A stretch of DNA of 61,736 nucleotides, the filler included. It is 14 parts of 14 records of this genome, joined end to end, with 100 filler letters (N's around TTAATTAATTAA, not from the genome) between each part and the next. Parts side by side here need not be neighbours in the genome. Positions count along the whole stretch, not along the records: positions 36,750 to 40,752 come from SRR15195285_5350; 13 more parts are not named here. One strand, 5' to 3'. Below are positions 1 to 61,736 of this stretch, in pieces (within the stretch, counting starts at the first letter, position 1; every line of letters begins with the position of its first letter). Under the pieces are notes generated by a model. It saw nothing but the letters and a program-made list of their open reading frames with translations. It had not been told where the DNA came from and did no database searches. The translations under genes and the position numbers were made by a program.

Positions 1-2
1 GC

Positions 3-2521
3 CCGGCCACCGCCTCCATCCTCGTCGAGGGCCTGAGCGCTGGCGGCGCCTCCGAGTCTTGGGCGCTGACGCTGAACTCCGGCGAGCGCGGCTTCGAGCT
101 GAACACCACCGGCTCGATGATCACCGATGCGAGCGCTGGCGCGGTCGTGAAGCATTCGTTGCACGCCTCGCCGCTGAGCGTCTATGGCTACTACCCGGCA
201 GACGGGGTGGTTCAGATGATGAACGCAGCGCCCGGCAAGACGCACATGCCCTCCTCCCGCCCTCTCTCCCGCATCTACATGATGGGTGGCGTCAACCCAA
301 GCAACACAAACCCCAAGCCCTCGGACGGCACGCAAGGTGCGATCGACATTCAGCGGAACCTCGGTGCAGCGATGCCTGGGCAGGTCACAATGCTCGCTTC
401 AAACCCGGGGCTGCTTGCCAAGACCGCGTTCTACGAGCTTGTCGCGGGCAACATAAGCACCGGGCTTGACGCCTGGGGAACTGGTGGGGGGCCGGATGGC
501 GTGAATGGCAGCTGCGTGAGCTTCCGCCAGACCGGCGGCTGCTCCGCCACTGGCCCACGCCAGCCGAACGGTGACAAGGACTGCGAGGAGACCATCCCAT
601 GTAATGGCGGCAGCTGCCCCTCCGGCTACTGCGAGTGCAAGGGCGGAGCAAGGCGCCACGCCGTCACCTGTAAACCTGGCTCGCACATGCCGTTCACATG
701 TGCCAGCATTTGCGCGCAACCTGACGACGAAGAACTTGTGACTGTCCGCGCGGGTACAAGCTGGAAGACCTCCGCGGTCATCACGCCGAACAACCACAAC
801 TTCCCAGCCGGGAGTCTCACCACTGGCCCCAACCTACCGATCGACGACCTGACAGCGGTCATGGCGGGAATCTATGGCAGCGCCCCTGGGTGTCTTTGTA
901 CGTTCCCGAACTCGCCTGCATGCCCAGGTATGGAGGGCAAGCACGAGAAGCTCGGCCAGATCGCAACAACCGTCGCCAGGCCAGACCGTGGATATGCGGG
1001 CACTTACAACTACTTCGATCCGGATAATTTCTTTAGTATGTCGGCGCTGATCTACTCTGGTGAGCCGTTCTTGCAGGAGCAGGCGCGGACTGTAATCGAG
1101 CGTTCCGGGAGCTGGCTCTGCATCGGCGAGGTCGAGCAGAAGAACAAGTGCACGTATGGTCAGCTGCCTCACCACTTCGTCGGCGATACGCCCACTTTCC
1201 TCGCACTATCTGGGGCCACGCAAACTGGCCCAAATACATTTTGGACAAAGTCTGCGCTGCAGTATGCACGGAACTCGGGCAATCTCGCGTGGCTCAAGAC
1301 GTACATGCCAACGCTTCGCGCCTCTTCGGCGTTCTGTTTCGACTTGATCAACCCAGAGAACCACTTGCTGCTCGCGCCAGGCTCGCTCATGGTGGACGTC
1401 TTCGTGCGCCAGGTTCGAATGATCCCGACCACACACGCCGCTTCTCCTTGCACAGTCCGATGGCCGTGCTCTAACCTTGTGCCTCGCGTGAGCTGCAGAA
1501 CTACACGGCAGATTCCAATGCCATGATGGTGGGCTTTCTCAACGAGTTTGCAGACGCAGAGGAGGCGGTTGGAAATACCACAGGAGCAGCGGCGTTTCGA
1601 GCGAAGGCGACCGCGATGAGCACGGCGATGACCAAGTACCTGTGGGATACTGACCACTTCGTGACGCAGGTGAATCCGGATCCGGGGCCTGCCGGCCCGC
1701 GGGGTATCAGCACAGCTGGAATGGATTGCGCAAAAGCCCACAACTGCCGTGACTTCGTCGACTATGACTCTAACGTCATCGCTGTGGCACATGGCGTCGG
1801 AGGCTCAGAGAAAGGCAAGACTGCGCTTGCACGCATCGATGCTGGCAAGGCCGCTAATTCCTCCTCGCCGGTGCAAAAGTGCACCGCAATGCAGGGCGGC
1901 GGTCCACAGTGGACCTCTGAGATATGGTACGGCCCTGGCGACACGACCGGCTTCCCGCATGGCAATGTCGGTGACTCGTGCTCTGCTATGGGGCGAATCG
2001 CGTACTTCGACGCGCTGGCGCGGAAGAAAGTGGGTGATGCTGCCTCGTTCAACACACAGCTCAGCCTCATGCAGAAGGACTTGCTATTCTACACCTGGAT
2101 GCACGAACGTTATGGCTGCGATGGCAAGATGCAGACCAACCGTACGGCTGCATACTTTGAGTACCCGAGCACGGTCGCCATCCTCAACCGTGAGATCCGC
2201 TACGGCATCGAGATCAACTTCAAAAAGGTCACGGTCAAGCCACTGATGTCGAAGCCCGGACCGTTTTCGTACCACGTTGGCAACGTTGACGTCGACTACA
2301 AGCCCAGCGCCACCACCAAGATCGAGGTGCCGACGGCACCCGGCGTCCACAAAGAGTACTCCCTACATGGGATGGTTGCAAACGGAGGGTACACGCTGAG
2401 AGCGAAGGGAGCCTGCGCGTTTGCTGGAGAGGACGCGTCCGCCACTGCGACACAGGCGGGCGTGCTGACCTTCGTGGCGGACGGCTCGTGTGGCGGAGTT
2501 GAGGTGGACTTCGCGCAGTAG
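3..2521 (+). CDS. Six-hairpin (alpha/alpha)6 glycosidase-like protein, 5'-partial; exons <3-1412 and 1499-2521
   Basis: Frame is open from window start. Intron 1413-1498 (GTTCGA...CTAAC...CAG) joins ORFs 117-1526 and 1523-2521 into VDVFVRQ|NYTADSNAMMVGFL. Helical-barrel-type motifs (YNYFDPD, WLKTYMPTL, YLWD, DFVDYDSNVIAVAHG, WMHERY, YFEYP) and a C-terminal beta-rich tail. Substrate unknown. Confidence 0.6.
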
Positions 2522-2553
2522 AGTGGCCGACGAATGGACAACAAGCTGCACAG

Positions 2554-3904
2554 CTATAACTTGCTGCTCTCATTGTTTGCTGGGTACAACTTGTCTGCAA
2601 TCGCAAGATCCCCTCTGCAATCATCCAACACACTATCCAGCACTTCACGTAGCCCACCTGGTTGTGCATCGTGTGCAGGGCAGCTAAGCTCTAGTAGAGC
2701 GTCCGTAATCCGCCTCACTACTGCTGCTGTCCCGTACTCATACCCCCCAACATGTCTCTCCAACAGTCTGGCAGGACACTCTTCCATGGTGCCTGCGACG
2801 GAGACGAATGGCATTCCCATCCCGCTGCCGTGTGGATCGAATCTCGTCAGTGGTTCGTCGTTGCCTGCTGGATTGTCACCGAATGCAACGGCCTGATCGA
2901 GCCTAGTGCGACAGCGTTGGACCCACGCAATCATTTTAGACAAGATTGTGCTTCAGGAATATCAACCGCGGGAGCACAGAGCAACCGTAAGCACTAAAGC
3001 ACATTTTCATATACGTATATGGTGGCATGGAGTATCAAGGCAGGGCACACCGAAAATTATGAAAGCGATCGCTGTTGCGCAGCATGTATTCAACCGGAAG
3101 CGACTTGTCCACCGCTGGGTTCTTCAGCCAGAGAGAGTTCGGGGCTGAAGAAGGTGCCAACCCAAGCGCATTCAGCCGGTGCTCCACCTGTGATGCCGAA
3201 ACACAACACAGTGTCAGGTACAACTCGAGTATTGAATGACGCAAGAGCTGTCTTTGCATCTGTGCGGCCGCACATCAAGCTGTGCCATGTACTTGGGAGC
3301 GATATCGCGCGGGATGTTCATGACAATGCAGCTCGTGAACACAACGTCGCAATCTTTGTCTTCCATTCGTGCGATAGACTCCGCAGTCATCGGACCAACC
3401 TCATTGCGCCAGATCAAGCTACCTCGCTCCTTCAGTGCGCCGCGCATCGACAGTAGATTCTCCAGGGTAAAAAGCTCTCGGAGGTGTTCGCGAGCAGCTT
3501 TGACCAATTGTGTGTCGGACGAGTCGACATGGGCAGGATCGTTGCCACGCTCCTTGGCGGCCTCGTCGCGCACGATACGTAGGGCGTTGTCGGGCGAAAG
3601 CCGCGGCCAAGCCTCGAGCTTCGCGGCAACCTTCCGCTCCTCCTCAATCGCTACCGTGTCGTCCGTACCGCCATATAGTGGTTGTCGCGCGGTGGCCGCG
3701 CGGATCACCCGCTGTAAGATCATCGGGTAGTAGTGTCTCTCGCGTGGGCCCTGGCTCCTCAGCAGGCTAGGATCGACCAGCAAGTCGTCAAAGAACGCGA
3801 GCTGGATGTCCCGCGAGATCTCTAGCAGCGCGGGCATGTGAACCGGCGGGAGGCCTGGGACGCTCGCGACGCCACTGTTGCCTTCCAGCGCCGACATCGC
3901 GTAC
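2554..3904 (-). CDS. HAD-superfamily (IIB/PMM-like) hydrolase, probably 5'-partial, with C-terminal PTS1 (SKL); exons 3904-3274, 3187-3051, 2902-2554
   Basis: Introns 3188-3273 (GTGCGG..CAG) and 2903-3050 (GTGTGC..TAG) join three ORF-track fragments in frame, giving VDKSLPVEYML (motif III Lys) and AVAFGDNPAGNDEPL (motif IV). Ends NNESSKL*. Motif I is not visible. Confidence 0.6.
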
Positions 3905-4004
3905 NNNNNNNNNNNNNNNNNNNNNNNNNNNNNNNNNNNNNNNNNNNNTTAATTAATTAANNNNNNNNNNNNNNNNNNNNNNNNNNNNNNNNNNNNNNNN
4001 NNNN
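3905..4004. other. Artificial contig linker N44-TTAATTAATTAA-N44 (first of 13)
   Basis: Identical 100-nt six-frame-stop spacers at 3905, 7261, 10512, 14305, 19496, 22666, 29096, 32493, 36650, 40753, 44366, 51933 and 57249. Confidence 0.98.
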
Positions 4005-4467
4005 CGACAGTTGGAGTGCATGCTGGAGCGGTGTGCGCTAGGATCCTACCTTCCTACCTCAGTACGTTCCTGTCCATCATATGAGATATCCTGTAGTGCC
4101 ACGCACGCGCGCGCGCGCCGCCACACGCGCGCGCGCATGCGCATGCGCACTCACGCACGCCTCCGTGAGATCGATCGTATCGTTTCGCTCACGCCTTCCG
4201 CTTCACTCATCGTGCGTCATTGCGCCGAGGCCAGCGTGCGTCGGGGTCCCCCTGAGGCGACGAGCAGTAAGGCACGTGACACTGTGAAGGTCCAGCCTCA
4301 ACGGAAGGATCAGGTAGGGCCACCCCCACCCCCATGGCTTGCAACCCGCCTGTACAAAGAGCGTTGCCGCGCACAGGCGAGCGACCGTCAATCGAACCTT
4401 GCCGATCCACGCCCAAGTGGACGAACGTTGACCTGCACCTGCTCGCGCCGTTAGGCACCCTGTTGAA

Positions 4468-6846
4468 ATGGACGGCACGGGGCTCGTCGCCGGGGTCGCG
4501 CCGGTGGCCAGCATGGTGGCAGGCCCCTCCGCGGTCGCTGGAGATGAGGTTGTGATCGAGCGCCAGATCCCTCTCGTTGGGTTTGACCGGGTAACCATTG
4601 CTGGTGATTCAGCCACCATCAAACACAGCCGCGGGTTCTGCAACATCAACATGCTTAGCAACTGGACCGAGAACCGGCTTGATTTCGTCCGAACGGCATA
4701 TCTGGCAATCCAAAAAGAGCGACTATCGATCTCAATGCTCATCCTCGTCCTCATCGCGTGCGCTGTCCTCGCTATCTACGGTGTCGCTTCTTGTAGCAAG
4801 GGGCTCTTCATTGTCGCCATGCTAGCAATCGTTGTAACCGTCGTCGCCTATTTGCTGGTCGCCAAGGAATCAGTGTTGTTTGCGAGCAAGAAGGTGCCAC
4901 TGGACGGCTGCGACATCACCTACGAGTCTACAGACGATTCCAAGGGACGCCTCATGCAAGCCTACACCCGTGCCATCTATGGTTTGTTCTACGGTGGCGC
5001 CGCCCCACCGGAAGCCCCAGAAAAGACATACACCAAGAGAGTCCTCGCGTGGAATGTCTTGCCGAAGGGGACAGACACTATCAACATCCATCCGGGTCAC
5101 GTGGAGATCGAGCAAACCCGTCGCGTTTGCGGTATCGGGCCCGCAACTTCGACAACATTTGTCGCCCCGATGAAGAACGTGCAGTGGCTGCACTTCTCGA
5201 GTAGTGGGCGCAAGTTGGGCCGACTCGTCATCGGAATTTTCGTCGCATCATTTATTGGGTCTATGTTCGGCGGCATGCTCATTCCTCTCACCTGCTCGTC
5301 CGGCAGTAGTGTGCCGGAGCACACGGGTGATGGGCACACGTCCAATACTGATGCTAGTGCCGGCGGCGGGCTCGACTTGTTTTCACACTGCTCGGCAACA
5401 GGTTCTTGTACACCTGCTCAGTGTGCCTGCACAACACAAGGTCGGCGGATGCAAGACACAGACTGTGGTGGAGGAATGTTCGATTGGGGCCATGACGACT
5501 CTGGAGGCCACGATGACTCTGGAGGAACATCTGGGTTCGATTGGAGCTGGCTATTCTCTGGCACGTCGGGCAAGTCGGGCACTCCAAGTCCAGGAACGCG
5601 TGGCTCTTGTACATGCGATGGTGTTTGCTCGGATGACGGCCCTCCTTTGCCCTCGCATGATGATACAAAGAGCTGCCCTCCTCCTTGCACCGACGACAGT
5701 GTCGGCGAGTGCAAGAGTTGCCCGCACTGGTACACGCCATTCGTGGTGGTACTGATTGTTGCGCTGGTAGCAGTTTTTTTCATTCTCCTAGCCCTGTGTG
5801 GGATGGTGATGATATTCTTCATTATCGCGCTTTGGTTCGTCGCTTCGCTCATCAGCATGCTACAAGTACTGGAGGGCCCCAACCACTGTATGGCTCCACC
5901 TTATGTTGTCGCGTACATCTTTTCTGTGATGTGGGTGCTCTACTGGTACCTGGACAAAGAGCAGTATCTTTCGTTGGGGATTGATGAGGCACCGCTCGCT
6001 CGCTGGTTCAGTGCGAGTCCGTTTGCAGATCGAGGAACAACTGTGGATGTTTCCTTACCTTCAATCCTGAACGGCGGCGTGACGCCGGAGGAAGTTGCCG
6101 CAGAGTTTCTTCCCCGCATGCTCGGCAGGCCTGTAGACGCCACGAAGATCAAGTCATGGAGGGGGACGCAGAACACGGGCAGCCAGATCACCCTTTACAA
6201 AGACTTCATTGCTGTCGAGTTCTTCGAAACTGGCTGTTGTTGCTTCAAATCGTGCGTTGACACGCAGAGGGACTTCTATTTCATCTTGCTCAAAGACGTC
6301 CAGCACGTCGAGGTTGGAGTCTCGCAGAACAAATGGCTCGTACTTCTTCTCATGTTATTCGCCGCCTGGACTGTCATCAGCTTTCTTGGATATGTTGGGG
6401 AGGCGTTCGGATGTGGAGGCTGTGCTGCCAGTTTCACGACACCCTTGGTGCTATTTCTGTCTAACGGGGGAGTGTGGATGTACACCAAGCGTGGCACCAT
6501 CTCGATTGGTGCGGCGCCAGGCGGTTCGGTTCACGCTCTCGGGAATCCTTTTGGACGAGATTCGCCTTTCCATGTGACATTCGCTTTTGCAACCGAGGAT
6601 GTTGCCATTATCCAGGACACGATCAAGGCAGCTGCTGATGCCTCTAAGCTCGTTACGAGTCAGGCAGGCTCCGTGAGCTTCGTGCAGATTGCGCAGTCCG
6701 TGGTACCAATCCCGATCGCAACGGTTGTCCCTGGGATGCAATTGGAAGAGAGCATGCAGCCATCAGCTCCTGCCGTCGTCGTTTCTACTGAGCCTAGTGC
6801 ACCGGACACGTTCGAGATGCAGAAGGTGAGTGGCGGTGGAATGTGA
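4468..6846 (+). CDS. Uncharacterised multi-pass membrane protein (792 aa) with a Cys/Gly-rich central insert
   Basis: Long uninterrupted ORF with several hydrophobic helices, a Cys-rich segment containing a GHDDSG duplication, and PSAP motifs near the C-terminus. Confidence 0.7.
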   Translation: MDGTGLVAGVAPVASMVAGPSAVAGDEVVIERQIPLVGFDRVTIAGDSATIKHSRGFCNINMLSNWTENRLDFVRTAYLAIQKERLSISMLILVLIACAVLAIYGVASCSKGLFIVAMLAIVVTVVAYLLVAKESVLFASKKVPLDGCDITYESTDDSKGRLMQAYTRAIYGLFYGGAAPPEAPEKTYTKRVLAWNVLPKGTDTINIHPGHVEIEQTRRVCGIGPATSTTFVAPMKNVQWLHFSSSGRKLGRLVIGIFVASFIGSMFGGMLIPLTCSSGSSVPEHTGDGHTSNTDASAGGGLDLFSHCSATGSCTPAQCACTTQGRRMQDTDCGGGMFDWGHDDSGGHDDSGGTSGFDWSWLFSGTSGKSGTPSPGTRGSCTCDGVCSDDGPPLPSHDDTKSCPPPCTDDSVGECKSCPHWYTPFVVVLIVALVAVFFILLALCGMVMIFFIIALWFVASLISMLQVLEGPNHCMAPPYVVAYIFSVMWVLYWYLDKEQYLSLGIDEAPLARWFSASPFADRGTTVDVSLPSILNGGVTPEEVAAEFLPRMLGRPVDATKIKSWRGTQNTGSQITLYKDFIAVEFFETGCCCFKSCVDTQRDFYFILLKDVQHVEVGVSQNKWLVLLLMLFAAWTVISFLGYVGEAFGCGGCAASFTTPLVLFLSNGGVWMYTKRGTISIGAAPGGSVHALGNPFGRDSPFHVTFAFATEDVAIIQDTIKAAADASKLVTSQAGSVSFVQIAQSVVPIPIATVVPGMQLEESMQPSAPAVVVSTEPSAPDTFEMQKVSGGGM

Positions 6847-7713
6847 TGCTTAATGAAGAATTTGAAGCATGATTGTGGAATGAACGTGTTGTGACTAATC
6901 GCCTTGAGCACCACCTGGCTCGTGCCTCGTGCTCTCAGCCAGCCTACGCCCAGACGGCACGCTGGCATCTCCAACAGATTCTTGCGACGAGTATTGAGCC
7001 ATTGCTGCATGGCCAGGTCTAGGCCAGCGATAGCTAGGTCGGCAGCAGCGTCGGCGTCATTCTCATCACTACTGCTTGTCAGCTCTGTGTTGAATATCGC
7101 GGGAATGAAAGGTGCAGTCGATGCCGTTGCGGAAGCAGCTCGTCTTTCGTCACCAATGAGGCTACTGTCGTTTCTCATTGAGATATCGGAAGCACGCGCC
7201 GGCTGACCCAATGACGGCTCTCGATCACGTGAAGGCTGCTGCTGCTGCTGCTGCTGCTGCNNNNNNNNNNNNNNNNNNNNNNNNNNNNNNNNNNNNNNNN
7301 NNNNTTAATTAATTAANNNNNNNNNNNNNNNNNNNNNNNNNNNNNNNNNNNNNNNNNNNNCACGCATTAGGCGGTCGAGTAAGTTTTGTAACACCTGGTT
7401 GATTGCGGCACACACAACCAGTTCTTGATTTGACGGTGACCGGACTTGTTGTGATCAATACACATGATTCACTGCCCAGCGAATGCATCGCATCTGCTGA
7501 TATCAGCACGACATTATTCTTCCGACGCGTTGAGGAATGAATCGATGAAGGCACCCCCGCGCCGGCGCCGGCGGCGGGCGGGCGGGCACATACTACTACG
7601 GTACGGTCATACGGCGCGCCGGCTCGACGCCGATCGCCGACCGTCGCGCGTGCTCCCTGACGTAAAGCACCCGCTAGTCTTGAGTGTCTCTGTCTGTGAG
7701 GACAGGCTGGATC

Positions 7714-9043
7714 ATGAGCTCATGGAAGACCGCGTACCGCTCCTTTTACTACGCCAAGTCCGTCCGCATTACTCGCGCCCACGCATGCCCAGTCGCTCCG
7801 CAGCTGCCCAGTCGAGGTGTGTGTGCTGATATCAGCAAGCGAGTGCGTCGATGGCTGACCGGTGCTATGTGTGGCATGTGTAGCGCTGAGGAGCCAGATG
7901 ATATTCATCTCGACCCGGCAACAACTGCACTCCTTTGCATTGACATCCAGAAGACTTACATGGAACCGCAAGACACACCTGAAGAGAACGAGCGTTGGGC
8001 GCCATTCTGTAAGTCTTGCTCTGCTCTGCTCTGCTGGAGCTGCGTCACCCCAAATGACAGGCATCACCAATGCTGCCGTTTTGCCCTACAGACAAACGAA
8101 TGAATGAAATCGTCATTCCAAATAACAAGCTTCTCATTGAGGATGCCCGTAAGCGCGGCGTTGAAGTGATTTTCGCCCGCATTGCCTGCCAAAAGACTGA
8201 TGGTCGCGATCGCAGTCTTTCACAGAAGAAGCCTGGTGCGTCTGTCTCCCAGACACGTCGTATTCTCTTCGCTGCCGCTTTATCGCCACTTGCGTGGCGC
8301 TACATCTCCAAAGAAAATATGACGGGAACCGTTCATTATCCCTGGTGCGTTGTTCAGGCTTCAATTACTTGCTGTTGCCGAAGGATCGGGCGGACGCACA
8401 GATCGTTGACGAGCTGAAGCCAGGGGATGACGAAATCCAAATCTGCAAAACGACAGACTCTGCTCTGACGGGTACAAATCTACGGCTGCTGCTGGCAAAT
8501 ATGGGCATCAAGACTGTAATATGCACGGGCATTTTCACTGACCAGTGCGTGGCAAGCACCGTGCGCAGTCTCGCTGACGAGTCCTTTGACGTGCTGGTGA
8601 GGGTTGGCCTGGACGATTTGCCTCGATGGCTTGTGTTCTGCGGTTGGGAAACGTATCGCTCACATCTATGCTGCTGAATGAGCAGGTCGTGGATGATTGT
8701 TGTGCTGCTGCGACTGACACATTGCATAAACATGAGCTTGAGATCATCAACATGATTTATTGTGCGTGATGGTTCAACGTCGCTTTGCAACGCAGGATGA
8801 TTGTGCTCACTTGACTAAGTTTCTCTCGCTATCATGGTAGGTCACGTGGTGCAAATGGATGAGCTCATCAGTTTTTACGAAGGAGCACCTGATGGTCCAG
8901 GAGAGGTAAGGATACACTGCACGCCAGCCACATTGGCACGTATAATTTATCATGTCAAAGCAGCGTTCATCGCTAACTACCAGTTCTCCGAAACAACTGT
9001 CGTTGAACAGGCCACTGAAGCGGAGCCGGAGCCAGCGGCATAG
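7714..9043 (+). CDS. Isochorismatase-like cysteine hydrolase, 241 aa, 7 exons (7714-7757, 7884-8008, 8092-8235, 8358-8596, 8686-8761, 8841-8905, 9011-9043)
   Basis: Six GT-AG introns give a continuous 726-nt frame: MSSWKTAYRSFYYANAEEPDD...TALLCIDIQ (Asp)...EIQICKTTDSALTGTNL (Lys)...GIFTDQCVASTVRSLAD (Cys)...VVDDCCAA. The last acceptor is least certain because that intron is in frame. Confidence 0.9.
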
Positions 9044-10463
9044 CTAGCTCTGCTAGGCGGCTGCTGCGTTTGCCTGATGGGCATCGCTTTCCACCTTAAG
9101 TAGACCAATGGCAGAAGATACGCTAATTTGGTGGGATGAATAAGTCGCGCTCAGCCGCCTCTGGCCACCACATCACTCGTTCTTGCACGTCATTCACTGT
9201 GGCACTCTCACGTGGTGATTAGCGGCGACATTCATGCCAGTTCGCTCGTACAACTGCCCTTGGCTTCCGCGCTGTAAAGCTCTTGATCTTTTTACACGGA
9301 ATGAGCAATTGTGTCTCCTCAAGAACATTGACATGCGTCTTCGTTAGGAGCACCTAGTCCTTAATGCATAAGGAGCACGGTCCAGGCACAGACGAAGGGC
9401 CGCGGTCTGGGGTCGCGAATTACGAGCTCTTGAGAACTCGTAATTCGCGACCCCCAAACCGCGGCCATCTGGGATGTGCATTCTACCTGCTCCGCGCCCT
9501 GCCAACTCTCGGGCGTGTGGTGCGTCTAGGTATATACGCTGCTAGCCGAGGAGAACCGTAGACGAGTATGGCGGCGTGCGGTTTGCCTGCGCGCGGCGCT
9601 CGCTCGCTGATTACGGCATCACACCAGGCACGTGCACACCGCACCCGGACTTAGCGCTAGGTGAAGTCGAGTGCGAATACAATCCCGGAACGTCAATCCA
9701 ACATCTGCCGCGGATCGCAAACGCCGTCGCTGGTAAACATTACACAAGGAGAGGCATCTCTCACAGCCCTCTATGAGGTGGGACGAGAGCACGAAGCTCT
9801 AGGGTTTACTGGGCGTGCCAATAACAGCATGCGGGTTGTGTTGATGGTGAGCGCGAGATGACTCCTCTCATGGTCTCAATTGAGAAGATTAATGTAGAGG
9901 CTCTGTTGTTTTCGCATCAGAGCACTGATGACTACTTCAAGCTTGGGGCTGACGGTGCAGATGCAAGCGCAAGGCAAACAACAAGGTATCTGGTACTCAA
10001 TCTCAGGGTATGCCGCTGTATCGTGTGGCTGGCTAAGAAAGGAATTGGCAATATCTGAGACATTAGTCAAAAGGCGCACACGCCTGTTCACTTAGAAAGG
10101 CGTGCCTGTGTGGTCCTTGGCTTCAGCTCAAGCAACAATCCAGAGCGAACTATTCGCACCACAAGCTTCCACACTAACTTGGCTAGGCAGCATCTTCGAA
10201 TCGGCCTTTAGACACATGCCACGCTCCCCCTTCGGGTGTATAGACTGACGCTCGTTGCTCTCGGTAGAAATGTCCCAGAGGCTGGTGCCATCCTTGTCGC
10301 CTGAAGGTGTTCCAATCTCAAACTCGCACTATTATGCCAATCTCGCATTAAAGGTGATGATCATTGCAGTTGTGCAGCTAGTCAAGTACGAAGTTGTAGC
10401 GCAGTTCCCAGAACTCTGCTCCACTAGTACCAGCGCCGGTGCGTGGTTGTACTCTTGAGTTAG

Positions 10464-10498
10464 TGACACCGGGCAAAAGGCCCTTTTGCCCGGTGTCA
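10464..10498. repeat. Perfect inverted repeat, 17-bp arms with a 1-nt spacer
   Basis: TGACACCGGGCAAAAGG-C-CCTTTTGCCCGGTGTCA read directly. Confidence 0.95.
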
Positions 10499-10611
10499 GG
10501 CGGTGAGCGAANNNNNNNNNNNNNNNNNNNNNNNNNNNNNNNNNNNNNNNNNNNNTTAATTAATTAANNNNNNNNNNNNNNNNNNNNNNNNNNNNNNNNN
10601 NNNNNNNNNNN

Positions 10612-10688
10612 CTGCCTGCCTGTCTGCCTGCCTGTCTGTCTTTGTGTTTGTCTGTCACTCACCGTCTGTCTGTCTGTCTGTCTGTCTG
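10612..10688. repeat. (CTGT/CTGC)n microsatellite at a contig start, probably the end of a 5'-UTR intron of the myosin gene
   Basis: Tetranucleotide array ending in TGCAG about 40 nt before the myosin ATG. Similar arrays at 32593-32620 and 36497-36649. Confidence 0.85.
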
Positions 10689-10735
10689 CTGCAGGAGAAA
10701 CCCGGGTCCCCGGTTGAAGGCGGCGAGGCAGCGCG

Positions 10736-13700
10736 ATGGCGCACAAGAGCCAGGTGTGGGTGGCGGATGAGGAAGATGCGTATGCGCGGGCCCAGATTCT
10801 GAACGAGAAGGACGATGGGACGACGATCGTCCAGATCGAGGGGCGCATGGGGGACACGACGCTGCCGACGGAGGAGTGCTACAAGGTCAACCCGGACAAC
10901 CAGGACGGTGGTGCGTTTGCGCGAATTTCCTGCCAGTCGCTGCCTGAGAGAGCGGTTGGAGCAGCTATAGCGGGACGCGAGGCGGTGGGCCGATCGCGAG
11001 GGCTGCCCGCCGAGCCTTGGCTTGCCTGCGGAGCGGACCCTCCTTCCTTCGTTTGCATCGCTGACACGCGGCTGCTGCCCCGCCGTTTGTTCTGCGTCTC
11101 CTCCGTTGGCAGTGAATGACAACACCGAGCTGATGTACCTCAACGACGCCAGTCTGCTGTGGAACCTGCGCTGCCGCTACCTCAGCGACAACATCTACAC
11201 CTACACGGGCTACATTTTAATCGCGATCAACCCATACAAGGACATGTCCCACATCTACCAGGACGATCTCATGTTCCAGTACAAAGGCAAGTCGATCGGC
11301 ACTCTCGACCCACACGTGTTCGCAATTGCCGACCACTCGTATCGCTCGATGAAGAACCTCGGGACCGGACAGTCTGTGATTATCAGTGGCGAATCCGGTG
11401 CTGGTAAGACCGAGACGTCAAAGATCGTCATGCGCTACCTGGCGGTGGTCGGCGGAAAATTCGGGGCGGACGGACTCGAGGGCCGCATGATGAAGTCCAA
11501 CCCGATTCTGGAGGCCTTCGGTAACGCGAAGACCCTGCGCAACAACAACTCGTCGCGCTTCGGTAAGTTCATGAAGATCGAGTTCGACCGAGACCAAACT
11601 GTCTGCTCAGCCTCCATCGATACGTACCTGCTCGAGAAGTCGCGCATCGTTACGCACACGCCCGGCGAGCGCGCGTACCACTCGTTCTACCAGCTCTGCG
11701 CGGGTGCGCGGCCCGACCTGCAGGATAAGCTGCGCCTGCTGCGCGCGGACGACTACGTGTACCTCTCGAAGCACGGCTCGGAGCATGTGGCGATCGAGGG
11801 AGTAGACGACGCAGCTGAGTTCGACGAGATGCACGGCGCGCTCGATTCCTGCGGTTTCTCGCTGGACGAGCAAGACGCGATTTTCAGACTCACAGCTGGT
11901 ATCCTCCACCTCGGGAACATCGACTTCATTCCGAACGGTCAAGACAACGCAGAGCTGTCTGATCCGGAGGTGGCCAACACAGCCGCCGAAATGTTCGAGG
12001 TCGAGCCGAGTGTCCTCAGGGCCAAAATGGTCACCAAGCTTGTGAAGGTCCGCTCAGAGCAATACGAGCAGCCAATGAACCCGCAGGTGGCAACATACTC
12101 TCGCGACGCGCTCTCGAAGGCCATATACTCGCGCATGTTCGACTTCCTGGTGTCGAAGGTCAACGACGGTCTTCGGGCTGACGCTGGCTCTGTGAAGAAC
12201 TTCATCGGTGTGCTTGACATCTACGGTTTTGAGTTTTTCGACGTCAACTCATTCGAGCAGCTCTGCATCAACTTCGCGAACGAGAAGCTGCAGCAGCACT
12301 TCAACAAGCAGATCTTCAAGCAGGAACAGGAGATCTACCTCAAAGAGGCCATTAAGGTCGCGGAGATCAAGTACCGGGATAACCAGGACTGCATCGACCT
12401 GCTGGAACTGCCCCGTGTCGGTGTCATCAACATTCTCGACGAGGAGTGCAAGATGCCCAAGGCGACTGACAAATCGTTTGCCCAGAAGCTGCATTCCCAG
12501 CACGCACGCCACCCGCGCTTTGCCGCCCCGAAGATGCACAAGAAACGCGGCAGCGGTCTAGGCGAAGCTGCCCAGAATTTCACACCGGACGAGGCCTTCA
12601 TCATCAAGCACTTCGCGGGTGACGTGACCTACTGTGTGGAGGGTTTCCTCGACAAGAACATGGACCCGCTCAACGAAGATGTTGAGAAGATGATGTTCAA
12701 CTCAGGCAACTTTTTGCTTCACGACCTGTTTCCTTATGAGGAGCCTGACCCGAACGCTCGCGGCCGCGGCCGCGGCAAGAAGAAGCAATCCGTCGGTGGG
12801 CGCTTCCTCAAGCAGCTCGGTGAGCTTGCGGACACCTTGGGCAATACTTCCTCCCACTTCATTCGCTGCATCAAACCGAACAACGCTCAGAGGCCGCTGG
12901 AGTTTGAAGGCAACAAGGTGGTCGATCAGCTGCGCTGCTCCGGCATGATGGAGGCTCTGAAGCTCATGCATGAAGGTTACCCCACTCGCTGCCCGTTCGA
13001 CGACCTCTACAGCCGGTACAAGGATCTCATGCCGGAAGAGCTGTCGAATCTTTCCCCGGCCGATTTCGTCGAGTGTCTGCTGCAGGCGCTTGAGGTTCCG
13101 CGCGAAAAATACCAGTTTGGCCTGTCTAAGGTCTTTTTTAAGGCCGGCCAGTTCGCTCTTATCGACGAGCTTACTACCAACGAGGACATGCTGGATGAGC
13201 TGGTCGTCAAGGTGCGCATCTGGCTGATGCGAAAGCGCTTCAAGAAAGCAGTTTTCACGATGGTGGCCTACAAGAAGATTTCTCAGCGACTTGACCAGAA
13301 ACGTGCCGGCGATCTGTTTGCGTCCGTTGCGACCCAGATGTGGGTCATTTCAAAAACGATGATCCCACTCGCGCGTCGAGTGCAGCGCGAAATGCGGGCG
13401 ACCAAGATCCAGGCTGCCTACCGCAGCGCAACCGATCGCGCGAACTACCTCGAGACCCGCAAAGGCGCGGCGACCCTCACCCGCTACACTCGTCGCTTTC
13501 TCCAGGCGCGCAACGCTGCGCCACTGATCGCTGACATCACGCTAGAGCGTGAGCGTCGCGAAGAGGAGGAGAAGCAGAGGCTCGCGGAGCTCAGCGAGGA
13601 GGCTCGCATGGCTGCGAAGGCGGCGAAGGATGAAGCGATGCGGCTGAAGGCGCAGGCTGCGCTGGAGCGTGCAGAGGGACGCAGCAAGGGCTCTGGTGCA

Positions 13701-14304
13701 GCCGAGGAGGCGGCGAGGGCAGAGGCTGAAGCGGCGAGGCTCCAGGCTGAGGAGGAGAATCAGAAGTTACAGGAGGAGAAGGAGAACGCAAAAAAGGAAA
13801 TGGATGCGCTGAAGGACACCATGGCAGAGCAGATGCAGAAGCAGCAGGAGGCGATGCAGAAACAGATGCAGACCATGATGATGCAAATGACTGGCACCGT
13901 GGGCGGGACCGGCGAACTGACCGGCTTGGCTGCTTCACGAGAAGAGCGCCGCCTCAAGGAGGAGATGGGCATCGAGGGTGGTGGTGGTGGCGGCGGCGGC
14001 GGTATGGTTTCAGACAAGAATGTGAAGCGCCTGGAAGAGAAGCTGAACAAGCTGTCTAACACAGTGGACGAGTTGAGGAAAGAACTCGACGAGGAAAAGA
14101 AGAAGGTCAAGTGGCTTGAGAGTCGCGTGTCCGGAGCAGGAGCGATCGGCTCCCCGTCGCGGCAGGGTGCACCGGTGCCGGGCCCAGGACAGGCGCAGGC
14201 CTCCGACGCATGGCAGCGTGCGAAATCCGCTGCTGCGCGGCAAGTGGCTCCACCTGGTGTGCCTGCGGTGGCAGGTCGCCCCGTGGTGCCGCAACGAGCG
14301 CCAC
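10736..14304 (+). CDS. Myosin heavy chain, class VI-like, 3'-truncated; exons 10736-10910 and 11113->14304
   Basis: N-terminal SH3-like segment; intron 10911-11112 (GTGCGT..CAG); P-loop GESGAGKTE, switch I NNNSSRFGK, switch II LDIYGFE, FIRCIKPN, FGLSKVFF; IQ motif (IQAAYRS); charged helix and coiled coil. Confidence 0.95.
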
Positions 14305-15055
14305 NNNNNNNNNNNNNNNNNNNNNNNNNNNNNNNNNNNNNNNNNNNNTTAATTAATTAANNNNNNNNNNNNNNNNNNNNNNNNNNNNNNNNNNNNNNNN
14401 NNNNATCATGTGTCGGTAAATTGCGGAGCTAGTTATACTTTATACACTGTAGGATCCGAAGGACACGAGGACAGTCCTCGCGTGTTCGAGTCCCCCCCGA
14501 AGGCTGTGTGGGGCGTCAACGCACGCCGCCCGCGGGGTCGACGAATGGATGCGGTTGGCGAAGACGGGTGGACAGCCATGCCCGTCTCGTTTTTTGGACC
14601 AAATGATTTCGGATTGGAAAAAAGGAACTGAAATTCGACTGGATTCCAGCGGCGTGGCAGTCTGGCAGGTGACACTGTGTGACGTATGATGCGCTGGCAG
14701 TGGGTCTCCCTCTGCCGGGTTCAGAACACACACGCCGCATCAACCCCCCATTTTGCCAACACCACGCTGAACCGGATATATCCTAACCATCCCAGGTCCG
14801 CTCTCCTAGTCCCAGAACAATGCCAAGTTCCCTTACAAACCACTTCGGAAAAATCGCACCCAGCACGGTCGATTGCGGCGAACCACCCGAATGCACCAGA
14901 AATGTAGCCGAAGCCATGAGGCAGTCGAGCGTGGAATTGCCAATTGGTTAGAAATGCGGGGGATTTCGTGAGTAAGTCACTGCCGTCAAAATACGGTGGT
15001 CAAAAAGCTCTATAGGCGCCTACTACTTTTTGGCCAGCGGGCTGGCGGGCTGCTT

Positions 15056-15091
15056 TTCGGCGGCCTGTTCGGCGGCCTGTTCGGCGGCCTG
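15056..15091. repeat. Tandem repeat (TTCGGCGGCCTG)x3
   Basis: Three exact 12-mers plus a partial fourth, about 250 nt upstream of the OSCA/TMEM63 start. Confidence 0.85.
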
Positions 15092-15340
15092 TTCGGGCGG
15101 AACAGCCTGTTTTTGAGGTGGGTGGGGAGCCGGGGGAGAGGAGGGCTAGGGGGAGGGTTGAGAGGATTTGTGTAGGAGGGAAACGGAGTGGTGGAGTTTG
15201 GGGTTGGTGTCCGGCGAGTCGGATCGGTTGGGCGCCTTTGTCCGCTGTGTGTGCGCTCCCTCCCCAACCACGCACCGCTGCCGTGGACAGCTGCCCGCAC
15301 GGAGCGGTGGGTGCACGTGGAATACTGTGCGCGGGGCGAG

Positions 15341-18059
15341 ATGGCGGTGGTTCCGCAGCTGCGATTAGTCGTGGCGATCGTCGGCGCATTGGCCTGGGCG
15401 GCCCCAGCGCAGGCGCAGGTGGAGTTCTGCAGCGAAGTTGTATGCGGCAACCCGGTGTATGTGGTGAATCGGGAGATGCACGACCTCAGCGTCGCGGAAG
15501 CGAACAGCAGCGTGACGGCGGACAAATGCACAGACTTCGTTAATGCAACAGGCGCCATCTTGTGGGAGGACTGCGCCTGTGGCTGCGGGGCCGCACACCG
15601 TGTGATGATCTACATCCTGGGCGTGCTGATCATCTTCTATTCGATTGTCGTGTTGCTGTTCGTGACTGGTATCAAGATTCTCCGCGCTGGGCCACGGCGG
15701 GAGTACGAGGATCTGAAGGCGGCAGGCAAGGTCCGAGAGGACACCGAGGAGATCGGCGGAGACGCTGCACGTGCTTGGATGTCCAAGTCGGAGGACGAAG
15801 TTCGAACGGACTGTGGCCTTGACGCCGCTGTCTACCTACTCCACTGCCGGCAGTGCGCAATGTTCTGGCTAGGGCAAGGCATGACGATGGGTCTCGTCCT
15901 GCTCATGACGTACAAGCTCGGTGGAGACTACGAAAAGGGCATCACCGTGTTCGCGTTTTCCTCTGCAAACCTCGCGCCTACCAATCCGGCGAAATGGCTC
16001 TCCGTGCTCGCGCAATTCTGGTTCGTCGGGAGCACGGTTGGGTTCACCATGTGGAAACAGAAGGGGATGGACTCGTACAAGCTGGAGGCCGAAGAGGAGG
16101 GCGGCCGGCACACGTCACTGAACACCGTATGGATCGCTAACGTGTCTACGGGCGCTACTGAGGACAAGTTGAAGTCATGGTTCGACTCCGAGTACGCCGG
16201 GGAAGTTCTCGAGGCGAAGATGGTCTGGGACGTCAATGCTCTGGGTCACAACATTCGCTCTCGCCGACGCTTGATCCAGAAGATCAATGCGCTCTACTCG
16301 AAGAAGGCAGATGCCGATGACGACGGTGCGGTCGCCAAGATGCAGCTGAAGATCGATGCCTTGACTGTCAAGGTGAAGGACTTAGAGCAATGGGAAAAAC
16401 CACTGCGCGACCGTCCGTTGACAGGAGCCGGGAGCGCATTTGTCACTTTCAAAACAGAAGAACAATGCCAGGCGTTTCGCAAAAGCCTGGGCGACAAGCA
16501 GCGCGGTGCATCGTCCGGAGATGCAGCGGCTCTCGCAGTCTCTAAGTGGTCAGCGGTGATGGCTCCACGCTCGGTAGAGATCTACTGGGAAAACTTTGGC
16601 CTGGAGGCATCAGACAAGTTGAACAATCAGGCCAAAGCCTGGGGCCTCACCATTGTTATGTTCCTGTTGTTCTTGCTGGCTGCACTCGGTGCGTTTTGGG
16701 TTCTAGGATTTATGTACATGGAGTTGTTGTACTGGGTCTACCCAACTCCAGATGTCGGTGAGAAACACGACGCCATGAGGAACGCTGTGGGCCCTGTTGT
16801 GTGGTATGGTGTATTTGGCCTGTTTTTCGTCATCCTTTTCCTCGGATTGGAAGAAGAAATGTCTCCAATTGTCAAGTATATCTGCAAGTTTGAATACCCG
16901 TACACGAAGAGTCTGAAGCAATCGTCATACCTGGGAAAGATCTACTGGTTCTACATGATCTACCATGTTGCGCTGAGCACAGTACTCCTTGGAGTTCTGG
17001 CACTGTGGTGTGACATACGCAACATTCCGGTTGTCGACGGTGGTTGCGAAGAGACACTAGGAGAGACTGACGCCGACGGTGCTAAGTGTCGCAACGGCCG
17101 GTACCAACTGTACGTGGAGTCGGTGGGTGCATTTCACCAAAACCGTTTGTACTTGACAGCCTGCGTCATCGATTTCCTACAGACCCTTGGGGGACTGTCC
17201 TACTTCAGCCGAAAGGCCCACACGCTCGACGATGAAGAGCTGTCGAAGTTCGAAAGCGCCGAGGACGAAGAGGACGAAGAGTTCGCTCTGGAAGACGAGG
17301 CGGACAAGTTTTTCAGCGACAAGTTCGACTACACGCGCAACTACGCCGAATCGATCGCAGTCTTCACGTCCATTTGCGTGTACTCAACCATGCACCCGAC
17401 CATGATGATCTTGGGGTCATCCTACTACGGAATCAAGTACTATGTCGACAAGTACCAGATCACCAACCTGTACAGCAAGCCACACGTTCAGTATGGACGC
17501 CGCGCCCGCACGACCACGATTTACATCCTGTGGGCACAGACAATTGCCCAGTGGCTGAACGCGGCAAACCACCTAATTCTCACACAGGATTACGCGGTAG
17601 GGGGCGCCATGACCTTTTCGGCAGTGATCATGCAGGTAGTTATAATCCTGTATGTGTACCAGCCTGAAACTCTCAAGTAAGTTCAAGCTCATGGCCGTTG
17701 ACCACAGGTAGAATCTCTGTCGCTCTAACCGGCATGCATTTCTTGGCGGATCGGTTTGTGCAGGATGAAGAAAACCATTGCCAGAACAGACAGCAAAATC
17801 AAACAACTGCAAAGCACAGATGGTGCCGCAGAGGCTGAGGCACGAGAGCTGTGCGGTGCATACAAACCACCGAAGCCAGAGAATCTTGAAGTTGGCATCG
17901 AAATTGATGTGAGTCTTGCGTGGCAGCCCATGACCTAATGCTGGCTCTTCATTCCGAGCGAGCATTTCACACGTGACCTCGGCTTGTTCCATTGCGCAGA
18001 CTGCCGGAGTAACAACGAAAGTAGATAACCCGTTGGATGAGGCCGAGGCAGATGACTGA
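15341..18059 (+). CDS. OSCA/TMEM63 (CSC1-like) mechano/osmosensitive cation channel; exons 15341-17676, 17764-17908, 18000-18059
   Basis: Family motifs CGLDAAVYL, GSAFVTF, APRSVEIYWENF and FDYTRNYA...YSTMHP...YYGIKYYVDKYQI; about 10-11 TM helices; introns 17677-17763 (GTAAGT) and 17909-17999 (GTGAGT) restore the frame. Confidence 0.88.
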
Positions 18060-18487
18060 TTCGCCGTGCTGTATCGAGTAGTGCGTGCGAGTTCTGACTG
18101 CCACCATATCCCAGGCAACGTAACCAATAAAGCAGAGGCAGCCTTTATTCATGCAGCCTCCAATACAAGCACGACATACAGTGTGTGCCGTCCAGACATG
18201 ATGGGCGTTTCCGAGGCGCACCGCTGTATTTGCAATCATCGCACATGCGTTGCACACCACGACAATGAATTGCCGTATTCGCCGCCAGATGCGAGCCTTC
18301 GACCCCACTGCAGCATGAATTCTGCGCAAAAAGGCTTGCAGCGACTATCGTTTACTCCAGCGTCACAGCTGCAGCTGCATCAGGCAATCTTCGAGAGATG
18401 CCGTGGTGTCTCACGCCGCGAGCTACCATTCTCGTCGCCGTGATCAAAACGCAAAATTGCCGCAGGGCTGGCCGATAAACAACCGCA

Positions 18488-19495
18488 TTACGACATGGCC
18501 GCAGCGTGCGAATGTACCCCAGCTATCGAGGTAGATTTTGTGCGTTTGGCACTCTGATCCAAATCGCTGCTGGGTCCATCAACTGGGTCGAAGACACGGC
18601 TTCGCCGAATTGTCGCTGCAACCTGAGGTGTCGACGGCACGATCGAAGATGTCAAAACTGTTGAAGACGGCCGATCACTACTGTCAGTTGCATCCGTAGC
18701 CTTTGGCTCAGTGTGTGCTCGGTCGGCTGCAGCAGCTTCTTGTCTCGTGTGAAATTTGTAGACCAGACGCGCCCCCCCGGCTGCTGGCTGCCAAGCCGCC
18801 GGCGAATCGGCATCCTTGCGCGCCCGCCTAGCGGCTGGCGCCGGCGGGCCGCGATCTCGCAGCAGTGCCGAGGCGCTTGCAACCAACGGAGGCGCGTTGT
18901 CGAGCGAAAGCAGCTCTGTGATGATAGCAGCAGCCTCCTGGCCCTGGCGCTGGCGCTTGCGATTCTCTTTGGTGCGGGCCCAGAAGCGCCGCCCTTCCAG
19001 CAGCCTTTCGATCAGCGACGCCATCGAGGGGTGTCTTGCAGAAATGTCGCTGAACTCCTCCGCGGTGCATCCGAAAAGCTGCTCGGCTGTTTCATCCAGC
19101 GCGATCAGTTTTCTCGGCTGAAGACCGTCGCGTGGGAGCACCCCAGCTACAATTAAAGGCAGCATAAAGGTAGGCCGCGGGAGAACCTGTTTGCTGCAGT
19201 GGGTGCAAGTCGCATACTTCTGCGTGGCGGCCAGCCGACCGCCTGGACCAGGCCGCAGTTTCTTGTTCAGCGTCTTGTGGCACTGACTCTGCGCAGCAAA
19301 CACATGACGCACGCGAGAGTTTAGTGACAATGACCATCAGCACACACAAGACGACACTGACCGATCGGCCGCCGCCACTCACACAGGCGTAGTAAATCAA
19401 CGTCCCTGTGTCCGCGCGCAGCACGACCACGCTGCTGCCCCCTGTCCGCGGGGGCGCTGCTGCGTCGCCGCCGCCGCCACCACCACCACCACCAC
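18488..19495 (-). CDS. RPA1-C-like OB-fold protein with a Zn ribbon (DDIAS/MEIOB-like architecture), 5'-partial
   Basis: Intron 19289-19382 (GTGAGT..CAG) gives LIYYAC|SQC...CTHC...LIALDETAEQLFGCTAEEF, the pattern of the RPA70 C-terminal OB fold; disordered tail follows. Confidence 0.7.
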
Positions 19496-19784
19496 NNNNN
19501 NNNNNNNNNNNNNNNNNNNNNNNNNNNNNNNNNNNNNNNTTAATTAATTAANNNNNNNNNNNNNNNNNNNNNNNNNNNNNNNNNNNNNNNNNNNNGTGAG
19601 TCAATTTTCGAATTTCAACCTGGGTGCATTCGAAGACCGGATCGTTGCGCGGCGGGGGTCTGTGCGCGCGCGCGCGCGCGGCCCGGCGGCGGCGGCGCCA
19701 CCGGCAGCCGCGGCGCCAGCGATTGTTGGAACTGTTTGTGAAGTGCAGCTGCAGCTCCCGCGTGGCCTTCAAATCGTCATCGAT

Positions 19785-22452
19785 ATGACGTCGGCAAGAG
19801 ATGAAGGCCTGCTGCGGCGCCTTGGTGACGGGGAGTCCCTCTCGACAATCGCCCAGTCGCAGGGGTGGTCCATAGAACAGATGAAGGCGTGGTTTGTTCG
19901 AATCGCAGCCAGACGCGGTGCTCCCTTTCTGCAGGTGTTTGCTCCCTCGCGTGGTCGTGTTCCTACCGAGCATGACGTCCGCATAGAGAGAGATGAGCAA
20001 GGCTTGCCCCACATCATCGCAGAGACGGACAGTGACCTGTTTTACGGATTTGGTTGGGCAATGTCTGAGGACCGACTGTTCCAATTGGACTATCTGCGTC
20101 GCAAGGCGCTAGGGAAGCTGAGCGAAATCGTTGGATCACAAGAGCTCTGCGCGTCCATCCTCTCAGATAACCGGGCTCCGACGAGTGCGTTGGAGCTAGA
20201 CAGGCTTGCTCGGACCGTCGGATTCGGACGTATTGCCGTGGAGCAGTGGCCCAGCATGGAGCCAGCAGCTCAAGCTCTGCTGTCTAGCTTCTGCGATGGT
20301 GTCAACGGGCAACTGGCTGCAGCAATGAAAGAGCACTCGCTCCCAATCGAGTGCTCGATCTTAAACTACACACCAGACACATTTTCCCCGCAAGACATGC
20401 TGGCAATCGAGACCGATTTTCGTTGGTACCTGACTGGCCGGTTCAATGGCTTGCTGTTGCCCCAATTGGCTGCAGAGAAAATCGATGGCGAATTGTTGGA
20501 CGAGTGGTTGCTTGGTGAGGCTGATGAGGAGGCAATTCTCCCAGAAGGCGTGTATGAGCCACTGCCTTCTAAACTACTGCCAGACCCTGCTACATGGTTG
20601 AAGGCTGAGCCCGTGCGAGGGGCGGTTGGGTTTGACGCGGATTCGGCGGTTGGGTCGAACAACTGGGTCTGCAACGAGCAGCTCTCCTCATCAGGAGGCT
20701 GCATGGTGGGCTCCGATCCGCATGTGGGTTTTGAGGCAGTGTCGTGCTGGTACAACGTCGCGCTGGTAGGTGGGTCGTTTGACGTCGTTGGATGCGCGTA
20801 CGTTGGCGTACCTGCCGTTATGTTTGGCCGCAATAGGGATGTCGCTTGGGGGATTACCAACAACATATGCTCTCAGCGTGACCTGTTTTGGGAGACGGTG
20901 GATGAGCGAGGCAGATTTCTACACGACGGCGAGTGGGTCGAACCGACCGTGATCGACGAAATCATCTATGATAAAGACGGTACCGAGGCATTGGCGCTGC
21001 CCGTGGTCTTCTCGCGCCATGGACCGATCGTCAACCAGGTGCTGCCAACAGCAGCTGCTGAGCTCACCACACGTGTGCAGCAGCACCCTATCGCGTTAGA
21101 ATGGGTTGCCACACACGGAGATGGGTGGCTAGAGGCGATGCTCGCCATGAACTGTGCGACTTCAGTCGAAGAGTTTCGTGAATCACTCCGACCATGGCAT
21201 TGCCCCAGCTTCAACCTATCTGTTGCTGATACGCACGGGTCTATCGGAATGGTCAGCGTCGGCCGGCTACCACTCCGTAGTGGGATGTCGACGCGTGGTT
21301 TACGCGACGGTTCTTCTTCTGCCAACGATTGGTTTGGATTCGTCCCATATGATGCGATGCCTCATGCCATCAACCCAGGGTCTCGCAACTGGCTTGGTTC
21401 GGCCAACAACAGGCTAACCCCTGACAGCTACCCATACCCTCTCGGCGGGACATTTGCGTCTGGCTTTCGCGGCAAGCGAATTCGGCAGTTGTTCGAGGAG
21501 GCGGCAAGACGCGGTGGTGGCCTCACAGTGAATGATATGGCAATGATGCAGATGGATACGCTCTCACTGCCTGCCTGTGAAGACCTACCAGCGCTCCAGG
21601 CCTTACTACACGAAGAACCGTCATCAGACAGCACCGCAATGAGTGCTGCTCGAACTGCACTGCTCTCTTGGGACGGTGATGCCAAAGTCGACAGCAAAGG
21701 CACGCTCGTCTACCGGTTCTTCATGACCGCGTGGACGCTTGGTGTGGCATCGGCAAGGTTTGCGCCGGACACCGCGCCTCTGCTCGCAGTGGAACCGCTG
21801 GCCCGTCGTCTCCTTGTGGCAGACCCCAAGCAGTGGTTCGCTGATGAAGAAGAGCGTGTTCAAGGTATTCGCGCCGCCTTCAGCTCAGCCGTAGGGAGTA
21901 TTGTGGACTCCCTTGGCCCCGACCCAAGTTTTTGGAACTGGGGTCGCGTCCATGTGATGCCTTTGCGCCATGTACTAAGTACGCTTGGTGATGGGTCGAT
22001 TGCGGACCTGGTCAATGCAGACCCAAGACCGATAGGAGGCGATATGACGACTCTTGGAAACACAGGGCAGGGTGTGTTCCTTGCACCCTCTCGTCCGCAT
22101 ACCCCTACTTTTTGCCGCGTACCCACGTACACTTAGCTTGTCAATTATCTTACGTTGCCTTAATCTGCACGTAGGTCCGGGCTACATTGCTAATACTGGT
22201 GCTGGTTACCGACATGTCGCCGATCTGGGGTCGTCTCCAGCTGGTTTGTGGATGGTGGACGGGCAGTCGCAATCGGGTCAGCTATACACACGCCACTACA
22301 ACGACTCGATCGACATGTGGGAAGATGGTGGCTTGTGCTTCGTTCCCCTCGGCGGGTTCAAGGGCGTCACCACCACTGTTTTGCGGTCACAAGCAACGGC
22401 ACTGCCAACCGCTGGCGCCGCCCGGGTTGAACGGAACCGCACGAAGCTGTGA
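19785..22452 (+). CDS. Penicillin acylase family (peptidase S45) Ntn-hydrolase; exons 19785-22071 and 22175-22452
   Basis: IERDEQGLPHIIA, GFGWAMSEDRLFQLD, nucleophile motif GSNNWV, GSDPH, FGRNRDVAWGITN, SANN, WNWGRVH. Intron 22072-22174 continues into GAGYRHVADL...GQSQSG...HY. Start taken as the first in-frame ATG. Confidence 0.92.
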
Positions 22453-23220
22453 CCGCAGGAGCCGAGCCCAGACACGATGATGCAAAAAGGGTTCACAGTC
22501 AAAATAATGTTACACAAGACCCCTCGGCGATTGGCTCTATGAACGTTGGATCATCGAATGGGCCCATCTTGCTCACTGTAGAGGTTAGAGCCACTGTTAT
22601 AGCTTGTCGCTCACCGCGAGGTACATTACATAGGTTGTCGTCTACCGCCTAAACCACACTTCTGCNNNNNNNNNNNNNNNNNNNNNNNNNNNNNNNNNNN
22701 NNNNNNNNNTTAATTAATTAANNNNNNNNNNNNNNNNNNNNNNNNNNNNNNNNNNNNNNNNNNNNTGGTGGGTTGTTCCTGGCAGGGCGGAGGCGGGTCG
22801 GGAGAATGGGCACGCTGGCCTGCGTTCGGCACCGGTGAGGGAGGAGTCAACAGTTCACATAGACTGCACTGCTTGAGTGGATTAGGTCGGGTCAGGTGGT
22901 CTCTCTCGATTGATCTGCGATTTGTGAAACCTGTAAACTGCTGTGGATGCTGGACTCACTCGGGGCCTTGTTGCCGCAGAGGCTGACCTAGTCGTGGTAG
23001 TATGTAGGAGGAGCTTCCTCCGCTGCGAGCTCCGTACCCGTGAGTGTTGTCTCCGTCCGCGGTGGCTGGTGCAGCAGGCGTGTGTCCTTGCTGCGGGACT
23101 GGCAGCGTCTGACAGGAGGTGAGTGAGCGGCTTTCCGGAAAACAGGCAGGGTGGCACATCTGGGTTCGCTGTGTAGGCGCGCGGAGCTGCGTAGAGGCGG
23201 CGGCGAGTCTCAACGCGAGG

Positions 23221-26200
23221 ATGAGCGAAGCGGATGCAGCTCCGGCGCCGACGACGGACGTCGCTGCCACGAAGGCGAAGACGAAGGGCGCGCTGCTCGG
23301 CGGCCTGCGGAGCGGGGCGCTGGAGGCGGCCGTGACGAAGATGGAGGAAGACACGGCGGCAGAGGAGGAGGCCGCTGCAGATGGAGCGCCTGCAACGCCG
23401 AAGAAGAAGAGCGCGCTGATGGAGCTCAGTGAGGAGGAGGAGGAAGAAGAGGAGATGGAGGGCGGGTGGGAGCCGCCGCCCACCTCGCTTTGGTGCTGCA
23501 CCGTCAACACTCCGCCGCGCAAGCGCAGCCTCAGCGCCATGCAGCACCCAGCGTTCGATGGCATCGTACTGCTGTGTATCGTGCTCAACTCGGTCGCGAT
23601 GGCCCTGGAGGACCCACTAGAAGATCCAGACAAACCGAGCGAGCTGACAAAGTCCCTGCACATGTTTGAGATGGTGTTCAACATCATCTTCACGATCGAA
23701 ATGGTGACCAAAATCATAGCGATGGGCTTCTGCACCAACAAGGGCACGTACCTGCGTTCTGGATGGAATGTCATGGACTTCATCATTGTCGTGACCTCGT
23801 GGCTGCCGTACATCCCCGGCGTGGGGTCCTTAGTCAACGCAAGCGGCCTGCGCTCCTTTCGACTGCTGCGACCGTTGCGATCGATCAGCCGGTTCCCCGG
23901 ACTAAAGGTGCTGGTCGAGACGATCCTGTCGGCAATTCCGCAGCTCGGGAACATCTTGCTACTGACGTCGATATACTTCATCACGTTCGGGATTGTCGGC
24001 GTGCAACTGTGGCGTGGCGCTTTCCATCACCGCTGTGGTTCCGTGGCGTTAGACGGCGAATACGTGGAGGCGGCAGAGGGATGGGATCACCACTCCAGGG
24101 CACGCCATGGCTACGAGCACCGCGACAGTGCAGTGCATGAGTGGAGCGACGGCCTGATGTGCAACTCCACGGTCCCTGTGATGGACCTCCCAGACGAATG
24201 CTTCCACATTGATTTGACCGATGAACGCCTGAACGGCGTCGGTGATGCTGGGTTTTGCAGAATGGACGTTGAGCTGATAAGAGCTGCCACGCCCGAAGTG
24301 CGCAAGCAGCTCCACATGGAGAGCGGATGTGATCCGGAAAGTGAGCGATGCATCATCTGCGAGATCAACCCGTACTGGGGTCTGATCAGCTTCGATAACA
24401 TCTTTTTCGCTTTCGTGATCATTTACCAGATCGTTACGATAACATCATGGCAGGAGTACATGTACTTTACACAAGACACCGGTGGCTTTTCCTGCTGGAT
24501 CTACTATGTCCTCTGCACGTTGATCGGTGCATATTTTCTCTTCAACCTGTTTGTCGCTGTTCTGAAAGAGAAGTTCGACGCGATCGCGGACGCGGAGGAG
24601 GATGATTCTCGATCCGATTCTGACGACGACGGGGAGGAAGAGATGCCAGAAGTGATAGTCGAATTTCTGGAAGCTCGGACTTACCGGTTGCAGTGCCCGC
24701 TGGAGGACATGCATGCACCGGAGACTTCTAAGGATTTGAAAACACGCCTTTCGCAGGACAAATACTTCGAAGACCACGTCACACATTTGACGCAGCGGGA
24801 TCGTGCAAATCCACTTGTGAACCCCGAAGACCCATGCGACCGAGTGCTGTGTTTCAAGGGCCACCCGATCGACGACGAGATGTCGCTGGTGGAAGCCGGC
24901 GTGGCTCCCGGTGACATGCTCCGCCTTGAGACTAGCGCTGTGCGACTGAATCTGAAGCTCCTGGTGCAGCACCCCGCTTTCATGAACTTTTTCACGGCAC
25001 TGATCATAGTCAACACCATCGTGCTGGCGTCTGAACGCTATCAAATGTCCGATGCGGAGATCGACTTTTTGGCGAGCGTCAACTACTTCTTGACGTTATC
25101 TTTCACATTTGAGGTGATGTTCAAACTCTTAGCATACACGCCGGGGGAGTTCGGTGGAGACACTTTTAACGTCTTCGACTTTTTCGTCGTCGCCGCTGGC
25201 TTGCTGGAGCTGCTGTCTGCAGACGACTCAGGCAGTGCGGCAGGCGCGTTCCGAGCGTTCCGTATCTTCCGATTGTTCCGCGTTCTTCGGGTCTTGCGGT
25301 TGATCAGCTTCTTGAAGCCACTCAAGAAGATTGGCCGAGTGGTTATGCGAACTCTCGGCCATCTCGGGTATATCATGGCATTGGTGCTGCTGTTCACGTA
25401 CATATTCACCATTTTGGGAATGCAGGCCTTCGGCGGCAAACTCGAGTTCGATGGCGAGGTGCCGCGGACGAATTTCAACAGCTTCTTGGACTCAATGTTC
25501 ACCGTTACACAGGTCCTAACGTTTGACGCGTGGAATGCGCCGCTATTTGACGCCGTGCGGGCGTACGGATGGGTGGCATCTGCGTATTTCTTCGTGTGGA
25601 TTTTGCTGGGAGCGTTCGTGCTGCTGAACTTATTGCTTGTTATCATTCTTGATTCGTACGTAGAAGTCGCGGAAGAAATGAAGGAAGAAGAAAAGCGCGC
25701 TTTGATCGGGCGTGGAGACGCTGTGAATCCAGGGGAAGCTACTGAAGAAAAGGCAGCCCCGACAGTCAGTGAAGATGTCCAGGATACGTTCTCAAATCCG
25801 ATGGCTGCCCACATGGGCGAAGACGACATTCGTGCGATCATTCAGGAAGTGGCAGAGGGCGAAGAATTCATGGACAGAGACCACGTAAAACAAGCCGCGA
25901 CCAGGTTAGGCATTGACCCTACCGATGACAAACTGCAAGCAATGCTTCTGGACGGTCCTGCGAGTACGAAAATCAATGTCGATGGCTTTGTTGACTGGGC
26001 GCTCTTGGAGATGCGCAAGCGACGTGGGCGAATGCGCAGCGACATGGAGGCAGTGGCTCAAGCTGGAATCGACCAGCTGGGCAACCTGTCTTCTCCTCGC
26101 ACACCAAGATCGCCAAAGGAGTGGAGCGAAGTCGACATTGCAGCTATCGACAACAAGTCTTGCGGCATCTTTGGGATGGACAACCCGTTGCGCAAAAAAT

Positions 26201-29047
26201 GCTTCACTTTGTCCCTCAGCAAAAAGATGGACCGTACCATATTGTTCGTCATTGTGCTGAACTGCTTCTGCATGGCTCTGGACAGTCCGTACGTGCAGCC
26301 AGGTTCCTCTCGTGCAATCTTCCTGAAGTGGATGGATATTTTCTTTACATTCATATTCGTTGGAGAAATGTTGATCAAAATCATCGCCACAGGGTTCCTT
26401 TGGAACGGGGAGCCCTCTTATCTACGCGATAGTTGGAATCGGCTAGATTTCATTATCGTTGTCATATCCTGTGTTGACTTCACTTTGACATACATTCTCG
26501 CAGTTGATGGCGACATCGGCATCATGAAGGTGTTCCGTGGTGTTCGTTGCGTTCGTCCTCTACGGATGCTCACGAAACTGCGCGGCCTACAGATGTTGGT
26601 CAACTCGCTCCTGGCCAGTATCACGTCCCTCGCGAACGTCTTCCTGATGACAATGATCGTCTGGTTGATTTTCGGTATCTTGGGCATCAACCTATTCTGC
26701 GGTCAATTTTGGCACTGCACAGACGGCGCCGCGTACGGCATTGAGGACTGCGTCGGTCCGTTCTTGAACGAGGATACTTTAGAGATCGAACAGCGGCGAT
26801 GGATCAATCAGGCGTCGAACTTTGACAACATTGGAGAGAGCATGTTTGCATTGTACGAGATCATGACCCTCGACGAATGGATCATGGTCGCCTACAATGG
26901 AATTGACGCGGTCGGCGTTGGGAAGCAACCCCAGTACAACTACCAGAAACTTATGGTGTTGTACTTCATCACCTTCCTTGTGGTCTGTAACTTTCTGTTC
27001 CTCAATTTGTTCATTGGCGTCATCTACGAAGAGTATGTTGCGCTCAAAACCGCTGGCTTACGGGGCCTGAAGCCTGGGCAAAAGGCTTGGTATAATGTGC
27101 AGATGGCAGTCAGCAACGCGAAGCCAACTGTGAGGGCCGTGTTAGCCAAGGGAGCCGCAACGGGTGGGTTCAAAGAAAAGGTGTACACATTGGTCACCAG
27201 CGCGCATTTCGACCACGCCATCATGTTGACTATTCTGGCAAACTGCATTGTCATGTCTATGTCGTACTACCAGGAGCCGGAGTGGTACACAGCACTGTGC
27301 GATGTACTCAACTACCTGTTTACATTCATCTTCACAGTGGAAATGTGCCTGAAGATTTACGCACTGAGCTTCGCGGGGTACTGGCTGGAACCGTGGAACC
27401 GTTTTGATTTCGTAATTGTGATGCTGTGTCTGGTGGACATTATTGTGTCAGATATCCTGCAACTCCAAAGCTTCTCGTCATCGGTCTTCCGTCTTTTCAG
27501 GATCGGGCGTGTCCTGGGACGAGTCGCGCGGATGTTCCGCGTAATCAAGGAGGTGCAGTCACTCAACCAGATCTTCCAAACTCTGGTCGAGTCGCTACCA
27601 GCCCTGTTCTACATGGGTATACTTGTGGTGCTGATCATTTTCATTTTTTCGATTCTTGGTATGCATCTCTTCGGCCGGCTGAAGTATGGGGACGTGATTG
27701 GACCCAACGCAAACTTCGAGTCGTAAGCTCGCATTCGAACATCCGTGTTGTTTCACCAGATGGCTGCTAAAAAATTCGGCGTTTTGCTGCGCATGCAACG
27801 CAGGGTTCCTGTCGGTATGTTGACACTGTTCGGATTTGCGACCGGGGACGCTGTGACACCACTTACTCACGACTGTATGGTTCAACCACCCGACTGCGAC
27901 CCTGGTGCGTGCTTCCAACACTCCGCGTCAGAATTTACACACTTTCTCTTACCTGCTCAGCGTGTGTCGTGCGCTAGACTACGACAACTATGGCAACAAG
28001 GTTGCGGGTGGCAACTGTGGCGACCCGTTAGCAGCTCAGCTTTTCTTTGTCTTCTACGCGCTGGTGATGCTATTTATTGTCATCGAGATGTTCGTCAATG
28101 TCATTATGGAAAAGTTCGAGGAGCAGGCGGAGCTGTCCCACCTGCCCATCACAACCAACGACATTATGGACTTCGCGGATGTCTGGTCAAGATTTGATCC
28201 GAAGGCGCACGGCCGCATCCCGGTAGAGCTAATGGCCATCCCACCGGATGATCCTCGGCTCGAGAAGACGCAGGACAATCTCGAAGGAGTAGTTGTGTAC
28301 CCTGGTGGGGAGCAAAAGTTCAAGAAGGGCTTTCTGGAGGAGCTGTCCGAACGCGTGCCGCTGCTCGGGGCCAACCCAGAATTCGAGGAGGAGCTATCTG
28401 AGAAGGTGAGTCCGCCAGGCGTTCGTCTGCTGCCCAACCACCGCTGCTGCGCACATTGCAGGATGTCGGACGCACCGCGCCTAGTGCTGAGTAGCTTCTT
28501 TTGGTTGGCCCAGTTGGGGACGAAGAAGCTGGAGTGTCCGGGTCCGACTCCTGAGGACAGACAGAATTGGTTGAAGGGGCTGCGCGTCCCGGCAGGCAGG
28601 AGCAGGACGGACAGACGCTACCTGAAGCCCTCACATATTGAGACGGCCAAGTCCATGGAGAGAGCTGACGATTACTTCACCTTCCATGAGGTGTTGTATG
28701 CGCTGTGCGAGAGGCGAGCGGGCCGGTCGATGCCGCCTGCTAATGAGGAGATCGATAATATACGGGTGCGTGCCGCCGCTGCTGCCGCCTCCACCGCCGT
28801 CGTCTCTGCGCAGCGCTCCACACGCCGTTGATGAATGGTGTATCCACAGCCCGTCACCATTACCGACGCGTGCACTAACCATTGCTACCGCACGTTTGTG
28901 CCGCAGATCAAGTTGAGTCTGATGATGCCAACGCTGCGGTTGGAGACGATCGACGAGATCACGAAGGACCAGAAGCGGCAGAAGGCTGAGAAGCGGGCCG
29001 CAATATTCGGGGCGATGCAGGGCGCCGCAGCTGGCAAGGACAGTTAA
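23221..29047 (+). CDS. Four-domain voltage-gated cation channel alpha subunit (Nav/Cav superfamily); exons 23221-27722, 27804-27904, 27978-28405, 28514-28765, 28907-29047
   Basis: Four S1-S6 repeats with Arg-rich S4 (LRSFRLLRPLRS; FRAFRIFRLFRVLRVLRL; FRGVRCVRPLRML; FRLFRIGRVLGRVARMFRV), YLR.xWN.xDF motifs, four P-loops and a C-terminal EF-hand-like WSRFDP. Four GT-AG introns restore the frame; a likely 5'-UTR intron lies at 23119-23176. Confidence 0.95.
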
Positions 29048-30375
29048 GATAATATATCATATGATAAAACGATTCAATCACGCGCAACACACATANNNNN
29101 NNNNNNNNNNNNNNNNNNNNNNNNNNNNNNNNNNNNNNNTTAATTAATTAANNNNNNNNNNNNNNNNNNNNNNNNNNNNNNNNNNNNNNNNNNNNACCAC
29201 CACCACCACCACCAGCAGCAGCAGCGGCGGCGGCGGCGGCAGGCTGGAGGACCATGGCCATGAGGCGCTCTTCGCGGAGCTGCAGGCTCGACCCCGCCCC
29301 GTCTCCCCCACGCTGCCGGTGGTGGACTTCGGCAAGAAGCAGCGGCGTAAGCAGAGCCCATAGGCAGACAGCGACGCGCAGACAGATACAGGTAGAGAGA
29401 TAGAGATAGAGCGAGCGAGAGGGTGTGTGCGTGTGGGAGAGACGGAGAGACAGAGAGGCAGTCAGTCTCCTGCAGACAGTGAGCGCAACGCAGAGAATAT
29501 TTCTCACCGCCGTTTGGACCAAAATCGCTTGGTGTTGCGGTTGCACAGCTCGCGGCGCAGACACGGCAGCGGCGGGGGCTCGGGGAGCAGCAGCAGCAGC
29601 AGGGGGGGCAGCGAGGTGCGCAGCGTCCTTTACCCTGTTCCTTCCGCTAGGTCAGGCACTGCGTTCTGTCTCTGCATTGATGGTTTGAGTTCCACGTCAG
29701 GCAGAACCGCAGTAGGCGTCACGCATGTCCCGCGGGACTGCGACACTGGGCCGCCGTGCCCTGCCCTGCTCTGCTCACACACGTTGCTGCGTGGGCAGGT
29801 CGCCGGCCGCCGCAAGCTGTCCAGTCGCTGGCACGGGCTCGTACGGCTCAGACGCCGACATCCTGGCGATGCTGCAGCCGCGCAGGCCCATCGCAGACGA
29901 CGCACCGGGTGGGGCGTTCTTCTCCGCGAAAGCGTTCGAGACGCACAGCATGTTTCACGGCGCGTCCGTTCGGCTCTTGCACGCAGCGCCGGACACCGCC
30001 AGCGCGGCGACACGCCCAAACGCGAGCTCAGAGCCTGCGCGATTCTTTTAAGGCGACTGGTGTGCTCAGTTTCCGACATCAGCTTGCCAGTCAGCTCGAT
30101 GCGTCGGCAAAACAGCGCTCACAGCGGTAAATTGAGCCACGCAAAGAGCCCAGTGTCGGCAGGGCTGCGCTTTGGGCGATGTACGAGTACTGCAGCGTAG
30201 CGGCGCCCTCCGCAGCGATGACTGCCTGATGCACAGACGTCCACCAAGCTCCAAGAATGCTCACCAACTGCCCTTCGGTCATAGCAGAGAGATACAATGC
30301 GTGCAATTCGAGGAAACTGGTTTGGATTTACGACATCGCTCGTGCTTCTGTCCGTGCGCCAGTCTGGACCGCGCT

Positions 30376-32492
30376 CTAGCTGATGGCTCGAGCAAGCTCT
30401 GCATGCAGTGCCTGCGCACAGCACCATAGCCACCAGCAGCGCGGTGCTGAGCACGAGTTGAGCATTACGGGGCCAGAAAGGGCCAGGGGTGGACGCAATC
30501 AGCTGCGCTGAATCGATAAGCATGACAGCGAGGCCAGAGGCGACAACAATGCGCTAAGGATGGAAGCGAACATACCGCAAGCTCCTCCTTCAGATCGGCC
30601 GTCTGCGAGAGACACGGTACGGATACGACCGCGCGCCATTAGCTGCTTAGTTTCGAGTGTGAACAACTGACACACGCGTCTACCGTGGAAATAAAAACAC
30701 ACCTCTTCCAGCTGTGCAGCCAGCTGTTTGCGTAGCGACAGGCGTGCCGCAACACCATCCCTGCAGCATGGCGGGTTACGAGTAAGCAACTGAGAGCACT
30801 CAACCTGCACACGCAAGCTGGCGGGCATGTACTCTAGAGCGAGAAGCAGACGGTCCTTACGCGCTCTCATGCACAAGGGCTGCCTCAGTCGATGCAACCG
30901 CGGCCGCAAGAGTACCAGCTTCCTCTGCACTGACCGTATCACTGTTACCTGGTGCCGTGGTCGACGATTCTGCCCCTGGCGCAACACGCTTCGTGTCTGC
31001 TGCTTCTTCTCTTGCCCATGCCTGCTGTAGCGCCTTCGCGAGGCTTGTCTGGGCAGCCACCGCCTTCGCTAGCTCCCGGCGCAACGCCTCAGCTTCCGCT
31101 ACCGCCTGTACCCCGGCGACTGCGTCGGCTGGCGCCTCTGACGCATCCACCATGTCCCTGCAAAATTTCAGAGCCGGCACAATTTCAGCGGCACAGAACC
31201 GCAGACGTCTATCAAAGACTGCCCTTTTGGGTAGGTCAGGTCACACAACAACTCCTAGCCGAACCCGTAAGTAGAGCAGGGATCAAGAAGAAATGTTGGG
31301 CATGACACACCAATCGGCCTCCTCTCCATCAGCAGTCGCCGACTCTGTCACCTTTGGAGCATCAAGATCCTCTGTTGAATTTGCCACGGCCTCCTCGAGC
31401 TGACGTGCTCGAGCGGCGTGCTTTGGCAGCATCGAATCCAAGGTCATTTGTTTCTGCTTGGGCTTCTTTGGCCTATCTTCCTCCTCCCCGGCCGCTGAGT
31501 CTTTGGCCTGTTGCGCCACCTGCACTCCAGCAGCTTGTTCAGATGTAATCTCCGACATACGCTGCTCAGCCTTCTCTTGTTCCTCCACAGCCATTTGCGC
31601 AGCCGCAGCCGCCACCGCTAAAACCTTCTCTTCTGCAGCATTCGCGTTTGCCTTGGCCGTCACCAACTGCTCAGTCAGTGTTGCTACCTGCCACGTTCAA
31701 ATATGCAACAACAGCATTTCAAGTACACAACGACAGCGAGTGAGAAACTCTCATGCGATACGTACTGTTCGATGAAGGTCGGCAAGCTCCACGTCGCACT
31801 CCTTCAGAGCTCCTTCGCTCGCCTTTTCCCTGCGAACCGAAGCATCGTCTCGGGTTTCGAAGCGCTTGCCCACACAAAAGGTCAGCAGAAATAGCACCCG
31901 GGCCGTGCGCTTACCGCTCCCACGATTCTTCTAGGCTACCTTGGAGCACGCGTGTCTGTTCCGATGCGCTGCTCTTGAGATCTGCTAGCTCCTGCTCGAG
32001 CTCCGTGTTTCCCCGAGTACTTTTCTCATACGCAGCCTCAAGACGTTTCACATCAGCCTGTAAGCTGGAAATCAGCGCTTCGTACGGTTCGGTCGCATTG
32101 ATCGGCGCGTCAGGTAGGTCCTGGTGCATCTCTTCAGACTCTTCTCCGCTGTCCTCTGCCTTCTGTCCACTCTGCCGGGCCTGTGGAGCTTCGGCATTGG
32201 CACCAGCAGTGCGTGCACGCTGAATCACTGCGATCTCTCGTGTGACGGACTCTAGCTTTGCCATCAAACCTTTCTCACGCGCTGCAGCCAGGTCGGCCTG
32301 TCCAGTCCAGCGGAAATGGAGTGGGTGCCAGAGGAAAGCCATGTAAGAAATAGATCGGCGACAATTCGGGGTGCGAGCGAGTGAGCAAGAAGAGCCCCGA
32401 ACAGCGGTTCGAGCGGGAAGGGCATTGAAGAACCACTCACCGCAGCAGAAGCCTCTGACTCCACCACACGTTGCTGCTCGCGCGCTGCGGCA
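30376..32492 (-). CDS. Multi-exon Ala/Glu-rich coiled-coil protein, 5'-partial
   Basis: Heptad-rich fragments (ORFs 31911-32342, 31283-31666, 30857-31180) are bounded by GTGAGT/GTAAGC/GTAAGG donors and CAG acceptors. Exact exon chain and stop are uncertain. Confidence 0.5.
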
Positions 32493-32679
32493 NNNNNNNN
32501 NNNNNNNNNNNNNNNNNNNNNNNNNNNNNNNNNNNNTTAATTAATTAANNNNNNNNNNNNNNNNNNNNNNNNNNNNNNNNNNNNNNNNNNNNTGTCTGTC
32601 TGTCTGTCTGTCTGTCTGTCTTGGTGTCTGCGTGTCTGTAATAGCTGGTCTGTCGTTCTGACTCGGTTGGGCCTCAGCA

Positions 32680-34077
32680 GGCGTCCGCCTTGCTGGGCGA
32701 CGAGGGGGTGGTGCGCGTCGCGAATGAGAGCGAGCCAACGCTGCTGCAGCTGGCTGCCATCAATGGGCGCGTGGCGGTGGCCGAGGAGCTTCTGACGAGG
32801 GGTGTGGCACGCGTGGATGCCGTGTGCCAAGCGAGGCGCCAAACAGCGGCGCACATTGCGGCCGAGTGGGGCTACTGCGAGCTCTTGGAGCTGCTCCAAC
32901 GTAGGATGACGGGCATTGACGTGTCGGACGGATTGGGCCATACGCCACTCATGGTAGCTGCCGCGAATGACGAGGTGAGACCAGTGGCACTGCTCGTGCG
33001 GGCGGGTGCCTGCCTGAGCCAGCAAGATGCACAAGGTTACCAAGCTCTGCACCTGGCTGCTCTGAACGGGCACCACGCCGTAATTGAGACGCTGTGCCAC
33101 TTCGGGGCGTCGCCACTCGCCACTGACAAAAAAGATCGCACAGCGTTGGACATCATCCAAAGGCAAGAGCGCTTCTATGCCGGGGAGCAGCTCAACCACC
33201 CGGCGCTGGAGCGGTATCGGCGCTGCACACAGGCCATCCACCGTGGAATCCAAAGTCACAATCGATTGGTGGAAAGATGTGGCAGCGTGCAAGCGTGGCA
33301 GCGCTTGTGCTGCTCCCAATTGCCGCGTCAGTTGTTGCCATCAGGAGCGTTGCTGAAGCGCATCGGCGAACATCTCGAGGCTCTACAACTAGACCTGTAA
33401 GTCATTTCGACTATCTTGTGTGTTGCGATGCGCTGCTATGCTCTTTCGGAATTTTCGCGGTCTCATTCCGAAGGCATGAAATGTGCCACAGAGTCCTGAG
33501 CGGCCGGATCATCCTGCCAGTGACGGCGCGTGTGGGTGACCTTGGAGAATTCTTCGGCGAGGCGAACAGAATGGCAACGTGCAGACGTCGCACGATGACG
33601 CGCCTGTTAGAAGACCTTGGCGACTCGGAGCTCTCTGCGGAGGAGGAAGAGAGACGCACTGCCACTCGCCGAGAGGATGCTGCGATCGAAGCGTCGCTGC
33701 GGGAACTCCACCCTGTTGTGAAGCCAGAAGCAGGTGTTCTAACATTGGAAGAGGAGGTAGAGGCAGAGTATCGGGCCCAACAAGCGCGACGGGAGCGCCG
33801 GCTGGCTCGTAAGCGTGCAGCTGAGAGAGCCTTCATCGTAACCTCCTCTGACTCGGAAGGGGAAGATGCTCCAGGCAGTACTGCGCAGGAAGATGCATTG
33901 GATCGAGCAGAGCGGTTGCTGCGTGAGGGTCGTCGACCGCAACGCTCTCGATCAGCGAGCGCAGCGACTCACAGCGAAGCGAGTTCGCAACGGAGGAAGA
34001 GTCCTCGCAAGCGACGGGCCGTGCCGCGTGCTCGGGCTTCTGTAATCCTTAGCAGTAGTGGCAGTGATGATGAATAA
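32680..34077 (+). CDS. Ankyrin-repeat protein, 5'-partial; intron 33397-33473
   Basis: Repeats TLLQLAAINGR, TAAHIAAEWG, GHTPLMVAAAN, GYQALHLAALNGH, DRTALDI. The GTAAGT..AAG intron joins a charged, disordered C-terminus. Confidence 0.8.
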
Positions 34078-34239
34078 GCTTGATCGGTCAACTCGTCATG
34101 AATGCATCCAACGCAAACGTCTATTCAGACGTGAACCTCTTCTGGAGAAAGCCCTCCTCGCTTTCCGTCGGATTACAAGCTACTGGCACTCAGATGTGAA
34201 GCTCGCCACCCGTCATGGTCGCATGCGATGGTGGCACGC

Positions 34240-36485
34240 CTAGCCCTTGGCCTTGCGCCTGATGTTGCACTGCATGTGCTGGCCAGGCGCCATTGACAGC
34301 GGCGCGTGATAAGTGCGTGTACTGCTGCTGCCCCCGCGGCTGTTGGGGCTGTTGATGGTACATCGATGCCACACTGCCCACTCCTGAGCCAGCCAATTCA
34401 GGCCCCTGCCTGCCTGGGCCCATCTGCTGCCTCGCCAGCTGCGCGTCAGAAATTCCTTGCTGCAAGGCCAGCACGACAGACGCGCACACGGAATACAGCT
34501 CGGTTGTGTTATGCTCACGTGACTCATCGGATATTCTAGTGATAGTGTACGACTAGTGTCCAAGTGTACGATCAAAGATTGTAGTGCGAAGAGTAACACA
34601 GCAGAGGTGAGGCTCGCATGCGGGTACCTGGTACGAAGCCATGCTGGGGCTCCGACTATGAGCAGACACGCTTGCTCCACCGGCGTGGATCGACCCAGCT
34701 CCAGCCAGAGCTCTCTGATGCCCGTAGCTGCCTGTAACCGAGCCGACACCAGGCCCTGCTGGACCTGCCATCTGCTCCCGAGCTGCCTGCGCGTCAAGTA
34801 TTCCCTGCAACCAGATACGCATGTGCAAGAGCAGCAAAAAGGAGTTAGTCATAGGTCCTGCCGACACATACGTACTTGCAACCTACAATCCAACGCTCGT
34901 CACAACACCTGACGGCGTACACATCAACAAGACAAGCAATACCTGATGAAAGTCTTCATTGTCGCCCCCATCCATCGAAGCTAAGTCACCACCTAGGCGT
35001 CCCGTGTTGCTCGCCTGCAATGTGGAGCAAACAACGCCCTCAGATGCCTAGACTTGGCCCTGAACGAACACAGAAGTGCATCATGGGGCACACCATTTGC
35101 GCCAAATGCTCAGCGGACGAATTCTCGGTTTTCCACATCGGCTCTAGACTCTCCCACATTCCTGCAACGCCAGGTCGCGGCATTTCACAATACGATTCAA
35201 AGGCTGTGGGGACGCATTGTCGAATCGTACCCTGTAGCCCAATACCCGCGCTTGCCTCCTGTGGCGGTGCCATCAGTTTGACAACATCGCCGTTGTTTGC
35301 CACGATCGTGATTTGGTGGATCTGTCACACCGCAGCATCCCCAGAGCTATAAAAGGATACTCCTGACAGCACCCACGCATCGCGGGCAAGGAGTGTGCTT
35401 CCTCTCACATTAAAGGACGCAAACGACTCTGCTAACATCGTCTTTCGCGGCCGCGCTGACTGCTCGTTGTCATAAAACTCGAGGTCGCCCGTCTCGCCGT
35501 TCACCTGTTCGATGCCAGCCAGAGCGCACTTCTGATCAGACAAGGTTGCTGTATGTAGCGTTCGGGTGCACACGGGTGAATGTCATGGAGTGCTGTGGTC
35601 CTAAAGGAGCGTACTTTGAGGTAGCGCTCCTTCGAAACGTTCGAGCGGCGGCTTGTTTTCCGCACCCAGCCCTCGAAGGCCAAATTTTCCGTGGCCTGCC
35701 GCACAAAAAAATCATCACTGTCGTCAGGCCACGAACAGTCGCGCATCCCGTGCCGAGGCATTTGGGGGAGTTCTCACCTCCATCTTCCTGACGAGATCGA
35801 GCGCGATGGATAGTCGCAGCACGTCCTTGTTGACACCTTCGTCGTCGATCACCCCATCGCCGTCCTTGTCTTCTGCTCGGTGGTCCTTGTTCGGCCGGTA
35901 CATGACCTCACCCTCGCCGAGGCGCCCGATCGACATGCGCTCGCGCCCGGTCGGTCCGATGGAGTGCAGGACAAACTTGCTCACGACCTTGGGCAGCTCG
36001 TGATGAACGCTCATGAAGTTATGCATGGCGTGGAACATAGCGTGCGTCTTGTCCATATGGTCTGCACCCACGTCCTTCTTCTTCGTCACGAACAGCTGGA
36101 ATGTCTCGATCGGCGTGCTGATCGTTGCTGCGCTCCAGCGAATCGTCCGAACGTCTGTTCCCATCGGCACGCGCCAGCACGTCAGAAATACGGCCAGCTT
36201 TGCGCGTGCGCTGCGGGCGGAACGCGCCGTGCAGAGTAGGCGATGGGCAGCACGGAGAGGCATTTTGTCCCAGCCAACTGTCGCAGACGCACCGCGGAGC
36301 AGAATCGGCTTTCTCGACTTGGAGGTATTCTGCGAGCGCTCGCTATCGAAGAAGCTGAGCGCGCCGGTCTGCAGCCTCATGTAGTAGGTCTTGGCAGAGT
36401 TACGCTGCCCCGAGCCTCGCCGGGCCACGCTGATGTAGCCCTCCCACCGCGTCTGCGTGGTGACCTCGTCCCTCGCCTTCGCATC
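34240..36485 (-). CDS. Multi-exon protein with two PH domains, 5'-partial; 3' end uncertain
   Basis: WEGYISVARR...KTYYMRLQTGALSFFDSE...KPILLRGA and FEGWVRKTSRR...KERYLK|VNGETGDLEFYDNE match PH beta1-beta4 patterns, separated by GT-AG introns. Confidence 0.6.
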
Positions 36486-36749
36486 ATGCACACTCTCACA
36501 GACAGACAGACAGACAGACAGGTAGGGGAGACAAACACGCAGCGGAGGCAGATACACACGCACACACACACACGCGCAGAGAGACAGGCACACAGACGGA
36601 CGGACGGACAGACAGACAGGCTGTGCTGTGCTGTGCTGTGCTGTGCTGTNNNNNNNNNNNNNNNNNNNNNNNNNNNNNNNNNNNNNNNNNNNNTTAATTA
36701 ATTAANNNNNNNNNNNNNNNNNNNNNNNNNNNNNNNNNNNNNNNNNNNN

Positions 36750-39700
36750 GGAAGAGCAGGAGCCCGCGGAGGAGGAGGACGAGGAAGAGGGAGAGCACGC
36801 GGTGGTCGAGGACGAGGGCGAGCAGGAGAAGGCAGAGGATCAGAAGGAGGAAGAGTAGGAGCTCTAGCCTCACTGCCGGCTCGGATTGAGCACCCACCGG
36901 GCCCGGGCTGGGAGACCTATCGCCGCAAAGCCGCGGAAGCCCGCGGCCGCAACGAGGAACGGCACATCACCGCCGGACCGCGTGTAGGTGGACGGACCGT
37001 CGGGCTGCTGAGAGACCGTGCAGTGGACAAGCACGTGATCTTCTGCATCGACAACTCGCGGAGCATGCGAGCAAAGGACGCGGTGTCGGACGGCGGTGCA
37101 GCGCTGCGCCGTTGCGACGCTGTGTTCTCGTGCGTTCAGCGGATGGCACAGGAACACGTCATAGTTTCGCAGTCCATGACGCTGCGGTATTCGGTCATCT
37201 TGTTCGAGGCAAAATTGCACGACATCGTGATTGGCCTTCCTCTGCACAAGTTGGCGCCGGCTATCGCCAACATGCGGAAGATTTCACCTGTCGGAGGCAC
37301 GAATTACTCGTGTGGATGGGATGCTGTTCGAATTGCTTGCGAGCTGGTGAAAGCCGATCAGCATGAAGTTCTATTTCTATCTGATGGCTGCCCAGACGAC
37401 AACGATCTGGGGACGCTCGGTGCACACGAGGACACAGAAATTGATGATGTTACGTGCACAGCAAGGTGGGAGTGCACTATTCGACATTTGGCCTCGCAGT
37501 ATCGCGAAGACCTTACCGTGCATGCGATTGCCATTGGCTCGGAGAACAGCGCGTACCTAGAAAGGGTTGCCAAGCTTGTCGATATGTATGGACGTGTCGC
37601 GGACCCAACCGCTGGCGAAGTCATATTTGGACGACTCCTGGACATCCCGTTTCTCGAACGCTTGGCGAAACTTGTTACTGGAGCAGTGCGCAGTGACCCA
37701 GGCGTGGTATTCAGCTCGTCAGGAGAGCGTGCGGTGGGAAGGTATCACAGAATTAATCGCATGGATTGTGCTGCCGGTGGCTACTCAACATCAAATGACA
37801 AGAATTTGGAAGGGCTTTTCCCGGCTGATGTCAAGACGGAACGTAGCGAGCGAGTCGACGACTTTACTGAAATGGCCGCCGTCCTTGCGCTGAGTGCTCC
37901 TCTAAGGGAGAAGGTCCTAAGGGAAGGGCAAGCAAAATTGGAAGCATTTAGGGCCTGGCACTCTCATGTACAGGAGATAGTAGAGGCTAAAGAGGAGGCC
38001 AGACGAGAAAGGAAGCGGGCCAAGCGGGCTGCAGAAGAAGCTGCGCGGGAAGCCGCACGGGTGAGACAGGAAAGACTGGACGCAGAGGCAGCTGCGCGGG
38101 TGCCGCAAATTATCCAGACCATCAAAGAAAATGTGAAGGATCGTCAGAAGCCGGCAGTAGCAGTACAGAGATCAGGAGTTGTGAAGGAAGACCCGTGCTC
38201 GTGGGACGAGTTGCTGCCGAAGCTAGCAGATGCTCAAAAGAAACGGGAGTCGAAGAAGCGCCAAAAGGAGGCGAGGCAACGCCAGCGAGATCTGAGGAGT
38301 GTGCTCAAGGTGGGCGGTGTCACCAAGAGTGATGTTAGCGACGGTGCAACCAAAAGCGATTCTGATGTAGCGCCAAAGGCTCACAGAAAGACGGTGAGTT
38401 TCGCAGCTGTTATCGACGATATAGACCCAGAGCCGGAGCCGGATCCGGAGCCGGAGCTGGATTCAGATTTGTCTGATGCATCAGATGGAGCAACAAAGCA
38501 GTCAACAAGCCTCTCAGATACATTCTCGATCATCAGTAGTTCCATCAGCAGTGGAGGCAAACGCAGCAGAGAACCAAAGTTTCAGGAAACGGCGTACCTT
38601 GAAGACTCAGTAGACTGGGAGAAGCATGCCAACTCAGAGAAAGCGTTCCGCCTGAAAGAGACCAATCGCGGCGGATGGAGCACCGGCACCTATGAGGAAA
38701 CGGTAAAGTTCTGTGACAAGCCCTTCGCCAAGGGTGGTCAGCGGAATGCGTTTCACATAACACTTCCCAGAGATACAAAGCACAGGTACGCAACTACTAA
38801 GGAAGGCAAACACGCTGCACACCATGTTGCAAAGGAGAGCCGCTGGAAGGGTGGAGACTTGCACCAGTGGAAGTCTGACTACACTAGTGAGAAGAAAGCA
38901 ACGAATCTCGCGACGAGCTTGGTCAGAAAGTTCACTAGAGAAGTCCTGGCGGCATCAGAGGTCTTCGCTCGGCAGAAAAATCTGCGGATCACCGGCGCGC
39001 CCCCGCAACCTTCTATTCTACAGTTTGAGCTCTATGGCATCAAAGTGAAGGGCTCTGAGGACCGAGTTGTTTGTGTCGAACGGTATTTGGAAGGCGAGTG
39101 GCAGAAGCGCAACGGGAACAACGGATATGTCCACAAAGAGTCGGCGGAGACGCTGACCTGGGAGGGGCTGATGCCCCACGCGTTCTCACACTGGACATAT
39201 GAGGACTCCCTCAAGACCAAGAGCCAAGAGGGAGATGTTGTGTGCTTAGTGTGCGACATTCAAGGGGTTGGCACGGACTGGACCGACGTGGCGATATGCA
39301 CGGAGGACCGACGTTTCGGCAGCACCGATTTGGGTGAGGTCGGCATACAGAACTTTTTCCGCACGCATCGCTGCAACTCGTTGTGCAAGCTGCTGGACCT
39401 GACCTATATCAAAGGCCCGGCTCGTGGCGACGAGAATGACCTCTCTGCCTCCATCATAACGGCCACAAGCGCGATAGAGATCATCAAGACCCGGCACCTC
39501 AACGAGCGCAAGGAAGAACGCGACATCGACACGCTTGAGTTGCAGAAGGCGTACAAGCACGGAACCAAAGAGCCAGGCCATTATCCTGGGACAGTGAAGC
39601 ACACTCACGATGGGGTTGTTCTTGTGACCAGTGTAGGAGATAGCACTGGTATTCTAAAGGCCAACCCTGCTGGCGTCACTGCATATCGTCGTGCTGGCAT

Positions 39701-40121
39701 CGAGGTCAAGAGAACGCACAAACTCTCTGGGGCACAGCTCCAGGCCCAAAATGCAGAGCGCATCGAGAAGAAGAAGGAGAAGGCGCTAGAAACGCTTCCG
39801 TGTGGGAGGAAGATCTCGAAGAAAGTCTTCGCGATGACGCCGAAGCAGTTGAAAAAGGAGCTGAAAAAGTATCAGATCAAATGGCCTGGGCGTGGCGGTG
39901 TGGACGAGAGAGCGTGGGCTGTGCCTGGTGCGTCCGATGTCGGCATGTTGCACTCGGTTCGAATGGAGTTGCTTTCTGGGCTGGCTGAGGCCATGGAGAA
40001 ACAGAAGCGCGCTGAGCAGGATAGAATCGCGGAGGTGGAACGTGAGCGGCAGGAGGTCCAGAGGAAAGCTGAGGCATGGAGGATTTCCACACGAGAACCT
40101 TACTCATCTGAGGATGAATAG
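36750..40121 (+). CDS. vWA domain + alpha-kinase (eEF2K/MHCK family) multidomain protein, 5'-partial, no visible introns
   Basis: Frame is open from the contig start (GRAGARGGGGRGRGRARGGRGRG). MIDAS motifs IDNSRSM, GGTNY, LFLSDG; alpha-kinase motifs PFAKGGQRNAF, VAK, ERYLEGEWQKRNGNNG, AFSHWTY, CDIQGV, TD, FGSTDLG..GI..FF..H.CN.LC. Confidence 0.9.
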   Translation, partial: GRAGARGGGGRGRGRARGGRGRGRAGEGRGSEGGRVGALASLPARIEHPPGPGWETYRRKAAEARGRNEERHITAGPRVGGRTVGLLRDRAVDKHVIFCIDNSRSMRAKDAVSDGGAALRRCDAVFSCVQRMAQEHVIVSQSMTLRYSVILFEAKLHDIVIGLPLHKLAPAIANMRKISPVGGTNYSCGWDAVRIACELVKADQHEVLFLSDGCPDDNDLGTLGAHEDTEIDDVTCTARWECTIRHLASQYREDLTVHAIAIGSENSAYLERVAKLVDMYGRVADPTAGEVIFGRLLDIPFLERLAKLVTGAVRSDPGVVFSSSGERAVGRYHRINRMDCAAGGYSTSNDKNLEGLFPADVKTERSERVDDFTEMAAVLALSAPLREKVLREGQAKLEAFRAWHSHVQEIVEAKEEARRERKRAKRAAEEAAREAARVRQERLDAEAAARVPQIIQTIKENVKDRQKPAVAVQRSGVVKEDPCSWDELLPKLADAQKKRESKKRQKEARQRQRDLRSVLKVGGVTKSDVSDGATKSDSDVAPKAHRKTVSFAAVIDDIDPEPEPDPEPELDSDLSDASDGATKQSTSLSDTFSIISSSISSGGKRSREPKFQETAYLEDSVDWEKHANSEKAFRLKETNRGGWSTGTYEETVKFCDKPFAKGGQRNAFHITLPRDTKHRYATTKEGKHAAHHVAKESRWKGGDLHQWKSDYTSEKKATNLATSLVRKFTREVLAASEVFARQKNLRITGAPPQPSILQFELYGIKVKGSEDRVVCVERYLEGEWQKRNGNNGYVHKESAETLTWEGLMPHAFSHWTYEDSLKTKSQEGDVVCLVCDIQGVGTDWTDVAICTEDRRFGSTDLGEVGIQNFFRTHRCNSLCKLLDLTYIKGPARGDENDLSASIITATSAIEIIKTRHLNERKEERDIDTLELQKAYKHGTKEPGHYPGTVKHTHDGVVLVTSVGDSTGILKANPAGVTAYRRAGIEVKRTHKLSGAQLQAQNAERIEKKKEKALETLPCGRKISKKVFAMTPKQLKKELKKYQIKWPGRGGVDERAWAVPGASDVGMLHSVRMELLSGLAEAMEKQKRAEQDRIAEVERERQEVQRKAEAWRISTREPYSSEDE

Positions 40122-40954
40122 CTATGCAGCGCCAAACTTCTTCGAGGAAGAGGAATTCGTATCAGTGTCATATCCCGAGTGATGTTTGCAGTGGTGTCAA
40201 CGTGGCTGCCTGTGGGAACGGCAGGAACTGAATACATGAGAAGGGTTTCCTTTCTTCATTATAGAGCTCCAAGACCATGTGGTAGGAGTAAAGCCTGTTA
40301 CCATCAGTCCACATGCGCGCGCCTCTCTGTTTTTTTGCCAACTAGCCAAGCTTGGCATACACACCTGCCAAATGACATTTGCTGCCCGCGAACAGTTCCT
40401 CGCATATGCCGTCTGTGCAATGTCTTGCAAAGTCCTTCCTGTGATTAGCTATGATACTACGTTTGTGTGCCACCTCTTCCGCCCACTGCGCAAAGAGTGG
40501 AGACATCAACTTCTGGTACATCTCGTCTGGGAGTAAATCTGAACTAGATCTATTAGGAATTCCTAGGCCGCCAAACAGGAATCCGCACTGAGCCCTCTCA
40601 CCTCTCAGTCTCATCAAATGCATTTGAGCAAATCATGCCATACGTTCATGGGGAACATGATGCTTGATTCATTGATGGGGAAATGTGCATTGGATTGAAT
40701 CGACAACGACATGTATTCGAATACCAAAAACACTAGTGTCCCTGCCTCAGCANNNNNNNNNNNNNNNNNNNNNNNNNNNNNNNNNNNNNNNNNNNNTTAA
40801 TTAATTAANNNNNNNNNNNNNNNNNNNNNNNNNNNNNNNNNNNNNNNNNNNNGCCAATCCGCCGCGCAGAACGCGTGCCCGTCCTGCGGCCCGATCGCCG
40901 GCGGCCCCGGCGCCATCACCACCGGGTGGTGCAAGCCAAGGGAATGAAAAGGCT

Positions 40955-41872
40955 GTGGCTGTGGAAGCAGCAGCAGAGCACGCACCCTACATCCCACTGT
41001 CGCTCGAGTCGCCTCGCGTAGCTGCGCATGATGCGCAACAGCGAGCGATGCTCCACCTACAGCATGGACGACAGGTGGCTCCCAAGCGCGGCGATAGCAT
41101 GGCGGTGAGAGCTGTGGCCGAAATGGTGGCAGCAATGAAGAAGGTTGAAGTTGGTGTGCTCGACGCAGAGCGAACAGCGGCTTCAGAGCGTGACCTCCGA
41201 AAGCAAACAGAGGCGCGCGCCGCTACTGCGGAGGCGCGCGCGAGTGATGCTGAGGCCGAGCGGGACAGGTTCCGTCAGGAGATGGAGGAGTGGAAGGCGA
41301 AGGCGTTGCGGCACACGCAGCAAGACAAAGAAAGTAGAGAGCGCCTTGATGCTGTTATGGAAGCCCGATCGGCACTGGAAAAGCAGCTGTCAGAGGTATC
41401 CGCCGCCCTGGCCGAGTCCACTGCTGCACAGACCGGTCTGGAAGCAGAGTTGGAGATGACACGGCAGCAGCTGCAGGACGCTGCGGCATTTGCTGGATGG
41501 GGCCAAACCCCCGGGCGTGCCGCGCTACGGTGGGGCTCGGCTGAGTGGTGGAGTGGCGGTGGCCGCGTGGGCGCATCGGGTGCCAGCGCGCATGCCCCGC
41601 GATTTGCCACACAGTTTGCAGCTGCAGGGGCGACACAGCCGCAAGATTCACCACCTCAATCTAGCTTCTCGCGAGGCGCGGACAGTGCTAGCTCAGCAGC
41701 AAACCGAGCAATGGCACTCGAAGCTGAAATCTCCGCAGCAGCTCACGAGCGAGAGAGACTGGCACGAGACCTTGGCGTGGTATTTGATCGTGGCAGTAAA
41801 GAGAGATCTACAGCTTCCAGAGCTGTTGGGTCTGGCGGTTGGGTGCGAGAAGATGCGACGCAATTTCTTTGA
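40955..41872 (+). CDS. Coiled-coil protein of unknown function (start uncertain)
   Basis: 305-codon ORF with a long Ala/Glu/Arg heptad region. Confidence 0.55.
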   Translation: MAVEAAAEHAPYIPLSLESPRVAAHDAQQRAMLHLQHGRQVAPKRGDSMAVRAVAEMVAAMKKVEVGVLDAERTAASERDLRKQTEARAATAEARASDAEAERDRFRQEMEEWKAKALRHTQQDKESRERLDAVMEARSALEKQLSEVSAALAESTAAQTGLEAELEMTRQQLQDAAAFAGWGQTPGRAALRWGSAEWWSGGGRVGASGASAHAPRFATQFAAAGATQPQDSPPQSSFSRGADSASSAANRAMALEAEISAAAHERERLARDLGVVFDRGSKERSTASRAVGSGGWVREDATQFL

Positions 41873-42090
41873 ACACAGCGGAAAAAGATTGTTGGTCAAA
41901 TACTGGCCCTTCTGTCCCGGCTTGCTGGCACTCTGGACAGGTGCACGCTGAAACACAAATCTGCGGAGGCGCGCACTAGGACACGGCAGCAAGACACTAG
42001 ATCGAGCGACTACATGGCGTTGATTTGGCAGATTGTACAACACGAACGGTACCAGCTGTACTTGCCTTCGTGCATCGATGGCGCTGTCAA

Positions 42091-44058
42091 CTAAGGGCGT
42101 TCAATCTGTGCTGATGAAATTGCCGCAGCGATTCGGTCCTGGGGAGTTTCAGCTTGCCGCGGGTTGAAATCGTTGATTCTTGGATGGAAATCATCGTCCT
42201 CTGCCGCGCTCATTGTCGCTGGCGACCGCTGCGCCTGCCCTTGCCGCAGAGAAGGAGTAGGAGAGCTGACAGCCACGCCACTGCTGTCAACGTCAAATAC
42301 AGATGCATCAACAGATCGCACTCGACTCGGGCTGGAGGTGGACGGGACATCCCACTCAGTTGATTCCTGTTCCTGCTCTCCTCGCACTCGGTCGCTTGCT
42401 GCTGTGTCCTCGTCTTCACCTCTCCCTGGTGGTGTACCTGGCCGTTGGGAGCCACCACCCGCTGCACTCATACTCACACTGCTCATTTCGATGTCTTCCA
42501 GCTGCACGTGACCAGTTGCTATGATGCCGGAAGTACCTTTCCTGTGCTTGGCGGGTCTTTTCTTAGCCTCACGCCAGGCCGCACGCCATGGCGCTTGCGT
42601 TTCCACCCCAGCTGCATCGTTTTCATCTCCATCTCCAGCTGGAGAATTCTCCCTCGGAGAAGCGCCAGGTGTGGTGCCTGCGACGGGCCTCGCAACCGGG
42701 GCTGCGCTTGGCTTCTCAATCAAGGCCAGCGAATAAAGTACACGAGCGAAATGCAGGCATGTTACAAAGCCGATGAGGCAAAACATCAAGCTCCATGCCG
42801 TCACTATGATGGAGCAGGACTCGCGGCTCTGTTCAACTGCTTGCATAGCCGTCTTTACGTCCAGTCTGCAGCTGCCCGTCTCGACGGATACACCGTCTGC
42901 CATGCTGAGAGCCTCAGCTACATCCTCATCGCCAAGACTGACGTTCAAGGAACCCCGAACCGAACCATCAGAGAGTGCGGTGAGGCTATCCTGCATGGAT
43001 TGGCCGTTCTCCACTAGGACAAGAACGCCCGATTCGAGATATTCGTCCAGCATCGGCGACGACGAATCTGTGTCTGGGACAAACTGCAATGATGTGAGCC
43101 GTCCGTCGTCATCGTAGTGACAATGGTCGGAGTTTGCCTGGGCACTGACCCAAGAGCTCATGTGATGTAGTGGCTGTCCTTGCGGGCCGAGAAGCGAATG
43201 CTCATAATCTGTCTTGTCTGGCGGACACGTGTGCATCTTCGGATGGCAGCCGATCTCGTGACAGGCCGCAAAGGTACAAGCTGCGTGCTCGAACTCAGGG
43301 TGGTCATCAGAATCGACGTTGAATCTGTGTATCTCTGAGTCGAGGCCACATGCAGTGCACTGCTGGTGCAAGCTGTAGTCCCGAGCCTGCAACGCATCCG
43401 ACTCCGGGGGCTCGCACAGAACGTAGTTCTGTGGTGCACACCGACCGTCCGGAATCGTGATATCGAGCCAGGTGGTGTTGACCTCGCAAGCACACGCATC
43501 TCTGTATGCTGCAACTTCCTCCCGCACGGCGTAATTGAGGCAAACATTATGGCTGTGGCGACTGGTGAACAGAAACGCGAAGCTGAACAAGTAGGCGCCG
43601 AGCCGTAGAAGTCTCGACAGAAGTAGCGGCGGCGGGGATCTGCACGTACATTGCTTCGGCGCAGCTACCTCGTTGCGTTTGATCGCTCGCAGAGCCGCAA
43701 TAGCACAGACACCGGTGAGCAACGTCCACAATAGAAACGCGTTGTATAGATGCCGGAGTAGCAGGACTGAAAAAGGGAGAGCCGCATATTCCTCAATCGT
43801 CTCGTCGTTGAAGAAGGTTTTGGCGCGTAGCACGAGAAAGACCGGCAGCATCAGGCAGATCGAGATCACGGCGGTTGTCGCAGCCGCAAGGAAGCCGCCC
43901 CAGCGCAGTGGGCCGACACAGAAGCAGCACGCTGACAGCGGCTTGCGGCTCCACGCGGGCTCGCACTGCAGGATCACGCAAAAGTTCTTGCAGCACGAAT
44001 TGCCCTCCAGGTGGGAGCCAGTGCGTTGCGCCGCCGCGTTCGAGGCGGGGGCGTCCAT
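42091..44058 (-). CDS. Uncharacterised 4-TM membrane protein with a large Cys-rich loop (655 aa)
   Basis: Long ORF: three N-terminal hydrophobic helices, a Cys/His-rich loop of about 250 aa, a fourth helix and a disordered tail. Confidence 0.7.
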   Translation of the reverse strand: MDAPASNAAAQRTGSHLEGNSCCKNFCVILQCEPAWSRKPLSACCFCVGPLRWGGFLAAATTAVISICLMLPVFLVLRAKTFFNDETIEEYAALPFSVLLLRHLYNAFLLWTLLTGVCAIAALRAIKRNEVAAPKQCTCRSPPPLLLSRLLRLGAYLFSFAFLFTSRHSHNVCLNYAVREEVAAYRDACACEVNTTWLDITIPDGRCAPQNYVLCEPPESDALQARDYSLHQQCTACGLDSEIHRFNVDSDDHPEFEHAACTFAACHEIGCHPKMHTCPPDKTDYEHSLLGPQGQPLHHMSSWVSAQANSDHCHYDDDGRLTSLQFVPDTDSSSPMLDEYLESGVLVLVENGQSMQDSLTALSDGSVRGSLNVSLGDEDVAEALSMADGVSVETGSCRLDVKTAMQAVEQSRESCSIIVTAWSLMFCLIGFVTCLHFARVLYSLALIEKPSAAPVARPVAGTTPGASPRENSPAGDGDENDAAGVETQAPWRAAWREAKKRPAKHRKGTSGIIATGHVQLEDIEMSSVSMSAAGGGSQRPGTPPGRGEDEDTAASDRVRGEQEQESTEWDVPSTSSPSRVRSVDASVFDVDSSGVAVSSPTPSLRQGQAQRSPATMSAAEDDDFHPRINDFNPRQAETPQDRIAAAISSAQIERP

Positions 44059-44965
44059 CGTTCGCGGCGCGTCTCAATCTCCCTCCGTCGAGAAGCGCCG
44101 CAGAGCAGTCCGCGCCAAAGGACTGGCCTCCAGCAGCAGGCTCGCTGCGGGTGCTGCACCTACTGTAGGTGGTAGGCACCGGGGGGTGGTGGGGGGCGGA
44201 TGCCCTGGCCCTCGCGCTCGCGCGCGCGCGCGCCGGCGGCGGCACCGGCGTACCCCCGCGCGCGGCGGGTACGCGTACGGGCCAGCGCGGAGCAGGCCAA
44301 CAATTTACCACCGTATTCCATAATGCTTTATACCGTGTTAGTGTCCGAACCTCCCGAAATAGGGGNNNNNNNNNNNNNNNNNNNNNNNNNNNNNNNNNNN
44401 NNNNNNNNNTTAATTAATTAANNNNNNNNNNNNNNNNNNNNNNNNNNNNNNNNNNNNNNNNNNNNCGAATTCACTGAGAAATACAGTTTCACCATCCTGG
44501 CCGCCTCGATTCGCTGCTTTTTCATTCAATTGTCCATCATGAAATTAGCCTGGTTCTGACTCTGCTGATCGAGAAGTGAATTCTTGGAAGACCCAGCTCA
44601 TGATTTGTTGACGATCGACGGTCGAAAATTAGTGGCCGTCCCAATTGGCTGGTCGAAAACGAGTCTGCATTGTCAGAAGCTTTCGGCCTCACAAATGTCC
44701 CCACAAACTACTGGTCAGTAGTCAGTCATATAAACAATGCATTTGAATGATAAAGTATACGAGTTTGTTTAAAGCCGACGGCGCACAACCGGGGGTCACG
44801 GTTCCGATCTCAGGCTCGATCCTGGCGGAGAGTCCTCACAAATACCCCTAATTTCACTAGTAACGCGCCAAACAACCGGCGATCTCGAGGCGGTCCCTCG
44901 TTCGCCATCCATTTCTCAGCCAATTTTACGTACACTTTCACCGCCAATTTCACCGCCCATTTCGG

Positions 44966-45040
44966 TACAATTGACTGGGGGAGGTGGTCGCCGTGTTTCT
45001 CGCCCATACAACTGACTGGGGGAGGTGGTCGGCGTGTTTC
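44966..45040. repeat. Near-identical 34-bp direct repeat (41-nt period) upstream of NF-YB
   Basis: TACAATTGACTGGGGGAGGTGGTCGCCGTGTTTC (44966-44999) versus TACAACTGACTGGGGGAGGTGGTCGGCGTGTTTC (45007-45040), 2 mismatches. Confidence 0.9.
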
Positions 45041-45084
45041 GTCCCGTCCGTAGTGCTGAGTGGGGAGGGAGTGCGCAGCAAGGG

Positions 45085-45835
45085 ATGGAGGGTGGGCAGC
45101 CATTGGCGATGCCCTTCTCGACGGATGGTGAGAGCAGGCCACGCCACGCTATGCCACGCTATGCTATGCTATGCTAGGCGCTCTGCACGCCGCCCTCTCT
45201 CTCTCTGTGTGGGTGTGTGGGTGTGTGGGTGTGTGGGTGGGTGCCCTTTTCGGCGGATGGTGGGAGAAGAGAAGAGATCGCACTATGTACTCTCGCTACA
45301 CCAGCCTGTCTCTCTCCGGCTGTCAGCGGGGCTCAGGTGTTGCGCGTGCGTGTTTGGTGCACCAGCAGCGAGCGGCCCACCAGTGTCCGCCGATCCGAAT
45401 ATCGAGCTGGTGCCGATCGACGATCGGGAACAGGACAAGTTTCTGCCGATCGCCAACATCAGCCGCATCATGAAGAGGGCCCTGCCGGCGAACGCGAAGA
45501 TTGCTAAGGACGCAAAGGAGACGGTGCAGGAGTGCGTATCTGAGTTCATCAGCTTCATCACCAGTGAGGCAAGCGACAAGTGCCAGCGCGAGAAGAGAAA
45601 GACGATCATGGGGGATGACTTGCTGTGGGCCATGAGCACCCTCGGGTTCGAGAACTACACGGAGCCGCTGAAGACGTACTTGTTCAGGTACCGCGAGGTC
45701 TCTATCAAGACCGGCGGCAAGGAGGGAGGCGACGACGCTGCCGCAGGCGGGGGCGCTGGTGGTGCGGATGGTTCGGGGGGCGGCGAGGACGCAGCCAGCC
45801 CGAAAGGGTCAGCAGATGATGCGGGCAACTCCTAG
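45085..45835 (+). CDS. NFYB: Nuclear transcription factor Y subunit B (HAP3/CBF-A); exons 45085-45127 and 45366-45835
   Basis: [61 protein letters not shown] is the NF-YB histone fold. The first exon is inferred from a phase-compatible GTGAGA..CAG intron. Confidence 0.95.
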
Positions 45836-46062
45836 CTGCAGATCGCGTATGCCGCCCCGAAGAGAGCCGCGCGGCTTTGTTATTCCTCAAGGCTTCACAG
45901 TTCATTGTGAGACGGTCAGTCAGCCGTTTTCTAAGCTCCCCCGGACATACACAGCGCCCCGCGAGGGCGGCGTTGTGGCACGCCAGCTGCGCCAGTGCCC
46001 TGTCCAACAGCAACACCCATCCACCCTGTCAGCGCACGCAGCTAGCTGCATGATGTTGTTGG

Positions 46063-49000
46063 TCAGAGGCTCACCTTCGATGAAGCTTCTGCACCACCTG
46101 CAAGAAGCTGCCCTTGAGCCCCGGATGAGCCGTTTCCCTCTGTCACCTGCCATACCAAGCAGCCACACACGGTCGTGCGCGGATCGCGCGTCAGAAAACC
46201 AAGCATCGTAGTCGAAGCGAGCGCCAAGCAGTGGTGCACGAATTGTACCTGTTGTTCAGCCCCCTCTTCGGCGCCAGGATCCTTGATGCTAATCGCCATC
46301 TCTACCTTGCTCACGGCAGCCGAGCGCACGCGCTTTGCTTCGAAATGACCAACGGAGGCGCTGGCGCGCGCGTCCGTCCAGCGTCCGTCCTTGAGCTCAG
46401 AGCCATCTGCGGACAACCTTGCCCGCCACATGGTCGTGTGACCGCCGTCGTGAAACTGTTGTCGGAACGTTAGCTCTCCTTCCGCAGTCACGCAGTCCAC
46501 CAGTGAGAAGCACCCTTCATCGTTCAGTGCCTCACTTCCAGGCACTTTGATTCCATCGACGCTGCCACCCTCGTAGACAGCATTCCCGCTGGCGTCCCGA
46601 CCTATCTCCCGCAGCACAAAGCACTCTTGCACAGACCCGTTGTCGTGTGCGCCGTCGGCAATCCACATACCAGCGGCGCTAGTTGAGTCGACGTTCTCGT
46701 CAGCAACCACATCGGCCGCCTCTGCCTGTGCAGACTCGGGTTCGGGTTCGGGCTCTGGCTCTGGCTCCGGCTCCGACTTGGGCTTCAAGAGAGCGGGGGC
46801 TTGCTCGTCAGCAACTATGTCAGCCGCAGCTGACTCTTCAGGCTCGGGATCGGGCTCCGGTTCTGGGGTTGGCTCGAGGAGGGCAGGAGGCACTCCTTCC
46901 TCGGCTGAAGGCAACACTCTGAGCTCTGTTCGGCCGAACTGGAGCGAGTCGTCGATGACAAACGCGAGTTGTCCATCGTTTTGTGCTTCGAAGAAGCCGT
47001 TGTGGACGCACACACGCCTTACGCCAGCACCCAGATCCTCGCCATCTAAAGCCATCAACTTCCCAGATGCGGCACCCTCGGGACAAAACCATAGCATCAA
47101 GTCTGCAGTGGCGTCTACAATCATCGTCTCGGCTGCATCACTAGCTGGACGCGGGCTCGCGAAACACTGAAATCCTCGGGGACTGCTCTTCGACCCTCGA
47201 CTCGTATGCGCCTTCGACAGTACGCGAACCTGCCATTCAACTCGTTGGCCCCGACGCACATGGAAGGTTCTGACCGTCCGCGCATCAAGGCTGAACTCGT
47301 TGATATCTGTCGAGCCTACACATTCCTTCAGTTCCACAACCTCGCTATCTGTCTCCCCAAGAGCCATCTGCAATGCTGTCGGGATAGACTGCGAAACAGA
47401 CCCCTTTCCATTCCAGCTCAGCTGCGCAAGCACAGTACCTGCAGCTGAGCCATCGGCTTTTACCAAAGGAAGCCAACCGGTAAAGTCCCAGTTTGGCGAG
47501 TCCGAGGTCTGAAGGAACGCAAACGAAAGCATACAGCTACCCGCAATCGACATGCTCTGTTTTTCGTCAACAGGGGCTAAGTGCACCTTCAGAGTGTGCG
47601 GTGTGAATGTGCCGTGGCGCTGGTCGTGAAACTGTTCAGAGACTGCTGGTAGGGTAGGGTTGTTGCAGCCCAACTTGTCCAGCGTGCGATGCATCGGTGG
47701 CTGCGTTTCCTCACGAGCTGTAAGCTTGAGCTTGCAGCAAATGCCTGACCAGTCAGTCACAGAAGCTTGTGTGTCTCTGGCACGCAGAATTGACACTCTC
47801 AGACCTGGCTGCGGTTGGACCGTGTCGACAGAGGTGTCGATAGGTTCAACTTCGTTTGATGTGCGTTTGGCAACAAAACCGCATTGAAACGCTTCGCTCC
47901 ATTCCCCTTTTGTCATGACTATGTCCGTTCCCATCTGACCAACTTGTGCCGTCCACACTGTTTGTGTACCATCACAATACGACTGTGTCATGCAGAGGGT
48001 CTGGTCGACGATGGAGCCGACAAGTGTGAAGTGACGATGAATTCCCGCATCGGTTCCCAGCGACCTCCCGTAAACCAAAGTATCGCACTGCCGCAACTCG
48101 AACCATTCCTCCACGCTACTCAACTGGTAAGATGTTTCCTGGGGATCAGTTCCAATGCCTGTCGCTTGCCATTTCCCACTGATATCACCAGGTTTGTTGC
48201 CGACCCAATTGTCTGAAAATCTCAGATGAAGTGGCCGAGACTTGCTTTCCTTGACAATCTCGAGGGTTTCTTTGAACGACAAGCCCGCAACACTAGTTGC
48301 CGACACTTCCACCAGCTCCAGGCCAGGACGCAATTCCGGGACACGAAGCGCCTGCGACCCTGGTTGCAACTTTTCTATGAAAGTACGACTGCTAGCCGTA
48401 TCGTGTTTGAACGCTATGCCTAGCGTTCCCATTTCAGGCAACGAAACTGCAATGTCGGCGGCAGCAGTCATTGGGTTGCAGGCTGCAGGCTGCAGCCAGC
48501 ACGGGATGAGGCGAATTTCCAATGGCCGGGCTTCCGTCGCAAGCTGCGAGATTGCCTGTGCGAATGGAATTTCCGTGAAGTTTGTCCTGCCCACAGTCGC
48601 AACTACGAAAGATGAACTGCCAGTAGCCTCGCGAAGCTTTGTCAACCGGTCTTCATAGCGTGCAGCCTGCGAGCCTGGCACAATATTGCGCAGTAAAACC
48701 CTGTCATCCGAGCCCTTGAACCAACGCAGACCCACATCATCTGGTTCCGTAAACGTCAGCAGCACAGCCTGGTTTGCACGCATCCAGTCTCTCTCAGCCT
48801 TTTCCAGTTGCTCAAGCAAGACATCAGCGGTTTCTTCAAGTGCTAATCTTGCACCTTCCTTGACACCAGACATCTGCTGCTTACTGACTTCCTCTCGACA
48901 CTGTTGTTCGACCTGCTCTCGCACCTGAACAGCCTTCAGCTGATCTTCCATTGCACGCTGCGTGGCAGCAATTTCTTGCTTCAGCTTCGCAAGCTCGTCC

Positions 49001-51786
49001 TTTACCTGGACAGGTGCTTGCTCCAAATCTGTTTCGACGGGGTGGACAAGCGAATCAATCGAACTAAAGTACTGCGGTGGCAGCTCGGCCTGCTGACTCG
49101 GTGGTCGTGCAGTTCGCAGATCGAGGGGACCAGAAACCGGCGCGGCCTTGGTTGCACGCAGAGTGTCTAGCTCGGCCTTGACCCGCTCAAGCTCTGCTTC
49201 AACTGTTTTGAAATGGCTCGCCGCATGGATCTCAGATTCCAATGCGTCTTTCTCGTTTTGCACTGCTTGCAGCTGGGCCTTAATATTCTCTAGCTCAGCA
49301 TTATTTTGCCTTTCCTCCTCAGCCTTTTCCTCGGCCTTTTCCTCAGCTGCCGCTGCTTGGGCGAGTAGTTCTGCCGCAGCTTGTGAAGCAGCTTCCTGCC
49401 GCTCCAGCGCCTCCGCCTCTTCTGCCTGCTGTTGTTCTATCCTCAGTTCCCAAAGTGACGCCTCCGCCGCCTCCTGTTGCTTCTTAAGGTCCGCGTTCAT
49501 TTGTCTCAGCTCCTTTTCCGCAGCATCCTGCGCCTCCTTATGCTGAGCCAGAGTTGTTTCGTGTCCTGCAACAGCTTCTGAAAGCTCAGTGCGATGCGTT
49601 TCCAGCTCAAGCGAGCGCGCATGTGCTTGCTTCTGAGCGGCTAACAGCTCGTTGCGGGTCTTCTCGTGGCTGAGCGAATGTTCCGCCTCTCTCTCCGTCT
49701 GTTCAAGCTTCAGCTGTGCGAATCGCTCTTCGTGGGCGCCAACACGTTCCATGTGGGCGCGCTCCAATGCTGCACACCGTTCCTCCGCCTCTGAAACTGC
49801 AGTTGCCGAGGCCGTGGCAAGTCGTTCCTCCTGCTCTCGCCGTTCTTCAGCCATCTTCTGTTGCACCTCTTCGTGCTGCTGCCGTTGCTCCTCGGCGGCC
49901 TCTCTGTGCCGCTGATCAAGCAAGCTCATCTCCCCAGTCAGCTCACTGACGTGCTTTTTGTAGCTCAGCTGGTGGCGTGCGGCTTCTTCTGCAGTTTCTC
50001 TGTGCCGCTGCTCCGAAACATCCAAACTCATTGCCAGTGTTTCCTTTCCAAGCTTGTGCACTAAGCTTGCCCAGCGAGTATGCACACGCTCAGAGTGCAC
50101 CAACTTTTCATGGGCCGCCTTCTGAATCGCCATTTCGTCTTCGTGCTCCTTTTCGCTCTCCTTCATCTCGGCGTGGTACGTTGCTGCTTCGTCCTTCGCA
50201 GCTGTGGTTTCCTCTTTAAAACTCTCCTCTAGCGTTGCAACGTGCAGCTCGTTTTGGCGCCGGTGGTCCTCCAGCCGGCGCTCATAATGCTGCTCCAACG
50301 CCACCGCGTGCTCTTGGTGTTTGCGGATGCGCTCGTTAGCTTCTTTCTCCATGGCTTCGATGTGCGCCTCAGCGCGCTCCGTTGACTCCATCGACGCACG
50401 CACCAAGCTCTCCGCGTGCTCTCGTGCCGAGCGTTCCAGATCTACAGCCGCCATGGCATCCGTCCGAATTGCTTGGTTCTCTACATAAGAGTTCTCCAGC
50501 TCAGCCCCGCGCTCAGCCAGAATTTCGGCCGCAAGTGTTCGTGCACTTCTGGCAACTGTGCTCATTTCGGTGGTTTCAAGGTCGCCCAGGATCTCGTGTG
50601 CAAGCTCCTTCGCCTCCTTCGCAGCCGGCGTCATGGCTGTGACCGGCGACAGTGCGATCGAGGAGGTACGTGGTGCGATCGGCGTGATGGTCGCAACAAG
50701 CTGGGGCGAATACTGCGGACGAGAAAGCGGTGTGTAGATCGCGTCTGGGTCGGCCGTGCGGTCTGCTTGTGGTGGCGTAGCGGGGAGCGGGTGCGGTTGG
50801 GTGAGCGGAGATGACGACTCCTCGATGGGTACTTTGTGGACGCCAGCCAGGATCGCATCTAGCATGGCCTTACCAGTCCACTCATCAGATGCATCCAACT
50901 CATTTGGCACTATCGAATCGTCTAGCTCCCGTAGCATACCAGCAGCAAGCTGGTCGAAGGCGTCAGAGTGGGACTGTTCACTCTGCTGAGGCTCTGTGAC
51001 CGGCGTGTCCCCACCGAGCGATGCCATGGCGGCTGGCTTCTCCCCGAGATGCCGACGAAGGTCCTTCTTCTCTATGGCAGCTCCGTCGCCTCGATCCGTG
51101 GTCAGGTATTCGGCCCAGAGCTGCACGGTACCGTACGGGTGGCGGTGGCGCATTGGGGAGCGAGGGGTCCCAGCTTCCTGGCTTGCCATCCTCGCCATCC
51201 GCATACGTAGGTGCTTGGCTTTCACCTTGAAGGCGGGGTCCGAGAGCCCCCACGTGTCCTCTGCAGCGCTGACCTCGTCGCCTGCGGCCGCTGCCTCCTC
51301 GTCACGGCGCGCCAGCAGCTCTGCCACGGCGATGTCGGCTCGCCCGAGGTAAGCGTCGCTTGCAGTGCGCTCTTGCGTCAGATCCGCCTGGTGCCTGACC
51401 ACTACCTTGAGCTTCATCTGCTTCAGCTCGTGCTCGCTCAACGAGCTCACGTCAATGTCAAACTGCTCGTCGAACACCGGATCGAGCGAGCGCGCCACTG
51501 TGCGCGACTTGAGCTTTGGAAGGCCTGGCAGCGAAACCTGCACATACCTGCTCCGGCCAAAAGTAGCCTTGAGCAGCGGTCAAAACAGTGTACACAGAAC
51601 CCCAGCCAGAAACATGGAGACACATTTTCATCGGAGTAGGCACGGATTGCTGCTCACGTCCCGCGGGGCCCCCGCACTGCACTCCTCCACCGCGACGAGC
51701 TCACAGCAGCGGCTCACCAGCACGCTGAGCGTGGCAGCACCGCCGCCGCCGCCGCCGTCAACGCTGCCACCGGGGACGCCACTCAT
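46063..51786 (-). CDS. Giant scaffold (about 1,850 aa): C2, long coiled coil, two PDZ-like domains and further beta domains; both ends uncertain
   Basis: Intron 51548-51643 completes the C2 motif SSNP|YVQVSL...KSRTVARSLDPVFDEQF...YLGRADIAV. PDZ-like GTLGIAF...IEKLQPGSQA...LRPGLELVEV...RPLHLRF. In-frame intron 46147-46248. Confidence 0.8.
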
Positions 51787-51882
51787 CCACCCCGATCCGT
51801 GCACACTGCAGTGTCCACTGCTCACGGCAGGCACTTCCGCCCGCAAGAAAGAAAAGAAAAACGTGCAAGGGCGATGCGCCAC

Positions 51883-51932
51883 ACCAGCACCAGCACCAGC
51901 GCCAGCACCAGCGCCAGCACCAGCACCAGCAC
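51883..51932. repeat. (CCAGCA/CCAGCG)n hexamer array at a contig end
   Basis: Read directly; most contigs here end in similar microsatellites. Confidence 0.85.
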
Positions 51933-52376
51933 NNNNNNNNNNNNNNNNNNNNNNNNNNNNNNNNNNNNNNNNNNNNTTAATTAATTAANNNNNNNNNNNN
52001 NNNNNNNNNNNNNNNNNNNNNNNNNNNNNNNNAATCTCTCCCCTGGGCGAAGCTACCAGGGACACGAGACTTGCGCGCAATTCATTCGCGGAATTGGACA
52101 CTCAAGTGAAAATGTGAGGAAAGCCCGGGTGCCGGGATTCATCGAGTTTGTAGGGAGATCAAGCACCACGTTTGTCTTCAATGGCGTTGAAAAACACTAC
52201 ACAGACGAACCGCTGAGCTCTGTAAGTCGTATTCAAGAGCGTGCCCAAGTCGTCATTCACGACATTCAACTGAATGCGATTTGGTACGAGATCAAACTGC
52301 ACTGAACTATGATAAATATGAGATTGTAATATGTACCGCGACGCGCGACATCGTCTCTCGCTAGAGCTAGCGATCG

Positions 52377-53702
52377 ATGGCGTCGGGCGAGGGGCAGGCG
52401 CATCGGGCCCTTATGCGCCGGGGTGTGCTCGGCATGCGTCGGCTGGATGACGCTTTCTTCCCCGTGACGCCAGTCCGCTCCGAGGGAATGCTGGAGCGGA
52501 CTGGAGGCCACTCCATTCACTGGCTCGAGGCCGGACACCCCACCGGTACGTACTGAAGTCGCTTGGCTGTGCTGGTGGGCGCGCGCTGGCGCTGTGAGAG
52601 GTGCCATGAGTTGATCCAGCGTGGATGGAAACCGACTGTGTGAGCAGGGATGCCCGTGGTGATCTGCAGCGGGGGTCCCGGCAGCGGCATGAATCAGTCG
52701 CGCCGGCGGTTCTACGACCCTACTGCGTGGCGCATTGTGATGTTCGATCAGCGCGGATGTGGCAAGTCTACGCCGACAGGGCTGCTCACGGAGAACACGC
52801 TGCAGCACACGATCGACGATATGGAGGCCCTGCGTGAACTGCTTGGGATCGACCGCTGGGTCGTCGCGGGCGGCTCCTGGGGAAGTACGGTCGCAGTCGC
52901 CTACGCTGAGGCCAACCCAGACAGCTGCTTGGGCCTCTCTCTGACGTCAATGTGGCTCGCACGAGAGGCGGATATTCACTGGTGGTTCCAAGGCGTTCGC
53001 ACTATGTTTCCAGAGCTGTGGGCCGCGTTCGCAGAACTAGTACCGGAAGCAGAACGGAACGACCTGCGTGACGCGTACTGTTCGCGAATTCTAGGCGACG
53101 ACGCGACCGTTGCGGCGATGGCGGCCGAGCAGCTCTGTGCCTATGAACAGGGCTTCATGCAGTTTGATGTCGACCCGAGCGACGCCAAACACCGAGCCGT
53201 TGAGCTCAAGGGCACAGAGGACGGTCAGGGATTGGCCGAACCGGATCCCGCAGCAGTCGCGTACGGCACGGTCTTTGCGCACTACGCATCGCAAAAATTC
53301 TTTGTAAAGGACCGCGAGCTATTAGAAAATGCCTCTAAGATTGTCGGATTGCCGGTTGAGATGGTAGTGGGGCGATACGACTGCTGTTGCCCACCGGCGA
53401 ACTCCTTCGATCTGGCGCAGGTTCTGCCGCTCTGCAATCTGGTAGTTGTGCCAGGTGCGGGGCACAAAGCAAGCGAGGTTGCTATGGGCGCGCCGTGCTC
53501 GCAGGCACCGGAGCGTTTGCGGCTTCGGATCCAGTCAGTAGCAGCTTTGCGGCAGGAGGCGGAGCGATGGGAACGAGAGTGTGAGACAGAGGTCGCATCT
53601 CCAACAAGATTGCGGGCAGCTAAGATCTCAGTACTACAAGAGAAGCTGGCGGTGCTTCAGGCAGCCAGCGAGGAGTCTCGGGCGGCGTCGCCTGATTCTT
53701 GA
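52377..53702 (+). CDS. pip: Proline iminopeptidase (peptidase S33, alpha/beta hydrolase); exons 52377-52545 and 52648-53702
   Basis: GGHSIHWLEAGHPT|GMPVV.CSGGPG, FDQRGCGKSTP, LRELLGIDRWVVAGGSWGST (Ser), GRYD (Asp), AGH (His); intron 52546-52647 (GTACGT..CAG). Confidence 0.9.
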
Positions 53703-53793
53703 CGTCCTGTAGAAGGCCGGCGACGACAATCGAAAAGGAATTATTTTTGGAACTTCGGGGTTTTTTCGCGTTGGAACTTCAGCACGTGTGTGC

Positions 53794-55782
53794 TCACTGC
53801 CCCGGCTTCCCAGTCGCGTCTGTCATCTCTGGGGTCAACGTCGCCATCGCTCGGTCAACATGCAGATCGACCCTCGCAAGCACTTCTCCCACTATAGCTG
53901 CAATATCTGCGACTACCTCTCGCCGCTGCACCGACTCCGGACCATTCTGAAAGTGTGTGTGCTGGCGCTGTGCCTGTGCTCTCGCTCGTGCTCGGGTCTG
54001 TCGCCCGCGTTCGTGTGCCTGAAGCTTCGTCGCCGCCGCATCAAGCGACTCCTGAGGATCACCTGCCTGCTCGGTATCTGGTTCTACGGCCGGAGACTCC
54101 ACAGCCACGCCTGGCGTCGTTCCCCTGCCCAGAATATTTGCCAGAAGTCTCAACGGTGTCGGCTCAATCATTGCGGCCGCGGCGGTACTTGCATGCCATA
54201 GCGGCACAGATGCAATGTGTGCTCGAGCAGCGCGCTCGACTGCGTGGGATGGCGATCCGGCTGCGTGAAGCCGCTCGCGTAACCTCTCAATTTCCGTTTC
54301 ACGGTCGATGAGGGTTTGCAGCGCAACGGCAGTTTGCGCTCCTGCTGTCCCTGCAATCGGTGCTGTCCGCTCTCGGAGAATCGCGGCTGGAGCTGGTGCT
54401 GGTGCTGGAGGCGTGGGGGGGGCTGGTTGAGGCGGAGTGACCGGTGACTCTCTCACTGGCACCACCGGAGCTGTTCCCAAGGTGTAAGCAGTGGAGACCA
54501 ATGGCCGCCAGCCAGTACCCAAAGCATAGCCATCGACCGCCTTGACTGGCACGACAGTTTTCGCATCGTCAACGCCAGCAACATCGACATCTGTCTTGGT
54601 GTTGCTGTCAGTATCGTCTGTGGCCGTGGCGGCAACCTGAGGGTGCTCTTTGGCCTGCTGTGTCACGACACTAGCAGCAGCACGTCGAAGCGGTAGTGGA
54701 GCGTAGTGTTCCCACTCAACGCGCCGTACATGTTGCGACTGCGTACTGGTCATCGACATGTGACCGGTGTTGGCAACGGGTAGTGGAGGGTATCCAGCCT
54801 CTGTGAACCCACTCATTCCACTCATTCCACTCCCACTCGACACCAATCCCCTACCGTGCGCTACATCACGATCAACAACGCCCCCGCTGGAATCTGGTGC
54901 CAAGTTGGCCTTGGGCTGCAACGGCGTAGCTCTCGCTGCACCGCCAAGCACGGACGGCGCCATAGCAGCAAACCACATGCTGTCATCACTAGTCATGCTC
55001 GCAGCAGTCTGACCATTCGCAGCGTTTTCACCACGGGTCACGTGTGAACCTGTTGGGACTGTGCTAGCAGGCAGTGGAACGAGCCCCTTGCCCCCCGGCA
55101 TGCTCAAGCGGCTCGCAGCCCGCGTGAGGTCATCGGCTGCGGATCTACTGTCATCAGTGTGGGTGTCGTGCCACATCTCGACGGAGCGTCTGCCTTGCGC
55201 GAGCCGATGGTGCCAGGCAATGCTAGCTTGGTTAGACAGTCTGTCACCAGTACTTATAACAGCAGCACTTGCATCTCCCCAGCTGTTGCTCGCGGGGTTG
55301 ACGTCTTCATACCTGTGGTGCTGAGGCTGTTTGTGGCGAGGCTGGCCAAGCGTTCGGAACTGCTGGAGTGTGCGCCCTGCATCAGATGCCTGCGTCAGAG
55401 GTGCAAATTCCCCTCTCGGACGCCCAGTGTAGTGAGCGAGCGCAGACGACGATCGTGACGAGGGACGGCTCCGCGAGGGGTTGTGGCCGAGTGTCGGCCG
55501 GCGTTCCTGCTTGGTCGATTGCTGCTCCTGTGCTCTCACCTCTGCCTCAACTGCCCGAAGCGTGGCCTCCGCGGCCTTCGCCTGCGTAATTACAAGCACG
55601 GGATCATCCGCCTCTGCCGCTTGCTCGGCCCCGCCCCCGCTCTGTAGGTGCATCAGCAGGGCGTAGCTGCGAGGCAGCCGCTGGGATATCTCTTCGTCAA
55701 CTGCATCTGCCGCGCCATTGCTATCGACTGGCGGGAGCATCGTGGTCGTCGACGTCCGCTCACCGAGCAGCGATCGATTCAT
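53794..55782 (-). CDS. Low-complexity, disordered protein with one IQ motif (662 aa)
   Basis: Long ORF; AAATKLQAHERGRQTR fits the IQ consensus. Confidence 0.6.
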   Translation of the reverse strand: MNRSLLGERTSTTTMLPPVDSNGAADAVDEEISQRLPRSYALLMHLQSGGGAEQAAEADDPVLVITQAKAAEATLRAVEAEVRAQEQQSTKQERRPTLGHNPSRSRPSSRSSSALAHYTGRPRGEFAPLTQASDAGRTLQQFRTLGQPRHKQPQHHRYEDVNPASNSWGDASAAVISTGDRLSNQASIAWHHRLAQGRRSVEMWHDTHTDDSRSAADDLTRAASRLSMPGGKGLVPLPASTVPTGSHVTRGENAANGQTAASMTSDDSMWFAAMAPSVLGGAARATPLQPKANLAPDSSGGVVDRDVAHGRGLVSSGSGMSGMSGFTEAGYPPLPVANTGHMSMTSTQSQHVRRVEWEHYAPLPLRRAAASVVTQQAKEHPQVAATATDDTDSNTKTDVDVAGVDDAKTVVPVKAVDGYALGTGWRPLVSTAYTLGTAPVVPVRESPVTPPQPAPPTPPAPAPAPAAILRERTAPIAGTAGAQTAVALQTLIDRETEIERLRERLHAAGSPSHAVERAARAHIASVPLWHASTAAAAMIEPTPLRLLANILGRGTTPGVAVESPAVEPDTEQAGDPQESLDAAATKLQAHERGRQTRARARAQAQRQHTHFQNGPESVQRREVVADIAAIVGEVLARVDLHVDRAMATLTPEMTDATGKPGQ

Positions 55783-56353
55783 TCTCTGCTGCGGAGCTGC
55801 TGCCCCGCAGTTCGCGGCGGCAGTCTCCCTACCGGCCGCGAGCGAGAGGGCGCTGGCGAACGAGAGGCCGTCCGCGCGGTTCTGCCCTCCCTCCCTCCCT
55901 CGGGGTTCACTCTCGCTACATCAGTGCTGCATACTCTGTGTACACACTGTACACTCTACCGCACAGAGACAGCAGACACACGTCTGGAGAGACAGAGAGC
56001 TCCGTCAGCGAAATCAACGCGACAGCGCTCCGTCGGCTCAACGGTGCGGCGGCAACGTCCGTTGGGCGCGTGAACGTACAACGTCCGCGGCGGAAGTTTG
56101 CATCCAACCTGGGCACTCAGGCGTTCACCGGACGGTGGGACGCAGATCGCGGGCGGGCTCTGAAATATCGATGCCCCATTTTAAAATCGAGTGAGGGTCG
56201 GAGAAATAAAAGCGATGGGCGCGTAGGTCTAACCTCCCTGCTGTCAGCCGTGGGTATGTGGGCGGCGCGCGCGCGCCCTGGCTAGTGGCCAGACTGTGAA
56301 CACGAGAATTCTGTACTCTGCGTGGTGACGTGGGGGAGCATTATTACGTGCAT

Positions 56354-57248
56354 TTAGGGAGAAGGTCTCGTCTCTGGAGTCATGACTGCGAAGTATGCGC
56401 CCTTGCCGAAGCGTGGCTTGCCAGTCCGTTGGCTGTGCGAATTCGGATATCTTTCCGCGTAGTGCTGCAGTGGTATGACACGAAAGTCGATGGTGAGCCG
56501 TGAGTGCGGAGTGTCGTTGGGTATCGTGTAGTGCAGGCATTGATTTCCCCAGAATTGCATCATCTCCCCGACATCAAGCTGAAAAGGTCGATAGTCCCCC
56601 GCGCCCGGCATCGACTCCGACCAGCAAGTGTTGTTCCCGTACGCAGGCGTGCACGGCAGCCAAAAATTTATCTCGTTCTGCTGGTGATGGTAGTCGGCGT
56701 CCCGGTGTTTGTGCACTAGCAGATGCCCGGTCTCTGGCAGGTGGCACCGGAAGTTTGGCACGCGCTGATAAAGGATCCCAGCGTCAGACTCGTCGCCACT
56801 GGCACGCAGGCTACGATGCACTGCTGGCATGACCACCTCGCGGAGGAAGCGCAGGTAGCAACGACCTAGCTCGGCGTCCGGCTCGAAGGGACGAGCCGCC
56901 TTGAGTCGCTTGTCAACAATATTGCGTCGCACAGCATAGGGCCTCGCCTTGTTCGAGCGCATCTCCCGCAGCCAGTTGACAACATCCGGTCGGCGGTGAA
57001 TGAGCTGCAGCACTGCTGGGCTTGAACTTTCAGGATCCGCGTTGCCTGGCAGTGGTGGCGCAACGACCGCCGCCAGCAGCTGCACGAAAGGAAAACGCGC
57101 TGTGTCGTAGTGGTGGATGCGTTCATCGCGCAGCACCGGTGGAATCGTGCAGTAGAGCGCTGGCCGCGGATCGTCAACATCATGCAGCCAGCTGGGCTTC
57201 CAGCCCGCGACGACTCCGAGCTCCGGCTCCGGCTCCGGCTCCGGCTCC
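56354..57248 (-). CDS. StrG-like double-stranded beta-helix (2OG-Fe(II)-type) oxygenase, 5'-partial
   Basis: YQRVPNFRCHLP, HRD (HxD), EINFWLP, WSESMPGAGDY, H in CLHYTIPN and SRLTIDFRVIP. Frame stays open to the contig end through (EP)n. Confidence 0.75.
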
Positions 57249-57499
57249 NNNNNNNNNNNNNNNNNNNNNNNNNNNNNNNNNNNNNNNNNNNNTTAATTAA
57301 TTAANNNNNNNNNNNNNNNNNNNNNNNNNNNNNNNNNNNNNNNNNNNNGGGGGGAGCGGTCGGCCGCGCGCTGGTTCGGAATGGCTTTTTAGATCTACGT
57401 GCGCTGCGCAGCGCGCCAGCCAGGGGCGGCGTGATGCTGGCTGGGCGCATGGGTGACCACGTGGCGTGAGCGCTGCGCGGCCGTTACTGCTGGGCACGG

Positions 57500-60400
57500 A
57501 TGCAGCGGCCTGGCGTGGCTGCGCCGGCTGCCTGGGGGCATGGGCAGGCGGACACGTCTGTGCAGCCCGGCACGTCGGCGGCGATGGGTCAGCACCAGGC
57601 CGGCGCGCCAGTGAGCGACGCGCAGCTGGCCACACTGCGGGAGCAGCTGCAGCAGTACGGCAGCATCATGCACAACCACGCGCAGCATGTAATGCAGCAG
57701 CCGGTACCTCCGCCGGATCCGCGCTACCGCTGCGAGGAGCTGTCACTCAGCGAGCTCAAGCTGGAGCGGGAGCGAATCAGCCGCAGCCACCGCGAGGCGG
57801 GTCTGCAGCTGCTGCTGGCGGACCCGGATCCCTCCGTGCAGACACAGATCAGGATCAAGCAGCTGCAGCTGCTCCCGCTGCAGCACCAGGTGCGCAACGA
57901 GCTGCGGACGATTTTTGAGGGCAACCACGGCCCGGATGCCATAAGGCAGTGGTTCGAGGGCAAGAAGCGGTTCCAGAGCGAGGTGGAGCGGGCGCTGAAG
58001 CGGGCGGCCAGGGCTCGGGCCGATGAGATCAAGCGACACACGAAGATTACCCGCGGCTTCTTTGACGACATGTTCAAGCACGGTGACCGGATGAGGGAGC
58101 TGGTGAAGAAGTCCAGGCAGAGTGTGCGCCGTGACAGAACAAAGGCAGAGAAGTGGCACAACGACAAGATCCGAGATGACAAGAAGCACGAGGAGAAGCG
58201 GCGCCGGGAGCGTATCCAGGCGCTGCGTGATAACGACGAGGAGAAGTACCTGGCGCTGCTGAAGAGCGAGAAGAACGAGCGCTTGAATCACTTGATGAAA
58301 GAGACTGAGGCTCACCTGCAGCTTCTCACGGAGAAAATGCAGATGACAGCTCCGGAAGGTCCGCAGGCGAACGGCGAGGGGCGTGATGGCCAGCCCCGCA
58401 CGGCGGGCCAGCGATTTCACCAAGCCGCGCACGCCGCGAAGGAGGATATCACTGAGCAGCCGTCAATCCTCGTCGGCGGTGACCTGAAAAGCTACCAGAT
58501 CGAGGGCCTGAACTGGACAGTGTCGCTCTTCAACAACGGGCTCAATGGGATTCTGGCCGACGAGATGGGCCTCGGGAAGACGATTCAGACTATTGCCCTT
58601 ATAACGCACTTGATAGAGCGCAAGGACAATCCAGGCCCATACCTCATCGTCGTGCCCTTATCTGTACTGCCGAATTGGCGGCTGGAGTTGGAGAAGTGGG
58701 CACCATCTGTCAAGCTTGTGGTGTTCAAGGGACCGGACGCAACGCGCAAGCGGATCTTCAAGGAAGAGATGGCAGATTTCCAGTTCAATGTGGTGCTGAC
58801 TACGTATGAGTACATCATGAAGGGCAAAGCGCACCTCGGAAAATTTCTGTGGCAGTACATCATCATTGACGAGGGGCATAGGATCAAGAACGCGGAGAGC
58901 AAACTGGCAGTCATGCTGGGGCACAAGTACAAATCGAAAAATCGGCTGCTGCTGACGGGAACGCCGCTCCAGAACAACTTGTCCGAGCTATGGGCACTGC
59001 TGAACTTTCTGCTCCCGCAAGTGTTCAACTCTTCCGCGAGCTTCGAGGCGTGGTTCAATGAGCCGATGAGGGAGCTGAGTGCTACGGGCGGCAGCGAAGA
59101 AGAGTCCGCACTCAACGAAGAGGAGAAACTGATTATTGTGAACCGGCTGCATGCCATCCTCAAGCCATTCATGCTGCGAAGAATGAAGAAGGACGTCGAG
59201 TCCCAGCTGCCGCAAAAGTCCGAGATGGTGTTGAAAGTAGAGCTCTCAGGGTGGCAGAAGCTTATCTACAAGCAGCTGAAGTCTGAGGGGCTGCGCAGCG
59301 TGGATTCCGAAGGGAGGGCGGTCAACAAGCAAATGCATAACCTGATGATGCAGCTTCGCAAAGCATGCAACCATCCGTATTTGTTCTGGAGCGACTTTAA
59401 CTTGAACTTCCCAAACGAAGCCCTCTATCGCGCGTCGGGGAAATTCGAGATGTTGGACCGTATGCTGCCCAAGCTTCACAAGACCGGGCACAAGGTGCTG
59501 ATCTTTACGCAAATGACGAAGATCCTAGATTTGATGGAGGAGTTTCTGACCTGGCGCCACTGGAAATATTTGCGTTTGGACGGAACGACAAGATCGGAGG
59601 AACGTGGCCAGGTCGTCGACCAGTTCATGGACAAGGACGCAGGCAACTGGATATTTCTGCTTACGACTCGTGCAGGTGGCGTGGGCTTGAATCTCCAAGT
59701 GGCCGACACCGTGATCATTTTTGATAGTGATTGGAATCCTCAGATGGACATGCAAGCAATGGACCGCGCACACCGTATTGGGCAGCAGTCCGAGGTGCGT
59801 GTTTTCCGCATGATCACGAATACACAAATCGAGGAGGACATCTTTAGCCGTGCTAAGGCCAAAAAGAATGTAAACGAGATAGTCGTTCGCGAAACAAACG
59901 AGGACGAGACGGATCGCCAGGCTCGGCTGAGGAAGCTTCTCGAAGAAGAAAAACAGGGAGGGTCAGACGACGAAGAGTCCGAGGAGTCAGGCGCAATGTC
60001 GTGGGATGAATGTAATACCATGCTAGCTCGCTCCGAAGAGGAGCTCGCTCTCTTCGAGAAGATGGACAAGGAATTCTTAGAACGAGATGAAGCCGAATGG
60101 AAGGCTCGTCAGAACGATGACCCAAAGCCCTGGCCGGGAAGGTTAATGTGTGATTCAGAGCTGCCGGCCTGGATGCTGAGCGGTGGGGGTAATGCGGACA
60201 CATCTGGTGGTGGTACCAGCGACACCGCAGCAGACCCTGCAGCAGTGCAAGAGAATCTTGGCCCGAGAAAGCGCGAGCGGGTGAGCTATAAACCGGTTTC
60301 TGACCAGGAATTCAACCGCATGCTTTTGGACAAAAGTGGGACAGGAAGTGGTGGCGGAAAGAAGAAGGCCAAGTCTGGCAAGAAGGAGGTAGACCCTCAG

Positions 60401-61207
60401 ATGAAGGAACAACTGCTTGGCATCTGGACGGCCGTCTCGGAAACTTCCAAGACAGGGCTCTTTGACAAGCTGCCTACGAAAAAAGAGTGCGTCTCATTTC
60501 GCTGGCGTGCTCCTCTATGCTCAGCGATTGTGACCTGCATCCGCATTCAGCCCGCACTCAGTTCTCGGCGACCTCTGCCTTGCATTAAACTGGTGGCGTT
60601 GCACCACGCAGCTTACCTGACTATTTTCAGATTATCGCACAGCCGATCTCCCTCAAGGAAATCAAACGTAAAATCAACAACGGGGAGCTGAACACGGTTG
60701 AATCCGCCAAGGAGAAGATTGACCTGATGTTCGCAAACGCTCGACAATATAACATGGAAGGCTCCGACATTTTGCAGGACGTTGATGCGATGGAGGTGAG
60801 TGCAGCGGCGTTCGTTAGTCTACATCAGTCCCATCGTTCTTGCTCCTACTTGCGTTTTCCACTGGGCACCTGAGCAGCCCACGTGTGTGACTTTGCAGGC
60901 AGCAATGATGCAACACCTCGTCGCGCTCGGGGCGAAGCAGCCCAGGAACAAGTCGTCGCAACAAGTACCGCTCGCAACGGACAACCGAGTAGAACCATGG
61001 AACCAGCCGGCGGCCGAAGTTGGCCACGGTGGTGACGCGATGTCGCAGTATGCCGACGATACTGCTGGATTGTTCAACGACGATGTAGATGGAGAGGGTG
61101 GTCATACCTATGGAAATGATATGGCAGACGATTACTCCAACCCATATGGCATAGGTGATGAAAGCTCGGCGGGGCGGTCGAAATTGGTGTTAAAGCGCAA
61201 ACGTTAG
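57500..61207 (+). CDS. SNF2: SWI/SNF ATPase of the Snf2/Brahma (SMARCA2/4) subfamily; exons 57500-60486, 60612-60795, 60899-61207
   Basis: QLQ-like and HSA regions, GILADEMGLGKTIQ, DEGH, LLTGTPLQN, TRAGGVGLNLQ, QAMDRAHRIGQ. Two introns reveal a bromodomain (LPTKK|DLPDYFQIIAQPISL...NARQYN). Confidence 0.95.
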
Positions 61208-61736
61208 ATGGCAACGGGCGGCCGCGACTCACGCTCTCACGGCCAGGGTCGGGAGAAATCTGAGCCATTTTTCATCTTTCCTGATGTGTGCGTCAGGCAC
61301 TAGGCCGATCGACCACAGCCCGAAGGCAACGTGCTTCTACTGAGCAACGTCAAAGGCGCAGCACGCGGCCAGGGCGCTGGTCTATTCATTAGGCAGAAGC
61401 TGCCATACTCCAACGCTTACAAGCGTTGCGATTGAGGCTATCTTGCCTACAGATCGGAGACGAGGTTGGAGGTTCTGCGCAGGAGGTCACTGTAAGACTG
61501 TGGAGAGACAACTCAGCAGCTGGTCTGCCGCACTTGAACGAGCTGACAAGCACAGCAACCTCCAGTGGCTCAGAACGCAAGCAAAGAAGGTGGCAACACA
61601 AGGAAACCATGATATTTCAACATGTGCAATAGAGCCCAAGACGGTTGCTTCTCTCACTTCTGCTCATGCCTTGGCACTCGAGGTGCCGCGTGCTCACAGG
61701 GCTATTCTGCAATACCACTAGCACTTAGTCAATCAT

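Follow-up and report, generated by a model that had tools for sequence, protein, structure and literature searches.

A genuine, evolutionarily maintained four-domain voltage-gated cation channel, belonging to a distinct protist clade and, as predicted from its pore, probably conducting Ca2+, is encoded on the plus strand at positions 23221 to 28831 of the window (the whole stretch of DNA analysed, 61,736 nucleotides). Its selectivity ring combines a neutral threonine in domain I (DI) with aspartates in DII, DIII and DIV. The window consists of short contigs with spacers between them and reflects a fragmentary assembly. The host is probably a picozoan, an uncultured marine protist, which presupposes that all contigs of the window share one genome.

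Results

Gene model and splicing

The gene starts with an ATG at 23221, and its three exons join in frame to encode 1818 amino acids. A long plus-strand open reading frame spans 23113-27726; exon 1 (23221..27722) starts at its first ATG, stops at the splice donor and carries the coding sequence for the N-terminus, for repeats I-III and for the part of repeat IV that precedes the pore loop. A homologue with 94% identity, P0001, begins at the same methionine. Intron 1 (27723..27803, 81 nt, GTAAGC...GCAG) interrupts a serine codon and is followed by exon 2 (27804..27904), which encodes the repeat IV pore loop with the sequence T-G-D-A-V. Intron 2 (27905..27977, 73 nt, GTGCGT...CTAG) precedes exon 3 and the rest of the coding sequence (27978..28831), comprising IV-S6 and the C-terminal tail, with Ion_trans and GPHH matches at its start. 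All of these features lie on the plus strand.

The 162-residue homologue P0380 aligned to model residues 1481-1612 with 90% identity and no gaps over both splice junctions, and the intron 1 junction is uninterrupted in P0004 as well. Because this contiguous homologue matches gap-free over both introns, the DIV exon proposed in the first-pass annotation is confirmed. That annotation had also allowed that different DIV splicing might restore a canonical filter; introns of just 81 and 73 nt leave no space for an alternative exon. Homologue P0183 aligned to model residues 564-1624 and afterwards only to 1721-1790. Because this match breaks between 1624 and 1721, the gene model is uncertain for the central part of the tail, and the tail beyond residue ~1625 may contain more unrecognised introns.

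Channel family and voltage sensors

The Pfam family Ion_trans (PF00520) matched four stretches of the protein (E 4e-203), indicating four tandem repeats in one polypeptide, as first annotated; the C-terminal part of repeat IV is encoded on exons 2 and 3. The best relatives of solved structure in phmmer searches were Cav3.2, Cav3.1 and Cav3.3 (E 4.8e-174 to 1.2e-164), with identity to Cav3 of only ~30%. Solved Cav3, Cav2, Cav1 and Nav channels matched at E 1e-174 to 1e-126, and NALCN was the weakest four-domain match (E 4e-53). In the C-terminal tail, the Pfam search gave no IQ or Ca_chan_IQ match and a sub-threshold GPHH match (E 2.5e-4).

The S4 segments were located on the plus strand. The DI arginine repeat, identified by a regular-expression scan and by alignment columns, lies at 23851..23880; the DII repeat at 25252..25299 has six arginines, one at every third position; and the DIII lysine/arginine repeat lies at 26527..26565. 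The C-terminal part of the DIV arginine/lysine repeat was found at 27520..27549, with further arginine upstream in the translation. Each S4 window holds 5-8 arginine or lysine residues, every repeat is charged with a basic residue at every third position, and in the same alignment columns the charge equals or exceeds that of Trichoplax Cav3, Nematostella Cav3, fly Cav1 and the para Nav channel. The description of these sensors as intact was thereby upheld.

Residues and register of the selectivity ring

The DI locus is occupied by the second threonine of T-I-T-S-W (24442..24444), opposite the glutamate of Cav3. The DII locus is the aspartate of T-F-D-A-W (25525..25527), followed at +1 by alanine and hence without the 'calcium beacon' aspartate, and the DIII locus is the aspartate of T-L-D-E-W (26872..26874), with glutamate at +1. 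In DIV, the sequence Asp-Ala-Val of T-G-D-A-V (27847..27855) supplies the locus aspartate (27847-27849) and, at +2, a valine (27853-27855) in place of the conserved tryptophan. All four loci are read on the plus strand.

Alignment to Cav3.2 and Cav3.1 by phmmer placed the DI threonine opposite the glutamate of T-L-E-G-W, the DII aspartate opposite the glutamate of T-Q-E-D-W and the DIII aspartate opposite the aspartate of S-K-D-G-W. The spliced model was also aligned with 120 homologues in MAFFT. At the four locus columns, 69 sequences read EEEE, 34 sequences named as T-type channels read EEDD, and the 4 that read DEKA are para Nav. The register is fixed because known channels show these three reference rings in those very columns, and the T/D/D/D ring and the DIV valine stand where they were first annotated.

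The pore tryptophan at locus +2 is thus present in DI-DIII and replaced in DIV. Among the channels shown in PMC6259924, the tryptophan ring is present in all domains except DI of Cch1p. The DIV tryptophan is also absent from 8 of 249 channels outside the clade (tyrosine in 7, valine in 1), so that its loss is a rare variation of the superfamily and no ground for exclusion. Lacking the +1 aspartate in DII and a near-universal tryptophan in DIV, the filter may have a geometry unlike that of any solved channel.

Conservation and phylogeny

All nine clade members with DI coverage, namely the window model plus P0001-P0006, P0121 and P0126 (relatives at 36-94% identity), have threonine at the DI locus, against 0/249 other four-domain channels surveyed. 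Because it is kept throughout the clade and absent from the others, the threonine is real and not a sequence error. The search for relatives with the same pattern, proposed in the first-pass annotation, recovered a conserved clade.

The DII aspartate is kept in 10/10 members that cover DII. In DIV, aspartate without tryptophan is accompanied by valine in the window model, P0004, P0183 and P0380, by alanine in P0006 (by alignment) and by phenylalanine in P0137; A-T-G-D-A-V is identical in the four sequences with valine. Pore helices, locus aspartates and S6 segments are strongly conserved throughout the clade.

Two trees were built by fast methods from sets that contained no Cch1 sequence. The branch dividing the clade from the other sequences had SH-like support of 100 in FastTree (68 rows) and SH-aLRT of 100 in IQ-TREE (48 rows). 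In both, the clade was separate from animal Cav1/2, Cav3 and Nav, and the Cav3 group had support of 100. The deep placement of the clade had support of 83 in FastTree and was collapsed in IQ-TREE.

Comparison with known rings

The filter variety of non-animal four-domain channels is described in PMC5824947, and rings with a neutral DI residue (TDEE, TEND, SESE), plus RSDD, were reported by Verret 2010, as cited in PMC6259924. Among 139 proteins from a representative library, the divergent rings included SDEE, QADD and ADSD (unnamed sequences), SSDA and others; our survey also showed SESE in Volvox and Pleodorina. These divergent protist and algal channels likewise combine a neutral polar DI residue with acidic residues elsewhere, TDEE and TEND being compared by ring string alone, but DI threonine was confined to the window clade in our survey. 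The exact T/D/D/D ring was not found in the searched literature, nor in the text or supplement of PMC5824947. Judged by its sequence, the T/D/D/D pore is a new variant in an already highly variable protist channel family. Of the suggestion that it represents a new channel class, the distinct, conserved clade holds, but neutral DI rings had already been published.

Cav1 and Cav2 channels are marked by a beta-subunit site on the I-II linker, the AID, together with a C-terminal IQ motif. Their EEEE ring differs from T/D/D/D, and the AID is reported solely in the animal HVA clade (PMC5824947). The DEKA ring of Nav1 is likewise absent, since DIII has aspartate and the ring is without lysine. NALCN carries an EEKE or EKEE ring and fewer S4 charges; the window channel has a lysine-free ring, charged S4 segments and the weak NALCN match given above.

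Cch1 (NEEE) and Nav2 (DEEA) have three carboxylates and one neutral residue and are described as calcium-like or non-selective (PMC6259924). Fungal Cch1 resembles the window channel in its neutral DI residue, its three carboxylates and the loss of one pore tryptophan (in DI), but its carboxylates are glutamates and Cch1p is without S4 charges (PMC6259924), whereas the window channel has aspartates and fully charged S4 segments and so does not fit the Cch1 pattern. Nav2 carries its neutral residue in DIV rather than DI. Ring aspartates are also found in ciliate clade Ic four-domain channels, where a D/D/D/D filter is dominant and at least one S4 is poor in arginine and lysine (PMC5824947); the window channel differs in its neutral DI and its four charged S4 segments. 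The CatSper ring (DDDD) is likewise based on aspartate. CatSper is built from single-repeat subunits.

Cytoplasmic linker domains

The I-II linker was modelled with AlphaFold2 from an input alignment of 7 rows (mean pLDDT 82.4; at least 90 at 66/127 residues). The first 20 residues were of low confidence and were followed by a predicted ubiquitin-like (beta-grasp) domain (24640..24957, plus strand), located immediately after DI-S6. Foldseek searches of the PDB with this model gave 240 matches at E <= 0.001; among the best matches listed, nearly all were ubiquitin, NEDD8 or ISG15 and the remainder other ubiquitin-like domains, with E ~1e-4, target TM ~0.8 and probability 1.00. The model has the beta-beta-alpha-beta-beta fold and superposes on ubiquitin. 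By sequence, the linker gave no Pfam match even at E <= 10 and, against the PDB, one weak match only, to a redesigned ubiquitin (E 1.7). The modelled domain is restricted to the subclade of the window channel, and this putative linker domain may be more novel than the pore ring.

For the II-III linker (173-residue query), AlphaFold2 gave a mean pLDDT of 65.1, with 75-88 over residues 50-125. Foldseek matches listed were nearly all EF-hand proteins at E 0.05-0.3, with none at E <= 0.001, and the Pfam search of this linker likewise gave no match. A degenerate EF-hand-pair lobe at 25804..26032 (plus strand) is thus a possible, tentative assignment from the model. In P0006, from a sister lineage, Pfam identified EF-hand and cNMP-binding domains in the corresponding linkers.

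Host

The closest named relatives of the channel come from picozoan single-cell genomes, and its homologue P0005 bears the EukProt label SAG31. A EukProt COSAG02 protein shares 97% identity with an SNF2 protein encoded on a different contig of the window. Both labels denote picozoan single-cell genomes (bioRxiv 10.1101/2025.05.06.652364). Because the SNF2 gene is not on the channel contig, the picozoan assignment rests partly on another contig.

Discussion

The selectivity rules applied here derive mostly from animal channels. Lysine-free pores with acidic residues in DII and DIII are calcium-selective or non-selective, and the EEDD ring selects for Ca2+ less strongly than EEEE (PMC6259924). 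The acidic DII and DIII residues and the lack of lysine therefore predict an ordinary Ca2+-permeable or weakly selective pore and not a new selectivity class. The unusual selectivity suggested in the first-pass annotation is not supported in that form. We propose that depolarisation would shift the four S4 sensors and open the pore, and that the three-carboxylate, lysine-free ring would still bind divalent cations. The channel would then conduct Ca2+, probably discriminating it from Na+ less well than EEEE channels do, its selectivity matching or falling below that of T-type (EEDD) or Nav2 (DEEA) pores. In a small flagellate, such a channel may serve fast Ca2+ or cation signalling, motility control being one example. 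The linker domains could act as lineage-specific regulatory or docking modules adjoining the DI and DII gates: here the ubiquitin-like fold, in sister lineages EF-hands or a cyclic-nucleotide-binding domain.

A pore for monovalent ions, either Na+-selective or non-selective for Na+ and K+, brought about by the missing DI carboxylate and the loss of the DIV tryptophan and serving Na+-based excitability, is unlikely. Three short aspartates and a neutral threonine would give a weaker field than EEEE, and DII lacks the +1 aspartate for which PMC6259924 uses the term 'calcium beacon'. EEDD pores pass ~1 Na+ per 5 Ca2+, and Cav3 can be switched from Ca2+-selective to Na+-selective by changes confined to the turret loops, which lie outside the ring (PMC6259924), so that the ring alone may mislead. 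Against a monovalent pore, DII and DIII carry no lysine, the residue tied to Na+ selectivity in four-domain channels (PMC6259924), the 'sodium beacon' glutamate at DII+4 is missing (alanine), and the DIII+1 glutamate supplies a fourth carboxylate near the ring. The pore motif of bacterial sodium channels is T-L-E-S-W. The T-x-T-S-W of DI resembles it, the locus residue apart.

A protein that conducts little and works chiefly as a voltage sensor or scaffold, its ubiquitin-like and EF-like linkers coupling voltage to a cytoplasmic partner, is very unlikely. The position of a folded ubiquitin-like domain right behind DI-S6, the other signalling domains in the corresponding linkers of P0006 and the missing DIV tryptophan would suit such a role; however, the clade-wide conservation of pore helices, locus aspartates and S6 argues for a working pore.

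More improbable still is a protist orthologue of the animal T-type channels, low-voltage-activated and Ca2+-conducting, in which the DI residue has drifted. The channel shares with Cav3 its four repeats, charged S4 segments, DIII and DIV aspartates, a long, cysteine-rich DI turret (seen in the translation) and the top structure matches. In contrast to the EEDD ring of Cav3, it has threonine in DI, aspartate in DII and valine for tryptophan in DIV, at the low identity noted above. The I-II linker of Cav3 holds a gating brake (PMC6259924), a helix-loop-helix in its proximal part. The predicted ubiquitin-like domain would take up this region of the linker, after the 20 residues modelled with low confidence. 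Both trees place the clade outside the well-supported Cav3 group.

An artefact, whether a base misread or misassembled at 24442, a pseudogene or wrong DIV splicing that conceals a canonical filter, is suggested by the short contigs of the fragmentary assembly, but is largely refuted and scarcely credible given the single open frame of the 4.5-kb exon 1, the in-frame join, the gap-free P0380 match across introns too short for a hidden exon, the DI threonine in relatives as distant as 36% identity and the four identical A-T-G-D-A-V sequences.

Beyond the Ca2+-conducting channel favoured here lies a broader and unlikely prospect, that picozoan-type flagellates possess a private voltage-gated class, departing in two ways from every solved channel, in which a T/D/D/D filter without the DIV tryptophan is combined with a ubiquitin-like gate module and plug-in linkers. 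If so, its filter geometry and permeation profile would be unlike those seen in Cav, Nav and NALCN. Gating or turnover would answer directly to ubiquitin-binding partners through the domain beside the DI gate, and in sister lineages EF-hands or a cyclic-nucleotide-binding domain would have taken the place of the ubiquitin-like module. Both linkers, I-II and II-III, would then be plug-in sites for sensors.

The channel gene and its splicing

The window chains 14 contigs of about 3-7 kb each, joined by spacers of 44 N, TTAATTAATTAA and 44 N, which appear as 26 N runs in 13 pairs (for example, the spacers at 22666-22765 and 29096-29195). The contigs are merely concatenated, and gene neighbourhood across spacers is therefore meaningless, while genes may end cut at contig edges. 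The four-repeat channel gene lies entirely within a single contig, 22766-29095. An open frame extends along the + strand from 23113 to 27726. Its first ATG lies at 23221, where P0001, a homologue 94% identical to the window protein, likewise starts. Pfam identified four Ion_trans stretches (E 4e-203), with two more exons completing repeat IV. In the resulting model, exon 1 (23221-27722, +), the long open frame from the first ATG, is followed by intron 1 (27723-27803, +; GTAAGC...GCAG), exon 2 (27804-27904, +), intron 2 (27905-27977, +; GTGCGT...CTAG) and exon 3 (+), which begins at 27978. Both joins keep the frame, giving a spliced model of 1818 residues that reaches its stop at 28831.

The first-pass annotation had placed the domain IV (DIV) pore in an exon at 27804-27904. 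P0380, a homologue of 162 residues, aligned to model residues 1481-1612 with 90% identity and gap-free over both splice junctions, and the first junction was also read through by a second homologue, P0004; the proposed exon is therefore right. Downstream, the tail (28060-28831, +) is open in the model, and homologue agreement extends to residue ~1612-1624 and resumes at ~1721. P0183, another homologue, matched residues 564-1624 and beyond that only 1721-1790. One or more further introns are probably present in the tail beyond model residue ~1625.

The pore ring and the voltage sensors

Translation of the window showed all four pore loops at the coordinates first reported, with Thr at 24442 (DI) and Asp at 25525 (DII), 26872 (DIII) and 27847 (DIV). 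The register of this T/D/D/D ring was checked by two independent routes, and both uphold it. Alignments by phmmer with the solved Cav3.2 and Cav3.1 channels pair the DI Thr with the Glu in T-L-E-G-W, the DII Asp with the Glu in T-Q-E-D-W, and the DIII Asp with the Asp in S-K-D-G-W. As the second route, the model and its 120 best homologues were aligned with MAFFT and read at the four ring columns. EEEE was found in 69 of the 120, EEDD in 34 (all named T-type channels among them), DEKA in four (insect and spider para) and SESE in three (volvocine algae), with QADD, EDDD, EDDE and EDET in one sequence each. In this set, Thr in DI was confined to the window protein and P0001-P0006.

The residues following the ring positions are Ser (DI), Ala (DII), Glu (DIII) and Ala (DIV). 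With Ala at DII+1, the 'calcium beacon' Asp is absent. Where DIV normally has its pore Trp, the window protein, P0004, P0183 and P0380 have Val, P0137 has Phe, and P0006, judged from the alignment, has Ala. Among 249 channels outside the Thr-bearing clade this Trp is missing in eight, with Tyr in seven and Val in one. The consulted text of PMC6259924 describes a Trp ring in every domain of all channels shown, except DI of Cch1p.

A pattern scan found regular Arg/Lys repeats in all four S4 segments, whose aligned stretches hold 6, 8, 7 and at least 5 basic residues. In the same alignment columns, S4 charge is at least that of the Trichoplax and Nematostella Cav3, fly Cav1 and para channels, in agreement with the intact sensors first described.

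Predicted selectivity

The ring combines three Asp with one Thr and is free of Lys, with a fourth carboxylate nearby at DIII+1. According to the portion consulted of PMC6259924, a review, a pore that is acidic in both DII and DIII is calcium- or non-selective (EEEE, EDEE, EEDD, DEEA and others), Na+-selective pores carry Lys in DII or DIII, the Ca2+ selectivity of EEDD is already far below that of EEEE, and NEEE is counted among calcium-like pores. Because of the acidic DII/DIII rule, the lower Ca2+ selectivity of EEDD and the listing of NEEE as calcium-like, we read the protein as a putative voltage-gated, Ca2+-permeable cation channel that would have lowered discrimination against Na+. A monovalent-selective pore, the main alternative, gains some weight from the description in the same text of Cav3 channels turned Na+-selective by turret loops alone, so that the ring is not decisive for selectivity; we nevertheless consider such a pore improbable. 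That the Ca2+-permeable channel helps to control motility in a small flagellate is a speculative suggestion, modelled on ciliate and algal channels.

Conservation of the domain I threonine

Close relatives of the window protein were found in environmental assemblies and in one single-cell genome. The DI, DII and DIII motifs of P0001, P0002 and P0003 (94%, 82% and 66% identity to the window protein) are those of the window, and P0004 and P0005 (55% and 46%) carry near variants. P0006 (36%) reads T-T-T-S-W in DI and T-Y-D-M-W in DII, with DIII shifted to M-G-E-W. A wider search without a word index, covering 1.84 billion representatives, returned 24,649 proteins of four-domain or related type (E <= 0.001). 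The best 150 of these added four members: P0121, a fragment with 83% identity and T-I-T-S-W; P0126, a relative of P0006 with Thr in DI; P0183, which is truncated at the N-terminus and has D/D/D, with A-T-G-D-A-V in DIV; and P0137, an odd partial sequence. The Thr was present in nine of nine clade members covering DI versus none of 249 other channels (114 + 135). This distribution, together with the open frame, effectively excludes a sequence error, a pseudogene or a mis-splice.

Odd rings were also seen in many unnamed four-domain channels among the matches in the representative library, including SSDA with Val at DIV+2, RSDD, QADD and ADSD (P0198, P0191, P0129, P0065, P0237 and others), and EDEE was found in 11 matches. 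In environmental sequences, the four-domain family varies far more than its named channels do.

Placement in the four-domain family

For FastTree, 53 of 121 sequences that were at least 70% identical to a retained row were first removed, leaving 68 rows. The seven Thr-bearing sequences formed one group with support of 100 and a stem of 0.63. An IQ-TREE quick search (LG+G4) on 48 rows, hand-picked out of 259, recovered an enlarged group of nine, with P0126, P0183 and P0137 added (SH-aLRT 100, stem 0.53). In both trees, which included neither Cch1 nor NALCN, the animal Cav3 group, the Cav1/2 pair and para Nav fell outside the clade. At the deeper level FastTree paired the clade weakly (83) with a group containing ciliates, and this pairing collapsed in IQ-TREE. 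A search of the ESM Atlas returned only generic Ion_trans clusters, below 0.9, with Haptophyta the commonest phylum in the top two. A T-type orthologue is rejected on the strength of both trees, though Cav3 channels are the best solved matches, and a NALCN-like leak channel is rejected because of the charged S4 segments and the ring without Lys.

Predicted domains in the linkers

Neither the I-II nor the II-III linker matched Pfam at E <= 10. For the cytoplasmic I-II linker (24640-24957, +), a PDB sequence search gave a single weak match, to a redesigned ubiquitin (E 1.7), which served as a lead for a fold test. AlphaFold2, run on a seven-row alignment, modelled this linker as a beta-beta-alpha-beta-beta unit with a mean pLDDT of 82.4, and Foldseek gave 240 PDB matches for the model at E <= 0.001. 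The best matches listed were nearly all ubiquitin, NEDD8 and ISG15, with other ubiquitin-like domains making up the remainder (E about 1e-4, probability 1.00 and target TM about 0.8 for the best). The I-II linker is thus a predicted ubiquitin-like beta-grasp domain, an unplanned extra beside the ring question.

An HMM of this domain, searched against the ~380 collected proteins, matched only its six source sequences and none of roughly 250 other four-domain channels; the result shows absence elsewhere in the set, and matches to its own sources are not independent confirmation. By sequence profile, the predicted domain is confined to the subclade of the window protein (P0001-P0005 and P0121). 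In the portions of the literature searched, a folded ubiquitin-like domain in the I-II linker of any channel was not found, and the terms were mentioned together only for NALCN-FAM155A-UNC79-UNC80.

The II-III linker (25804-26032, +) gave a weaker model (pLDDT 65) with a moderately confident helical core. Its Foldseek matches are all weak (E 0.05-0.3, none reaching 0.001), and its loops look non-canonical; a resemblance to a single EF-hand lobe is tentatively proposed from the model. P0006 has precomputed Pfam EF-hand and cNMP-binding domains, and an EF-hand-like loop was seen by eye at the start of P0183. The linkers of the distant clade members (P0006, P0126 and P0183) carry EF-hands and a cyclic-nucleotide-binding domain, not the ubiquitin-like domain, a pattern which suggests that regulatory domains may be exchanged as modules within the clade. 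An IQ-like motif was observed in the N-termini of P0002 and P0003; the window protein is without it.

Source lineage

The other contigs encode plainly eukaryotic proteins, all on the + strand: a myosin head (10971-14304), a SNF2/Brahma-type ATPase (57470-60691), an alpha-kinase with a VWA domain (36750-40121) and an OSCA/RSN1-type, putative calcium-permeable channel with weak matches (15176-17680). A EukProt protein labelled COSAG02 shares 97% identity with the ATPase, and the channel relative P0005 carries the EukProt label SAG31. The text consulted of bioRxiv 10.1101/2025.05.06.652364 describes both as picozoan single-cell genomes. From these labels the most likely source of the window is a picozoan, or something closely related to one, provided that all contigs share one genome. 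The picozoan lineage is related to red algae. In the portion of PMC6259924 consulted, 4x6TM channels are described as wholly absent from red algae. Within this otherwise eukaryotic set, a separate contig carries a long ORF (19596-22136, +) whose Pfam match to penicillin amidase, an Ntn-hydrolase domain, is full-length (E 8.5e-147). Horizontal acquisition of the gene, or a contig of bacterial origin in the bin, could account for it. A search for Picozoa and calcium channels found no relevant literature on picozoan calcium channels in the text it covered.

Significance for the channel family

Fast electrical and Ca2+ signalling rests on four-domain channels, and to our knowledge the rules relating ring to selectivity come almost wholly from animal channels. 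In protists, E/E/E/E is dominant among four-domain filters and many variants occur, such as D/D/K/D, A/G/K/E, S/S/K/E and D/K/T/D, with D/D/D/D in ciliate subclade Ic (PMC5824947, text consulted in part). The rings TDEE and TEND are credited to Verret 2010. The unbroken spelling 'TDDD' was not found in the running text of the literature searched, that of PMC5824947 and PMC6259924 included, nor in the PMC5824947 supplement. Since protist filter diversity is well documented, the finding extends a known pattern and does not break one. The channel class with unusual selectivity suggested in the first-pass annotation is partly supported: a distinct, conserved clade stands in both trees, and its selectivity is a prediction. 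The gene adds a new, conserved variant to a kind of channel already known, and its lineage has been little studied. Its practical weight is modest pending a recorded current. A conserved ring with a neutral DI, three Asp and a DIV without Trp is a natural test of the ring rules, and could reveal how general the EEEE, EEDD and DEKA logic is.

Follow-up and report, generated by a model that had tools for sequence, protein, structure and literature searches.

In Dictyostelium, VwkA fuses a von Willebrand A (vWA) domain to an alpha-kinase, and in RNase L and IRE1 a kinase or pseudokinase is fused to a KEN-domain RNase for regulated RNA cleavage. The gene described here lies in a window of 61,736 nucleotides in which short contigs are chained. 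Its product resembles VwkA in carrying an N-terminal vWA and then an alpha-kinase in one polypeptide; we know of no C-terminal BECR-like module in VwkA of the kind predicted here. The likeness to RNase L and IRE1 would be one of logic only, with sensor, kinase-type and C-terminal RNase-type modules in one protein, whereas the parts are unrelated: an alpha-kinase in place of the eukaryotic protein-kinase fold, and a candidate BECR domain in place of KEN. A Pfam search of the whole protein at E≤1 returned VWA_2 and Alpha_kinase only, with no KEN domain, and the module is predicted as alpha/beta BECR rather than helical KEN. The kinase region matches myosin heavy chain kinase A, the TRPM7 kinase and eEF2 kinase (E 2e-15 to 1e-13); however, the domains that flank the solved alpha-kinases are WD40, ion channel, calmodulin-binding and SEL1-like, and to our knowledge none of these three has been reported with a BECR module. 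All of the component parts are of known kinds. The combination of vWA, alpha-kinase and RNase-toxin-like domain is a recurring and apparently undescribed one. A literature search found no paper joining alpha-kinases with BECR, DUF4258 or Ntox49 domains, and the term 'Alpha-kinase' is absent from the first 300,000 characters of Zhang et al. 2012 (PMC3482391), the supplement of which may list such architectures.

The contig that carries the gene (SRR15195285_5350) occupies positions 36750-40752, and all features are on the plus strand. As the initial annotation had proposed, a single, continuous reading frame without stops extends from 36750 as far as the stop codon at 40119-40121; the long ORF called within it spans 37023-40121 (1032 aa), and the frame stays open back to the contig start, where base 36750 is the first after a spacer (N44-TTAATTAATTAA-N44) ending at 36749. 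L001, an independent metagenome contig, carries a matching, uninterrupted ORF that is 92% identical, and the ORF is likewise uninterrupted in cluster members P0198 and P0200. Comparison with L001 gives a dN/dS of 0.31 for the whole ORF, with dS similar from domain to domain. The ORF at 37023-40121 is a real, conserved protein-coding gene, and its host is a marine picoeukaryote, probably a picozoan.

The vWA domain, placed at 37026..37640 (end estimated) by Pfam VWA_2 and by motifs, has residues of the MIDAS type. VWA_2 (PF13519) matches aa 96-213 of the translation from 36750 (DNA 37035-37388, E 8.9e-6) at 26.7 bits against a gathering cut-off of 27, a cut-off that is exceeded by the relatives P0010 (E 7.4e-8) and P0053 (E 1.2e-7). 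The putative MIDAS residues, described as intact in the initial annotation, are all found in the sequence: D-x-S-x-S in DNSRS (37050-37064), the Thr of GGTNY (37293-37307) and the Asp of LSDG (37377-37388); D-x-S-x-S also occurs in P0010, P0014, P0019, P0028, P0036 and P0053. The linker at 37896..38576, defined by translation (dN/dS 0.39) and free of any Pfam family, consists of a helical part rich in Lys, Glu and Arg (37896-38108) followed by low-complexity sequence, Ser-rich and acidic, with a PEPEPDPEPE microsatellite (38424-38462). Unrelated contigs pile up at very high depth on 38358-38491, which marks this segment as a generic repeat.

A complete alpha-kinase catalytic domain, claimed earlier for about 38713-39400, occupies 38727..39386 on the evidence of Pfam, phmmer and motifs. 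Alpha_kinase (PF02816) matches aa 660-879 over the full length of the model (positions 1-185 of 185; E 4.2e-37; 128.5 bits against a cut-off of 21.3), and phmmer aligns the kinase with structures of myosin heavy chain kinase A (E 2.3e-15) with the motifs in register. These are KPFAKGGQRNAFH (38718-38756), VAK (within 38820-38840), PHAFSHW (39174-39194), CDIQGV (39252-39269), WTD (39279-39296), GSTDLGEVG (39318-39344) and THRCNSLC (39363-39386); in 5dyj/3lkm the counterparts of CDIQGV, WTD, GSTDLGEVG, PHAFSHW and THRCNSLC are VDIQGV, YTD, GLGNLGKAG, PQAFSHF and THKCNAVC. By analogy with myosin heavy chain kinase A and TRPM7, we take D-x-Q-G to be catalytic, the downstream Asp to be metal-binding, the glycine-rich segment to be the loop of that name, and the His and Cys residues to bind zinc. 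The dN/dS of the kinase against L001 is 0.14.

The domain that follows, at 39444..39704, is present in one copy only in the window, and is assigned by phmmer, hhalign, AlphaFold modeling and conservation as a DUF4258/Ntox49-like domain with a predicted colicin-like BECR fold. It contains the 70-aa unit that had been noted at about 39480-39690 and that starts at 39486. A phmmer search against 1.84 billion representatives gave 53 matches at E≤0.001, far above chance, 52 of them on query residues ~15-98, which correspond to this unit. Alpha_kinase is found in 23 of the 52 other representative proteins with the domain, and in all 23 it lies directly N-terminal to the module at a distance of ~10-55 residues; N-terminal VWA_2 accompanies Alpha_kinase in 6 of the 52, so that the order vWA, alpha-kinase, module recurs in distant relatives. 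Other partners are RRM_1 (P0024), zf-MYND and zf_Tbcl. Since the module is also found without a kinase, with RRM, zf-MYND and others, it is not just an appendage of the kinase; this 70-aa unit is a genuine domain, and a mobile one.

The resemblance to DUF4258 raised in the initial annotation is borne out at the level of the family. For the 87-aa domain of the window itself, Pfam returned nothing at E≤1, while 19 of 25 aligned members match PF14076 (DUF4258) at E≤1 (best 1.3e-4), all below the cut-off; the best member scores 22.6 bits against a gathering cut-off of 25, and the only other Pfam family matched by more than one member is Alpha_kinase (7 members, with kinase fragments in some rows). 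As the module falls below the Pfam threshold, public annotation probably lacks it. Profile-profile comparison by hhalign of the family with 29 domains from bacteria, each scoring above the PF14076 cut-off, gave Prob 87% and E 4.1e-6, and with 64 sequences Prob 90.9% and a score of 36.3, compared with 0.2% for the reversed template and at most 1.5% and a score of at most 14.8 for 30 column shuffles; the confident part of this alignment comprises the two helices alone, 28-36 columns. Here H18, R22 and R26 are paired with the consensus residues H4, R8 and R12 of bacterial DUF4258, in an H-x3-R-x3-R arrangement of identical spacing, and in the global alignment the family's ITAY stands opposite IITVY of DUF4258, so that an [IV]T-x-aromatic motif at the C-terminal strand is common to both. 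Bacterial DUF4258 has a second invariant His (H54) that the family does not clearly retain: in the low-confidence global alignment it falls opposite Gly57, and at position 53, the nearest place where the family carries a His, 41 of 61 members have His and 15 have Tyr. Compared with bacterial DUF4258, the family also has a shorter stretch from the helices to the last strand, and, unlike DUF4258 toxins with an antitoxin or immunity gene or delivery by secretion, the present domain is fused inside a large eukaryotic signaling protein. The text of Zhang et al. 2012 (PMC3482391) gives 'H, [KR]' as the signature of Ntox49 and places it in some eukaryotes, namely stramenopiles and Viridiplantae.

The His and Lys/Arg of that signature are present in the family: H18, R22, R26 and G40 occur in 61/61 non-redundant members, position 38 is Lys or Arg in 61/61, and T79 is found in 58/61. 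In the window, the invariant residues of the first helix are His 39495-39497, Arg 39507-39509 and Arg 39519-39521, followed by Gly 39561-39563; the last strand has a near-invariant Thr (39678-39680) and an aromatic residue (39684-39686). An AlphaFold model from the family alignment (pLDDT 74.6, pTM 0.62) predicts two helices and four strands (H17-26, H30-39, E41-44, E50-55, E58-63, E76-82), a topology shared with DUF4258/Ntox49. This prediction agrees with the layout given for colicin-like BECR domains, 'pre-alpha + alpha-beta1-4' with active sites on the pre-alpha helix and beta4, in bioRxiv 10.64898/2026.08.28.747851. In a Foldseek search with the model, the top 11 rows are all RelE-type, YafQ or CdiA-CT toxins (best RelE1, prob 0.99, TM 0.60), and the best structural neighbors are nearly all RelE, ParE, colicin and CdiA toxins, with modest scores; the ParE proteins among them are not RNases. 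The predicted BECR-type fold with toxin neighbors is in line with the initial annotation. Identity to the solved BECR RNases CdiA-CT (E. coli NC101), colicin E5, colicin D, RelE and BrnT is 6-18%, and a profile search with the module across the sequences of the Protein Data Bank gave no match to any solved chain. The dN/dS of the module against L001 is 0.07; both the kinase and the BECR-like module are under strong purifying selection.

Upstream of the vWA, we found no support for the RNA-binding RG/RGG-rich N-terminus that the initial annotation had placed at 36750-36860. A purine-rich (GAG-type) low-complexity stretch at 36750..36858 starts at the contig's first base and probably lies outside the protein; it is RG/RGG-rich in the ORF frame and acidic in the +1 frame (EEQEPAEEEDEEE...KEEE, then TAG at 36856-36858). 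In the RGG frame GC3 is 0.17, against 0.83 in the +1 frame and 0.64 in the window's long ORFs, GGA accounts for 12 of 17 Gly codons (17% in the long ORFs), and AGA and CGA account for 9 of 11 Arg codons (23%). Measured by codon log-likelihood, the RGG frame gets -20.5 bits and the +1 frame +34.9 bits, and the preference for the acidic frame exceeds 50 bits in the window and L001 alike. ATG is absent from all frames of 36750-37060. In L001 an in-frame ATG (L001:132) lies within a ~40-nt segment that is absent from the window, downstream of the purine stretch and exactly at the stop of the acidic frame. An RGG leader was found in none of the six vWA-bearing homologues whose N-terminal region was inspected. 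The in-frame leader at 36859..37025 gives +6.4 bits in the ORF frame and has a dN/dS of 1.58 against L001, compared with 0.31 for the whole ORF.

We consider the RGG reading to be probably a wrong-frame translation beside an assembly gap. Were the full original architecture correct, with the stretch translated and RNA-binding and the true start beyond the contig end, it would fit the RGG frame staying open, in L001 as in the window, as far as the end of the contig, the lack of an ATG in the window from 36750 to the MIDAS motif, three of five substitutions between window and L001 being synonymous in that frame (alignment read by eye), and both indels (15 and 9 nt) being multiples of three. However, composition alone keeps purine repeats open in several frames, and with the codon statistics, the downstream ATG of L001 and the homologues that lack the leader set against it, we judge this architecture to be quite unlikely. 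The strong fragmentation of the assembly and the unresolved 5' end of the gene could also suggest an artefact, with two adjacent genes or a chimeric assembly fused into one ORF; this is extremely improbable given the uninterrupted ORFs of L001, P0198 and P0200, the comparable dS across domains, relatives of <50% identity that keep the fusion, and the coverage of the kinase/BECR junction by DNA contigs and by one RNA-library contig, which is identical to the window over 39304-39670.

For the module itself, convergence would make the 70-aa unit a small, lineage-specific alpha/beta extension of the present alpha-kinase subfamily, not homologous to BECR toxins. The sub-threshold nature of every PF14076 match and the empty Protein Data Bank search point this way, yet a single Pfam family is indicated by 19 of 25 members, the profile-profile score stands well above its shuffled and reversed controls, the H-x3-R-x3-R spacing and the [IV]T-x-aromatic motif are those of true DUF4258, and two independent structure searches agree on the fold class, so that we hold convergence to be very unlikely. 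Somewhat less improbable, though still rather unlikely, is a BECR-like module that is inert and docks RNA, ribosomes or proteins so as to target or regulate the kinase (to translation factors, for example), leaving the kinase as the sole enzymatic output. The constant proximity of kinase and module in the 23 kinase-bearing relatives, the ParE-type non-RNases among the structural neighbors and the uncertain second His are consistent with such a role, as is the statement in PMC11980606 that no activity has been demonstrated for any DUF4258 member; against it stand the invariant H-x3-R-x3-R in 61/61 members, at the position of the colicin-like BECR active site, and the occurrence of the module without a kinase. 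Our favored reading takes the module as a divergent branch of DUF4258/Ntox49 in eukaryotes, within the colicin-like subgroup of BECR-fold RNase toxins; the explanation as a whole, as set out next, is by a narrow balance more probable than not.

In this favored explanation the protein runs from a MIDAS vWA through a charged low-complexity linker to a complete alpha-kinase, a BECR-like module of ~80 residues and a lineage-specific helical tail; the domain identities and this architecture are very probably correct. The module would be an RNA endonuclease, which we judge from sequence and model to have an even or slightly better chance of being true, with an active site made up of the first-helix face that bears the invariant His-x3-Arg-x3-Arg, plus the Thr and the aromatic residue conserved on the last strand, and its substrate would most likely be tRNA or ribosome-bound RNA, as for the nearest structural relatives. 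More speculatively, the vWA may bind some ligand or a protein partner, and gating of the nuclease may fall to the alpha-kinase, unless the two work in parallel, the output being translation arrest in stress or conflict such as viral infection; a gated kinase-nuclease mechanism is, in our estimate, doubtful. An unlikely extension is that marine protists (Picozoa, a cryptophyte and many uncultured lineages) have a family of self-contained effectors of immunity or stress, in which a domesticated bacterial toxin-type tRNase or mRNase, a colicin-like BECR nuclease, sits behind a vWA sensor and an alpha-kinase gate and shuts off translation on ligand binding or infection, as an independent functional analogue of RNase L/IRE1. 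Should the module prove to be an active RNase, eukaryotes would repeatedly have put a bacterial toxin domain to use within a kinase signaling protein, and the module would be a candidate effector of translation shut-off in abundant, uncultured marine protists, and a first handle on DUF4258 function.

The C-terminal tail (39705..40121, including the stop at 40119-40121) contains the MTPKQLKKELKKYQI motif, at 39834 as described in the initial annotation. The suggestion that this motif is SAP/HeH-like gained no support, as no such family was found by Pfam at E≤10 over 39402-40118, a search in which HMMER filters may drop weak matches and a very divergent motif may have been missed; at the same threshold the tail has no Pfam family beyond chance-level rows, and it has no solved relative. 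It was matched by P0003 alone in the phmmer search and is found only in close relatives, has a dN/dS of 0.21, and is predicted by fold modeling to be helical and partly coiled-coil, with a long helix in the single-sequence fold.

The kinase gene occupies a contig at 36750-40752, one of the short contigs that 15 N44-TTAATTAATTAA-N44 spacers link into the window (for example at 3905-4004, 36650-36749 and 40753-40852), and a single frame without a stop runs from 36750 to the stop codon at 40119-40121. A Pfam VWA_2 match on the plus strand (37035-37388) scores 26.7 bits, 0.3 under the cut-off; the MIDAS-type residues attributed to this vWA domain in the initial annotation can be read in the sequence as DNSRS, the Thr of GGTNY and the Asp of LSDG. 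The alpha-kinase was likewise confirmed as complete, with a Pfam Alpha_kinase match (38727-39386, plus strand) covering the whole model length at 128.5 bits. It aligns to the structures of myosin heavy chain kinase A, TRPM7 kinase and eEF2K with E values of 2e-15 to 1e-13, and alignment to solved alpha-kinases places all of the D-x-Q-G, TD, glycine-rich and His/Cys motifs.

The same ORF is found, at 92% identity to the window, in L001, an independent metagenome contig. Comparison of the two copies gives a dN/dS of 0.31 for the whole ORF, made up of 0.07 for a 70-residue unit C-terminal of the kinase (8 synonymous and 2 non-synonymous differences), 0.14 for the kinase, 0.21 for the tail behind the unit, 0.39 for the linker and 0.53 for the vWA domain. 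Two metatranscriptome libraries yield contigs matching parts of the gene, and one of these contigs, from run X14 (record 14), spans 39304-39670 with zero differences, across the boundary between kinase and unit; DNA carry-over is possible in both libraries. Other parts of the gene are not covered by RNA-library contigs, which carries no weight in either direction. One DNA run has a single 'skip' joint that links 38452 with 39765 and has a 20-letter side; it falls on the PEPEPD repeat of the linker and was taken as a repeat artefact. In each of the four runs, contig depth over the GAGCC/GGAGCC repeat at 38358-38491, which codes for PEPEPDPEPE, is 12,000-56,000; this is a generic low-complexity repeat common to many unrelated sequences.

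The 70-residue unit is a real domain, as had been proposed, and recurs in other proteins. A phmmer search (E<=0.001) of 1.84 billion representatives with the C-terminal 239 residues as query retrieved 53 proteins; 52 of these match query residues of about 15-98 (DNA about 39444-39695), and one matches the tail alone. Pfam places Alpha_kinase in 23 of the 52 unit-bearing proteins, N-terminal of the unit in all 23 and separated from it by a gap of roughly 10-55 residues, and six (P0010, P0014, P0019, P0028, P0036 and P0053) have the full order of N-terminal VWA_2, Alpha_kinase and unit. Further partners are RRM_1 (P0024), zf-MYND (P0019, P0040) and zf_Tbcl C-terminal of the unit (P0005, P0017). 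Many of the short 'standalone' proteins start within a kinase; these are probably truncated gene calls. The carriers with a named source are Picozoa sp. SAG31 (P0014) and Rhodomonas salina (P0204), the remainder being metagenome proteins. In P0005, P0017 and P0204, the last from a cryptophyte, a zf_Tbcl treble-clef zinc finger stands behind the unit where the window has its helical tail. Two carriers are unusual in layout: P0033 (829 residues, named 'Meckel syndrome type 1 protein' in one source) has an alpha-kinase end, the unit and then about 700 more residues, and P0051 (173 residues) has the unit followed by the beginning of a vWA domain. These could be adjacent genes fused by gene callers, or tandem copies.

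The initial annotation had likened this unit to DUF4258 (PF14076), and hence to toxins of the BECR fold. The window's own copy has no Pfam match, and a single-sequence Pfam scan of the C-terminus returned chance-level rows only (LcrG, DUF4085, DUF4337). Among its relatives PF14076 is matched at E<=0.01 by 8 of 52, and at E<=1 by 19 of 25 aligned members, the best match (E 1.3e-4) reaching 22.6 bits where the cut-off is 25; besides the kinase it is the sole recurring Pfam family in these 25. We compared the family with 29 bacterial domains above the PF14076 cut-off, drawn from a single phylum in which 66 of 301 genomes have a match; L015, from an unpublished genome, and L022, with a stop codon within the match, were left out. 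Profile-profile comparison with this set gave Prob 87% and E 4.1e-6 over 28 columns. With 64 family sequences hhalign gave 90.9% and a score of 36.3, against 0.2% for the reversed template and at most 1.5%, with scores of at most 14.8, for 30 column shuffles. In the alignment to bacterial DUF4258, H18-x3-R22-x3-R26 (family numbering) pairs with H-x3-R-x3-R of the bacterial consensus, and the C-terminal ITAY falls opposite IITVY in a global alignment, whose sheet region is of low confidence.

An AlphaFold model built on the 25-sequence alignment (pLDDT 74.6, pTM 0.62) has two helices followed by four strands; the single-sequence model of the C-terminal 239 residues had a poor pLDDT of 59.9 and was left out of the fold search. 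RelE-type, YafQ or CdiA-CT toxins fill the best 11 Foldseek rows, of which the top one has E 0.07, prob 0.99 and TM 0.60; no row lies at E<=0.001. H18, R22, R26 and G40 are invariant in all 61 non-redundant family members; position 38 is K or R in 61 of 61, T79 is kept by 58 of 61, and 55 of 61 have an aromatic residue at position 81. According to a 2026 preprint, colicin-like BECR domains have the layout 'pre-alpha + alpha-beta1-beta4' and carry their active-site residues on the pre-alpha helix and on beta4; it groups DUF4258, overlapping Ntox49, with them (bioRxiv 10.64898/2026.08.28.747851). The profile-profile match, the toxin neighbours and the invariant residues thus bear out the likeness, but every PF14076 score within the family is under the cut-off. 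The unit very probably belongs with the DUF4258/Ntox49 group as a divergent branch in eukaryotes; by Pfam's own threshold it lies outside.

The family alignment retrieved only a de novo TIM-barrel design from Protein Data Bank sequences (E 0.099, chance), and 14 matches, none annotated as PF14076, in a protein search restricted in reach by its word index. NCBIfam and PADLOC scans gave nothing consistent for the domain, and tblastn of P0024 and P0038 against plasmids gave only RRM matches or chance-level rows (E>=2), with no DUF4258 sequences. The PHROGs family phrog_5393, of unknown function, is matched by 8 of 25 family members (window E 0.12); only 1 of 29 true DUF4258 domains matches it at E<=0.001, and the link was given no weight.

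The RG/RGG-rich N-terminus that had been assigned to the ORF did not hold up. It is the ORF-frame translation of a GAG-type purine repeat at the start of the contig, where the assembly spacer immediately precedes base 36750, and no ATG occurs in any frame at 36750-37060. Genuine translation of the stretch in the ORF frame is consistent with that frame staying open to the contig end in the window and L001 alike, with three of five substitutions between them being synonymous (read from their alignment) and with both indels being multiples of three. However, the frame-specific codon log-likelihood is -20.5 bits for the RGG frame against +34.9 bits for the +1 frame in the window (-16.5 against +32.1 in L001), and GC3 is 0.17 against 0.64 for the window's long ORFs. 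GGA supplies 12 of 17 Gly codons, AGA and CGA 9 of 11 Arg codons, and the N-terminal regions of the six homologues with the full domain order have no RGG leader. On balance we find a translated RGG leader improbable.

Read in the +1 frame, the repeat gives an acidic stretch ending in a TAG at 36856-36858. In L001 an in-frame ATG at position 132 comes right after the purine stretch and overlaps the acidic-frame stop (ATGA); a start there would put a leader of about 70 residues ahead of the vWA domain, and the segment of about 40 nt with this ATG is missing from the window. Public gene models of the cluster (P0198, P0200, P0202) start at GTG 37023, a codon that a prokaryote-style gene caller seems to have picked and that is no evidence for the true start. 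A DNA contig of run X2 reaches 475 nt upstream of 36750. A short intron linking the acidic frame to the ORF frame was rejected by eye, the only GT..AG pairs near 36855-36890 giving intervals of 13 and 36 nt. The acidic frame of L001 has a TAG at 28-30, which is TTG in a variant contig from an RNA library. The acidic stretch (L001:1-134, window 36750-36858) may belong to the end of an upstream gene, form an upstream ORF or be non-coding.

The SAP/HeH-like reading of the last motif, MTPKQLKKELKKYQI, likewise found no support, with no Pfam family at E<=10 and no solved relative; the tail's one row against the Protein Data Bank, ribosomal S12 at E 0.45, is a chance match. The tail is restricted to the close cluster (P0003; phmmer) and is predicted by a low-confidence single-sequence model to be helical and partly coiled-coil.

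Our data establish the identities and order of the domains, their conservation and the selection on them. RelE-type relatives of the BECR-like module cleave ribosome-bound mRNA. By family likeness, the module would be a putative RNA endonuclease acting through its His/Arg helix face. We speculate that the MIDAS site lets the vWA domain bind a partner or ligand, and that the alpha-kinase controls the nuclease or works beside it, leading to translation arrest. Characterised colicin-like relatives are described as cutting mostly tRNAs (bioRxiv 10.64898/2026.08.28.747851), and the RRM and zinc-finger fusions among the module's relatives would fit an RNA-directed role. The main rival to the nuclease reading, that the module serves only to bring the kinase to RNA or the ribosome, seems to us possible but rather unlikely; no DUF4258 protein is reported to have a demonstrated activity (PMC11980606).

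The combination appears to be undescribed, and its component domains are of known kinds: no description of an alpha-kinase-BECR fusion was found in the literature searched on DUF4258, Ntox49, BECR, colicin, vWA and polymorphic toxin. Ntox49 has been listed in stramenopiles and Viridiplantae (Zhang et al. 2012, PMC3482391); the term 'alpha-kinase' is absent from the first 300,000 characters of that paper, and its supplementary files may bear on this.

The window being concatenated contigs, gene adjacency across a spacer does not indicate linkage. Many contig ends sit in microsatellites (TGC, CAC, GCTGT, CACCAG and TCCGGC repeats). Other contigs carry long intron-free ORFs for typical eukaryotic proteins, namely a myosin head, a four-repeat ion channel, NF-YB and SNF2. 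The source organism is probably a picozoan or close relative, since a Picozoa sp. COSAG02 protein (EukProt) shares 89% identity with the SNF2 protein (57500-60691). An 846-residue ORF on a eukaryote-like contig (19596-22136, plus strand) has a full Penicil_amidase match (E 8.5e-147); its single relative found in prokaryote genomes, at 25% identity, is in an Anaerolineae MAG, and the ORF may be an old transfer or a member of a eukaryotic family. The four-repeat voltage-gated cation channel (23119-27726, plus strand; four Ion_trans matches, E 4e-203) is followed by a separate plus-strand ORF with a weak GPHH/IQ-associated match (27905-28831), and the two may be one gene broken by a frameshift or intron.
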